Assembly (NCBI GenBank): GCA_964016885.1
Contig: OZ024747.1
Span: forward strand, 92,380,001-92,444,000
From: Eledone cirrhosa
Lineage: Eukaryota
Direction: 5' to 3'
DNA: 64,000 nt
Shown: in pieces, positions 1 to 64,000 of the stretch
How positions within the stretch are numbered: the stretch's first letter is position 1
Layout of the letters: every line of letters starts with the position of its first letter
Position numbers and translations under genes: made by a program
Notes under the pieces: model-generated
Databases searched by the model: none
What the model saw: the letters and a program-made list of their open reading frames with translations, nothing else
What the model was told of the DNA's origin: nothing

Positions 1-65
<65 letters not shown>

Positions 66-68
<3 letters not shown>

Positions 69-211
69 CAGGGCTTCCTGATGATTTCTCCCGAATGAAA
101 CAGGTCTAGTCCTGTAGAAGCCCTTTCTATATTAAATATTTATTTATACTCTACTATGTATTGAGTACCTTACTTACGGTGGTCAACCCCGATTGAACCC
201 CGGATAAACTT
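66..211 (+). mobile_element. Short microsatellite-embedded element: hammerhead plus ACTC/GAGT tail hairpin (Penelope-like/retrozyme-type, non-autonomous)
   Basis: Lies between (TG)n and (TA)n; hammerhead at 70-124; tail hairpin ACTC-TAC-TAT-GTA-TT-GAGT-ACC at 148-169; related copy at 233-390. Confidence 0.7.
70..124 (+). ncRNA. Type I hammerhead ribozyme
   Basis: Stem I AGGGCUUC/GAAGCCCU, core CUGAUGA, stem II UUC-UCCC-GAA, GAAA, stem III ACAGG/CCUGU, GUA cleavage triplet (after 116). Confidence 0.85.
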
Positions 212-232
212 ATATATATATGTGTGTCTGTG

Positions 233-390
233 TATCCCGGGTTCAATCGGGGTTGACCACTGTAAGAAAGGTACTCAATACATAGTAGAGTATATAATGT
301 TTAATACAGAAATGACAGTTGGCTGTTCTGATGATTTCTTTCGAATGAAACAGTTTTAATCCTGTAGAAGCCATTTCTATATTAAACAAT
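233..390. mobile_element. Second copy of the 66-211 element with the hammerhead segment inverted relative to the tail
   Basis: Tail hairpin on minus strand (270-291); hammerhead on plus strand (321-372: CUGAUGA..GAAACAG..CUGUA); 17-bp inverted repeat 298-314/372-388. Confidence 0.7.
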
Positions 391-493
391 ATATATATAT
401 TATCTAATATAATAAAGAGAGACAAACACAGATATATACATATATGCGTTCAAATCATAAGGGACCTATATATATGTATATATATATATATAT

Positions 494-678
494 AATTGTT
501 TCTACTTTAGGCACAAGGCCAGCAATTACCCAGTGCGTTACTGGTACTTTATTTTATCGACCCCGTAAGGATGAAAGGCAAAGTCAACCTCGGCGGGATT
601 TGAACTCAGATCGTAAAGGGACGTAACTATGCTGGAAAGCATGGCGTCCGACCCTCTACCGATACTGCCAATCCACCG
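494..678 (-). mobile_element. tRNA-derived SINE, family A
   Basis: Reverse complement of the 1215-1397 element; A-box-like TGGCAGTATCGG and B-box-like GAGTTCAAATCCC. Confidence 0.85.
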
Positions 679-764
679 GTGTGTGTGTAATATATATAGT
701 TTCGCGATCGATCAGATCAGGATACGATCGGTAGTGATTGCACCTGACTCTAGAATCGATAGCT

Positions 765-1194
765 CAGAATGTGTAGCTTAAAGATCAGAGAGTCACTCCA
801 GGTAGAGCCGCTACTTCTCCGAATTGAGAGATAACAGCTCCGATACTATGGCCATGTGGTTAGAATGTCTCAGGAAAGAATCGCTGGATAGATTTTATGG
901 GCAAAACCAACCGGTAGGAGACTCTGAAGTAGACCCCGAGCAAGATGGTTGGATAACATCTGTGAGCTTGACTGGTCTCGCTTGGGGATCCAGCTGAATT
1001 AGCTGGAGACGGTTGTTTCTGACAGGATCCGATGGAAGGAATGTTTGAGGACTGTGGCCCCTACAACCTTCTCAGGAATAAGTGGACGAAGAAGAAGAAG
1101 AAGAAGAAGTAGAAGAAGAAGAAGAAGAAGAAGAAGAAGAAGAAGAAGAAGAAGAAGAAGAAGAAGAAGAAGAAGAAGAAGAAGAAGAAGAAGA
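765..1194 (+). mobile_element. 3' end of RTE-like LINE with (GAA)n tail
   Basis: Degenerate RT C-terminal coding (LLLRIERxQLRYYGHVVRM), followed by (GAA)n; the same 3' end recurs at 18920-19110 (-) and 62083-62225 (+). Confidence 0.7.
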
Positions 1195-1214
1195 CCTTAA
1201 TATTACCTTTACCG

Positions 1215-1397
1215 ATGGTGGATTGGCAGTATCGGTAGAGGGTCGGACACCATGCTTTCCAGCATAGTTACGTCCCTTTACGATCTGAGTTCAAATCCCA
1301 CCGAGGTTGACTTTGCCTTTCATCCTTACGGGGTCGATAAAATAAAGTACCAGTAATGCACTGGGTAATTGCTGGTCTTGTGCCTAAAGTAGAAACA
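1215..1397 (+). mobile_element. tRNA-derived SINE, family A, with 16-bp TSD
   Basis: TSD AATATTACCTTTACCG at 1199-1214 and 1398-1413; Pol III A/B boxes; more than 12 full or partial copies in the window. Confidence 0.9.
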
Positions 1398-1873
1398 AAT
1401 ATTACCTTTACCGCATTGACCATAGATTTAGAGCAGTGGATGCTGACAAAGGGCATCTGTAGAGGTGAGTCAACAATAATACTTCACTTTCTTTACAAAA
1501 TGTTTTAGTATGTCGTAAGAATTCGAGCGAAATGAATCATTCAATCAAAAGTACAAGTGATTGATACATTAGTGTGTTCAGACATTGTTATAGTCTAACT
1601 GCCAGTGAGCAGACGAATTTCTAGTCATACATGTAAAATCAAAGTAAAGTGTTCCGTGTCAAGAATTTTAAATTGGGGGGGGGGGGACTGGTCGCCTTGA
1701 ATGTTATGGTACAATCTCTCTTTCAGATTGATTGCGGCAAAGGTAAATACGTCTAGGCATTATTGCGTGCATACTTATATGCATATATTAGCTCTTGGAC
1801 TCTCTCTCTCCCTCTCTGTGTCTCTCTCTATATATATATATCACTATCTCTCTCTCTCTCCCATACACACACA

Positions 1874-2423
<550 letters not shown>

Positions 2424-2757
2424 TGGCGAGGTTTTTGATATGAAATCGTGTGTCGAAACAAATATTGTTATACTTGTTTGTGTCTAAATTGTATCTATTA
2501 TTTTTGACCGTTGGTCAGTCAATGGCAACATTGAGGACCGAATAAATTAGATTACCGATATAAAAGACACAGAAGCGAAAAGCGAAAACCAACCAAACAG
2601 TGAGTGTGTTCTGTTATTAATTCTGGCAATATTACACAAATATGACCCTCCCCAAGTATAACAATATATATATATATTACTCTTTTACTCTTTTACCTGT
2701 TTCAGCCATCCGGCTGAGGCCATGCTGGGGCACCGCCCATATATATATATTTATTTC

Positions 2758-2912
2758 TCACCGTATTTTTTACTAAAGAATTTTTAGTCTGATAATGGGG
2801 TTTAGAACCCTCAGATAAATGGAAAAAGATGAGTATTGATATACATCAATACTCATCTTTTTCCATTTATCTGAGGGTTCGAAACCCCATTGTCAGACTA
2901 AAAATACGGTGA
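2758..2912. repeat. Fold-back inverted repeat in a TA-flanked element
   Basis: About 68-bp arms around ATAC at 2841-2844; left arm carries a short insertion; about 55-bp unique tail then (TA)n. Confidence 0.85.
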
Positions 2913-2962
2913 AAGTTATTCTATTTCTAATTTCAAACCTGCTCACTGTTTCAAAACATACT

Positions 2963-3037
<75 letters not shown>

Positions 3038-3934
3038 CTAGCATTAAAGCCCGGCGCTGCTCGGGGTCATTAAGTTACCAAAGTTAGGTTGCACCACCCA
3101 TTTTATGGCAGCACTTTTTTGTCTGCCAGGCACTGGGTGAATGAATTGCAGACCTGGAAGCATGAGCTGCGCCAGCAGTGACAATTGTAGTTTCGCCTAT
3201 GGATATTATCTCTGTGCAAAAAAGTGTTGAAATTTATTGTTTCACAGTACTTGCGCAACACGCGCGTAGACGATGCCAGCCGAACAACAGAGCTGCGATG
3301 GAGTTGTTCTGCATGGTTGTCTGTGTGTTTTCTAAATTTAAGACAGTAGGGAGGGTTGTGATATGAGGGAGAGTTAGCTGTTGTTTCTAGCAGGTTTAGT
3401 GACCTCGTAGAGGATATGTGTTTTCTAAATTTAAGACAGTAGGGAGTGGTGTGATATGGGGGAGAGTTAGCTGCTGTTTCTAGCAGGTTTAGTGACCTCA
3501 TAGAAGATATGTTTTCTAAATTTAAGACAGTAGGGAGGGGTGTGATATGGGGGAGAGTTAGCTGCTGTTTCTAGCAGGTTTAGTAACCTCATAGAGGATA
3601 TGTGTTTTCTAAATATAAGACAGTAGGGAGTGGTGTGAACGGACAGTATCACCATCAAGCTTGGAAAGAGAAAGTAGCAGAAAGTATGAAGTTGTATAGA
3701 TTTTGAATGGTAGTAGAAAGAGTTAAGCAGTTTAAATGAGAGAGAAAAATCGTAAAATATTGAGTTTTATCTATTTTTTGCGTAATTGTGGGTGAAATTG
3801 AAAAAATTATCTGCGTCAAGACGCAATCGATACTATTTCGAATACTGAATTGTAAATTTCAATTGAAGAAATTCTATATCGTAGATTTCTATAACGAAGG
3901 AGCATGACCACACACTGAGCTTTATAGATTATGA
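3038..3934 (-). mobile_element. Non-autonomous Helitron with internal ~87-bp tandem repeats
   Basis: 5' TC at 3934; 3' CCCGAGCAGCGCCGGG hairpin then CTAG at 3038; A|T insertion site; internal tandem repeats at 3323-3636. Confidence 0.75.
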
Positions 3935-3999
3935 TACATTATATATATATACACATTATATATATATATACATTATATACATTATATATATGTACATTA

Positions 4000-4175
4000 T
4001 GGCAGTATAGGTAGAGGGTCGGATGCCATGCTTTCCAGCATAGTTACGTCCCTTTACAATCTGAGTTCAAATCCCGCCGAGGTTAACTTTGCCTTTCATC
4101 CTTACGGGGTCGATAAAATAAAGTACCAGTAATGCACTGGGTAATTGCTGGCCTTGTGCCTAAAGTAGAAACAAT
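4000..4175 (+). mobile_element. SINE family A
   Basis: Near-identical to 1215-1397. Confidence 0.85.
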
Positions 4176-4525
4176 TATATATATATATACATTATATATA
4201 TATACATTATATATATATATATATATACATTATATATATATTTTCATTATATATACATATATATATATACATATATATATACATTATATATATATACATT
4301 ATATATATACATTTTATATATATACATATATATATATATATACATTATATATATATACATTATATATATATACATTATATATATATACATTTTATATATA
4401 TACATATATATATATATATATACATTATATATATATACATTATATATATATATATATTATTATATATATACGTGGAGAAGTAAAATACAGGAGAACAGAC
4501 CGTTAAAACATGTTTATTTAAAATA

Positions 4526-4565
4526 GCACCTACGTACCTTTCGCCCGAATGGGCTTCTCAAGGGC
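4526..4565 (-). ncRNA. Minimal hammerhead variant (U3-A8 core), slightly degenerate
   Basis: Minus strand GCCC-UUGAGAA-GCCC-AUUC-GGGC-GAAA-GGUACG-UA-GGUGC, followed by AATAAA; in a TA-flanked element. Confidence 0.55.
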
Positions 4566-4649
4566 ATAAATAACTACATGTATCACCTATCCCTCCTTTT
4601 CTCTCTCTCGATACGTAAATATTCTATATATATATATATATATATATAC

Positions 4650-4777
4650 ACTAATATATATGATGAAACACAAATACCAACACATCTGTATTTATATTGC
4701 AAAAGAAAATTTAGTCATTTTCTTTTGCAATATAAATACAGATGTGTTGGTATTTGTGTTTCATCATATATATTAGT
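4650..4777. repeat. Perfect fold-back (61-bp arms, 6-nt loop) followed by a GCTC/GAGC tail hairpin
   Basis: Arms 4650-4710 and 4717-4777; tail GCTC-AGAAA-loop-TTTCT-TC-GAGC at 4787-4812; flanked by (TA)n. Confidence 0.85.
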
Positions 4778-4866
4778 TTATACACGGCTCAGAAATATTT
4801 CTTTCTTCGAGCTAATTCCATTGTAAAAGAATTCATTACACTTAATAATATATATATACATACATA

Positions 4867-5435
4867 CTAGCCGAATTACCTGCGCCTTGCTGCGTTTCAC
4901 ACATTTTGTTTTGGGGGGTTTTTTTAAAGAAAATGATGATTGATTTGAAATCAGTGATATAATTTATGGAGAAAAACTCTGCATTTCAATATTAAGCAAA
5001 AATTGGAAAACATTATATTTTGTAATATATCAAATCAAAATTACATTATTAAATCTTATTCTTAATTTGTTTCTTGTAAATAATTTTTTTTTAAATATCA
5101 ATTCAAAACTTTTGTGAATAGGCATCATATCTTGTCATTTACCTATGGTTTAAATTTCATATAAATCGAAGGAGAAAATTTTTCAGCGGGGGTTTGTGCC
5201 TCCGGGGAACCCTAATAGGGGGTTTAACCACATTAGGGTGTCTTAATATTATTAAAATTTGCTGAAATTTTGTGAATAGGCATCATATACTGTCATTTAT
5301 TTATGGTTTAAATTTTATATAAATCAAAGGGAAAAAATTTTCAGCAGGGGTTTTGGGCCCCCGGGGAATCCTTTGATTAAAATGAAATATACTTATCCAA
5401 GTACCCTGGGCAATGTAGTTTCAGAATATATATGG
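4867..5435 (-). mobile_element. Probable non-autonomous Helitron fragment
   Basis: CTAG terminus at 4867 with nearby GC-rich hairpin; internal ~160-bp duplication (about 5110-5215 and 5268-5375). Confidence 0.5.
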
Positions 5436-5499
<64 letters not shown>

Positions 5500-5794
5500 C
5501 TCAGCTTAATACTCGTATTACTCTGTATAATAATCAGAACTCTCAACATAACACTCGGGATGCTCATCATAATCTATATTATAATAAAGGCGTTGTCTGT
5601 CTGTCCGTACATAATGTATAAGCCTTCTGGTTAATGACAGAATGTGAAGTGAAAATGGAAGGGACGGGATGGGGGACTGATACCATTTTAGAGTCAGATA
5701 AATTAACAAAGAATATATACATTAGTATGCTGTGTCTTGGCAAAAGGTAAAAGTATAGAATAATTCATATCAGACAAGTAAGTCGAGCACGAAG

Positions 5795-5971
5795 CAAATC
5801 TGCCAACCTCTAAAAACCCATGCGGGTAGTACCATGAAAAAAAAGTGCCCCAAAAATGGGGAGATTTTACATAATGAAAACTATACCTATTTTCACAAGA
5901 GAAGACTTCTCTCACCCATCCCAAAGTGGATGGGAGATCTCCTCGTCGGAAGGAGAGAGTTGACAGGTCTG
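5795..5971 (+). mobile_element. hAT-like MITE
   Basis: TIRs CAGACCTGCCAAC/GTTGRCAGGTCTG; further copies at 7721-7916, 8592-8785 and a partial at 8123-8200. Confidence 0.7.
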
Positions 5972-6587
5972 AGAAGAAATAAACGTACTATTACCTTTCA
6001 GTCTGTTGTAGTAGAACCAACCCACCAAAAAGCTTTTTGACACTAATAGTAGTTTTGACTCGATTATTAATTATTTTGGTCTGGAAACAGGCATTGATAA
6101 CCTTCCATAGAAAATGATATGTTCGTTGTGGGTGGTAGGAAGACCTTAAGAAATCTAGTACCTTTGTCAGTGATAAATGATTATTAAATGCCATGGCTAA
6201 TCTTGATTACATGAAATCAACACAAAGTTAAATTTTCTTTCTTGTGAAAACTTTTGTTACAAATTTATGAAGTTTCAAATTCGAAAATCTGTTTATGTTC
6301 CCAACACGTAACATAAAGATAATTTTCGTTTCGTTTCTTAACTGCTATACCTAAGTCGTGTTCGAAATGTCACAGCTTTGCTATTTACCTTTCTATCAGT
6401 CCATTATTTATTTTAGGTTGTGCCCTAAAGTTTGAGATTAAAATAGTAACTATAGTTTCTTACCCAAGTATTAATCCCGGTGAGTTCAGAAGATGGAAAA
6501 ACTGGCTGTTACAACATTCAAATATTAATAGTAAAGTAAAACGTTTTTAACCAAGAAACAAATTCGGATCCTGACCTCTATGCACCG

Positions 6588-7134
6588 ATAAAGTTTATCC
6601 TGTCTATTGCACACTGTTAGCCATACATAAAGTTTATCCTGTGTATTGCACACTGTTAGCCATACATAAACTTTATCCTGTGTATTGCACACTGTTAGCC
6701 ATACATAAAGTTTATCCTGTGTATTGCACACTGTTAGCCATACATAAAGTTTATCCTGTTTATTACACACTGTTAGCCATACATAAAGTTTATCCTGTGT
6801 ATTGCACACTTAGCCATACATAAAGTTTATCCTGTGTATTACACACTGTTAGCCATACATAAAGTTTATCCTGTTTATTACACACTGTTAGCCATACATA
6901 AAGTTTATCCTGTTTATTACACACTGTTAGCCATACATAAAGTTTATCCTGTTTATTACACACTGTTAGCCATACATAAAGTTTATCCTGTGTATTGCAC
7001 ACTGTTAGCCATACATAAAGTTTATCCTGTTTATTACACACTGTTAGCCATACATAAAGTTTATCCTGTGTATTGCACACTGTTAGCCATACATAAAGTT
7101 TATCCTGTTTATTGCACACTTAGCCATACATAAA
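6588..7134. repeat. 39-bp minisatellite, about 14 units
   Basis: Unit TAAAGTTTATCCTGTGTATTGCACACTGTTAGCCATACA. Confidence 0.95.
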
Positions 7135-7720
7135 GAAAGCTGGCATATTGAATGACATTCGTTTCACATTAAAATTTGTTTTATTATTTAGTTGAAGTAA
7201 TGGTCAGAGTTCAAGCTTTTTACATCATTATCCATTCGTGGGATAGATGACATCTGGAGGAGTATGTAAGAAAAGGCGCTGCAAGACATTACAACCAAAC
7301 CTTCCGCTAATTCTCGCTACCGACTTTTAAAATGATTAAACATACGGAATAATCTGTTACTGAATACATTGTTGTTGCAAACAAGTCAAGATTGTCACGT
7401 CTAGAATATTGGTTTACCGACACATTCCTGTCAGATATATTTCTATCAACATGTTTGAGCACCAGCAGGTGACGAAAGAACCTACAGATCTGTAGGTAGC
7501 AAGCTCGTAAAAAAATCTCTGCAAAGGTAAGTGATTTACGAAGTCTTCCAAAATACTCAAGCAAACTCTTCCACACAACAACTACATATAAACCAGAAAT
7601 ATACACAATTTAACGGGGAAAATAACATTAACACTGATAGCAACAACAACAACAAAAACAAGATGTACCACTACATAACACTGATAGTAACAACAAAACA
7701 AAAACAAGATGTACCACTAC

Positions 7721-7916
7721 CAGACCTGTCAACTCTCTCCGTCCGACGGGGAGATCTCCTACCCACGTTGGGATAGGTGAGAGATGTCTTCTCTTGTGAA
7801 AATTGGTATAGCTTTCATTATGTAAAATCTCCCCATTTTGCCTCATTTTTCCCCGTTGTGGGTCACTTTTTATTCATGGTACTCCCCGTTTGGGTTTTTA
7901 GAGATTGGCATGTATG
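7721..7916 (-). mobile_element. hAT-like MITE (same family as 5795)
   Basis: Inverted copy with CAGACCTGTCAAC terminus. Confidence 0.7.
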
Positions 7917-8591
7917 TCATTATAAAGACTAAATTGCAAATATCCCATAACACCTTTCTTATAATACTTCCTTTATTGACAAGCCAAACCCATGCCATCA
8001 ACGAACTCCAACAAACAATCATCAGAACACGACAATCAACACAATCTACCATACACATCCCACACCAGTCTAATATATAGGTATATATAAATGCTTATAT
8101 AATATGCTTATATATAATTTTGCTTCATTTCTCCTCGTTTTGGGGGCACTTTTTTTTCATGGTACTCCCTATTTGGGTTTCTAGACGAAGGCAGGTTTGC
8201 ATTACTTATCTTTTTCATATCACAGCGCCACCCAACCCACTCACATAACACATTTAACAGTAAACCTTCCACGTAAAATAATAAACTTTGTGTATGAGTT
8301 GCAACATTCCTGCAATACAATACTAAATAAATTAAAAGCACTTTTGTAGGTCTAATGTAACAATATGGACATTGTGTAGCAATAATTAATTAAATATTAC
8401 AACCAGAAAACTGAACTTTGCCATTATAAATGATTATAGACAGGGGATTTTACAACGTGTGCTGAGCTTATAACATACATTAAAAACCTTGTAATTAATA
8501 TATTTAGATATCATTAAGGTAAACTAAGAAACGACACTGCATTAGAAACACTAATTTTCAAAATAAAAACTAGCTACACAAAAGCACATTA

Positions 8592-8785
8592 CAGACCTGC
8601 CAACTTCTAAAAACCCAATCAAGGTGTACCATGAAAAGAAGTGCCCCAAAACGGGAAGAAATGAGGCAAAATGGGGAGATTTTACATAATGAAAGCTATA
8701 CCCCTTTTCACAAAAGAAGACATTTCTCACCTACCCCAAAGTGGGTGGGAGATCTACCCGTCGGACGGAAGAGTTGGCAGGTGTA
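8592..8785 (+). mobile_element. hAT-like MITE (same family as 5795)
   Basis: CAGACCTGCCAAC...GTTGGCAGGTG termini. Confidence 0.7.
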
Positions 8786-9579
8786 TATTTTAATTATTCA
8801 AAAATTATTTGTAAGTGAACATGATTTTTTTTAAATATTTTTAAGTGAACGTGACCCAACGGGTCACAGATGATCTAGTATTTATATGTATATACAAGAT
8901 TTGTTGACTTACGAAGTATTGGAAAATTTAAAATTGGAATCACAACCCTGATAACTAAAATAATATTTTATAATTATAAGTAATAGTTGAATAAATCAAG
9001 TAAAGTATCCCATGGGCCATGGACATGGACAGACATGCTTTTTCTCCACAGGGGGAATTTTACCTGATTTATTGAAATATTACAGTAACACCTTTAAATA
9101 ATATATTCATACTGCATCACCAAGCACCATTATCACACATTTCTTGAAAATCAACTACCAAAATCCCATTCAAAGTAAACAAGAATGCAAAACGAAAATT
9201 ATTCACTTTCCACCTCGTCAATGATGTTGAGTCCTTCTTTCCACGAGAAACACTCACAGGAATACGAAAATCTAAAACTCTGAAATTGCGCCCCTACCCA
9301 GCACTGTATTTTTTACCTATGGGCCTAATAATTTATATAAATGGTTTAATGATCCACCCACCATAGTGTTCTCACCCATGATAGAGACAGATCATACATC
9401 TAAAGAAGTTTCTTTTTTCATTCTTTAATAGAACATGCTCCTAGTCCAAGTGGCGCTCCCTTCATGTGGCGGCCATAGCACGTGCCATGCTTGCCATACT
9501 CTAGTTACGCCTCTGCTCAGGGCTAAACAAATTCCTAAACACACACAACACTCACCAACATCTATACCTACTCGTACCA

Positions 9580-10240
9580 ATATAATCAGAATCCCAAAAT
9601 CTCAAAGCTAGGTGAAGTTATAACTATTTAAAAAATTAAACACAAACCGACTTATCACTCTCCACTGCACACCCTCCAAAGTTTTAGAAAGGTTAATTGT
9701 TGACATGAGTATACATATCCCCTTTCAAACCCCCACCACGAATTCACACCTCCACAGTACCATTACGCTGATCCTAAATCTAACATAGAAAATACACGAT
9801 AGCTTCAACAGCAAAAACTTCTCATCCGTTCCATTTTAATTGCTAGTATAATGACATCAGCAAAGTCTTCGGTTCTATTCCCAACTATCATTTCATACAA
9901 AATTACTCAACACCAATAGAAGAAATAACACAAAAACCAGCTAACAAGCTACCTGTCAGGTCACTAAGTCTACCTCCAAGTCCCTTTAGTGTACAAGAAC
10001 AACACACCCGACACCTGCAATTTCCCAAATGGAATATCACAGAGATCCACCATTTCACCCATTCTTTTCAAGCTAAAATATACAACCTTCTCACACCTTA
10101 ACAAAATATACAAACAACCTCATAGGGAAGGGCCACCACTCTTATATCACCCTATTATTCTCTATCTGCTGCTAAAATATATACCAACCTTATTAAAATC
10201 CCCTACGAACCTGGTTCTACAACAACAAAGAGGCCTTCTC
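9580..10240 (+). pseudogene. Heavily decayed non-LTR reverse transcriptase relic
   Basis: Scattered motifs RLIxL..SKVLERL, DISKVF and NGISQRSTISPILF across frameshifts. Confidence 0.45.
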
Positions 10241-10478
10241 CACTGACGATCTCGAGGTATATCGTGAGCTGAAATGGTTCTTCCAGTGCGTCTCCCTCGC
10301 CATCCTCTGAGGACACGCCTTCAATATTCTGTCCACCAGGGTCACGGGGCAGCCAGCGCGTGGACCCTCATTTTCTCACAATAATGGAAGAAGAGGAGAG
10401 CGGGAGTGGGAATTTGTTCTTTTGTGTTCGGACTCGGTGTATATGTTTCACAGACACACACACATCTTTGTTCTATTG

Positions 10479-11081
10479 TCTATATATATAAAACTAAGGA
10501 TGTCTGACTGTGTGTGTGTGTGTATGTCTGTGAGTTTCAATCCCTAAAACTCGAGAAGTACCCAACCGATTTTTTTCATACTTTACATGTGTATTACGTA
10601 TGTTTCAGGGAGTGTTATGCACATAAAAAAATTCAACTTTTTAAGGGGTTTTTTGAGGCGTTACGTCAGACCGATTTCCTTGAAATTGTAACTATGTATT
10701 AGTCAGTCTCTTCTTCATACCATGAGAAAAGAAAATCCAACTTTTTTATGGCCTAGGGCCCGCATTAGATGAAAAACTTCATTTTTTCAGCTTTTTATGG
10801 CTTTTTTGAGGCGTTACGTCTAGCCGATTTTCCCGAAATTTCAAGGCATATTATGCACATAAAAAAAATTCATTTTCTTGATCCCCTAGGGCACGCATTA
10901 GGTGAAAACCTGCATTTTTCCTGCTTCATCGAGGAAAATCTTAAAGATTATCCAGCCATCAGAGTATTCGGTTTATTTTCTTTACATATTGTCCAGGCAT
11001 GCAGTTTTTCCACGATTAGGTCTGTTGGCGGCCCGCGTTCCAAAATACCTTATCCCGGGCAACGCCGGGTACCACTGCTAG
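10479..11081 (+). mobile_element. Non-autonomous Helitron
   Basis: 5' TCTATATATATAAAACT..; 3' CCCGGGCAACGCCGGG hairpin plus CTAG at 11078-11081. Confidence 0.75.
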
Positions 11082-12577
11082 TTATGTATATTCCTTAAAC
11101 ATATATACATGAAGGAAAAAACTCATTAAACAATTTAAAAATGTGAATGTAAAGGAGAGAAAATATTTTAAGGCTAAATACTTGTCTGGAACGTAACAAA
11201 GATTCTTACAGAAAATATAGATGCTTTAAAATAAACAACTTTGGATCACAAGTTTACATTAGATTTTGACTAAATATTTTCAGTTTCATGAAGATAAGCC
11301 GTACTCTTTCAGATACAATATTCGCAATGCTATATCTGCTACTTTTGGAAAGGTGCTGCAAAGCATTTCTATGAGCCATTGAAATGCCATGATGGACACA
11401 CAGTCAAACGTCTGTAGTGTCACCCCAACGACTAACTACACTAGTTAAGGGAAATTAATTGATTGATATATGTTAGGTCACTATAGAAAAACACCAAGGA
11501 TTGTGATTAGTAAGTCTTTGTAGTGAATTTGAGGGCTTTAGCTGTGTAAAAAAAACAGTTTGGTTGATATGTTTCGAATGTAATTAATCTATCTTGTCCC
11601 TAGTGAATGTTGTTTTATATCTGGTCAGTACTGATCGACAGGGCCTATGAGAGGGGGGTCCAGCCGGTACTTTGTTGTTTGTTCTGGAGCCCTAGAGCTA
11701 AGAAGGCCTCACAGCAACCATGCAACATCCATTTTCAGAAAAATATTTGCTTGCTTCGGACCACAAAGAGGTCTTGTACCGCCTCGCAAAATTTCTCTTG
11801 GAAGCCCTGCTGATCGAAAATATTAATCGATAGAGTTACAGATCAACTGTTTCCGAAATAGACCTTGCTATCATCTAATTGAACTGATCTACAATGTGAT
11901 CTATAATCAACTGCTTTTCAGACGTGACCATCCCATCTTTTCAGACGTAGTATATTTTGGGATGGCGTGTCTAGATTTTTTTGTTGTTTTTTGGGGGGTT
12001 CATTTTTTGTTGTTTTTTTTTTTGTTTTGTTTTTTTTTTTGTTGTTGTTTTTGTTTTTTTTGTGTGTGTTTTTTGTTTGGGGGGGGGGTCTTTTTTTGCT
12101 GAATATCGGAATTGGTATAAATTTGCCAATATTTTAAATTCTGTGATTTTGAGTGTTGAAACGAATAGGTGGAAATGTTGAGGAAAAGTGTATATTTTTT
12201 ATTTTGTTTCGATCCTGGTGGTTTTGTTTTTAGCATGGGGACTTATATATTAATTTCCTGGTACGTAATGGAGGATAAAAAGACCCAGATCATGGTGGGT
12301 GAGTATCTCGAGCTTTACGTTTTTCTCTTCTTTCTATGGTATTTAGTGACCAGATTTGTAAAGGTGTTTCATAAGGGAGCTTGCTTGCTGTTGAAATGTG
12401 GTTATCTTATATGATATTTATTGAAAGTGTATCCATTCTACCTCTTATACAGGCTGCTTATAGTTTTTGTATGATTTATTGTTTATATAATTACACAATA
12501 AAATTATTACTGACGCATAAAAGCTATTGCAGTGACTTCTCTCTCATTCTCTATCTCTCTCTCTCTATATATATATG

Positions 12578-12662
<85 letters not shown>

Positions 12663-12750
12663 GGGGGGGGGGGTTGTGTGTGTGTACGAATGAAATAGTA
12701 TTAGTCCTGTAGAAGTCATTTCTATATAAAATAAAGATATATATATATAT

Positions 12751-13150
12751 ATATTATCAAGAAAACGAAAAATCAGTGATACATCTGGACTTAGTTTATT
12801 TCGTCTTACAAATGTTTCGCCGGCATGTAGCTCGAGTCATGGTCCTTGTATGGATCTGGCTGATTCTACTTCTGCGGGTTCTTTCAGACACGGGTGTTAT
12901 GTCCGGATAAAATTTGCTCCGGACATAACACCCGTGTCTGAAAGAACCCGCAGAAGTAGAATCAGCCAGATCCATACAAGGACCATGACTCGAGCTACAT
13001 GCCGGCGAAACATTTGTAAGACGAAATAAACTAAGTCCAGATGCATCACTGATTTTTCGTTTTCTTGATAATATTTACACTCTACTCTGATGAATATCGA
13101 GTGCTAAGTTTGGCATACCGCCTACGGAAGTACCTTAGCTACCACTATAC

Positions 13151-13153
<3 letters not shown>
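12751..13153 (+). mobile_element. Fold-back element: 157-bp arms, degenerate hammerhead, tail hairpin
   Basis: Arms 12751-12907 and 12918-13074 (one mismatch seen); CUGAAAGA..GAAAC-AUUU-GUA at 12933-13023; ACTC..GAGTGCT at 13079-13105; (TA)n on both sides. Confidence 0.8.
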
Positions 13154-13194
<41 letters not shown>

Positions 13195-13424
13195 CAAGAA
13201 ATAATGAAACAGTATTATTCCTGTAGAAGTCACTTCTATATAATATATATATATGCGTGCACACCTATATATATGCGGTGGGTGAGGGAGAGTGAAAATG
13301 AAAGAGAGTATTTGTATATTAGATACGTCCAACTGGTTTTCATTCCATATTGAATATGTAAATTTTGCCCCCTCGTCTAGTATAGATCACCAACATGCTG
13401 ACATCTCCTGTCAAGTTTACACAG

Positions 13425-13442
13425 GTCTCTCATTCTCTCATG

Positions 13443-13474
<32 letters not shown>

Positions 13475-13635
13475 TCCTCCTCGCCCTCTCTATTACCCTC
13501 TCTCTCATGCTCATTCTCTCTCTCTCATGCTCATTCTCTCTCTCACTCTCTCCATCAATCTCTCTCTCATTCACACTCTCTCTCTCTCTCTCACCCTCTC
13601 ATGCTCATTCTCTCATGCTCATTCTCCCCTCATTC

Positions 13636-13669
<34 letters not shown>

Positions 13670-13965
13670 CCTCTCGTGTTCAGTCTCTATCATTCTCTCT
13701 CTCCCTCCCTCTCTCTCTCTCTCGTGTTCAGTCTCTCTCATTCTCTCTCTCCCTCCCCCTCTCTCTCTCTCGTGTTCAGTCTCTCTCATTCTCTCTCTCT
13801 CTCACATACACTCTCTCCCTCCCTCACTCTCTCCCTCCCTCCCCCTCATTCTCTCTCTCTCCCTCTCTCTCGTGTTCAGTCTCTCTCATTCTCTCTCTCT
13901 CTCACACATACACTCTCTCCCTCCCTCACTCTCTCTCTCCCGCTCTCTCTCTCTCTCTCTCTCAT
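13425..13965. repeat. CT-rich low-complexity repeat with higher-order units
   Basis: (CT)n with recurring CTCGTGTTCAGTCTCT. Confidence 0.9.
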
Positions 13966-15404
13966 CGTTGTTTTAAATTTGTTCATTTGAATTGCTGCAT
14001 GTAGCCTATAGATATTTCTTCTTGGAAGCAAACCAATTGAGGTCATCCTCTCTAATGTGATACACGAAGCCTTTTGCTTAACACAAACCAAAAACACCAT
14101 TTAAAACTTAACAACGCTAATGTCACTATTTATTCCGCCCGTCTATTAATCATGGTCAACTGCATAAATAGAATTATTCAAAAACCATAAATCTTACTTG
14201 CAGATTAAGTATTTTCTTTTGAAGATCAAGAAGCAAAGCCAGCGAGCTAAAACCTGGTAGAATCGAGTAAAACTTCGCAAAGAAATTAGTTATTCGCGTC
14301 TTTTATATGATGAAACGATTAATAAATACCAAATTCTCGAAAAGACTGATACGTAGGAAACTTTTGAATTTAAAAAAAAAATATCTTCGTTGTTATCAAT
14401 ATTACTGTTGTCGCTGCTGCTGTTGCTGTTGCTGTTGCTGTTGTTGTTGGTAGTGGTGGTGGTGGTGGTGGTGTTGTTGGGGTGTTGGTGGTGGTGGTGG
14501 TGTTGGTGGTGGTGTTGGTATTGGTGTTGTTGTTGGTGTTGTTGTTGGTGTTGGTGTTATTTTTGTTGTTGTTGTTGTTGTTGTTGCAAAGAGCTACGGC
14601 CCTTTATGGTCTGAGTTCAAATCCCGCCGAAGTTAACTTTGCCTTTCAACCTTACGAAGTCGATAAAATAAAGTACCAGTAATGCACTGGGTAATTGCTG
14701 GCCGTGTGCCAAAAGTCGAAGCAATTATTATGTCCCTCGGAAGTCTCCGCCCCCCCCCCCCCTATTGGGGAATTTTTCATTGTTTCTTTTTTGTTACATC
14801 CTGTTTTTTTTGGGGTTTTTTACACGCAGAAATGCCCATTTGTACCGTCCTGTATTGTCCTGTACTGTCCTTAATGTCTTACTTTGTGTAAACCCTTGTG
14901 CCTAAAGTAGAAACAATTATTATTATTATTATCATTAACGGATGGCGGTATTATTGATTCCATTGCGATCATCAACTGAGGCAGTTTAAGTTTATTAAAA
15001 ACTTGTCTGGAAGTTTTCTTTATCGAACACTATCAAGTTTCTTTCTTTATATCAATGTCGTTAGATATTCATGTATTCACCATATGATCTATACAGATTA
15101 AGACATCTTCAATCATATCTGACAGGCGACCTAACAAACTATATCAGAAAGGAGTGTATGTATAGTTGAAATCTTCTCTGTGCTGCCGTGTGTACGTATT
15201 ACAGTGAACCTCAGAATCTATGGTAAATGTAAGATGCATGATTATAATGGTGATTCAGATAAACGTTGTTTGTGTGAAATTCTGGATAATGTATCATGTC
15301 GTGGTTACTAAACTATATTTCCCTATTTCATTCGGCCTTTCTTGATTCTTTCCTCCCATTACTCTTTCTCTTTTTTTCTTTTTTTCTCTCTCTCGTTCTT
15401 TCTT

Positions 15405-15494
<90 letters not shown>

Positions 15495-15738
15495 ACACAC
15501 ACACATTATTTCTCTCTTTCCCTCTCTCTTCATCCAAATTCAGTTATGAACAGCTGGGACAGTACTCACAATGTCCCATATATATAATAAGAAAAGCAAG
15601 TTTTATAAAGTTGTTCAATGAGGATATTGAAATAAAAGTTTGTTGGAATTTCTCTCCTGATTCTAACAATGTAATGTGGTTTGGATTTCAACAAATCAAC
15701 ATTATCACTCCCTGAAAGATGATAATACGCATACCTTG

Positions 15739-16266
15739 TACATACATACATACATACATACATACATACATACACACATACATACATACATACATACATA
15801 CATACATACATACATACATACATACACACATACATACATACACACAAACACACACACACACACACACATACATACATACATACATACATACATACATACA
15901 TACACACATACATACATACATACATACACACATACATACATACATACATACACACATACAAACACACACACACACACACATACACACACACACACACACA
16001 TACATACATACATACATACATACATACATACATACATACATACATACATACATACACACATACATACACGCATACACACATACATACACACATACATACA
16101 TACATACATACATACATACACATACATACATACATACATACATACATACATACATACATACACACATACATACACACACACACACACACACATACATACA
16201 TACATACATACATACATACATACATACATACATACATACATACATACATACATACATACATACATA
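15739..16266. repeat. (TACA)n/(CA)n microsatellite
   Basis: Direct reading. Confidence 0.95.
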
Positions 16267-17859
16267 CTAGGAAGGTGGCCGGTCAAAAAAATATACTCGA
16301 AATTAAGAGAAAGAGAAAACATACATGGTGGCTGCCAACTCGTTTTCGAGTACGGCCACTACTTTATATCCATGTAGGAGAACCCCTACCGATGCGCTGA
16401 ACGAGTGTGACTTTTTAGTCCAGCCAACGACTTGAAAACACTGGTACAAACACTACACTTGTGACAATTATTGACACATAGTGCTGGGCCCATGGTACCA
16501 TGTGACGACAAGTGGAGAGAAATCTCCAGATATAAAGCAATGCCAGTGCCGTGAAGCTTTTATAGTGAGCAAAGGCACTGCACAAAGCCAGTCCCACTCT
16601 CTTAACCAAGATGATATTTACCAAAAAGAAGAACAAGTCAACATCATTGGATACCATCAGGGTTGCAGGTGTTATATCAGAGTTTTCCTTCTCCTAGAAT
16701 TCTGCCTTGACAAAGACTAAGGGGCCATCTCTCCCGGTGATTTTGGATGGCCATTGACTCTTAAGAGCTCCTTTGCCCTTTGACAGGTTTTGTTTTTAGT
16801 CCTGCAGGATGTCCAAAGTCACCCTCCTCACCAAGAAACCTTGGTGCGGTTGCCAGTTTAGTCGCCAACGACCCGCCCATGGGACAGGTTGTATTGGGAT
16901 ACATGTTCCAGTACATACATACATACATACATACATACATACATACATACATACATACATACATACATACATACATACATAATGTATGTATGTGTTCTAT
17001 GTCAGGTCGCTCTTCAGCGCTACTGGTAACATGTAACCCAGAACAAACTGTGCATGGTCGGGTTGTCGGTAACTAAACCGGCAACCCCACCAAGCTTGCT
17101 TGGTGAGGAGGATGAATTTGGACAACCTGTGGGATGAAAAACTAAACCCGTCAAAGGGCGGAGGAACTCAGCAGAGTCAACGGCCATCCAATAAAGTTTG
17201 TTTTTTGTGGAGCGAGAGACTCCTAGTCTTCATTAAGACATCTCTCTAGGAGAAGGTCACTCTGATATAAAACCTGCGACTTCGTTTGCATCCAATGATG
17301 TAGACCAGTTCTTCGTTTTGGGCAAATGCATTCGATGTTCAGAGAGTGGGATTGGCTCCGTGCAAAGCCTTTCCTCACTTAAAAAAGCTTCAGGCACAAG
17401 CATCGCTTGATATGTGACATTTTTGGTGATGCATGATATTGTTGGGCATATGCATCTATGTATGTAGTACGTATGTATGTATGGATGTACGTATGTATGG
17501 ATGTAAGTTGGTATGTGTGTATGTATGTATGCATGAATATATATATATATATATTTACGTGAATGTATGTTTGTGTGCATGCTTGCATGTATCTATGTAT
17601 CTATGTATACAAACATGTACGTATATGTAAGTTTGCATTATGTATTTATCTGTGTAAGTGTGCGTACGTGCGTGTATGTATGCATGTATGTATACATATA
17701 TATATGTATGTACGTGTGATATATTTTATAATCCATCGTCTGTTGAACATAATGTGATAGATAGCATTTCTCAATGTGTTATGAATTTATGAATAGATCG
17801 TTTGCTGGCTTATGATGAATTAACATTGGTGAAGTACCTGTATCAGATGACTCCCCATG

Positions 17860-18610
17860 GAACTGTTAAAGGTTGGTAATGAGAAGGCAATACAAACAAT
17901 ATTCCATCTCATCACAAAGTTCTGGACAGATATTCCTGTACCACAGGATTAGATAGATTGTATCTTGGTGGCCTTGTTCAAGAGTAAAGGAGAAAAAGGA
18001 ATTTGAGATCACTACCAGGGCATCACTCTATTGGAGTCTGTGGGCAAAGTTCTTGCTAGATTATTGTTGAACAAGTTTAATGAGGATATTTGTCCTACAG
18101 TTATCCCTGAACCACAAAGTGGATTTAGATTTGGCAGATGGACGATTTATATGATCTTCTCTGCAAAGCAGATTCAGGATAAATGTATTGAGCCGCAGGT
18201 TACACTGTATCAGGTTTTTGACGATCCGACAATACGAGTCCTTTGATACGCTGAACAGATTTGCGCTTTGGAAAATACGAAGGAAAGTAGGGTGTTCACC
18301 AAAGTTTATTGATATGTTTATCCATCTGCTCAGAGTTATGAAGGCTCGGGTTTGTCTTTAATGGTGAATTGTCCAATGAAATCCCAGTTGATAATGGCGT
18401 GAAGCATGGAGATATTCCGGCTCCCACACTATTCTCAATATTTTTTGCTGTACTGCTGACTTCTGTATTTCAGGGTTGTGTGAAGAGTGTTCTATTGCAA
18501 GCTAGAAATACGGGAAGAGAACAGTATGCAAACGACGTTGACTTTCTGACTCACTCACAAGATGACATGCAACACATCATGCATTGTTTTGCAGCTTCTT
18601 TGGTATGAAA
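17860..18610 (+). pseudogene. Decayed RTE/BovB-like LINE reverse transcriptase
   Basis: YQGITLLESVGKVLAR, PEPQSGFR, GVKHGDIPAPTLFSIF and QYANDV motifs with stops and frameshifts. Confidence 0.8.
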
Positions 18611-19747
18611 ATTAAGTCTTCAGCGTAGCCTCCTCAGTCGAGCGATATTTCTCAGGAAAGCTTGAGCGTTGAATGAGGTCGCTGTGTCGTTCAATGCTGT
18701 TGTAGTCGGATGTTGCTATTCAGAGCAAGTAAATAAACAACTACTGCATTTCCATATAGAGTTCGTTCTTGAGCTTCAAGTTTCGACTTAGGTTGTGGCA
18801 TGATAGATGGGGAAAAGTGTTGCATCCTGAACAGGTTCAGTCTTTTTCACTTGTTAATGGTAGAACGAGATTTGCAAATTTCTCTTTGCAGCATTTTCCG
18901 ATAAGTATATAAAATCCGCTTCTTCTTCTTCATCCACTTATTCCTGAGAGGGTCGTGGGGGGAGAGTTCTCAAACACTCCTTCCCGTGGGTCCTGTCAGA
19001 AGCAACCGTCTCCAACTGATCCTGCTGGATCCCCAAGCGTGACCAACCAAGCTCCATAGATGTTATCCAATCATCTTGCTCGGGGTCTACACCTGGGTTT
19101 CTTGCCGATTGATTTTAAATAGAACAGATAAGTATCTTAGGATAATAAGAGTCAATTTATCAAATTTATCAGATGTTTTATATACATGTTATATCTGCCT
19201 AGTGACGCTATATAATCATAGATTTGTTTAGAGGACTTACTGATAGTGTCACTAACACATCATTCTAAAGTGTTGTTTATAACCATACAGTACAGGATCG
19301 CTACTACAGACACTGTTATTTCTCAGAAAGAAATAATTTAAGAGATCGTTGCCCTTGGATCTTAAACTCAAGTTCTTATAAATAGAATCTATTCTGCCCC
19401 CATTTAATTTTTTAGGATCTGATGTCGACATTCGTGTAAGTATATATTCACTCATTACATAATTGCTGAGTTGTTTTAGTTTAATATAACGTTGATTTGT
19501 TAGTGCTGTGGATTGGGGGGGGGCTTACACATTTATTAACACATCCCGCCGACTCTACATATATCATTCTGTCTTTCTCCCCCCCCCCCCGCTCTCACAT
19601 CTCTCCCTCTCCCTACATCTTTCCCTCTCCCCACATCTTCCCTCTCCCTACATCTCTCCCTCTCCCCACATCTCCAGTCTCTCTGTTTGCGTTTATCTAT
19701 TTCATATGGCTTCTCTATTTCGTTCCCATTCATCATTCGCATAAATA

Positions 19748-19808
<61 letters not shown>

Positions 19809-20115
19809 GCGTGCGTGTGTGTGTGTGTGTGTGTGTGCGCGTGTGTGTGTGCGCGTGTGTGTGCGCGCGTGTGTGTGTGCGTGCATGTGTGTATGTATAT
19901 ATATATATATAAATGTGTGTGTATGTGTGTTTGTATGTGTGGGTATATATATATATGCGTGTGTCTGTATCTGTGTATTACCTTATTCTTTTTCTTCAGT
20001 CTTAGACTGCGGCCAAGCTGGGGTACAGCATCTTGAAGGAATTTAGTCGATTATATTACCCCCAGTACTTATTTTATCGATGTCCTTTATGTCGAACTGC
20101 GATGTTACAAACACA

Positions 20116-20239
<124 letters not shown>

Positions 20240-20551
20240 CGTTATGGTAAAAATAAATGCACCCAGTACTCAGTACAGTAAATGAGGTTGGTGTTAGGAA
20301 GAACTTCCAGCTGTAAAAATCAAGCCAAAATCAATTCTGTATGAGCAAGACATGGTCACTTGACCTGGCATTGCCCACAATAGGACAACTCATATAACCC
20401 ATGCTAGCGTGGAAGAATGGACATAAAACGGGGATGAAATTGATGATATATATATATATATATAATTAAAGAATTATATATACATATATATTGTATATAA
20501 TTAAAGAATTATATATATATATATAGAAGTGGTTACACAACAGTTAGTTCA

Positions 20552-20601
20552 CCATACCGAGAACAATTGTTTCACCTTAGCGGATCCTCAGCTCGTAATG
20601 G
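20552..20601 (-). ncRNA. Minimal type I hammerhead with palindromic loop 3
   Basis: CCAUUACGAG-CUGAGGA-UCC-GCUAA-GGU-GAAAC-AAUU-GUU-CUCGGUAUGG; in an ~85-bp TA-embedded element; homologous to 62868-63009. Confidence 0.8.
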
Positions 20602-20676
20602 GCATGTTTATATATATATATATATATATAATTTATATATATATATATAATTAAAGAATTATATATATATATTATA

Positions 20677-21853
20677 CTAGCAGATTTACCCGGCGTTGCT
20701 CGGGGTTTGAAATTATGCTAAGAATATACAGCTAGGAAGTAAAAGAAGAACATTATTTGTCCCCAACCTGTCAAAATAAGCAGAAGTCTTCAATAATTAA
20801 TGCAAACGAATATTTAGTGCAATCTTTGTATGCATAAAACTATGTTGATAATGAAGGAAAACACTGAACAGGATGTTGTTATACAAATGATTAAAGACAA
20901 TACACGTTGCAAATCTGTAAAAAAAACAGGCAGTTTTGCTAAAGTACAAAAACTTGTAATGAAATCAGAGTTGTATACAAACAAAAAAATAATGAGAGTA
21001 GAATAAGAGAAAATCTATTCTTTGAGAGCATCCTTTGCTGTGTATGGTTAAATTTTGAACTTATAATCCAAAATATCCTGCATGACATATTCATTGGTAT
21101 GTTTTGTAATGAGTAAGGTGAAGTCAAGGCAAAACTGTAATAAGGTTTTTTGTTAACACTAAAGCATAGACGATATTCTTTGTTTTTCTTTTCGGAACAA
21201 ACGCAAAGAGATTATCTCGACTGCCAACTCGTGAGCAGGCAACGTAGAATTGTCCGTGCGAAAAGCAAGGTTTATCCAAGTGAATTCCAGCGACGGACAG
21301 AGTTTGACCTTGCGACTTATTTATGGACATCACAAAGGCAACACGAAGGGGAAATTGGGTTCGGCGAAAGTAGAAGGGAGTATCCACGCCTGATGTAGTC
21401 AGGCTAATTTTTGTTATTATCACATCCTCGCCTTTTCCACATCCGGATAGAATGGTAGCGTCAATACTAAGTGGAGACAGTTTTTTAACCACAAGGCGTG
21501 TACCATTGCATAGTTTTGGAGGAGTGATATTTCTCAGCAAAATAACTGGTGTTCCCTCTTTCAGGAGGTAAACCAATTTCTGAAAAGTTGGTTATCTCCC
21601 TTTTTTATAAGGATTGTCAATAAAGTTTGTTATCTCCCTTACATTAATTTTTCTACCGATAATTTTGATATCGATTTTTTATTGCTCAACATGGGTCGAT
21701 ATGAAAAATGTTTGTGATGTGACAATCTTAGCGACCTGTGCAACGTGCACAGAAAATTTGGTCAAATTCAGTTGGTAATTGTGAAAGCCTTATGCATGTA
21801 AAGTTGTACACAGACACACACACATCCTCGCTTTTATATTAATTATATAAAGA
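20677..21853 (-). mobile_element. Non-autonomous Helitron carrying the helicase C-terminus
   Basis: 5' TC at 21853; 3' CCCGAGCAACGCCGGG hairpin plus CTAG at 20677. Confidence 0.85.
21124..21576 (-). pseudogene. Helitron RepHel PIF1-like helicase C-terminal fragment
   Basis: LLRNITPPKLCNGTRL, RTQFPLRVAFVMSINKSQGQTL, FSHGQFYVACSRV. Confidence 0.9.
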
Positions 21854-21864
21854 TATAATTAAAG

Positions 21865-21919
<55 letters not shown>

Positions 21920-21952
21920 GAATTATATATATATTATATATAATTAAAGAAT

Positions 21953-21985
<33 letters not shown>

Positions 21986-22308
21986 AAGTCTGGACACGAA
22001 ATCACATGGTTGCTAAGTGAACTCCCTAACCACACAGCCAGCCATACCTGAGACTATATATTAGAATTGTATATTCCTACACACATACTTTAACAGACAG
22101 ATATTCATAAAGTTATTGATTCTGTTAGCACTTAACGTATATATAGATGATAGTCATGACATAATGTTTGATAAATGTGTTTTCTGTCATGTGTATTGTA
22201 ATCAGATTAATAGTTTCGGTGGTGTTAACATGCGATTAACATATTTGCTATTTATTTGTGTTTGTGGAAGATATGAATTATTACCAGTTAACGTTTATAC
22301 TCCTTCTC

Positions 22309-22354
<46 letters not shown>

Positions 22355-24671
22355 ACTCACTCACTCACTCACTCACTCACTCACTCACTCACTCACTCAC
22401 TCTCTTTCTCTCTCTCTCTCCTATCCCTCTCTCTCTCTCTTTCTCTTTCTCACCTCCCTCTCTCTCTTTCTCTCCTCCCTCTCTCTCTCTCTCTTCTTTC
22501 TCTCTCCTCTCATTTCTCTCTGACCCTCTCTCTCTCCTATCTCTCTATCCTATCTCTCTCTCCCCTATCTCTCTATCCTGTCTCTCTCTCTCCCCTATGT
22601 CTCTCTCCCCTCTCCCTCCCTCTCTCTCTCTCTCGTTCTGGAAGAAATTAAATATGTTCAAACATGGAGAGGGATCAACTCCATCAGGTTTAAATGGCCA
22701 AAACACGCCGTAAACCACGACGATAGTTCTACGACTCCAGCAGGAGTTCAGTATTCATTGATGGATGGAATTGTGTTTGTATTGCTAATGTACTTGTTGA
22801 TATAATTTTGTACATGTGTATTTCTGTTATGTGAGCCACCTACTTTGTCGAGCTAGGGTTTTCTTTGTTTTGCTGTGGACATCTAGGATTTGGATTTCTT
22901 TTACTTTTTATTCTTCTATTGCTCCTAGGATGTAATTTTTCTTGCGTTGCATAATACTTCTTTTATATTTAGTCATCGTCGCACGAGGAAATAGCATTCA
23001 CGATCTCCTACTTATAACACCCGTTTGAATTTCTTTCACAATTGCCCACATGCGAGGAAGTTTATGCTAAAGAAATGGAAGCCTCCGGCCCTACAGAGAT
23101 AGATTCCAGCTCCCATAAGAGCAGTATACAAACTGATTTGGTCGTTCTAACACTAAAAAATCACTAAACAACCCACATATCACATGCTGTCTTTAAAATA
23201 CCGTAATTGTCTTGTTACATTGGTGTATGTGTATGGTGATAGAGAGAATACAATCTAGGTTACCTATATACTGTATATGTACAAATATAAACGCATATAT
23301 GTGTATATATCTGTGTGTGTGTGTGTGTGTGTTGGGAGTCCCAAACACAGAAATGAACTGTAACAACAGTCAATCGCTATAAACAATAGCTTAGAAAATC
23401 GAGAGGGACGAGAAAAGTGCCCAGTGTGTGTGGGCATGTACATACATATACATAGCTTTGATTTAAAATATAATAATTTAAGGTCAACAATGAATATTTG
23501 TTTTCTCCCTGGTTTAGTTTTCTGTAACGAAAATCTCTTTATAAAATGGCTGAGAAAATCTTCCCAACAAGACTTGGTGTTTATTTCTTAGCAAAAATTA
23601 TGCATCTTATCTTATGCAGAGAATTGTGACAGATTTGAACTCATGATCCATCAGCTGGCAATGCAGTTTCTAATTTGTTGCATTCCATTTTTATACAACC
23701 TCTAAAACCTTTCAACATCTAGTTAAAGCCATAGGAATAGTAATTACGTGAAAAATTGTCAACATTGAACTACAAATACATGAATATTCATTGAATGATA
23801 TAGCCAGAAATTATAGCCGCTTCTCTTCTCTACATACGAATATATTCCTAAATAATGAATCACCCTAATCAATTGGACCGTTATACAAGTCTAACGAAAA
23901 TAAAACTAAAAATTAAAATAGAAGGAAATTCTATGATAGTAAAGATTGGAAATTAGTTTGCAAAGATCGAAGTTATTAATTCTGTACATTGATCATAAAT
24001 GTCTATCGTGTGGCTAATCTATGGATTAGATTGGTAAAAAGAAACATATAGATCACATCTAAAATGGCTAAAGATCCTGTTTGATGTTTCATGCTTCATA
24101 TATTAAACTGAATAACGTGAAATAATTTTATATTTGCGATTTCGTTTGTGAATTCCATTCATAACGGCTTCATCATTCAATGTTAGATCCGAGCCTTAAA
24201 CATGAAGGATAAAATCTCGGTCATTTCTCACTCTCTGCGATTTTTAGAATATTTAACAGATCGAATATATTCACTAAGCCAATTTCCATTACTCAGAAGA
24301 TCCATTCTAATAACAACTTATGCTGGCAGTTAAATACTTTATCGTCAATAAGCTGCTGCTGCTGTTGTTGTTGTTGTTGTTGTTGCTGCTACTGCTGCTG
24401 CTGCTGCTGCTTCTTCTTTACCTTCTTCTTTGCCTACCTCTTCTTCTTCTTCTTCGCCTTCTTTGCCTTCTTCTTCTTCTCTGCCTTCTTTGCCTTCTTC
24501 TTTTTCTTCTTTTTCTTCTTCGACTTCTTCTTTTCCTCCTCTTCTTTTTTCTTCTTCTTCTTCTTCTTCTTTTCCTTCTTTTTCTTCTATTCGACTTCTT
24601 CTTTTCCCTCTTCTTTTTCTTTTTCTTTTTCTTCTTTTTCTTCTTCTACGCCGACTTATTCCTGAGAGGGT

Positions 24672-24985
24672 CATGGCTTAGTGGTTAGAGAGTTGGATTC
24701 ACAATCGTGAGGTTGTCACTTTGATTACCGAACCACATGATGCATTGTGTCCTTGAGCAAGACACTTTATTTTCACGTTGTTCCATTTCACTCAGCTGTA
24801 AAAATGAATTGCGATGTCAGTGGTACCAAGCTCTATCAGCCTTTTCTTCCCCTTGGAGGACGGTGGTGGCGTGGTAGGGGAGACTAATATCCAGGGGTGA
24901 CTATTGGTCTTCCACAAAAACACCTTGCACGGACTTGTGCCTTGAAGGGGAACTTTTTAGGCGCAAAACCCATGGTCATTCGTGA
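24672..24985 (+). mobile_element. tRNA-derived SINE, family B variant
   Basis: CATGGCTTAGTGGTTAGAG head and CCTTGAGCAAGACACTTTATTT core; related copy at 37165-37460 (-). Confidence 0.75.
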
Positions 24986-25082
24986 TCTTATATACATATC
25001 CAGGTCGAACCTTGAGCTGATCAATAGCGAAATGCGCGTCACCAATCAATAAACGTAATGAAGGCTTAAAACATCGCCCTTC

Positions 25083-25125
<43 letters not shown>

Positions 25126-25245
25126 GATAGACATAGAATATTCGAAAATATTCTGTATGTTTATAATAAACATTTTGAAGACCTAATCGCTATAGAATAG
25201 AATACGTCACGTATTACAATTAGATTCTCGATAAAAGCAAGGGAA

Positions 25246-25288
25246 GTAACCTACGCGTTTCATTCTTATTAGAAATCTTCAGGATTAC
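25246..25288 (-). ncRNA. Minimal type I hammerhead ribozyme (unit 1)
   Basis: GUAAUC-CUGAAGA-UUUCU-AAUA-AGAAU-GAAA-CGCG-UA-GGUUAC; palindromic loop CGCG; GUA triplet. Confidence 0.9.
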
Positions 25289-25555
25289 ATATCCAGTGCT
25301 TTTATCGAGAATGACACAGCTAGAGACTTATAGAATACTTAGCTGTGTACAGGAACTGGTTTGAAAGAGCGGTTGCCGGTCCGGCAGAAATTGGAAATTG
25401 GAATAAATGCTCTGAAATAGCGATATATATGTGAAGATAGACATAGAATATTCGAAAATATTCTGTATGTTTATAATAAACATTTTGAAGACCTAATCGC
25501 TATAGAATAGAATACGTCACGTATTACAATTAGATTCTCGATAAAAGCAAGGGAA

Positions 25556-25598
25556 GTAACCTACGCGTTTCATTCTTATTAGAAATCTTCAGGATTAC
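25556..25598 (-). ncRNA. Minimal type I hammerhead ribozyme (unit 2)
   Basis: Identical to 25246-25288, 310 bp away. Confidence 0.9.
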
Positions 25599-25875
25599 AT
25601 ATCCAGTGCTTTTATCGAGAATGACACAGCTAGAGACTTATAGAATACTTAGCTGTGTACAGGAACTGGTTTGAAAGAGCGGTTGCCGGTCCGGCAGAAA
25701 TTGGAAATTGGAATAAATGCTCTGAAATAGCGATATATATGTGAAGATAGACATAGAATATTCGAAAATATTCTGTATGTTTATAATAAACATTTTGAAG
25801 ACCTAATCGCTATAGAATAGAATACGTCACGTATTACAATTAGATTCTCGATAAAAGCATATATATATATATATA

Positions 25876-26025
25876 TATTAGTACAGATTAAAGTTTAAGC
25901 AAAGAATCTCTGCTTTCACCCTATACAAATTCTTAGCTTAAAATTCAATCCGTACTAATAATAAATATTTGCTCTACGAGTTTATATATTCTTATCGAGC
26001 ACTCTTCGGATTTTGGTCTTTGTAT
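25876..26025 (+). mobile_element. Aged fold-back element with GCTC/GAGC tail hairpin
   Basis: Imperfect ~32-bp inverted arms spanning 25876-25960; tail GCTC..TC-GAGC-ACT at 25971-26003; another copy starts at about 63969. Confidence 0.6.
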
Positions 26026-26029
26026 TTAT

Positions 26030-26064
<35 letters not shown>

Positions 26065-26293
26065 ATGTATGCATGCATGCATGCATGTATGTATGTATGT
26101 ATGTTATCTCTTTCTCTTAATTTCGAGTATATTTTTTTGACCGGCCACCTTCCTGGTGGCAAGGTTATAAAAGAAAAGAAATTGTCATCCCTTGAATCGC
26201 AAGAATGTTTTGCAAATTTTGAAGGTGCCAGCTATCGCAGCCATTTGTATGTATGTATGTATGTATGTATGTATGTATGTATGTATGTATGTA

Positions 26294-26336
<43 letters not shown>

Positions 26337-26788
26337 GCGTGTGTGTGTGTACACAAATCCTTTCTGCACAGTGAACGGAAATGAAATTTTATTGATACGC
26401 AATTGTTCAACTCTAGGTTGTAGTAGAAGTTACCCATTTAATGTAACATGCAGCAATGTCATCCATCTCCTATATTTGCCTACACGTATACCTAATGTTC
26501 TTATAAATTACATATTTTCTTTAATAAAAACATATTAACATTTCAAATAATTAACTATAAAGTAATCTTTTTTATTTTCAGAATTGAAATGTGTTTAAAA
26601 TCTGTGTGGTAAAGATCCAGCTTCATTTGTCACTATATACCAGTTATGTCTAGATGTTGAGAAGTTAGACATTTTCCTGTTAATATACTAAGTCAATGTC
26701 TACAGAATCCAGGGTTACATTAACTAGACCTCATAATATGCTATAAATAAACCTCGTGATATGCTATCAACGAAACAAGCATCTCGAA

Positions 26789-28699
26789 ATGGGTGATCAA
26801 TCGTTCAAATGCGAACACCATGAACCAAATTATGACCAAACACCAGAAACCAATTTACCTGTCGTGGGTGGCGATTTACCAAATAATTTGCAGGATTATC
26901 AACTCAAAAAGTATTTTCCACATGAATGGAAGAGTAATAATAACTGGGAGGTCAATAACTGCGTTGGTTTTCTGTTAAGGCTAAACAGAGATGCTGTCCA
27001 AAAACAAAATATTTACAGCACATGTAGGAAACCAATGACCAGAAATGATACAAGGTCTATTAATATGGTATACAAAGAAAATAGCCAGGACGCTATGCAT
27101 CACCATCCCAATTACACGAGGGGCATCACTCCTAATATTCGACAGCAGAAACGTATTCCTTGCTCCTTAGAAAAAGAAAATGTTAAGGATTATTGTGAAG
27201 ATAAAAAACTTAGAAATTATGATTATAGTTACAAAAATGATATCGTTAAGGATAGCACTTGTAATTTTAATATTGATGATAACATTGTTAATGATAAAAT
27301 TTGCAATGATAATCATACAAGTCAAAATACTGTTAGTGATAATAGTGATAATAATAGTGTAGCCCAAGATGATAAAGTAGCAAGTGAAAATATCATTGAT
27401 GATAACACAGATAGAAATAGTATCTTTAACGACAACCTTATTAAAAATAATAGAAATGAAGATAATATAGGGACAGAATATGATTATCAATACAAAAAAC
27501 AGATTAAATCTCGCTTATCAATGACTAATAGAAAACACTTTCTAACCAGTGAAAAGATCGCAAATCAGCCTGCAATGTTATGCCTTAATTCCCGATACAA
27601 AATCAATATAAATGAAATACCAAGATTAAATATACCAGAGTGTGTTAATGATCCCGACAGAATGGATTTTGAAAATGTAGACTCATCTCTATTGCCTAAA
27701 ACAACCTTTGACTTCTCACTATCGAAACGTATTCAACGAAACAATCTTGACCTTTTCTTAGAAACAGTGGAATTTTCGGAGAGAAAAGAAATCTCTAATA
27801 TTATTCGACCTAACATGTTCTCCTCTCAGACTAGAAATATACAATCAACAAGTTCTTTTAAAACATCTTTTCGTTTACACAGGACAAAACGTCAGATTAT
27901 GCCTGGAAATGAAAACATGAACAAAGATTTAGATCAATATTCAGACAGAAAAGGTAACAGTTTACTGATTTCTAACAACACTCCAGAAAACGAATCTTTG
28001 CCAGATTGGCGACATTCTTATAAGTTCGACTCAAAAACGAATTCAGAGTTTTTAAAATGTCGAACTATAAATATTAACGATAAACAAACCGAAACGAATG
28101 TTCAAGAATGCTCTGAAATGTCTTCTGAAAAATTACCTCACCCAAAACAAAAGCAAAAAACTGTGAAAAAACATAGGTATAAACGGTCTCCATTTCAAGA
28201 AAATCGCAATCTCATTATGGGTTATCCAAAGGATTTAGTTCCTGAGACGAGAGAACATCGTGTAAAAATACCAGGAAATAATGTGTCTAATGGCAACCAT
28301 TCTGTAGTAATAATACCAGTTTGTTCAGTTCTAAGTGACGAAGAATATTCTAGTGAATCAGACGTTAATAATGACACCGAGAATGAGTTAGTTATGAACC
28401 GAAACTGTTCAAATGAGTCACTTAAGTCAGCAGTATCACTTCAATCAAAGTTCACACCACAATTGAAGAAACAAGCAAGTCCTGTAACTTACGAAAATGT
28501 GACAACTTCAAATGATAATTTTGGAATATATTCAGAGACTAACACATTTCTTAGTAAGTTTAAAAATGACGGAATTGAAAGTAGAATATCAAAGAGAGGA
28601 TTGATTTCATCGAGACAAACAACGGAGTTTTTGACACGATTCCTAAAATTTGAAGAAAGCCGTAAGCTGCTTAAAGAGAAAAATGAATTTTACGTCTAA
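26789..28699 (+). CDS. Uncharacterised Asn/Asp/Ser-rich protein (636 aa, single large exon)
   Basis: 1.9-kb open frame in non-repetitive AT-rich DNA; first in-frame ATG at 26789; candidate splice acceptor TTTTATTTTCAG ending at 26581; no recognisable domain. Confidence 0.7.
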   Translation: MGDQSFKCEHHEPNYDQTPETNLPVVGGDLPNNLQDYQLKKYFPHEWKSNNNWEVNNCVGFLLRLNRDAVQKQNIYSTCRKPMTRNDTRSINMVYKENSQDAMHHHPNYTRGITPNIRQQKRIPCSLEKENVKDYCEDKKLRNYDYSYKNDIVKDSTCNFNIDDNIVNDKICNDNHTSQNTVSDNSDNNSVAQDDKVASENIIDDNTDRNSIFNDNLIKNNRNEDNIGTEYDYQYKKQIKSRLSMTNRKHFLTSEKIANQPAMLCLNSRYKININEIPRLNIPECVNDPDRMDFENVDSSLLPKTTFDFSLSKRIQRNNLDLFLETVEFSERKEISNIIRPNMFSSQTRNIQSTSSFKTSFRLHRTKRQIMPGNENMNKDLDQYSDRKGNSLLISNNTPENESLPDWRHSYKFDSKTNSEFLKCRTININDKQTETNVQECSEMSSEKLPHPKQKQKTVKKHRYKRSPFQENRNLIMGYPKDLVPETREHRVKIPGNNVSNGNHSVVIIPVCSVLSDEEYSSESDVNNDTENELVMNRNCSNESLKSAVSLQSKFTPQLKKQASPVTYENVTTSNDNFGIYSETNTFLSKFKNDGIESRISKRGLISSRQTTEFLTRFLKFEESRKLLKEKNEFYV

Positions 28700-28810
28700 A
28701 CTTTCTATTATTGACAGCGATGAATTTTTTTTGCAAGGTTTTTGACTGTGGTTTACTATGTTTTTCTGGCAATATTATAACAACATGACCCTCCCCAAAT
28801 ATAAAAATAC

Positions 28811-28990
28811 GGCGGTTGATTTGCAGTATCAGTAGAGCGTCAGACGTTATGCAGCACAGAGTTTATGTTCTGAGTTCAAATCCCACCGAGGTTAACTTTT
28901 CCTTTCATCCTTACGGAGTCGATAAAATAAAGCACCAGTAATGCACTGGGGTAATTGCTGGCCTTGTGCCTAAAATAGAAACAATTATTA
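28811..28990 (+). mobile_element. SINE family A
   Basis: Diverged copy of 1215-1397. Confidence 0.8.
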
Positions 28991-29803
28991 TTGAAATCTA
29001 ACTTTGCCTTTAAAATATATGTACTTATTTAGCGGTGTTGTTAAAATATTTTTTGCTACGAAATGATACTTTTGTTTTAAACATCAATCATTTAATGGCC
29101 GTCATTTCATCTATCGGACAGACTTAAGAAATAAACATATTGATTTCTAGCCAATATCGGAGCTTCTATGTGGCCGTTCAACCTGCTGGAAATAGCAGCC
29201 AAATCTCCCTCATATCACACATTGCCTTCTTCGAATGTCCTACATGTCTGAATGATAGATTGATTGGACACGGTTGGAATATCCTTGATCGAAGGTATTG
29301 TCTCCGTTGTTATAACTCCATTCGTATCTAGAATTCCATTGTAGGAATATACATCAAAATGCAAACTGACTTGATTAAAACTGACCTGTGGCTAAACAAA
29401 CAACAACATCAACAACGTGTTGGTTTTTTGTTTTTTTTAAAGCCAGAGAGAAAAATTATTTGAAAAAAAAATGTTACACTAAACACTTTCCGTCGAACAA
29501 TTAAAGCACTCATATCGAATCTAAAATTTCTCGCCAGGTAAAATATAGTAGAATTCTGTTAAACAACTGCGTAAATACTCATAAACTAAAATATATACGA
29601 ATAAATTAGTTAGGAAATTATACCAATTACCTGAAAACTCTAGTTACCAAATAAACCGTAAGGCAATAAAATGCAAGCAGATAAGATTTAAATGGCTATG
29701 AAATTCACTTTACCGTAAGTTGAAGGTGGTAGCCCAAATTAAGAGCTAAATCTCAAAGATTTGGGCGAAAACGTGTTTATTTTCGCATGTATATAAATAT
29801 ATA

Positions 29804-30133
29804 AAGTTGTCCCCCGGTATTCGCGGGTGCTAGCGAATAGTGGAAAACCGCGAATAATGGACGTGTTCCATAAAAATGCCTATAAACGTCAAAATATAAT
29901 AAGAAAAGAGGGAGCGTCTTATGTGAGGGGGGCGTCCAATAGGCCGACAAATACGGTATATTGTTATTAATAATTTAGCGTTAAAAATATATATATTGCC
30001 ACGAAAAAAGCCATAAAATATCGTGGAAGATATTTACGATTCCTCGAATATGCGGTGGTTTCCACGGACAATTAGTTAGGTTCTAAGGAAAATTACGCGA
30101 ATAACCGGGACCGCGAATACCGGGTATACACTG
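29804..30133. mobile_element. Tc1/pogo-type MITE
   Basis: TIRs containing CCCGGTATTCGCGG/CCGCGAATACCGGG; terminus ..CACTG; TA on both sides. Confidence 0.7.
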
Positions 30134-30320
30134 TATATATATATACATTTACACACGTTTAAGGAAATTAAGGAGATAGCATGTACAGACACATATGAAA
30201 CAGAAGGTACATTTCCCAGACTTCTTATTTTATATTATATCCTTACTGGGTCGATAAAATAAAGTACCAGTAATGCACTGGGTAATTGCTGGCCTTGTGC
30301 CTAAAGTAGAAACAATTATA

Positions 30321-31004
<684 letters not shown>

Positions 31005-31434
31005 TTATATATATATATATATATAAATGCTATAAGGTTGCCTTTAAATAAGTTTTATTTTAATGTGTAAATCGTTTGCACCTGCCTAGTCAAACTCTGT
31101 TGAATGAGACGATATGGAAAAGTAATATAATTAAAACAAAGAGAACAAGCGAAAGAAAATAATACTTCTATATATGTGTCTGTATCTGTGTGCTTCTGAA
31201 TAATAAAATATACTGAAGTGTTCAAAGTTACTTTAATAAAATTTAACATGAGACTTTAACAATTATGTTGACCTACACAAACAAGATATTTGAAGCATTG
31301 TAATAACAAGCTATCTTTGTATTATTACAGTTATTACCTGTCAAATAGGGAAATGCCAAAGTTTGTCTCGATAACCTTAAAAAGGTATTGTGTTTTATAT
31401 CCCTTTCTTCGTTTGTACTCACGCTCGTAAGTAT

Positions 31435-31725
31435 TTAACCTCTATGCATCTGTGATCGCAATGCATTATGTTGGAAGTACATATCATCGTTATGGCTAGT
31501 TTGAATAACTAATAATGTCAAAACACACATATTTAGGATAGCAAATGTGGCGAGGAGAAAACTAGCAAACACAACCTCTTGTTTGATCTCATTAACTTTC
31601 CGTTCGCAGACCACCAATTGGTTGAACAGAAAAACAATTGCTAGCAGAGTAAAAATTTCAAAGATTTTCTCGAGCGAATGTTTAACACTTCTAGGGTAAT
31701 TGTCGAAATCCATAGCTTTATCCAT
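31435..31725 (-). CDS. Possible small two-TM membrane protein or first exon (96 aa)
   Basis: ATG-initiated ORF in unique DNA with two hydrophobic stretches; CRE motifs about 80-100 bp upstream. Confidence 0.3.
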   Translation of the reverse strand: MDKAMDFDNYPRSVKHSLEKIFEIFTLLAIVFLFNQLVVCERKVNEIKQEVVFASFLLATFAILNMCVLTLLVIQTSHNDDMYFQHNALRSQMHRG

Positions 31726-31801
31726 ATGACAACTCGAATTTAGTTAGTTTTTATCTTTATGCTGTATTTTTACCCGAAAAAAAATCATTGAAAGATTTTG
31801 A

Positions 31802-31822
31802 TGACGTTTCTTCTTGACGTCA
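31802..31822. promoter_or_regulatory. CRE/ATF motifs (TGACG half-site plus full TGACGTCA)
   Basis: TGACG at 31802-31806 and TGACGTCA at 31815-31822 in unique sequence. Confidence 0.35.
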
Positions 31823-32298
31823 CTGTTGCTTTTAAGACAAGATCACTAGTTACCAGAATTCACTTGCCGACCATATTGTAAGATTAGAATTATCTTTTCG
31901 TTATAAAATAGTAAGTTTCAACAATTTAGAATTTTCTTTTCGTTTATAAGTTCACAATTCTGAAACAATGAACAAAGAATCAACCTTCAAAGTATATTTG
32001 TTCATTTGGCTTATGTTTATGAATTAGTACTGTTTTGTATTGGGTTAAATAAATGCAAATTATTCACAAGAGTTTATATCAAAGATTGAAATGTCGGCCT
32101 TGCAATCAATGTTAGCTTGGATCTCATAACTAATATGATCATACCTCATCATTTTTAATATTAATTTCTTTCAATTAGATAATATACTATTTTGATTCAG
32201 TAATTCTCCATAAAAAAATAGATAACAGTCGATCAAGAATTAATTAGGTGTTCGTGTTTTATGTTGAAGATATTGACTACATTATTTATATTACAGAC

Positions 32299-32479
32299 GG
32301 TGGATTGGCAGTATCGGTAGAGGGTCAGACACCATGCTTTCCAGCATAGTTACGTCCCTTTACGATCTGAGTTCAAATCCCGCCGAGGTTGACTTTGCCT
32401 TTCATCCTTACGGGGTCGATAAAATAAAGTACCAGTAATGCACTGGATAATTGATGGCCTTGTGCCAAAAGTAGAAACA
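32299..32479 (+). mobile_element. SINE family A with TSD
   Basis: Flanking direct repeat ATTATTTATATTACAGAC. Confidence 0.9.
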
Positions 32480-32525
32480 ATTATTTATATTACAGACATG
32501 ATGATATAAAGGTTGTGATCTAGAG

Positions 32526-32815
32526 AAGTCCTGGGCAACCTGCGGCCCGCGAAGCTTTCTGAATGGCTCGCCTAAGTCACCTAAGTGAAATCTTTCTGAT
32601 TTTCTTACCCCAACTTTTCAGTCGTAATTTATCTTTCTATTATTTTTACGATCAGGGAAAACAACGTGTACGAATTTTGAAGAAACAAATCAAAACAACC
32701 TGAGTTACCGCTCTTGTTTTAATGTGGGCACAAATGTAAATTAGCGCTTGCGGTCCGCCTGATGATGAGCCATATCTCATACGGCCCGCTTCTCGAAAAA
32801 GGTTGCCCATGCCTG
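32526..32815. mobile_element. hAT (Charlie/Buster-type) MITE
   Basis: TIRs ..TGGGCAACC/GGTTGCCCATGCCTG; perfect 8-bp TSD ATCTAGAG at 32518-32525 and 32816-32823. Confidence 0.85.
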
Positions 32816-33234
32816 ATCTAGAGTTTATTTAGATGCCATGACAAGGAATAACAACTCTTTATTATGACAGTTAAACTCACTAGAGTAATCTCCCTTCGCT
32901 CCGACATTGTAAGGAAACAGTTCTGGAATTCTCTTCGTGAAAGTTTCTTTTCTCCCGGAGGTTATTCGCGAATGGAAGGAAGTCACTTCCATCGAACATG
33001 TTGCAGTTGATGGATATTCAATATATTTGCTGATTGTTAAGCTCGACAACTGTATTGTTTTATTCCAGAAATAATAAATCGTTCATATATTCCGAGTTTA
33101 TCTGAAACTTTAAGTAACATAAGTTAACAAGAATATACAACGTAAATATAAAATATTTTTCTATATTTTCATCTACATTTTTTGCCATTCAACTTTTGTT
33201 CAATCACGTATATATATATAAATATATATATATA

Positions 33235-33400
33235 GGAACGAGTAGGACCCCGACGGCTGAGCTCAAGCCGTTTCAACGGCTAATTCTGGACTAAATTCTG
33301 GGCTAATTCTGGACTAAAATATTACCCACTCTACTACCCTAAGTATTGAGTACTTTGGTGCGTTATGGTCCATCTGGTTCCTTACCACATTTCCTTCGTT
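33235..33400 (+). mobile_element. TA-embedded element: inverted hammerhead 3' half plus tail hairpin
   Basis: Minus strand GAAACGGCU-UGAGCUC-AGCCGUC; plus-strand tail ACTC-TACT..AGTA-TT-GAGTACT at 33328-33354. Confidence 0.65.
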
Positions 33401-33519
33401 ATATATATATATATATATAACCAAAAGTTTAACAAGGTTCATTGATTAATCAATGAATAAAGTTTTACAATAGATTAGAAGCACTCAACAGCACAGTTGA
33501 GGTATGTCAGACATCAATT

Positions 33520-33585
33520 TATTTTATCTGATGAGGACGTACTGATGAAATAGCTCAGTACCTCTGAAATATGTATAATAAAATA
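33520..33585 (+). ncRNA. Type I hammerhead with extended stem II
   Basis: Stem I UAUUUUAU/AUAAAAUA, CUGAUGA, stem II including GUACUGA/UCAGUAC, GAAA-U-AUGU-AUA; in TA-flanked element 33421-33625. Confidence 0.8.
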
Positions 33586-33641
33586 TATTTGATCACATGA
33601 ATGTCTATATTTATTAATATTTTGAATATATATATATATAT

Positions 33642-34140
33642 GGAGGCACATGGCTTAGTGGTTAGAGCATTGGCCTTGCAATCAAAAGGTTGTGAGTTCA
33701 ATTCTCAGACCGGGTGATGTGTTGTTTCCTTAAGTGAAATCTTTCTGATTTTCTTACCCCAACTTTTCAGTCGTAATTTATCTTTCTATTATTTTTACGA
33801 TCAGGGAAAACAACGTGTACGAATTTTGAAGAAACAAATCAAAACAACCTGAGTTACCGCTCTTGTTTTAATGTGGGCACAAATGTAAATTAGCAAGGCA
33901 CTTTATTTCACATTGCTCCAGTTTACTCAGCTGTAGAAATGAGATGATAGGACTGGGGTCCCTATCATTCCGCTGCAAAGTCGTCGTGGAGGTGCCACGG
34001 CATAACAAGCAGCCAGCACTCACTGTAAATGAGGTTGGTGTTAGGAAGGGCATCCAGCTGTAGAAATCAAGCCAGAATCAGTTCCCGTCCCACCCTTGCA
34101 AGCAGGGAAAAGCGGACGTAAAATGAAATGATGATGATGA
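33642..34140 (+). mobile_element. SINE family B interrupted by a templated insertion
   Basis: Matches 40946-41270 and 62490-62810 except for the insert at 33731-33894. Confidence 0.85.
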
Positions 34141-35869
34141 AATGATATATGTGTGTGCGTGTGTGTTAAACACACCACCTTACTCTTAGCTAAATGCAGG
34201 AAAAATACTTAGCTAAGTCTTTCTAGGCCAGCATCTTAACTTTGATGACTACCTGCAGTGGTATTTCACGACCATGTTACCCTCCATGTGACCGGGGTCT
34301 TGCACTATAACCCTCAGCAGGCTGTCTCATAAGAACTACCTGTTGTTCTCTATATCATAAATCTCAATCTCCATGTCAAACACTTCAACTAATAATTCTC
34401 TGAAGTGTTCAGTGGCTCTAGCCTTTTATATCATCCCTCTCCAAGCTGTCCCATAACTCAGTAGAGTCTAACTTCTACTCTGAAGTCACTAATTATTAGG
34501 CTATATTAAATGAAACATTCTTCACTTATGAACCATAATTGCACAGGGAATACATACTTCATTTGCATTATTTTGATAATATATCATTTAGTTGGCTAAG
34601 TGTATATACGAGTGTATATACGAGTGTATATACGAGTGATTGCTATTATTGCTCAACTGTAGATTAATTTCACATCCCAAATGTTGACTCACATTAATTC
34701 TCATAGAGGAATATCAAAATATCCTGTTTCTTTAATAATTATTGAGAATCATACCTATTTGAAAGACAGGTATTAAAGGTGCAAATTAATTACGTCCGTA
34801 GGTGGTATGCCGAATGAGCATTCGATGCCCTTGGGGAGCAGAGTATCAATAATATTAATATATCTTGTACTCTTAGTCACTTCAAGCCATGAAACCAGGA
34901 TAAGCACTGGCCTGGGAAGCCTTCTGGCTTAAGACAGACTTCAGACTTCAGATTTTTTACAGAGCCATTTACTATAAAATCATAGAAATAATCTGTTCTG
35001 TAAGGCTGACATTCTAAATATTAAGTTTTATTGCTGTATTTCTTTTAAAATGCTCTTTACTGATCTGCAGTCCATGACACTTATCCCAACAGCATTTCTT
35101 CTTTTATTCTTTCTTTTTACTGTGAGATTTAGTCAATCGTATCAACCCCAGATCTTATTTTTACAAGTTTGGTACTTACTTTATCAATCTCTTTTTGTCA
35201 AATCACTAAGTTACAGATCATTCACACAAATACAGATGCAGACCTCAACAGAGACATGGACACATGTACACACACATTTTATATTTTCTTCACTGAAATC
35301 AATTAAATAAAAAATGACAATAAAATGAATAAATGATGTCAAATAGAAGAATATTTTTTTAATATAGAAACATGTTTTATGTTGGTTTACAGAGTCTACC
35401 AAAATTGTGATATTTTTAATTCATAATGTACATACTATTATGTTTTTAACAGTTTTATATCCACTTTTTCTAATGAAATAAATTTTTAGAGATTTGATAT
35501 TTGCATTAAATTATTCAAATATGTATTTTTAATTAGGTCCCTTTCCTACAGCAAACTTCTTACCAGAATAGTTTGCCTTTTTACAGACATGACAGGCTGT
35601 AGCAAGATTTGACACTATGTTGCAGTGAAAGGCTTGGCACCTTCACTTCACAGCTATTGTACCTGTAAAGTTTATATTTACACATATTACAGGTACATCA
35701 GAATCACAGAAGAAAAGATTTGTTGACTGAACAAATTGTCCTCAGCCTAAAATTTAAATAAATAAGGAAACAAAACTTAATAGAGTCCCTTATGGAATGT
35801 ATATATAAATAATGAGGAAAGAAACCAGACTTCTAGTTGTGTAATGTCTCTGTCAACAGATGGATGAGA

Positions 35870-35965
35870 TCAGCACGCAGCAGGTGTACTGAATAAAATA
35901 CTATATTCACAAACATCTTCATGTATTGATTTCACTTTATCAGCAAGACCACATTCAAAGGTTAT
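35870..35965 (-). CDS. PRKCSH/glucosidase II beta-like gene, coding exon 6 (MRH C-terminus, stop)
   Basis: cag|ITFECGLADKVKSIHEDVCEYSILFSTPAAC*; phase 0. Confidence 0.9.
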   Translation of the reverse strand: MTFECGLADKVKSIHEDVCEYSILFSTPAAC

Positions 35966-36808
35966 CTGCAACAGAAAAAATAATTTTAAAAAGATTAGAA
36001 TATTAAGTAAACTATTTTTCAAGAGGGATTTAGATCTGCCGATATATTTATTCAGAAAGACTCTTCAGTAGAGCCATGAGCATGACAACCTGTCTGGTGT
36101 TGGTGACATGATAAAACATACCCAGTGTACTCTATAAAGGGACTGGTGATAGGAAGCGTCTCCAGCTATAGGAAACTTGCCAACATTTGTACATTAGTCT
36201 ATGTACTATACATGCACGTTTGATGAGTTGTAGTGCATCTAAGCATGGTACACAATAATTTTATTGTTGTGGAACCAACCAACCAACCGGAAATTTATAA
36301 ATTCCTAAATTTATAAATTTATTATAATAAATTAAAGTGAAAGCAACTGGTGTGTGTGTGTTTCTTATTGGCAACATGACCCTCCCAAAGTATAACAATT
36401 TTATTATCATTATCATTATCAAAGGGTCAGGAGGACTCTTCAGTTGTGTTGAAAACATGACAACTCCCTAGTGTTGATGCCATGATAAAATGGCACTCAT
36501 TGCACAGTGTAGCGTATGGGAACAAATGTAAGCGAGATAGGCATCAAAATACAAAAGGATGAATGAAGACGAGAAAGTGAAAGTAAAAAAAACAAAACAA
36601 TATCATATAAGTTGGCATTCGAAAGGACAAACTTAGCACTTGGAAGTATCCAGTCATAAACCCATGCCAGAATGGAATGTATGGGCAAGACATAGTCATC
36701 TAACCTGTCTAATTTCAGACCATGCCAACACAGAAAATGGATGTAAAATGATGATCTTTTTACTGAACATAACCAACAAAAGAAATACCTATCTAATAAT
36801 TCACTTAC

Positions 36809-37048
36809 CCTTGATGAACGTTGTTTGTTGTCTGGACAATATTGAGCACTACCTCCTGTCATCTTTAGAATATAAGAACCAGGTCTCATCCTCTCCCATA
36901 TAGGTTTCTCTCCCAAGGATAGAACTAGCTGTGGAAATTTTTGTTGAGTACATTTCTTGAAAGGACATATGTTGTAATCATAAGGAGGAATTTCAATTTG
37001 AAAGCAATTCAGACTTAGTTTGTAAAACACGCCTTCAGGACCATAACT
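36809..37048 (-). CDS. PRKCSH-like gene, coding exon 5 (MRH domain)
   Basis: tag|SYGPEGVFYKLSLNCF..YNICPFKKCTQ..CPDNKQRSSR|gtaagt; 240 nt. Confidence 0.9.
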
Positions 37049-38478
37049 CTAAGAAAACAAAAAAAATGTAATTAAATCAGTTTACTGGAAAATGTGAATG
37101 TTTTAAATGGGAGGAAATAAAATTACACAATGTCATATTTTATTCTAAAAAGAAAAAAGAACTCCTTTGGTCATGAAGGACGATGGGTTTGCACCTAGAA
37201 AGTCCTTCGGAGGCACAGTGTTTTTGTAGAAGACCAACAGTCACCCATGCATACCAGTCTCCCCTCTCCATGCCACAGATGTTGTCCAAGGGAAAGGCAA
37301 AGACCGATATAGTTTGGCATCAGTGACATCGCATCTCATTTCTACAGTTGAGTGAACTGGAGCAATGTGAAATAAAGTGTCTTGTTCAAAATCACAATGC
37401 ATCACTCAATCTAGGAATCAAACTCACAACCTCTCTCACCATTAAGCCATGTGTCTTCACATACTTAATACTACAGAAAATCTTATTACCAAACTTTAAT
37501 AAATCAAAACATGTTTCCTAATATCTAACATAAATACTACTCCAAATATTGTTTAAAATGTAGAACAATAGAAATAATATTTTTTATAATGACTTAATCA
37601 GAGGTAGAAGGGCAGCGTGCATGATCCTCTCTAGGACTTCCATGACATATGGAAATAAAACATCTTCAAAGTGGAGATCTGGCCCCAAATGACTGCAGGC
37701 AAAATATAGAAGGAAATTCATGCAAAGTAAGAAGAAAAAAAACTGGACTGAGAAAGAAAGGTTATTTATAAATTGACAATAATGGCAGACTTATAGTCAC
37801 TCAACAGACAACCAAAATTCTTGATAAATAACCTTCTTAACCCTTTAATGACCATATTTCTAATGAAATACACTCTATTTTAATTAATTAAGGAAGAATT
37901 TCAAGAGATTTACTAAAATTATTAATTATTCATTACTAAGATAGTAACTTAATGTAAGGTTCTTATATCAAATTATGTTGGAAGATATTAATTTAAATCG
38001 GAAACCTTTAAAATGGATGACTTTGTTTTGTAGAACCAGAGCTGGTTTTGGCCGGATTGGTAACTAAAGGATTAAATTTGTTCCCATTATTTTACTTTTA
38101 TTATTATCTGTTTATTCATTTATAAGGGCAGTGGATTAGTAGTATTGGTAGAGCATTGGACACCATGCTTCACGGCATAGAGTTATGTCTCATTACATTC
38201 TGAGTTCAAATCCCACTGAGGTTAGCTGTGCCTTTCATCTTTACGGGGTTGATACAATAAAGTACCAGTAATACACTGTCTGCTCCACAACAACCAAAGA
38301 GCCATATATGCTCTGATATGTTTGCATAATATATAAGCCTCTAAAATAAAAATACAATATCCCATCCACTTTGATTGAGATAGAGAAATATAAAGAGAAT
38401 CATATTATACTTTCAAATTTCTACCAGAAATATTGAAGTATTAATACTGACTTCCAATATAACAAAGTCTTTACTCAC

Positions 38479-38633
38479 CATTTTGTTTTTCACAGTAACT
38501 GCTGCTTTCACATAAGAGGCTTTGTGTCTACGACCCTCTATTATTAGCATTTTCTTCCTTCGGACCTTCTGAAGTATTGTTTTACACCAATTGGCACAAG
38601 GAGCATGCATCACGGAACCTCCTAAAGCAGGAT
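38479..38633 (-). CDS. PRKCSH-like gene, coding exon 4
   Basis: cag|(D)PALGG..PCANWCK..KNKM|gtgagt; 155 nt, phases consistent with neighbours. Confidence 0.85.
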
Positions 38634-38679
38634 CTGTAAGAACAGGCATAAAAACATATACTATATATATATCTTATAT

Positions 38680-38890
38680 AATGATTTCTACTATAGGCAC
38701 AAGGCCAACAATTTAAGGGGAGGTAAAAGTCAATTAAATCAACCCCAGTGCATTACTGGTGCTTTATTCTATCGACCCCGTAAGAATGAAAGGCAAAGCT
38801 AACACTGGTGGGATATGAACTCAGAAAGTAAAGGACCGTAACTCTATGCCGTGAAGCATTGTGTCCAACCCTCTACCGATACTGCCAATT
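38680..38890 (-). mobile_element. SINE family A
   Basis: Diverged copy; other copies at 14584-14730, 38126-38278, 39198-39391, 44699-44958, 49340-49535, 56150-56358, 59774-59921 and 60397-60574. Confidence 0.8.
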
Positions 38891-40514
38891 GTTTGTGTCT
38901 GTCCGTGTGTCAGTCTACTTAAGAGATGAATGAGTTGAAAAGAAGGAAGGGGTGGTGAATAAACTACAACAAAAACAATAAAGAGAGTTCCAAACTTGCT
39001 ATGCTCTGTGTGAATGCATATGTGTTTGTCTCAAAGTATGTGTATGTGTGTGTGTATATTTGTGTGGGTGTAAGTTTATGTGTGAGTATGTGTGTGTATT
39101 TTTGGGGGAGTTTGCACGTTTATATTTGCATACTCATATGTATAAATGGATGCATATGCACATACACACACACACATATACACATACATACATATATAAT
39201 AATTGTTTCTATTTTTGGCACAAGGACAGCAATTATCCCAGTACATTACTGGTACTTTATTTTATCGACCCCCGTAAGGAAGAAAGACAAAGTTAACCTC
39301 GGCAGGATTTGAACTAAGAAAGTAAAGGGGCGTAACTCTATGCTGCAAAACATGGCGTCCGACCCACTCCTGATACTGCCAATTCACTGCCTTCATACAT
39401 ATATAATAATAACTATTTAAAGGAAAAACAAATTTATCAAGCAATTATCATCTGTCGTCTGTCAGTCTACTAATTCAGCTCAAAAACTGCGTAGCGTTCA
39501 TATGTCTATGGAATACTCAGCCATATATATGTTAATTTCAGTCATTTCATTTGTCGATCAATTCAAAGATCTTTATTGAGAAAGACGAGACTTCCCAAAG
39601 ATGAGGTATAAGATTTGGCTACTCTTTCTAACACTGGGCAACCTCAAAGAGAATGCAAGTCATAGATATATATCAATATATATACACACACACACGCAAA
39701 CATACTTACACACACTCACAAATACACGCACAAACACACACACACACATTTGTAACGATCGTCTGCCAAGGCAACACAAATATTTTACTGGAGTTTCACA
39801 AAGTTTAGGTTTTCATTATCAATGTTTTATTATAAAGTTGTGAATGTAATTATGGCAAATACATTGATGTTTCATTGTCGTGTTCTATTAATTTATTTAC
39901 TTTGTTTGAGATATTTTTACCTAGTTGAGCGCCCAAGTAGGGACTTTGTGTCGTTTTGTATGTTTACAGATTTACTTCCCCTCGTCTGTAAAATTGATCT
40001 GATTTTGCACACCCGCAATTTTATTCCAGTGACCAGAGCAACAGTGCCATCAATAGTAGTGAATGTATTTAATTTTTAGAGACTAGGTTTGATATGTAGA
40101 ATTTACTAGGATTACTGGATACAGGAAGAACCATCTCGAAATTTAGAAATTCATATTTTCATAAATTAGTTACATAAGAGAAACCCTATAGTTTATGTTG
40201 ATTACTGACACAGAAATTATTAAAGGTGAAAATGATATTCTAATAATGTATTTCTAGAATATAATTACATAAATGTTCAGCATATATGGACAGATGACAT
40301 ACATGTCATGTATGTCATGTATGAATAACTTAGGAGAAATAACTTTTTACAGGGACAAATGTAGGATTAGAACCGAGGACCCTGTGATTGGAAAGTAAAA
40401 TACATGTATTTGTGTGTATAAATATACATTATAGTGTAATGAATGTATGGGTGTATATATATATATATATAAACACATATTATCTCAAGGAAGCCTGCTC
40501 AGTGCACTCTACAT

Positions 40515-40878
40515 GTGAATGGAGTTCCATTGAAGCAGGTGGAGAAGTTCAAGTATCTCGGGGCTGTGTTCACAAGTGATGGAAGGCAGGAGGAAGAATT
40601 AAATGCAAGAATTGCAGGAGCTGGTGCAGTAATGTGCCAGCTTCAGCATTCAATAATCAGAAGAAAGGAGGTAGGTGTAAAATCCAAACTCGCTATCTTC
40701 AATTCAGTATTAGTGCCAACCCTTACCTATAGTCATGAATCTAGAGTAATGACGGAAAGAATATGATCGTGAGTACAAGAGGCCGAAATGGGGTTCCTCC
40801 GAAGGGTCTTTGGAGTAATGTTACTCGATAGAGTGCATAGCTCAGAGATTAGAGAGTCACTCCATGGAGAGCCGCTAG
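40515..40878 (+). pseudogene. RTE-like LINE RT C-terminal fragment
   Basis: LKQVEKFKYLG, LVPTLTYSHES, EMGFLRRVFGV. Confidence 0.8.
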
Positions 40879-40945
40879 TATTTATATATATAATTCAAAT
40901 TAAAAATATATGTATATATCCATATATCATTAGAGAAACACACAG

Positions 40946-41270
40946 TCATCATCATTTCATTTTACGTCCACTTTTCCCTGCTTGCAAGGGTGGGACGGGA
41001 ACTGATTCTGGCTTGATTTCTACAGCTGGATGCCCTTCCTCATTTACAGTGAGTGCTGGCTGCTTTTTTGCCGTGGCACCTCCACGACCACTTTACAGTG
41101 GAGTGATAGGGACTGGTCCCTATCATCTCATTTCTACAGCTGAGTAAACTGGAGCAATGTGAAATAAAGTGCCTTGCTCAAGGAAACAACACATCACCCG
41201 GTCTGAGAATTGAACTCACAACCTTTCGATTGCAAGGCCAATGCTCTTACCACTAAGCCATGTGCCTCCA
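40946..41270 (-). mobile_element. SINE family B
   Basis: GGAGGCACATGGCTTAGTGG head and (ATG)n tail. Confidence 0.85.
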
Positions 41271-42125
41271 TAATACACACAGTATTTTGTACATATATAT
41301 AAAAAGCACATACTATTTAAGAAACAGAAAGAGGTGAGAGAATTCTGGCCTGATATGGCCGGTTTAAATGCTAAAGTGTTAAGGTACCATAATGAGACTT
41401 ATGTATGTTTATTATATATAAACATATTGTATATGTTTTCATATAAGCCTCTATTATGTTTATTATAATCTAGCTTTGTTTTCCATTGAAGATGGAACAA
41501 ACCTGTTGTACATCCATATAACAAAACCAAGAAGGAAACTCAGCCAGTGAGCAGCTGAAAACACTCTTTGTATTTCAAAGAGTCAATTTAGTGTTCAATA
41601 GAGTCCCATTCCAATAATACATTTAATACAGGATTTAATACATGCAAGCATGAAAATTAATTACATAAAATATAATTGAGAATCATCATCATCATCGTTT
41701 AACATCCATCTTCCACGCTAGCATGGGTTAGACGGTTTTGTTCCATTTGATGTGGGATTGGTCAGGAGACCGTGTCTCGCTCATACGGAAGTGTCTCTGG
41801 CAGGTTTGTTTTCTACGGCTGGATGTCCTTTCTAACACCAACCACTTTACAGTGTGGACTGGGTGCTTTTTGTTGTGTCACCGACACGGTGGATGGAAAT
41901 GGGAGGATGGGGTAGGGTGTGTGGGGTGGGGTGTATATTGGGTTAAGAGGTGCCTATTGACTGTAGATTTGTATGCAAGGGAAGGCGGGTCTTCTGTACA
42001 ACTACATAGCGTCAAAGATCTCGATCCAGTGACATTGTCTTAGAGAGGTGTAAGTGAGCAAGGTCACCTTGTCTCAGGTTTTTCTTGGTCTGCAATAGAG
42101 ATACAATAACAAATTTCACTATTAC

Positions 42126-42265
42126 CTTTAATTCGAATTTTATCAGGCAAAACTTCAGTTGACCATTCATCACTACCATCACAGCAATCACATATACCAT
42201 CTTGTACATGACTTGACCATGTAAACTGAGGTTTCAATCCTTCCAGCTGAAAAGTGCAATAAAAC
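42126..42265 (-). CDS. PRKCSH-like gene, coding exon 3 (second LDLa-like repeat)
   Basis: cag|FYC..SSHVQDGICDCCDGSDEW..|gtaata; 140 nt. Confidence 0.92.
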
Positions 42266-42518
42266 CTGTAGAAGAAAGTAAAACAATCTAAAGCAGGAAA
42301 TTCTTCATTAAGTTTTATATAAAAATAATCATCAACATCATTGTGATCTTTCTCGATCTGAGATGTTCTCCTACCTACTTCAATTGTTTGTCTTTTGTCT
42401 TCTAACTCTATTAGCTCTCAGGTGACTATGGAGAGCTAGATTTGATTGGAAAATTTGGTGGCATTCTCAGTTCAGAATAAGAGATGATCTTTGAAAGTTA
42501 TTTGTTAATATCCTTTAA

Positions 42519-42937
42519 CCCTTTAGCATTTACATTATTCTATATTTATTATTATATTTTCACAGTGAAGGCTTTACCTCACATAATATCAAAACTATGA
42601 GATTTTGATGTTATTTATTTTGAGAACAATACCTTAACATCAGTATGAGTGACAGGTTATGACTGGTTTGAACAGAAAGAGGTGAGAGAATTCCGGCCAG
42701 ATACAGCCGGTTTAAATGCTAAAGGGTTAAACCAGCTGTATCTGGCCAGAATTCTTTCATCTCTTTCTGTTCAAACTGATCATAACCAGCCGGTCATATT
42801 GATGTTGAGGTATTGTTCTCCAAATAAATAATATCAAAATCTTGTAGATTCGATAATATGTGAGATAATTATGTAAGATAAAGCCTTTACTGTGAAAATA
42901 CAATAGTTAAATATAGAGTAATGTAAATGTTAAAGGG
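42519..42937. mobile_element. Two adjacent, oppositely oriented piggyBac-like MITEs
   Basis: TIR CCCTTTAGCATTT with TTAA flanks; copies at 42519-42726 and 42731-42937. Confidence 0.8.
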
Positions 42938-43394
42938 TTAATCATGGCTAATCCAACATAGATGGTGTCTGATGGATCATTGCCTTAATGTTAGTCATTC
43001 CTGCTTGTTCTAAGACAGAGAGATATTGGTCTTCTTTTGCTCCCAATGAATACCAACAACAGAATGAACAAAGTTTTCATTCTTGAGACCATTCAAACTG
43101 TTTAAAGTGATCTTTGTCATCCATTAGGTGTAGGAAAAGGCCAAGAAGCACTAAAAGCTGCTACATTTGTTTTGTTTTCTGATCTGACCAAGGCCTTTGA
43201 CAGTCTATGCTGGGACCCACTATGGAAAATACTTGAGAAACTTGGCATCCCACCAAAATTTCTGGCAAGCTCTCACTCCCTTCATAACAATATGAAGTGT
43301 TTAATGCTTTCAAATGGATTAGCATCACCGTAGATTGAAGTCAAAAGTACAATTCAAATATTTTACAAGTAATGTTATAACAATACTATTATCA

Positions 43395-44189
43395 CCTTGA
43401 TCAGCTGGACCGACCAGTCTGTCGGCCGTCCATTCGGCACCGCTGGTCACAGCACGCCGTCCATTCTTCTCTGGATCGTGCTTTCCTCATCCATGTAGTC
43501 CCAATCGTATTCCTAAAATCGTAACTCCACCATCGTGGAGGCCTTCCGCGTGGTCATTTCTGCTCGCGCGGGTACCACTCGGCAACTGCACGGGTCCACC
43601 GATTATCGGTGAACCGGGCGATGTTTCCAGCCCATCTGAACTTGCTGTGCATATATTCCGTGATGACGTCCCTCACGCCGGACTTCTGTCTGATGACTTC
43701 GCTCCTGATGTGCTCTTTCAACGAGATTCCTAACATTGATCTCTCCATGGCTCTTTGAGCCATTACCAGCCTCTGCTCTTCTCTCTTCATTGTAGCCCAA
43801 GTTTCACTGCCATATAACATTGCAGGTAAAACTGTGCTATTGAAGAGGTTGGCGCGGGTGGTCTTGTCCAACCTCCCCTTGAACACATCCCTTATGCCGT
43901 TGAAGGCCTTCCATCCGGCCCTTACTCTCTGCAAGATCTCCCTCTCAATGTCTCGGAGCATGTTCACTTCTTGTCCTAGGTAGACGTATTCCTCCACCTC
44001 CTCTATTTCTTCACCGCCAACCACCATTCGACCTGTTGGTACATTGTCGGACCGCATGAACTTCGTTTTCATGCGGTTTATCTTGAGGCCTACTGCAGAG
44101 CTTTTGATGTCGAGCTCCGTCAGCATGGTCTGAAGCTGATCTGTGGTTTCAGCGATGAGTACGATGTCATCAGCGAAACGGAGGTGGGT
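43395..44189 (-). mobile_element. 5'-truncated RTE-clade LINE (relatively young, GC-rich)
   Basis: HLRFADDIVL..GLKINRMKTKFM..EYVYLGQ..LPAMLYGSETW..FRWAGNIAR; adjacent to an older RT relic (DLTKAFD, about 43180). Confidence 0.9.
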
Positions 44190-44585
44190 ACTATTATATA
44201 AGTTGATATGTATTTTTCAGCTAGTTCAATAAAAGACACTACCATAAGAAAAATATGCATATAACTTTGAATTTGTGATACTTTCTGTCAAAGTGTTTTT
44301 ATCAACTCTTTTGTTACTGTATTTCTAAAGAAATATACTACCTAAGATTTTTAAACCATTTTGAAAATAATTAAGATTTTGGAAGGACTTTGTAATATAA
44401 TGAACTTACTTATTATTATGCTTGTTTGCAGCATCACTTAACAAATGTTCATATATAAAATTATCATGGGAGGCTTTTAGATAAATATAAACACTTCAAA
44501 AATAACTTAGTATTGTAGAGGCAGGAGCAGTTTTATGTGGCTTGATGTCAAAAAAGTTAAAGACACAAATATTCGGAATGGTTAA

Positions 44586-45016
44586 CCCTTTAACATTTAA
44601 ACCGGCCACGTCTGGCCAGAATTTTCTCACCTCCTCCTGTTCAAACAGGCCATAACCAGCTGCTCATACTGACATTAAGGTATTGTTCTCAAAATAAATA
44701 ATTGTTTCTACTTTTTGGCACAAGGCCAGCAATTACCCAGTGCATTACTGGTACTTTATTTTATCAACCCCGTAAAGATGAAAGGTAAAGTTAACCTCGG
44801 CGGGATTTGAACTCAGAATGGCAAGGGCAGTAACTCTATGCGTCAAAGCATGGCGTCCGACCCTCTACCGATACTGCCAATCCACCGCCATAATTGTTTC
44901 TACTTTTGGCACAAGGCCAGCAATTACCCGGTGCATTACTGGTACTTTATTTTATCGATAAAGCCTTTACTGTGAAAATACAGTAGTAAATATAGAGTAA
45001 TGTAAATGGTAAAGGG
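44586..45016. mobile_element. piggyBac-like MITE interrupted by about 1.4 SINE-A copies
   Basis: TTAA-CCCTTT and AAAGGG-TTAA ends; SINE sequence at 44699-44958 inside. Confidence 0.8.
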
Positions 45017-45049
45017 TTAAATAGGTTAAATATAATTTAAATTACTTAC

Positions 45050-45141
45050 TTTGATAAATGACAAGCTGAAGTACCAGGTTCATCAGAGTTATCATTACAA
45101 TCACAGAAATCATCATTTAAATATTGGTATGGAATTTGTTG
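45050..45141 (-). CDS. PRKCSH-like gene, coding exon 2 (first LDLa-like repeat)
   Basis: cag|QQIPYQYLNDDFCDCNDNSDEPGTSAC..|gtaagt; 92 nt. Confidence 0.92.
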
Positions 45142-45215
45142 CTGAAATTAAAGTCCAAAATATTAATCTTTTTGTAATGGCAAATCATTCCAATAAACTT
45201 GAAGACTAGAACAAA

Positions 45216-45642
45216 TAGTATATCTTATATAGTTAAGAAATATAACATATCTTATATAGTATATCTTATATAGTTAAGAAATATAACATATCTTATATAG
45301 TATATCTTATATAGTTAAGAAATATAACATATCTTATATAGTATATCTTATATAGTTAAGAAATATAACATATCTTATATAGTATATCTTATATAGTTAA
45401 GAAATATAACATATCTTATATAGTATATCTTATATAGTTAAGAAATATAACATATCTTATATAGTATATCTTATATAGTTAAGAAATATAACATATCTTA
45501 TATAGTATATCTTATATAGTTAAGAAATATAACATATCTTATATAGTATATATTATATAGTTAAGAAATATAACATATCTTATATAGTATATCTTATATA
45601 GTTAAGAAATATAACATATCTTATTTAGTTAAGAAATATAAC
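45216..45642. repeat. 41-bp AT-rich minisatellite, about 10 units
   Basis: Unit TATAACATATCTTATATAGTATATCTTATATAGTTAAGAAA. Confidence 0.95.
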
Positions 45643-46475
45643 AATAAAGTGGTAAGAAACTGTCAGGAGAGCTGAACAGCAGAAGGTTTTCAGAGAAGAA
45701 ACCACCCCTCAAGTGAGTGTTTCAGCCCTTAACTTCTGAAACTTCAAGATTAGAACATATAGCACATCATATATAGTTAAGAAATATAACAATATATTAT
45801 AAAATAAATCTAAATACAAAGAAACCTATAAATCATCATCATCATCACGATTTGACGTCCATCTTTCCACACTAGCATGGGTAGGATGGGCTATCCCTTT
45901 GTGAGAGATCTGGTCGGAGGACTGCGCTCACTCAAACAGAACTGATTTTGGCTTGGTTTCTATGGCTGGATGCCCTTCTTAACGCCAACCACATTTAAAG
46001 GGTGGACTAGGTGCTTTTTGTCGTGACACCTACACGACCACTTTACAGTGTGGGCTGGGTGCTTTTTGTCGTGGGACTAATAATTAAATCTGTGGAAGAT
46101 TTAGAGAAGAAATTCCAAATGTGGAAACAAAACCTAGAATTGAAAAGGCTCCAGAGTAAACTTAATAAAGACTAAAATCTTATTAAGTAGGAAAGAAGAT
46201 ATGCCTAGGTCTGGGTAGTGTTTGGGCTATGCCCTACAGACTAATACTTGTTCAGCAACTTTTCTATTGAAACTACCAGTCATGGATGTCAAGTAGGTTT
46301 TATTAAGTTTTATACATACCACATCTGACTAGCTTTGAAAAGGTCAGATTGCCTCCAAATAATGTGTAAACATTGGATCTTATATTCACTAAAATACATA
46401 AAACCTAGTTCAAATAAGTTTTAGTTGAGAAAAGTTGTTGATCAGTAAAACAGAAAGAAAGAATTCATCATTTAA

Positions 46476-46696
46476 CCCTTTAGCATTTACATTATACTAT
46501 ATATAGTACTGTATTTTTGTGGTAAGGGGTTTATCTTACACAATTATCTCACATAATATCGAATCTGTAAAATTTTGATAGTATCTATTTTGAAAACAAT
46601 ATCTTAAAGTCAGTATAAGCAGCCAGTTAGAGCCAGTTTAAACAAAAAGAGGTGAGAGAATTCTGGTTGGATACAGCCAGTTTAAATGCTAAAGAG
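46476..46696. mobile_element. piggyBac-like MITE
   Basis: TTAA flanks and CCCTTTAGCATTT TIR; other copies at 47154-47343, 48290-48510, 49798-50018, 50344-50562, 51028-51235, 51713-51920 and 61331-61512. Confidence 0.8.
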
Positions 46697-47419
46697 TTAA
46701 AACCTGTTTTCCTGCTAGTAAAGGTTGAATGGGTTGTCATAGACCAAGTCAATACTTACTCAAAGCCACTAACCTCTCAGATAGGCTGAGGACAGGGGAT
46801 GAGGGGGGTCTTGCTTACATACATTCCATACTCTACATGTGTATTTTATTATGGCACCAACACTGAAGTGGTTGCCATGTCTTTGACACAACTGTAGAAT
46901 TCTCTCAACATTTGGGCAAGTTTTCTACAGTTGGATGTATTTCCTATCACCAACCATTGTAAAGAGCTTACTGACTGAGTTTTATCATGCACCAACACAA
47001 GTGAGGTTGTCATGCCATTGATACAACTGATGACTTGCTCGACTTTGTTTTGCTATTATATAACAGAATTCAATAAAACAGGATGAAAGCATATGTTAGT
47101 TCCAGTTTATGTACAATACAAAGAAACACAGTTACACTTAATTACAAGTTTAACTCTTTAGCATTTGCATTACTCGATATATACTATTGTATTTTTGCAA
47201 TAAATATTATCTCACGTAATCTCACGTTATCTATAAGATTTTGATATTATTTATTTTGAAAACAATACTTTATCATTGCTGGTTTGAACAGAAAGAGGTG
47301 AGAGAATTCTGACTGGGTACAGCTAGTTTAAATAATGCTAAAACAGCCTTTTATTTCTTTTGTTATTTATGTAAGACACTGAGATGATGCACGATTGAGT
47401 TGACTGGCAATATACTATA

Positions 47420-47748
47420 TAACAACACAGAACAGAGTTGAATGGGGATATGCCACAATACAATGACACAGGACTGAACTGACTGGGGATATGCCACAAT
47501 ACAGTGACAAAAGACTGAACTGACTGGGGATATGGCACAATACAGTGACAGAGGACCAAACTGACGGGATATGCCACAATACAATGACACAGGACTGAAC
47601 TGACTGGGGATATGCCACAATACAATGACACAGGACTGAACTGACTGGGGATATGCCACAATACAATACGACACAGAACTGAACTGACTGGGGATATCCC
47701 ACAATACAATGACACAGGACCAAACTGACTGGGGATACGCCACAATAC
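47420..47748. repeat. ~40-bp minisatellite, about 8 units
   Basis: Unit GGGGATATGCCACAATACAATGACACAGGACTGAACTGACT. Confidence 0.9.
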
Positions 47749-48688
47749 AAAACCTGTCCATCAGTACCAGCACTGCAACACTAAAAGTAAACATGGTGAG
47801 AGACCAGAGGCTACAGTGTTTGGCAAACGAACAGAGAACTCTTCAGTCTGATAAAACCTATGACAACCTTTCTAGTACTGATGAAATGATAAAATGCACC
47901 TAGTACACCCTGTAAAGTGTTTGTGTTAGTGCCACAATGATATACACCCAATACACTCTGTAAGGTTTTTGGCATTAGGAATAGCATCTAACCATAGAAA
48001 ACATTCTAAATATTGAATGTATGAGCAAAATGAGGTTGTATCAACCTATCTGGTCTCAGATGCCAGCATGAAAAACACATATCATGATTTCATTCAGTGT
48101 GACCAAGAGGGTGAATAGGAAGGCAATAGATACATAAATATCAGGTTGAACTTTTGAAAGAAGCAAGGGTATGATGGAATAAATAGAGTGATTGAGGTGG
48201 GAGGTTTCGTTGTTTAGTTCCTTGTTAACCATTTTCAAACAGATCTCTGATTAAAGGTGTTCCCTTAGTCAATATAACATCTTATTTAACCCTTTAGCAT
48301 TTAAACCAGCCGTATGTGGCCAGAATTCTCTCACTTCTTTCTGTTCAAACCAGCTGTAACTAGTTGCTCATACTGATTTTAAGATATTGTTCTCAAAATA
48401 AATAATATCAAAATGTCATAGATTTGATATTATGTGAGATAATTATGTGAGGTACAGCCTTTACCATGAAAATATAGTAGTAAATATAGAGTAATGTGAG
48501 TGCTAAAGGGTTAAACATGTTGGCAGAGTAATGGATGGGAGACAGTGATAACAGGCTTATATCTGCTGATAAGAGAGAGTTGATGATGTATAGTAACGGA
48601 ACTGAACAATATACATACATGCATTAGAAAATGTGATGTACGTGAATGTGATGTGTTTTTTAATATTACAGAAGTTAAAGCAACTTAC

Positions 48689-49003
48689 CTTAGCATGTAG
48701 ACATTGAAACGTGTCGTTCTTTGTTGGAAGATAAAGGTGCATTTTATCGAGAAATACACCCCTTATTAAAGTTTTTGGGTTCTGTCTAGATTGCTGTATC
48801 CTTGCAACAACTAAGAAATCTGGCATTTCAGGCAATTGATCCTGTAATATTTCCTCTTTGACATGATGGTCTAATGAAAACGAGTCGCTATTTACTGCAT
48901 CTAGTTTGGTCATGGAATAGTAGAGGAACAGTATGTATAAACTAGCTGTCATCCCCAGCAGCAAGAGAAGAACCCGATATTTACTCCAAAATACTCTCTT
49001 CAT
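48689..49003 (-). CDS. PRKCSH/glucosidase II beta-like gene, coding exon 1 (signal-anchor, stem, start of Cys-rich region)
   Basis: MKRVFWSKYR-VLLLLLGMTASLYILFLYY..IRGV..HLY..FQCLHAK|gtaagt; in-frame stop upstream; acceptor before 49054; six exons splice to 1038 nt (345 aa). Confidence 0.88.
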
Positions 49004-52000
49004 AACTGTTTTTATTTAGTTATTTTTTCTGACTGCCTTCCCAACATAGTTCCACTGCAAGGAAGAATGACAGAAATATACACATGAAAACAAGATTACA
49101 CAAAAGAAAATACAGAGGCTCAAATACAGAAAGTTATTTTCAACATGCATGAGTGTCTGATGAGCATATAATTTGCTCATTCAGACTGTGAGAAATTGCA
49201 GCTAATATATCATATGCTGGGATGGTCCCTTAACCTCTGAGAGAGTTGTAAGGTTTCTGTATTTACATATGGCATTTCATTAAACGTGGCAGAGTCCATC
49301 TCCTCTCCAGGTCTAAATACAGCAGATTTCTTCTAGAAAAGGATAGAGAATGGAAGTGAGAAAGAGATATAGAGGAAGAATCAACACCAATACTAGACTG
49401 GTACATTTTTTATCAATCTTGAATAGAAGGAAGGCAAAGTTGACCTCAGCAGGATTTGAATTCAGAGAACAGAGAGCCAAAACAAATACCGCAAAGCATT
49501 CTATCCGACATTCTAACAACTCTGCTAATTTGCCACCTATATCATATACAAACTATTCACAAATACTCTCTATATAATAAGCTGCATGCAAACATGTGCA
49601 TAAAATTTAAGCAGAGTTGACAAAATAACTTTAACTCTTAATATCCTGTACTACATGAAATCATATTAAGAACACATTCTTGAAAAGTACAAAACAGCAC
49701 TATCATTGCATCACATTAAAAATTAAAGACTTTAATTTAGTTTGCTGTAAAATTTTACAATAATCTGTCCACTAGTAAATATATTATAAATTTTTAACCC
49801 TTTACCATTTTCGTTACTCTATATTGACTATTGTATTTTCACGGTAAAGTTTTTACCTCACTTAATTATCTCACATAATATCAAATCTATGAGATTTTGA
49901 TGTTATTCATTTTGAGAACAATACCTTAACATCAGTATGAGTAGCCAGTTACAACCGGTTTGGACAGAAAGAGGTGAGAGAATTCTGGCTGGATACAGCT
50001 AGTTTAAATGCTAAAGGGTTAAATTAGAGCCATTTTAAAAAAGTTTCTGCTAAATCATTACAGGATGTTAAGAGTTAATAATTGAAATAGCATTAGAGAA
50101 TGTTTCCAACATCATGATTGCACATTAATGTTATAAATATCTAAAAGAAAAGTAGTTGACTGCCAGAACTAAGGAAACACTATTTCCATTGGTCTTACCA
50201 TTACTGATACTTTCTGCTAGAAGTTGGCAGGATATGAACTCATAATTCACAGAACTAGATGGAATACCACAAAGCTTCTGGAATGGTATTTTAGTTATCA
50301 AGCCCATCCACCTCAAATATAGTATGCACCATTTGAGGTTTAACCCTTTAGCATTCACATTACTCTATATATACTATTGTATTTTCACAGTAAAGGCTTT
50401 ATCTCAAATAATTATGTCACATAATATCAAATCTATGAGATTTTTATATTATTTATTTTGAGAACAATACCATAACATCAGTATGAGTGGCCAGTTACAG
50501 CCAGTTTAAACAGAAAGATGAAATAATTCTGGCCGGATTTGGCCAGTTTAAATGCTAAAGGGTTAAACGTTTGGAGAAATGTATAAGGAAAAAGAAAAGC
50601 CATCATGTTTGAATATAACATTAACATTCCATTACTGAAAGATACTGCTTATGATTTTCAAACATGTTTTAGAATAATAAAAAATTTAGAGGAATTTAAT
50701 ACAATGAAATTATTGTGTATAGTAATATGACTGGCTCATTATGTTGGTGTTAAGAACATAACTTAAGAGAAGGCTCTTACAATAAATTATAATTGAAGGG
50801 TTAAATTTAAACATGAATACTTTAAAACAAATAGACTTTCATCATAGATCTTGGTGTGGGGTTTTTTTATGTGACTTAGTATCAAAAAGGTTTAAAAGGG
50901 CTTGATTCATCTTCAAATTAACTTGATAAATATGAAATCATAATATTCTACAAATAAGAAGCCTTTCTCATATGATTTTAAGAAAGAATATAAGAAACAA
51001 AGCACAGGTTTTTTTTTTTTCTTTTAACCCTTTAGCATTTAAACCGGCTGTATCTGGCCAGAATTCTCTCACCTCTTTCTGTTCAAACTGGCTGTAACCA
51101 GCTGCTCATACTTATGTTAAGGTATCGTTCTCAAAATAAATAATATCAAAATCTCATAGATTTGATATTATGTCAGGTAAAACCTTTACTATGAAAATAT
51201 AATAGTATATATAGAGTAATGTAAATGCTAAAGGGTTAACAAGATACAGAGGAACTTAAATCAAAAACAATTCTACTGTTAAATTTATCATACCATAATC
51301 TATAAATGTGAAGTGTGTGTGTGTGTGTTGATATTCTCTCTCTTTCACTTACTACCTCCGTCTCTCTCACTCTCCCCATCTCTCACTATTATAAGCAAAT
51401 AGGAGCCCACATGCTAGACACCGGAAATACAGAATAATACTAATAAATTATGCTAAAATTCACATTAGTATACTTTTACTTTTCATACAATAGCCTTATC
51501 TTCTTCACTTGTAAAATGTTTTAATTTCAAATAACAGAAGCATGGGATATGTTGTTGTTGTATAGCCTCAGGTCAACGGACATATATTTAAAGTAATTCC
51601 ATTCATGTCTCTCTCAAGATCTGCCCTTCTTTACCCCTTCTCCCTTTTCTCATTACTTAATTTTGTTTTTATCTTTCTTTTTCATACCTATGTAATCATC
51701 AATGGTGTTTAACCCTTTAGTATTTAAACCGCCCATATCCGGCTAGAATTCTCTCACCTCTTTCTGTTCAAACAGGCTGTAACCAACTGCTCATACTTAT
51801 GTTAAGGTATTGTTCTCAAAATAAATAATATCAAACTCTTGTAGATTCGATATTATGTGAGATAAAGTGTTTAGCATGAAAATACAATAGTATATATAGA
51901 GTAATGTGAATGATAAAGAGTTAAGCCAACTTTGTGTATATATGCAATATTTAATGAACACTTCTTACAAAATGAAAATATAGACATATAATATATACAA

Positions 52001-52164
52001 TACTTAATGTGTATCTAGTATATCCAGCCATTGTTAAAATATGCCTTTCCTTAAAAAGTGTAATTTGAGTGAGATTTAGCAGCCCATTTCTGTCAGGTTG
52101 CTCACTGCCTTACTGGCTTATATTTTAAGAATTTCTCTATATTTATATATATATATATATATAT

Positions 52165-52586
52165 ATAATATAAGATCAAAAGATGGTTAAAGGAGTTCCA
52201 TGTATTTTATTATGCGCATTTCAAAAACAAACATCATCATGCAATAATATTTGTGTTTTCATCAGATAAAACAGGAGAACATGATATGAAGGCTAAAAAC
52301 ACTTGTGGATAGTGCAGTTTTAAATCAACATATATGTTGATTTAAAACTGCACTATCCACAAGTGTTTTTAGCCTTCATATCATGTTCTCCTGTTTTATC
52401 TGATGAAAACACAAATATTATTGCATGATGATGTTTGTTTTTGAAATGCGCATAATAAAATACATGGAACTCCTTTAACCATCTTTTGATCTTATATTAT
52501 GTATACTCCAGTCCTACAAACTGTAGAGTGCTTCTTATCCGATATCTGCATTGCTTTATTGTACTACAATAAAACTCACCTCCTAC
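52165..52586 (+). mobile_element. Fold-back element: 336-bp perfect palindrome with hammerhead plus tail hairpin
   Basis: Arms 52165-52332 and 52333-52500; tail ACTC-CAGT..ACTG-TA-GAGTGCT at 52505-52532; (TA)n on both sides. Confidence 0.85.
52394..52460 (+). ncRNA. Type I hammerhead with long stem II and palindromic loop 3
   Basis: UUUUAU-CUGAUGA-[long hairpin]-GAAA-U-GCGC-AUA-AUAAAA; mirror copy on the minus strand at 52205-52271. Confidence 0.85.
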
Positions 52587-53059
52587 ATATATATATATAT
52601 ATATGTTGATGTTGCAATAGATCTGCAAATGAGGCTATTTGGGTATTGTACTTAGCAGCCTTTCTAAACCACTAATTAATGTAAAAGTATTTAGTTGCTA
52701 GACAAAAGGTTAGTAAATTCTATTATGCTGCTGTCCCCTTTCTTTATAATTACTATACAACATCTATGTCAGCTTGTCAATGTGTATACTGAAAACCATA
52801 ATACAATGACTCTACTGTTAAGGTGCTTCATAACAAGTCACTGGCTCATAAGTTCAGATTTTACTGTCTAGTGAGCAAAATATCTAACTCTACTTCATTC
52901 AGTTTGCCTAAGAAAAAAAAAAAGATTAGGCACTACTACTACTTCACAACTGAGTAATAAGAAGTAAGAAGGGCATCCAATTGTAAATACCACTGCTCCA
53001 ACAAATAACTATCTCACCCATGGAAACTGTAAAGAAAAAATATGGTTTAAAAAAATAAA

Positions 53060-53730
53060 ACAGAAAACTGTTACTAAAAACTTATGAATAGATTGCTGGT
53101 TTTCAAAACTGTTATTGAAAACAGATATAACAGCTTGCTGGTTTTCAAAACTGTTGCTAAAAACAGATATAAACAAATAGCTGGTTTTGGAAACTGTTGC
53201 TTAAAACAGATATAAACAAATAGCTAGTTTTGGAAACTGTTGCTTAGAACAGGTTGTTGGTTTGGGAAACTGTTACTAAAAACAGATATAAATGGATTGC
53301 TGGTTTTGGAAACTTGTTTAAAACAGATATATACACAGGTTGTTGTTTTGAGAAACTGTTGTTTAAAACAGATTGCTGCTTTGGAAACTGTTGCTTAAAA
53401 CAGGTTGTTGGTTTTGGAAACTGTTGCTTAGAACAGATATAAACAGATTGTTGGTTTTGGAAACGGTTGCTTAGAACAGATATAAACAGATTGTTGGTTT
53501 TGGAAACGGTTGCTTAGAACAGATATAAACAGATTGTTGGTTTTGGAAACGGTTGCTTAGAACAGATATAAACAGATTGTTGGTTTTGGAAACTGTTGCT
53601 TAGAACAGATATAAACAGATTGTTGGTTTTGGAAACTGTTGCTTAGAACAGATATAAACAGATTGTTGGTTTTGGAAACTGTTGCTTAAAACAGATATAA
53701 ACACTGGTAGTCTGGGAAACGGTTACTAAA
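53060..53730. repeat. 43-bp minisatellite
   Basis: Unit AAACTGTTGCTTAGAACAGATATAAACAGATTGTTGGTTTTGG. Confidence 0.9.
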
Positions 53731-54187
53731 CATGTGTTGTTGGGGAGGGAGAGTTGATCAAAAGAGGAAACGTGTAAAGATAATTATCAATAAACCATGT
53801 ATCAAAGATATATTCGATAGTTAAACCACTTCCACCGTCTCCCTTTAAATAGCTTTGAAGATTGAATCGAACTCGCTATATTACATTTACTCGTTTGATT
53901 ATATTACCTCACTGCCACTAAAGAGATGAGCATTATAGTCAACGTAAATCGGATTTCGAATCAGTACACACGTTTTCACTTTGGTTTAACTTAAAGGAGA
54001 AAGAACTACTGTGTGTGGGTATGTGTTTGTGTGTATACGAAAGCTGGTGATTTATTCCGTTGTTATTTAGTGTTTCTCGTTCCAGGTAAAAAGCTGGGTT
54101 TTTTTATACCTGAAGGCAGGTATCGAGAATCGATAGAGTGAAACAGATATAAATATATTAGGTAAAATATATTGATCAGAAGTCTAA

Positions 54188-54223
<36 letters not shown>

Positions 54224-54373
54224 GCTCATAAATAAACAAGGTAAACACAGATGCGAAGTCTCTTATTAATTACAAGCTTATATATATAAATATAAATTCA
54301 GCGAGAATCGTATTTCGGCGGGTAGAAAAAGCGAAACGAAAGGCAAAATCGTAGATATGCTGGCAAGCGCTCC

Positions 54374-54438
<65 letters not shown>

Positions 54439-54553
54439 ATTTATGTTAGGCTGTTTACCAATGGGCCATCGAAATATGTATAGTGCCTTCGCTGAATTTA
54501 AATTCTAAAGTAAATTTCGAGTCCAGCCTTCTGTTGTTGTTTTGAATATATAA

Positions 54554-54586
<33 letters not shown>

Positions 54587-54818
54587 CATATACTAAATAT
54601 TATATTATTTAACAATGATAACAAATGCAAGTTATTTTACATATTTCATTCATTGTTTTCCGATTGTTTCGGAGTGTTGATCATATTGATATATTGACTG
54701 ATATATAGCAGTTAGCGAATTGTATACTATCAGACATAATATATAGGTGCGATCATACCGTCTTCTTCTAATTACGGTATAGACCCTATTACGAAAGGTT
54801 TAACCTCATTGTATACAT

Positions 54819-54857
<39 letters not shown>

Positions 54858-54999
54858 GGAAAAGAGTCAAGATCCGACGGCTGAGCTCCAGCCGTTTCGA
54901 GAACTAGATCCGAACTCAGCCAGCAGTATGTGTTTATATATATATATATATATATATATAAACATATACTGCTGGTATGCATATATATACCATTGTGGC

Positions 55000-55052
<53 letters not shown>

Positions 55053-55914
55053 CCACAACGGTATGTGCATATTCAGACTTTTGATCAAAGGCATTCCAGA
55101 CGTGGCCATCCGGTTTTCTTATGTGTAGAACAGAAACTAGAATACCTAGAACGTTAATCAAATGAATACAGTAAGGTGCGATTTCTAGCAGATCGAGAAT
55201 GTCTATCTACTGTCACACTCCCTCTCTCTTTCGCTTGTTGTTGACATGTTTTCGGAGAGTGAAGTGCCGATACATAAAGCTAAGTGGAAGTGAATCAAGA
55301 GAACAGCTTCTATTTACTTTCACGTTCCAATTTTGTTTGTATTTAGCACGACATTTTTTTCTGTTTGATAAAGAAAATAATAAACTACATTTCTACAATC
55401 CAATCCTAGTTTACTGATTACTAAAAAAAAAAAGTAGATATAATATATCTAGACATTAAATCATTTTCATGTCATTACATACATGCATACATGTGTATCG
55501 ATCAACCTCATCGAATGATAAAACATCTAATCATGTGTCTATGAATCAAACCATATAATTATATATATATATATATATAGCGTATTTAAATATGTGATAA
55601 ATTAAATGGACATCTTTTTCTCTATGATGTCTCCCTGTCTAATGTTTATTAAATAGCAGTGTTTTCTAACAAACTCACGCCGTTCGGTTGGATTTATTAC
55701 GATCGTTAAACTACAACTGTTAGTCAGTAAATAGAATACTATAAATAATTTGATTTTGATTATAGCAAAATAAACTGTGTACCTTGATCTGCTGCAGACA
55801 CACTGTCCATTATTAAAGCCATGCTGACAAGTATATGATATGAGACTGTTTACACAGTCATACATGTGCGTGTGTATGTGAGTATCTATATATATATATA
55901 TGTATGTGAGTATC

Positions 55915-55949
<35 letters not shown>

Positions 55950-56592
55950 ATGTGTGCTGCCACCTGACGACTTCCTTAGGTGGGGAAGTTCAATGAGAAG
56001 ACAAATCAAATCCGTTGACAGCCTCTGATTTGAGAGGTCAGATTTGTTGGAATTATGTTAATTTCTGAAAAAAAAAAACGGTTTAGACTAACACAGACTA
56101 ACAGTGACGTACAATTGTTGAATTTATTTTTTTTAATTAATAATAATTATAATCATTTCTACTATGGGCACAAGGCCAGCAATTTTGGGGGAGGGGAAAG
56201 TCGATTAAATCGACCTAGTGTGTTACTGGTACTTTATTTTATCGACCTTGAATGGATGAAAGGCAAAGTTAACCTCGGCGGGATTTGAACTCAGAACATA
56301 AAGAGCCATAACTCTATGCTGCAAATTATGATGCCTGACGCTCTACCGATACTACCAATAATAATATTTTTTTTTTTTTGTTTTTTTTGTTGTTTTTTTG
56401 AAAATCGATAAAGTAGGAAAAATCCTGAAAGAAATTAAGATAAATTTCAATTGGAAAAATATATATATATATCTTTTTGTGTGTGTGTGTGCTCTCAACT
56501 AATCTAACCTCCAAGATGCTCGCAATCGACTTTTTTTTCCTAGTTATACGGAGGGTGTGGGTGGTGTAGCTGACCTCCCACGGAGTTTTCTA

Positions 56593-56627
<35 letters not shown>

Positions 56628-56949
56628 ATGTTATCAACTAGTATAACTTCTCAAAACAGTTGGAAATGAGTAGCTTTGTAGAAAAAGAAGGGTGAAAGGA
56701 GGGGGCGGAAAGACCATAGGAGTTTCGCGGTTTGGTGGGAAGTAATTATTTTCTTTGTTTTTTTGTTTTTTTTTTGTGTGTGTGTGTTATCAACTAATCT
56801 GACATCCAAGATACTCCCAATCGACTTTTTCCCCCGGAAAACGAAAACCCTAACCCTAACTCTAATCCAATGATAGTGAGGCTAAGGCGCTGGAACAACC
56901 AAGCACCCCCACGGGCATCACCGGATTCTTATGGAAGGGGAACCGCTAA

Positions 56950-57960
56950 CTAGGAGCAAAGGGTAAGACCATCTGATCTCTTCTCACCAACTCTAGAAAA
57001 TTCAGCAGGCTCCAGAATTGAGGGAATATTTACCTGAGCTAGGAGCCGCTTAATAATTAGGTTTAGCTCGGTATGGTGAGCGAAGCGACCTGCTTTCAGG
57101 CGGCAAGACAAACCATAACATGGGGGCCAACCATAACAACATTTCAATCCCCACAAACATTGGGTCCAACTCTGAATGCAATGAAAATGCAGAACTCAAA
57201 CAAACTGAGTAAGCCACCGATGTCAACCACGGGCAGGGCATCTACACAGTCCCCCCCCCCCCAGAATTGAGAGAGTTGAAAGTGTCCCACGAACGTTTGT
57301 TATCCTATATTCTGCTTTAGTGTATCCTCTGTATCAAGAACTGACAAATCTAGCTCCCTCCATTGTGCTACATCTTCATTCACCTCCCTCTTGGAACTTG
57401 TCCATGTTAGAAAGGAGAGAAAGTTACCCATCATAGAGAAGCAAGTATGGGTGAAGTTAAGAAAGCAGGAAGAAACAGAGGCGAGTATTTGCGCATACCT
57501 ATCTCCTCCCTCCATCCATCATGGGACGACAGTGAAACATGCTGTCATTAGAATCCTTAATACACAAATACGTGACTGGTAAGGTGCACACAAACGTCAT
57601 GTGAAAAGGAAGTGAGTAAAATTATCACATGATCCTCATGTCAGGTGCAATGTGGCCGAACTCCCACAGTCTTCGCCTCCATCTCGCTCGCCTTCCCCAT
57701 CTCTCTGTATAGTGAGCAAATGGGGTCCCACGTGCTAGCCACCCCACAGAATGGAGAAAGCGTGGACAGAATGGAGAAAGCGTTTCCCCGGGGGATGGTA
57801 AGGGACATGCGTTGGAAGAGCCATTCCATCTCGCGAGACTCACACCTGCGGCTGGCCAGCTCAGCGCTTATGGTGGTGAGTAGGGAGGTAGCTCTGGGGC
57901 CAAAGACACCAGAAATCTCCACTGCTTAGGGCACGACCGCAAAGCTGTCGGGTAGCGACT
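56950..57960 (-). pseudogene. Decayed RLE-type (CRE-like) non-LTR retrotransposon fragments
   Basis: YGLSC..GRFAHHTELN..IPSILEP..KRSDGLTL and WLFQRMSLTIPRGNAFSIL motifs. Confidence 0.75.
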
Positions 57961-58829
57961 GGACTCTGGAGAGGGTATGTTGTTAACCAAGCATTCGAGG
58001 GTTTGCCAAAGATTAATTTGTCAAAAAATTGAAAAGATGACGATAATCCTTAGAAAGGACAGACTCGGAGCATGTACAATAAATTAGGAATTGTTAGGTA
58101 ATTCTTGTATATTAAAAAAAAAACCTTGATGAGGCACAACTACCTCAATGATTTTTAGTTATTGCTTGAGGTTAACCATCTGTGAATGTTAAACGCATAT
58201 CTTCCTTTAGTTACCATATTTCCACTGGAAGACACTGCCTATAATCTTTTAATAATTTCGAAAATAATCAAGAATTTAGATGGATTTCTCATTATTAAGC
58301 TTGTTATTTGGAGCATAACCTAAAAAAGTTTCTTGCGTAAAATTTTGATGGATAATTTTTAGGTAAATATAAACACTCAAAATGAAATAGTTTTGTATCA
58401 TAGATACATTGTTTCCTTCGTCCGACCTGGCGTGACCGAAGAGGGCCTACGGTATTTCAATATTTTAGACAAAATATATAACTGACTCGTTCGTGAAATT
58501 AATTTTAAAATATATACCATTTAATTTACTTATTGATTAAAATCAATAGTATTTTGTAACTAGATTAAATATCCTGTTTTGTTAATTTATTATTTTTCTA
58601 TTTAAACCACACAACTATACCGTGGCGAATTCTACCTAACTTGTAAAAGCTCCAGGGTGATGTTATTATTTTTCCATAATGCTAAAGTAGGAGTTATTTC
58701 CCCTTTATTATACAGCGAAGTATGGGTGTGAATAAATTCTTACGCGCGAGGAAAAGGCGAATTTGAATACCCGGGACAAACACTCGACTGAGAGATGAGA
58801 TTTTCAACAATTAAACATTCATTTAACCC

Positions 58830-59090
58830 TTCATGCTATATCTGCTTTCAATCCATTTTTTTTTTTTTTATTAAATCTATTTCATCTTCCATGCTATATC
58901 TTTTTCCATCCTTCTCCCTTTTTTTCATTAAATCTATTTCATCTTCCATGCTATATCTTTTTCCATCTTTCTCCCTTTGTTTCATTAAATTTATCTCATT
59001 TTATGTTATATCTTTTTCCATGTCTCCCTTTTTTTTCATTAAATTTATTTCATCTTATATGTTATATCTTTTTCCCTCCTTCTCCATTTC
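58830..59090. repeat. Degenerate ~57-bp pyrimidine-rich tandem repeat
   Basis: Recurring ATTAAATCTATTTCATCTTCCATGCTATATCTTTTTCC. Confidence 0.8.
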
Positions 59091-59364
59091 CATCCTTTTC
59101 TTATCAGAAAAAGGAGCCCCATGGGGTAGAATGGCTGATGTAGTTTTCACTATCATGTTCACAAAGTGCAGCTGAGACATATTGCCCAGCCAAGGGTATA
59201 CAGTTTGTGCCCTCACTTCACTTTTTTTTAAATTCAATTTACTCCTTTTTTTCTCTCTTTCTGTGTATTACTTAATATTTTTTTCTTTTAAAATACTTTC
59301 ATTACTGTATTCTCCTTCTAAACCCATATTAATCATTACTATCTAATTTATTTCCTCTGTCTCA

Positions 59365-59985
59365 TTTAGTTACCATCCTGGCCAAAAACTGGCTCTGGTT
59401 CTATGAAATAAAGCCACCCATTTTAAATGTTTTCAATTTAAATTAAAATTTTCTAACATAAATTTATATAGGAACCTTACATTAAGTAACTATCTTAGTA
59501 ATGGAATAATTAATAATTTCAGTAAATCCCTCATAATTCTTCATAAATTAATCAAAAAGAGTATATTTCGTTAGAGATGTAGTCATGAAAGGGTTAACCC
59601 TTTTGTTACCAACCCGGTTAAAACTGGCTCTGGTTCTATGAAATAAAACCACCCATTTTAAATGTTTTCAATATAAATTAAAGTCTTCTAACATAATTTT
59701 ATATTAAGTCACTATTTTAGTAATGAAATAATTAATAATTTTAGTAAATCCCTCAACATTCTTCAGTAATTAAATGCTTTCCAGCATAGTTACGTCCCTT
59801 TACGGTCTGAGTTCAAATCCCGTCGAGGTTAACTTTGCCTTTCATCCTTACCAGGTCGATAAAATAAAGTACCAGTAATGAACTGGGTAATTGCTGGCCT
59901 TGTGCCAAAAGTAGAAACAATTAATTAATTAATTAATTAATTAAAATAGTGTATTTCATTAGAAACATAGTCATGAAAGGGTTAA
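59365..59985. mobile_element. Tandem pair of TTAA-type MITEs (second family); the second copy contains a SINE
   Basis: CCCTTTTGTTACC..ATGAAAGGG-TTAA; related copy at 37838-38074. Confidence 0.7.
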
Positions 59986-61644
59986 GAGAATACATTCTAA
60001 GACTAATAATCTTTCAAACAACTATTTAACAGAAAACTTAAAATTCATTGCCTGATTTTTGAAAATTTTACCTTGATCCAGAATTTGGTAGAACTCATGA
60101 TTAATTCAGGATTAAACCATTCCAGAAGCTTGGAAATATTGTTGTTGTTGTTATTGATACTTCTGTATCTTTTTTATACAATCACATGCTGTACAATCAT
60201 AAACTAGTGCTAGAGAATGTGGCTAATTCTTTTTAACTATCTAATAGGATGTGTCATAGCCAAGGTTAGTGTTACCTTTCAACCCTATGGGGTATTTAAA
60301 ATAAAGTACCAGTAACGAACTGGGGTTGATTTAATCAACTTTCATCTCAACTAAAATTGTTGGCCACGTTTCCTAAATCAGAAACCATTATTTACTGGAT
60401 TGGCAGTATCGGTAGAGGGTCGGACGCCATGCTTTGACGCATAGAGTTACAGCCCTTGCCATTCTGAGTTCAAATATCGCGCCGAGGTTAACTTTGCCTT
60501 ACAGGGTCGATAAAATAAAGTACCAGTAATCCACTGGGTAATTGCTGGCCTTGTGCCAAAAGTAGAAACAATTATTTACAGAAAGAAATCTATGGTTTGT
60601 ATGCATAACTTGCTATTGAATAATGGTTTGTAAGGGTTTATATATACAAAGGAGCAGCAGAAATATCTCCTCCATTTTACACAGTAACTGTGGAAAATAT
60701 GAGAGATTGTTCTGTCACTCTCTGTATAAGAAGTGTAGATATATAAAGTTAAATTAAATGGAGAAGGTCAAATTTTAAGTTACTAGAATGTTTTCAACAC
60801 GCTGATGCATATATGTATATTTTTTGTGTTTATGTACATATGCATACATATATATATATGTATGAGTATATAAATATAAATGCACAAACACAGACACACT
60901 TACAAAAATAGACACTCTCACACATACACACACATTCACACAAATACACACATACATATACACAAACACACACATACACATACACTCACACACACAGCGT
61001 AGTAAATGAAACGCCAGCCGCTGTTTTGCTATAGTTTTTTTCACTATCCCCTTCCTTCCTTTTACACACACATACATTCACACAAGCACACACACACATT
61101 GTGTGATGGATAGACGAACATATGGAAGTCGCTCAAATTTATATATAGATGTCAAATACTTTGAATTCATATTTAGATTGAGAGAACTCTGTAAAGTATT
61201 TGTGCACTAGACAGTAATAGTTGAATTTTCTGAAGTGATGATTTACCTGGGATTTTGCTTAGACAGTTCATACATCCTAATTTTATCACACCTAAGGCCC
61301 CTACAATGAGTGTGACAGTTTTCTTTTTAACCCTTTAGCATTTACATTACTTTATATTTACTATTATATTTTCATGGTAAAGGCTTTATCTTACATAATA
61401 TCGTTATTATTTATTTTGAGAACAATGACTTAATGTCAGTATGAGTGGCTGGTTATAGCCGGTTTGAACAGAAAGAGGTGAGAGAATGCTGGCCGGTTTA
61501 AATGCTAAAGGATTAAAACTAAGCTTTCAGCATAAATATCATGAAGAGGAATGGTTTCATTCAGGCCATCTTGGAAAATGTTTAATGCAAATAAACAAAT
61601 GTAGTCCTGGACAGAAGAAGGTAAGGCTCTAACAATATCTCTGT

Positions 61645-61808
61645 CAGGCATGAGCAACCTTTTTTGAGCAGTGGGCTGCATATGATGTTGCTTACCATAA
61701 AGTGGGTCACACTAAGACAAGATTAACGGCAATTTTGAAATTAGGTATGCAATTCAGAAAACAAAACAGGCTGCCTGCGGCTCATTGGCTGCAGTTTGAC
61801 CATGACTG
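61645..61808. mobile_element. hAT-type MITE
   Basis: CAGGCATGAGCAAC/TTTGACCATGACTG TIRs; TSD matching at 6 of 8 positions. Confidence 0.6.
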
Positions 61809-62340
61809 GTCTATGTGGATATGCTAGAAGTTAGCAACTGTTGCAGTAAATACGAAGGAATGTTAGAAAACCTCTAGTCTTGATGTTTGGCAAATTAAAC
61901 AATTTTTATACCAGAAAATTTGGCTAAAACAAGTTTTCGTTTAGGCTTACAAGTTGAGCAGATTCTGCTGAATATGTGAACTTTACCAATATATTAAAGT
62001 TTAACATGTATCACTTTGATGTCTGTGGGAGAATGGTTTGTCTTTCTCTGCTGAACTTATATATTTATTCTTTGACATAGACAAGATGGTTGGATAACAT
62101 CCATGAGTTTGGTTGGTCTCACTTGGTGAACCAGCCGGGGGACAGTTGCTTCTGACAGGACCCGCTGCTCCAACAACCCCTCAGGAATAAGTAGAAGAAG
62201 AAGAGGAGGAGCAGGAGAAGAGGAAGAAGGAAATTTACAAATATACAAGCGTCCATCAAACTTTTTATTGAGAAACACAAATATTAAACATATTTGATAT
62301 GTTTTGATACCTTAAATGTGCGTGTGTATATATATATATA

Positions 62341-62480
62341 TCAAGATTGAACCAGTTTTAAACTAGTTAGAACATTATTCAGGAGAGTACTCGACACTTA
62401 GGATAGTAGAGTATGACTATATTAGAAAGAGTCGGGGCCCGACAGCTGAGCTGTTGCCATTTCAACAGCTTGTTCCAGAC
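62341..62480 (-). mobile_element. TA-embedded element: hammerhead 3' half colinear with tail hairpin
   Basis: Minus strand GAAAUGGC..GCUGUC then ACTC-TACT..AGTG-TC-GAGTACT (62386-62412). Confidence 0.65.
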
Positions 62481-62489
62481 TATATATAT

Positions 62490-62810
62490 ATCATCATCAT
62501 CATCATTTCATTTTACGTCCGCTTTTTCCCTGCTTGCAAGGGTGGGACAGGAACTGATTCTGGCTTGATTTCTATAGCTGGATGCCCTTCCTAACACCAA
62601 CCTCATTTACAGTGAGTGCTGGGTGCTTTTTTGCTGTGGCAGCTCAACGACCCCAGTCCCTATCATTTCATTTCTACAGCTGAGTAAACTGGAGCAATGT
62701 GAAATAAAGTGTCTTGCTCAAGGAAATAACACATCACCCAGTCTGAGAATTGAACTCACAACCTTTCGATTGCAAGGCCAATGCTCTAACCACTGAGCCA
62801 TGTGCCTTCA
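62490..62810 (-). mobile_element. SINE family B
   Basis: Near-identical to 40946-41270. Confidence 0.85.
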
Positions 62811-62821
62811 TTGTGTATATA

Positions 62822-63009
62822 TAATAGTAAAACACTGGAGAGCACTCAGTCCATGGGACGAGTTTGGTAGAAGTAGTTCCACAACAGTTAGTTCACCATA
62901 CCAAGAACAAATGTTTCACCTTATGTGGATTCAGATCAAGCTGAGGATCCGCATAAGGTGAAACATTTGTTCTCGGTATGGTGAACTAACTGTTGTAGAA
63001 CTACTTCTA
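62822..63009 (-). mobile_element. Fold-back element with hammerhead plus tail hairpin
   Basis: Inverted arms spanning 62868-63009; CUGAGGA-UCC..GGU-GAAAC-AUUU-GUU at 62941-62971 (+); tail ACTC-GTCC-CAT-GGAC-T-GAGTGCT at 62841-62863 (-). Confidence 0.8.
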
Positions 63010-63023
63010 TATGTATATATATG

Positions 63024-63790
63024 CTAGCAGAATGGCCTGGCGTTGCTCGGGCTTCTAAACATAGATTGGCATGTTTATCCCTCCTTTCTGAAACAGTACA
63101 GAGAAGTACGGAATATCTCGGCCTTGAGATGGTGTCTACATTTTGTGCTTAGGCAAAAAATTTTCCATTAAGATTTTTCAAAAGCATGTAATTGCGTTCC
63201 CTCTCTTTTTTGTTGTTGTTTTTGCTGCTGTTGGTGTGATAGCAGCCGTTGGTCGTACTACTAACACAGTCTCGTCCTTCTTCAGCCAATCGTGTATATC
63301 CCCTTCTGCCTCGTCTACCTAAACAATGATTGTAGCACTTCCTTGTACACAATGTTCCTTGTTCTTCCATGTAGGGTATATGCAAAGAGATTTGACTTGC
63401 TTCCAACTCTTGAGCAGCCAATGTATAGTTGTTCGTGTGAAAAACCTGACACTTCCAAAAGAAGACCAGCAACAGCTAGGGTCTGACCCTGGGATTTGTT
63501 GATAGACATTGCAAAGCTGACACGGTTCAGCGAATGGTTCTTTCGTTGTCTGTTTCAAGTGCTCTTCTGGTGGCAATACGTTCAGCATCTTGCGATCGTC
63601 GAATAGCAGATTCCACTGACGATTCCTTTGCCCGCCTAGTTCTTTTTCTTGCCGCTTTCACGGTATTTCGGCCAATGGAGTATCTCTTCCTTCGAGGCAT
63701 GACCTAAAAGCAGGACGAAGTACACTAAGACTAACTGATAGAGTAAGGAGTAAACTCGTCAGTGATGTATGTGATTTCCGAACCGTTGAC
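63024..63790 (-). mobile_element. Internally deleted Helitron (RepHel N-terminus next to helicase C-terminus)
   Basis: CTAG plus hairpin at 63024-63050; AMSINKSQGQTL..FSHEQLYIGCSRV at 63315-63512; MPRRKRYSIGR.. ORF at 63700-63527. Confidence 0.8.
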
Positions 63791-64000
63791 TATGTAATTG
63801 CTGGCCTTGTGCCAAAAATAGTGGGACTTTTTGGGTGGCATATTGGCAGTAACAATGACGATAAGCTGTCTGTGCTTTCGTGAAATAAATACGTTTGTTT
63901 ATATTTTGTTTTTGTGTGTGTAAAAATATCTGTACACGAATATATAATTATATATATATATTAAAATAACAGATTAAAGTTTAAGCAAAGAATCGCTGCT

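Follow-up and report, generated by a model that had tools for sequence, protein, structure and literature searches.

A young hammerhead retrozyme array in Eledone cirrhosa and the Penelope-type footprint of its family

The window analysed here, a 64-kb stretch of Eledone cirrhosa DNA, holds a tandem array of 738 bp with a period of 310 (Table 1). Comparison of unit with unit gave 0 mismatches, as a first-pass annotation of this DNA had read for its 2.4 identical 310-bp units. TA microhomology lengthens the repeat match to position 25113, with 1 mismatch. Since the flanks themselves consist of TA, a target-site duplication is unreadable at this array. Monomer positions are counted from the base that follows the predicted hammerhead cut (m1); read in the ribozyme sense, the window array runs from m13 (25859) to m130 (25122). 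The 310-bp monomer is non-coding, with a longest open frame of 59 codons on the circle and a GC content of 34.5%.

Table 1. Positions in the window of the array, its borders and its predicted RNA features
Feature	Position	Strand	Remarks
Single-arm insertion	25122..25859	-	2.38 identical units of 310 bp
(TA)n target, 3' (priming) junction	25086..25122	.	read from sequence
(TA)n at truncated 5' junction	25860..25879	.	read from sequence
Type I hammerhead motif 1	25556..25598	-	C3 at 25592; predicted cut 25562/25561 after GUA
Type I hammerhead motif 2	25246..25288	-	C3 at 25282; predicted cut 25252/25251 after GUA
Predicted 310-nt monomer between the two cuts	25252..25561	-	motif prediction
Tail between start sites 1 and 2	25397..25431, again 25707-25741	-	full unit; the window insertion ends at site 1
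Private variant m169	25393, again at 25703	-	in both covering units; fixed in 0 other loci of 100 examined
16-bp helix lengthening stem I	25224-25239 with 25297-25312	-	array-wide variants keep pairing

Each complete unit in the window contains a hammerhead motif, and the 64 kb has no other full motif of this description. All parts of the type I design (the core CUGANGA, GAAA and NUH, with stems I-III) are present: a stem I of 6 bp, a CUGAAGA core, a stem II of 4 bp, GAAA, GUA at the predicted cut, and a stem III of 2 bp with the palindromic CGCG. The same motif was found in 0 of 20,000 letter-shuffled monomers. The first-pass annotation had called it a textbook minimal hammerhead. The minus-strand type I motif and its CGCG stand, but 'textbook' is an overstatement because pair 10.1-11.1, which closes stem II, is U-U and not G-C. 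Moreover, the window motifs matched no Rfam hammerhead family at the gathering threshold, the sole match being Hammerhead_HH9 (17.1 bits, E 0.63, far under the gathering score of 52). Pair 10.1-11.1 is A-U in 10 of 100 family loci, and U-U likewise occurs in the hammerheads of two families of Penelope-like elements (PLEs) in the same genome. The motif is kept from unit to unit, with cut site and first stem I base intact in 611 of the 612 junction words from fetched loci. Ligation scars at the cut junction were sought in these loci and none were found; one locus carries a 1-nt insertion two bases downstream of the junction in 7/7 units. A pattern search for other elements sharing loop 3 returned only copies of the same retrozyme family. 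A candidate antisense ribozyme relic inside the monomer was rejected, as it scored no better than shuffles.

Downstream of the array, a plus-strand open frame of 650 codons begins after ~720 bp, with the ribozyme antisense to it. An acceptor-like pyrimidine-AG at ~26570-26582 lies ahead of this frame, for which a Pfam search gave no match. Over 36497-49015 (-) lie exons of a gene resembling PRKCSH (glucosidase II beta subunit), with a score under the Pfam cut-off. We also observed fragments of a Pif1 helicase (21124-21591, -) and of a reverse transcriptase (43554-44216, -), together with a short repeat whose tRNA-like heads lie at 62739-62802 (-) and ~24668-24730 (+) and which is probably a SINE. 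Hammerheads of other kinds occur in the window as well. At 70-410, two whose stem III is complete (cores at 78 and 328) sit in short pieces resembling the terminal repeat of a Hydra-like PLE; an inverted piece separates the two, and TA/TG tracts surround them. A further hammerhead element, its stem II U-U closed, is present in two copies, at 20540-20600 (-) and 62840-63010 (+), the latter with an inverted piece in front.

The array belongs to a dispersed family. Its 310 period recurs at >1,000 loci, so the array in the window is not an assembly artefact, and the earlier reading of a recent, dispersed insertion into (TA)n holds. Copy number had been named as a check by the first-pass annotation: exact ribozyme words in the 3.0-Gb host genome number 943 for the window type and 11,470 for a sister word (controls 0). 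Exact 3' junction words with TA number 1,154 at one end site (site 1) and 1,024 at another (site 2) genome-wide; both totals are lower bounds, which gives at least 1,154 insertion ends. We analysed 100 loci, comprising the window, 39 arrays (from the best-scored 40 of 217 candidates), 20 loci from contig 1 pattern listings and 40 of 73 unpaired ends. Together they hold 643 units, in which singleton changes amount to 0.07% per base. These values mark the retrozyme family as young and large. There is also an older sister family (L110-L139; 2,810 candidates), which has a unit of ~313 nt and the same layout with other ribozyme stems II/III, suggesting a swap of ribozyme modules. Two apparent relatives were dismissed: a match beside a Neptune ORF (L071) is not the terminal repeat of that element but a separate insertion of the older sister family, and an apparent 310/308 mosaic (L238) is two adjacent insertions. 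A literature search by title and abstract openings found no paper on this Eledone retrozyme family.

The 3' ends of family insertions fall into two modes, 129-131 and 163-168 nt past the cut, joined to (TA)n. They define two fixed start sites, site 1 at m130-139 and site 2 at m160-168, ~35 nt apart. In most insertions two arms stand head to head, one with its end at site 1 and the other at site 2. Among the first 181 ends listed on contig 1, all 54 divergent pairs lying ≤20 kb apart combine site 1 with site 2. The same pairing was seen at 44/44 fetched loci, a set that partly overlaps the 54 and omits three loci at which one end was unclear or lay out of view. We fetched 40 further ends that had appeared unpaired. 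An inverted arm was present in 30, ending at the other site in 29/29 readable cases; the remaining 10 are single arms in microsatellite, as in the window. If independent RNAs picked their sites freely, same-site pairs would make up about half, and none were seen. The window array is one of the single-arm minority of family insertions, its second arm either never made or lost.

These ends bear on the earlier proposal that TA microhomology primed the insertion. The 3' end does join (TA)n; however, it lies at one of two fixed, family-wide sites ~35 nt apart. This spacing is the tail signature of PLEs, and it speaks for the action of a Penelope-like enzyme more than for TA microhomology by itself. 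The 5' ends behave differently from the 3' ends. They are scattered round the monomer circle, with 1 of 145 at m1-5, and arm lengths vary, some arms exceeding 20 units. An excess of 5' ends at m12-30 (16/105), an interval picked after the data were seen, was not repeated in further ends (3/40, p 0.45). We therefore regard the 5' end of the window array at m13 as an ordinary truncation. A tie of 5' ends to the cut site is rejected, and with it any significance of an end 12 nt after the cut. A 5' flank other than TA was found in 7 of the first 40 loci. At four loci (L044, L050, L051, L060), a retrozyme arm stands head to head with a 3' piece of another PLE/hammerhead element ending in (TA)n; 40 further loci yielded 0 such mixed pairs. 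They could reflect co-insertion from two RNAs or later deletion, and carry little weight since later deletions could produce them.

The two arms of an insertion share their sequence variants. The ribozyme haplotype is identical between arms at 33 of 34 loci (shuffled mean 7.1, maximum 16), and in 72 of 75 two-arm loci the arms agree at every polymorphic position; the 100 loci hold 33 haplotypes. We found 25 variants that fill every unit of their own locus, in up to 18 units across both arms. Twelve of these are confined to a single locus, including m169 in the window. A 2-nt deletion is present throughout both arms of one insertion. A variant of one unit can fill a new array only via a one-unit bottleneck, such as a monomer circle would supply. 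The array-wide variants and the two-arm deletion lend indirect support to the circular or multimeric template put forward in the first-pass annotation. Concordant arms would also be expected if subfamilies were active at different times.

Seventeen variants fill only part of their array. At L262, both arms carry a variant in the unit next upstream of their start that is absent further in, a pattern more in keeping with a multimeric template than with a monomer circle. In the longest array, an arm of ~46 units (L291-L292, G000:C1:97461000-97476900), a variant block recurs 27 units later, and at L035, L047 and L288 variants are mirrored near the inversion centre. The recurring block and the mirrored variants indicate that unequal exchange and conversion act after insertion, and show that some long arrays undergo satellite-like reshuffling at the DNA level. 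Together with the 17 partial variants and the register at L262, the 27-unit block also implies that some templates may be multimers. A 340-nt contig that closes the 310 cycle, assembled from three other runs, was considered as an RNA circle and not counted, as these runs behave like trace DNA. In a control stretch they hold essentially only high-copy repeats, and the monomer depth of run X6 relative to a common repeat is similar to that of the genomic-looking run X1.

The monomer is strongly folded. The 16-bp helix and the two hairpins reported by the first-pass annotation were all located where it had placed them. The circular monomer folds with z = -4.7 against 100 dinucleotide shuffles, and the opposite strand likewise (z = -5.0). 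Within five named helices, which replaced minimum-energy fold classes in this comparison, array-wide variants keep pairing in 7/7 cases versus 7/34 for singletons (p 1.5e-4). The catalytic core contains 0 array-wide variants. This combination of pairing-keeping variants and an unchanged core suggests selection on the RNA fold.

Long frames combining reverse transcriptase and GIY-YIG are present in the genome (10,596 GIY-YIG candidates, 150 of them scored). Its abundant PLEs share the two-end layout, their repeats carrying hammerhead variants and two TA-joined ends. No autonomous element with the 3' region of the monomer turned up in the 58 PLE-bearing loci examined of the thousands present. 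Two groups, whose clade names we assigned by eye from domain order and from motifs given in parts of Craig et al. 2021 (PMC8557442), were weighed as candidate helpers. Neptune-type elements fit the geometry, with ~115-125 and 146-164 nt from cut to ends and a palindromic loop 3; the copies sampled are 95-98% alike. Three of their repeats (L090, L102, L103) have hammerhead-like cores in which U3-A8 replaces C3-G8; in one of them, GAAA is also changed to GCAA. The Hydra-like family (L210-L227, G000, e.g. C12:33092000-33101900) has a 758-codon frame, a canonical hammerhead and 3' ends ~69 nt apart, giving a tail longer than the ~35 nt of the retrozyme. It is very young (98-100% alike in the best 40 of 1,632 candidates), and a Pfam search of its protein gave no match. 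Its ribozyme stem II is similar to that of the retrozyme, and it adjoins one retrozyme arm head to head (L060). The monomer shares with it a 28-nt ribozyme match (25/28 bases, 89%), and alignment over the whole repeat stays at shuffle level. For a PLE protein as such, sections of Frangieh et al. 2024 (PMC11167929) report that the purified enzyme, a predicted dimer, cut and extended both target strands in vitro and began at two internal sites that delimit the tail.

The reading that we favour, and hold to be likely, is that the array is a young insertion of a non-coding hammerhead retrozyme family, itself likely a non-autonomous PLE, and that it was probably copied from a 310-nt RNA circle. An existing array would be transcribed in the ribozyme sense. 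Neighbouring hammerheads are predicted, from their motif and from published dimer cleavage, to pair through the palindromic stem III and release 310-nt monomers, and a host RNA ligase, as we infer from passages of Cervera and de la Pena 2020 (PMC7229834), would circularize them. A PLE protein would then nick both (TA)n strands, and two reverse transcriptases would start on one RNA at the two sites ~35 nt apart; the sites and the rule of one arm per site are seen in the genome, and the enzyme is presumed. Each reverse transcriptase would pass the cut site for several units and stop at an arbitrary point, in keeping with the arm lengths and 5' ends observed in the genome. Finally, the two 5' ends would be joined head to head; in the window, the site-1 arm would stand alone with its 5' end joined to TA. 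Whether each insertion is the work of a PLE reverse-transcriptase dimer on one ribozyme-made 310-nt circle, with rolling-circle copying at both sites from opposite (TA)n strands, appears to us evenly balanced.

The same element and the same PLE enzyme might instead have used an uncut linear (or large circular) multimer of a uniform source array, with a ribozyme that is weak or serves as a protein-binding structure only. The partial variant lying in register in both arms at L262 would fit such a template, as would the other partial variants and the U-U closing pair. In vitro, the ribozyme was dispensable for PLE insertion and unprocessed RNA was the dominant substrate, according to sections of Frangieh et al. 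2024. However, the 25 array-wide variants and the 33 haplotypes in 100 loci would still require a one-unit bottleneck; arms of more than 20 units and the lack of array-wide change in the catalytic core also speak against it, and we judge an uncut multimer unlikely, if still worth serious attention.

A larger role for DNA-level processes is conceivable too. A PLE would insert short monomers or dimers, and arrays would then grow and homogenize as DNA satellites by unequal crossing-over and by conversion between arms; a local-amplification route is raised in the discussion of a preprint (10.64898/2026.07.22.740005). Such a history would produce the 27-unit block repeat and the variants mirrored near inversion centres, yet arrays nearly free of mutation already have two inverted arms that are long and uniform, and DNA-level spread, where seen, leaves variants partial. 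We consider this quite improbable. It is hardly credible that the array is a duplication made locally in assembly, or a plain satellite that carries a hammerhead by chance. The identity of the two window units and the lack of any spanning contig from another run would agree with this, but the family-wide period, the absence of the motif from shuffled monomers, the structure-keeping variation and the fixed ends all contradict it.

If the reading of an enzyme dimer on a monomer circle is true, it would explain the tandem, inverted anatomy of PLEs with its one-sided tail, which has long been unexplained; the origin of these tandem and inverted structures is named as an open task in a passage of Craig et al. 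2021. It would also provide direct genomic evidence for the circle as the transposition intermediate of retrozymes. In the portions of the retrozyme literature covered here, the conversion of circular RNA into a tandem array in the genome is a proposal, not a demonstrated step. The youth and high copy number of the Eledone family allow this step to be read from its ends and haplotypes: a single RNA with two starts and an arm from each. Furthermore, a 310-nt substrate with mapped start sites is directly testable in the published in vitro PLE assay.

The family belongs to a known class; what sets it apart is that its copies, taken together, bear a Penelope-type footprint of unusual clarity. LTR retrozymes, which carry a type III hammerhead in their LTRs and have a GC content >55%, are ruled out by the type I motif, the tandem units and the low GC of the Eledone family. 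The hammerhead variants of PLEs share with it the dimer-type design and the palindromic loop 3, as described in parts of Cervera and de la Pena 2014 (PMC4209133); there, G10.1-C11.1 is highly conserved, a pair absent from the Eledone motif, and in vitro cleavage by PLE minimal hammerheads was weak.

Endonuclease-bearing PLEs, in the sections of Craig et al. 2021, PMC3846280 and Frangieh et al. 2024 consulted, likewise form 5'-truncated tandem copies with an inverted 5' copy. They also have a tail of 30-40 bp, often at one end only, (TA)n targets and a hammerhead upstream of two reverse-transcription starts. The Eledone family has the same layout: its two 3' ends are separated by 30-40 nt, the 5' copy is inverted and the target is a microsatellite. 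In contrast to the PLEs in these accounts, it has no ORF, both of its arms are many units long and share private variants, and the tail is strictly on one arm (54/54). The head-to-head arrangement is attributed to self-priming on an antisense template in the relevant passage of Arkhipova et al. 2013 (PMC3846280), whereas the Eledone ends fit priming from both target strands.

The closest likeness in unit design is to the metazoan non-LTR retrozymes of Cervera and de la Pena 2020 and of the preprint mentioned above (Li, Clavereau and Pollet 2026), which in the sections available are likewise tandem non-coding units of ~300 bp with GC <45% and co-occurring PLEs, each unit with a single type I hammerhead whose helix III is short and palindromic. 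The Eledone units fall within ~150-450 bp, are low in GC and non-coding, and form a dispersed mobile family; with a hammerhead in each tandem unit, they bear out the first-pass assignment to a retrozyme-type element. Non-LTR retrozymes have G-C at 10.1-11.1, the Eledone family U-U. Except for that pair, the array has all sequence-level retrozyme features tested, with cleavage and circle as predictions; in the preprint, 8/9 frog retrozyme dimers were uncleaved. The main text by Cervera and de la Pena 2020 has 0 occurrences of the words 'inverted', 'microsatellite' and 'target site', and in the available sections of the preprint we found no description of the arrangement seen in the Eledone family, in which two arms stand head to head and their fixed ends lie in (TA)n. 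The same preprint proposes that retrozymes are non-autonomous PLEs, and the Eledone family, as far as its genomic copies tell, fits this proposal.

Follow-up and report, generated by a model that had tools for sequence, protein, structure and literature searches.

The window, by which we mean the whole 64-kb stretch of DNA analysed (GC about 0.35), belongs to an AT- and microsatellite-rich genome of 3 Gb and contains a perfect palindrome at 52165-52500. The two arms of 168 nt each (52165-52332 and 52333-52500) meet without any loop, as a sequence-only reading of this DNA had claimed, and lengthen to 173 nt if one mismatch is allowed. The family to which they belong was numbered so that +1, the A of ATATGTTG, is position 52332 and +255 is position 52586. 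The short arm (52165..52332, minus strand) covers +1 to +168, has no tail and stops at an internal end point at +169..+174. The long arm (52332..52586, plus strand) corresponds to the end of a pLTR, its last 255 nt, from a Hydra-type Penelope-like element (PLE). Both start at +1 (A, 52332 on the plus strand) at a head-to-head junction (52329..52336), where they have 2 nt (AT) in common. Only the long arm bears a tail, of 86 nt (52501..52586, plus strand). It contains an 8-bp hairpin at about 52554-52572 and, from about 52505, a bulged, weakly folding hairpin (z -0.5), in agreement with the hairpin previously placed 4 nt beyond the arm. Palindrome and tail abut (TA)n on either side. The top-strand 3' end of the left target (52140..52164) would have primed the short tail-less cDNA, and the bottom-strand 3' end of the right target (52587..52604) the tail-bearing one. 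No other piece of this PLE family was found elsewhere in the window.

A loopless inverted repeat might be a fold-back artefact of assembly or sequencing, and no contig or RAD read crossing the locus itself was found. Against this, the flanks are not mirror images and the right one is single-copy, the ends of the insertion are element-specific, short-read contigs span the palindrome centres of other family copies, and the same architecture is found again genome-wide. The chance of an artefact is practically negligible. The exact centre of the palindrome occurs at 170 loci (exact genome-wide count), and a search of the same genome gave 640 candidates, 40 of which were scored.

The window holds other short fold-backs. 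One, unrelated in sequence, lies head to head in (TA)n at 12748-13148. Its arms, each about 160 nt long, are 97.6% alike and only one of them carries a tail (about 70 nt), the same short/long-end plan as in the PLE palindrome. Others, with 84-95% arm identity, lie at about 2750-2965, 4645-4782, 124-312 and 62868-63009; of these, the fold-back near 2800 has CTTACA and then (TA)n at its end, like the tail of the PLE family. Among the window's short fold-backs listed, the PLE palindrome has the most similar arms (99.4% vs 84-98%). Its description as the cleanest member holds to that extent, but identical copies are common elsewhere in the genome, since 9 of the 40 scored candidates, the window copy counted, are identical across all 243 nt. 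The youth proposed for the insertion is supported. The locus is real but ordinary: it is a frequent product of a new PLE family of a known kind.

Each arm contains a type I hammerhead ribozyme, at 52393..52461 on the plus strand and at 52204..52272 on the minus strand, the latter being sense in the host pre-mRNA. The minus copy had been announced at 52205-52271; it is indeed present on that strand, with a span of 52272-52204. In the plus copy, stem I pairs 52393-52399 with 52455-52461 (7 bp), and the core comprises CUGAUGA (52400-52406), a 36-nt stem II of 15 bp and GAAA (52443-52446), followed by UGCGCA and then UA; the triplet is AUA and the predicted cut falls after 52454. A CUGANGA / GAAA / UH core with stems I to III is thus present, as in type I hammerheads. 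Helix III, the palindromic AUGCGCAU, has 2 bp in the monomer and would have 8 bp between two molecules (-12.5 kcal/mol), and co-folding of two molecules led to a predicted dimer of the double-hammerhead form. An Rfam search returned no hammerhead match at gathering or at E<=10; its miRNA-like matches were set aside as generic hairpin matches below gathering. CTGATGA and TGCGCA are both kept in 109 of the 119 retrieved family copies. In an alignment of 26 hand-chosen rows out of 60 distinct variants, two diverged families included, 97.4% of cells pair, which supports stems I and II, and 9 pairs changed on both sides compared with 2.1 in shuffles. Pattern, folding and covariation therefore bear out the hammerhead with palindromic stem-loop 3, on which Rfam is silent. 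That it is encoded on both strands is true, but any palindrome gives this, and each transcript carries one sense ribozyme only. Diverged hammerheads at two other loci (L074:2529-2596 and L163:4088-4155) have an identical stem I and core and an entirely different stem II; they probably belong to sister PLE families.

Like the PLE hammerheads described by Cervera and de la Pena (2014, PMC4209133), this ribozyme is of type I and dimer-dependent, with a palindromic helix III. It differs from those described there by its 15-bp stem II and by the base of that stem, which is A-U and not G-C. Pairs of PLE hammerheads on opposite strands, 100-700 bp apart, have also been reported (PMC4209133).

Two exons on the minus strand belong to a PRKCSH-like (glucosidase II beta-like) gene. 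The first lies at 48689..49056, with a start codon at about 49003 and an acceptor at about 49056, and the second at about 42110-42267. PF12999 gives a weak E of 0.02 at 48689-49056 and an E of 2.9e-8, just below cut-off, at 42112-42297. A contig of 1,667 nt (run X4, kind unrecorded) equals 48689-49056 exactly and then continues for 50 nt, which were not placed anywhere within 48600-53050. Splicing to an exon further upstream would produce such a break of the match at the exon edge. A candidate for a first, non-coding exon lies at 53909..53960 (minus strand) and borders a CpG-richer zone; its donor would be GAG/GTAAT at about 53909. The palindrome would thus be located in a 5'-UTR intron of the PRKCSH-like gene, a position proposed earlier and supported by the exon-bounded contig.

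The computed energy of the full hairpin is -289 kcal/mol, compared with -41.5 kcal/mol for the ribozyme dimer, in favour of the earlier proposal that the hairpin would mask the ribozyme. The antisense arm is made first in the host pre-mRNA, so the one sense ribozyme would already enter a duplex during its transcription. In these folding models the single sense ribozyme of the host transcript is predicted to be both masked and without a dimer partner, and cleavage of the host RNA by it is unlikely. The end of the tail (52573-52582, minus strand) reads as a consensus splice donor, GAG/GTGAGT, in the host direction at about 52578, so that the 5' intron may contain a cryptic donor there. The host introns also hold a cluster of MITE-like repeats, each about 230 bp long and bounded by TTAACCCTTTA, in both orientations (42515-42941, 46471-46701, 48280-48518, 49790-50028, 50337-50568, 51023-51239 and 51707-51927); judged from their sequence, they are an additional source of intronic dsRNA.

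The remainder of the window includes minisatellites at 53085-53746 (43 bp), 45092-45706 (41 bp) and 6510-7252 (39 bp), and an open frame of 650 codons at 26747-28696 (plus strand). We take 43557-44216 (minus strand) to be a LINE RT fragment, and 21127-21591 and 63318-63554 (both minus strand) to be PIF1-helicase-like fragments of Helitron type. A tRNA-like match at 62739-62802 (minus strand), barely above the Rfam cut-off, is probably the head of a SINE.

The identity of the palindrome as part of a PLE and its copy number had been left out of the earlier reading. Longer family copies lead to a locus, L031, in which an ORF (2615-5014) stands between two pLTRs (1128-2539 and 4861-6271); the long arm of the window is 99.6% identical to this open-frame copy. 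The ORF is a single frame of 800 aa with YRDD present. It has no Pfam match, and Pfam and PDB sequence searches gave it no name. Its predicted structure (pLDDT 81.5) has reverse transcriptases, many of them TERT, as best fold matches. Residues 678-771 contain a GIY-YIG-like LIY...YFG and, in the model, a strand/helix layout that matches such an endonuclease; the GIY-YIG Pfam profile matches, weakly, 1 of 34 aligned proteins (E 0.012). The ORF further carries DKT (HSDKTN), a CxCX5C linker (CNCRIKNKCP), CxxC (CNLCLNE) and CxH (CLH), and reads RWT at the RWK position, where 19 of 33 homologues have RWK. By eye, the stretch that separates the two motifs of its putative EN core holds one Cys and no CxxC, and CCHH is absent. 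The 33 homologues, at 30-38% identity, carry the Hydra motifs in 19 to 31 cases depending on the motif. A pLTR or partial tandem, an inverted truncated copy and a one-sided tail were all observed in the family, whose unit measures 3.73 kb, some 1.25 kb of it 3' UTR. The motif RCTCC...GAGYGC occurs after +173 and, in the tandem parent, after +262; both sites fold weakly. Near family copies lie pieces of ORFs from other PLE-like families (L033:387-1187, L034:1060-2819 and L035:5223-5930), which look RT or GIY-YIG-like by eye; their closeness suggests common (TA)n targets.

These features recall the Hydra clade of C-terminal EN+ PLEs (Craig et al. 2021, PMC8557442), which includes Hydra-1_Obim. 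As described for that clade, the family has DKT, the CxCX5C linker, and CxxC and CxH around the EN C-terminus, a canonical hammerhead near the 3' end, a (TA)n target, and an inverted 5'-truncated copy, known too for Penelope-13_HM. It differs from that description by RWT in place of RWK, by a tail of 86 nt compared with 30-40 nt, and by a unit of about 3.7 kb, longer than the clade's tendency (<3 kb) because of the 3' UTR. Its hammerhead sequence is not that given for the cephalopod member Hydra-1_Obim, and the minimal palindromic product is dominant here, unlike in the clade as portrayed in PMC8557442. Placed by its motifs, the window palindrome is a terminal piece of a PLE of Hydra-clade character.

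Exact counts gave 10,703 tail-end 27-mers, 6,378 arms with the +1 27-mer and 1,610 head-to-head junctions at +1 whose spacer measures 0-30 nt over the whole genome, and 58 junctions in a control zone of equal width at about +110..+133. The architecture was read from the first 100 of the 10,703 exact tail-end matches, on contig C1. An inverted partner is adjacent to 80 of these 100 tails, 2 are in tandem, and for 18 no partner was detected. Among the 80 inverted partners, 69 end at +160..176, 7 at +255 (rows with two tailed arms, some loci being counted twice), 3 elsewhere and 1 beyond the retrieved sequence. Both outer ends are fixed, at +169..174 and +255, and both lie in (TA)n: TATATA occurs within 20 nt after the tail in 95/100 and a TA-rich flank borders the tail-less arm in 65/69. 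The bases after the tail show, by eye, no evident difference between short and long copies. A non-autonomous palindromic master, MITE- or SINE-like and copied whole, would explain the high copy number and the fixed size. It is extremely unlikely given the heterogeneous centres, with many spacer types among the 50 junctions listed, and the short/long-end rule, which persists in arms up to 3.7 kb.

The 5' reach of the two arms was compared in the 69 pairs. The tail-less arm is longer by more than 25 nt in 24, the tail arm is longer in 8, and the two agree within 25 nt in 37; both start at the same point in 23. Six pairs have no sequence in common, for instance +205..255 joined to +1..174. Where the starts nearly coincide, the tail-less arm leads at 12 of 18 junctions, 4 being level and 2 opposite, and it leads in 11 of 15 further loci; away from +1 this lead is mostly 13-24 nt. 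These data bear on the cDNA snap-back put forward in the sequence-only reading. A single tail-primed cDNA, or an antisense RNA, might snap back and be resolved by the endonuclease at the TA-like +169..174. This idea is in print (PMC3846280, PMC8557442), the sequence at +160..174 is (TA)n-like, and the window copy alone is compatible with it. It cannot, however, yield tail-less arms with extra 5' sequence (24/69) or non-overlapping arms (6/69), and the sign of the offset is opposite to its prediction. Since an arm may hold sequence that is absent from its would-be template, the fold-back of a single cDNA does not account for the family, and we regard this route as very unlikely. Snap-back thus fails as the whole mechanism, and may still act at the centre as the fold-back of an internally primed cDNA.

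A hybrid scheme would build on such a fold-back: of two primed cDNAs, the internal one would fold back, copy itself to about +165 and switch to the short tail cDNA. It fits the 13-24 nt lead of the tail-less arm at microhomologies, the identical arms, and the 10 of 100 tail arms whose start falls in +141..180, the region of the second primer; self-priming of PLEs at such junction palindromes has also been proposed (PMC3846280). It is at odds with the loopless overlaps of 4 nt (18 of the 50 junctions listed) and 2 nt (4 of the 50, the type of the window copy), which have no stable 3' hairpin, and with the favourable intermolecular pairing of ATAT (computed at -1.4 to -1.8 kcal/mol), and it leaves the pairs with a longer tail arm unexplained. 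We therefore hold it rather unlikely.

Arm starts are concentrated at +1: the interval -3..+3 contains the starts of 24/100 arms with a tail and of 26/69 arms without one, compared with at most 5 and 3, respectively, in any other 7-nt interval. Among the 6,378 +1 arms, 2,275 run on into an upstream pLTR, and the base at -1 is G in 1,246 and A in 321, although the genome is AT-rich. The sequence TTCATAT around +1 resembles an initiator. A parental SNP as source of the G was rejected, the parent base at -1 being C in 34/34 continuing arms. In the sampled G arms, the partner arm also supplies the G, by microhomology, in at least 4 of 14, and slippage fits 1 of 14. Extra G residues have been taken as copied caps in L1 and SVA (PMC2912911), and the pLTR of Penelope holds an internal promoter (PMC2377424). 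From the pile-up of starts and the extra G, +1 is probably a capped transcription start. A second preferred 5' end is seen at about -3474, roughly one unit length upstream, where arms of four loci (L070, L091, L149 and L165) start right after the preceding tail.

We considered whether ribozyme-cut RNA could be the main template, an idea prompted by three loci of the sample with starts at about +122..124. We rejected it, because just 58 junctions genome-wide lie in that zone and about 7 of the 50 listed junctions lie at the cut, most of them next to microhomologies. The inserted arms include the cut site, so the template RNA was uncut, and arm starts show no peak at that site among the 50 junctions listed. 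Both observations agree with what is reported of cleavage for other elements: it is dispensable in vitro for the PLE studied in PMC11167929, and PLE hammerhead cleavage is weak (PMC4209133). As far as the sequences tell, the ribozyme, whose self-cleavage is predicted, is a passenger in the palindrome.

In each arm the antisense strand continues a 3' end of the (TA)n target, an arrangement like that described for twin priming in L1. We therefore favour, with a probability of about 70%, the reading that the window palindrome arose recently, when twin priming with run-off at +1 inserted a short piece, the last 255 nt of the PLE. The two cut ends of the (TA)n site would each start a cDNA on a single RNA, at one of two fixed internal points and in an order that we can only infer. 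The short end overlaps UAUAUUAUGUAUA, which is able to pair with a (TA)n primer and may do so in this step. The two cDNAs would then run off the probably capped RNA start at +1 and be joined there. The centre would close by annealing of the self-complementary ATAT or AT cDNA ends, which would also provide for second-strand synthesis. A PLE protein studied in vitro nicks both target strands, extends each of them and initiates at two internal sites bounding the tail (PMC11167929); that element is from a different clade and has a tail of 30-40 nt, compared with 86 nt here. Arms of the same locus agree in 634 of 660 diagnostic cells, compared with 397 expected (44 pairs), and have 14 private variants in common. 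This concordance suggests one template and is equally expected from fold-back, a single source locus or gene conversion. Likewise, the offsets of 13-24 nt suit hairpin loops as well as one enzyme behind another. Counter to twin priming, the tail arm is the longer one in 8 of 69 pairs, two tailed arms occur in 7 rows, and 18 of 100 tails have no detected partner. Tandem pieces upstream of +1 indicate further templates, either read-through or circular RNA.

As in LINE-1 twin priming (PMC2912911), both target ends would prime on one RNA, the cDNA ends would anneal via microhomology, and an extra G is read as the copied cap. Twin priming of LINE-1 is described there as occasional, with a variable internal site and non-overlapping arms, unlike the present family, which would be mostly twin-primed at two fixed sites and whose arms overlap to form perfect palindromes. 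With Penelope and the Adineta vaga PLEs (PMC3846280, PMC2377424) the family shares a head-to-head inverted copy, junction palindromes, a one-armed tail and an internal pLTR promoter. It departs from the accounts in those papers in that the ORF is absent from the window copy and that the family data need two primings, whereas self-priming was proposed there. The window copy also resembles metazoan non-LTR retrozymes (bioRxiv 10.64898/2026.07.22.740005) in being short, non-coding and PLE-derived with a type I hammerhead. Unlike the retrozymes presented in that preprint, it has no head-to-tail tandem monomers, consists of a single head-to-head pair, and is a direct fragment of an autonomous family. 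Inverted tailed PLE copies, junction palindromes and opposite-strand hammerhead pairs are already in print (PMC8557442, PMC3846280, PMC4209133). Twin priming or cap run-off for PLEs was not found in the literature searched, older reviews being outside its scope.

The origin of the tandem and inverted structures of PLEs and of their one-sided tail is named as an open question in PMC8557442, and the later insertion steps are described as unvalidated in PMC11167929. The family offers sharp, countable predictions on this mechanism, and a minimal substrate for the existing type of assay: an RNA some 290 nt long, a (TA)n target and the open-frame protein. We give roughly even odds to the wider proposal that PLEs integrate by built-in twin priming, in which one RNP would prime both target ends at two fixed internal signals on one RNA and the cDNA ends would mutually prime their second strands. 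If so, both signals would also be found no further than 255 nt from the capped 5' end of the transcript, so that perfect ribozyme palindromes would be mass-produced and would preserve a record of where the element's transcription starts and of its cap; a single scheme would then explain the inverted copy, the tail and the synthesis of the second strand. For the host, about 1,600 such junctions could put long dsRNA into its transcripts, with possible effects on editing or silencing.
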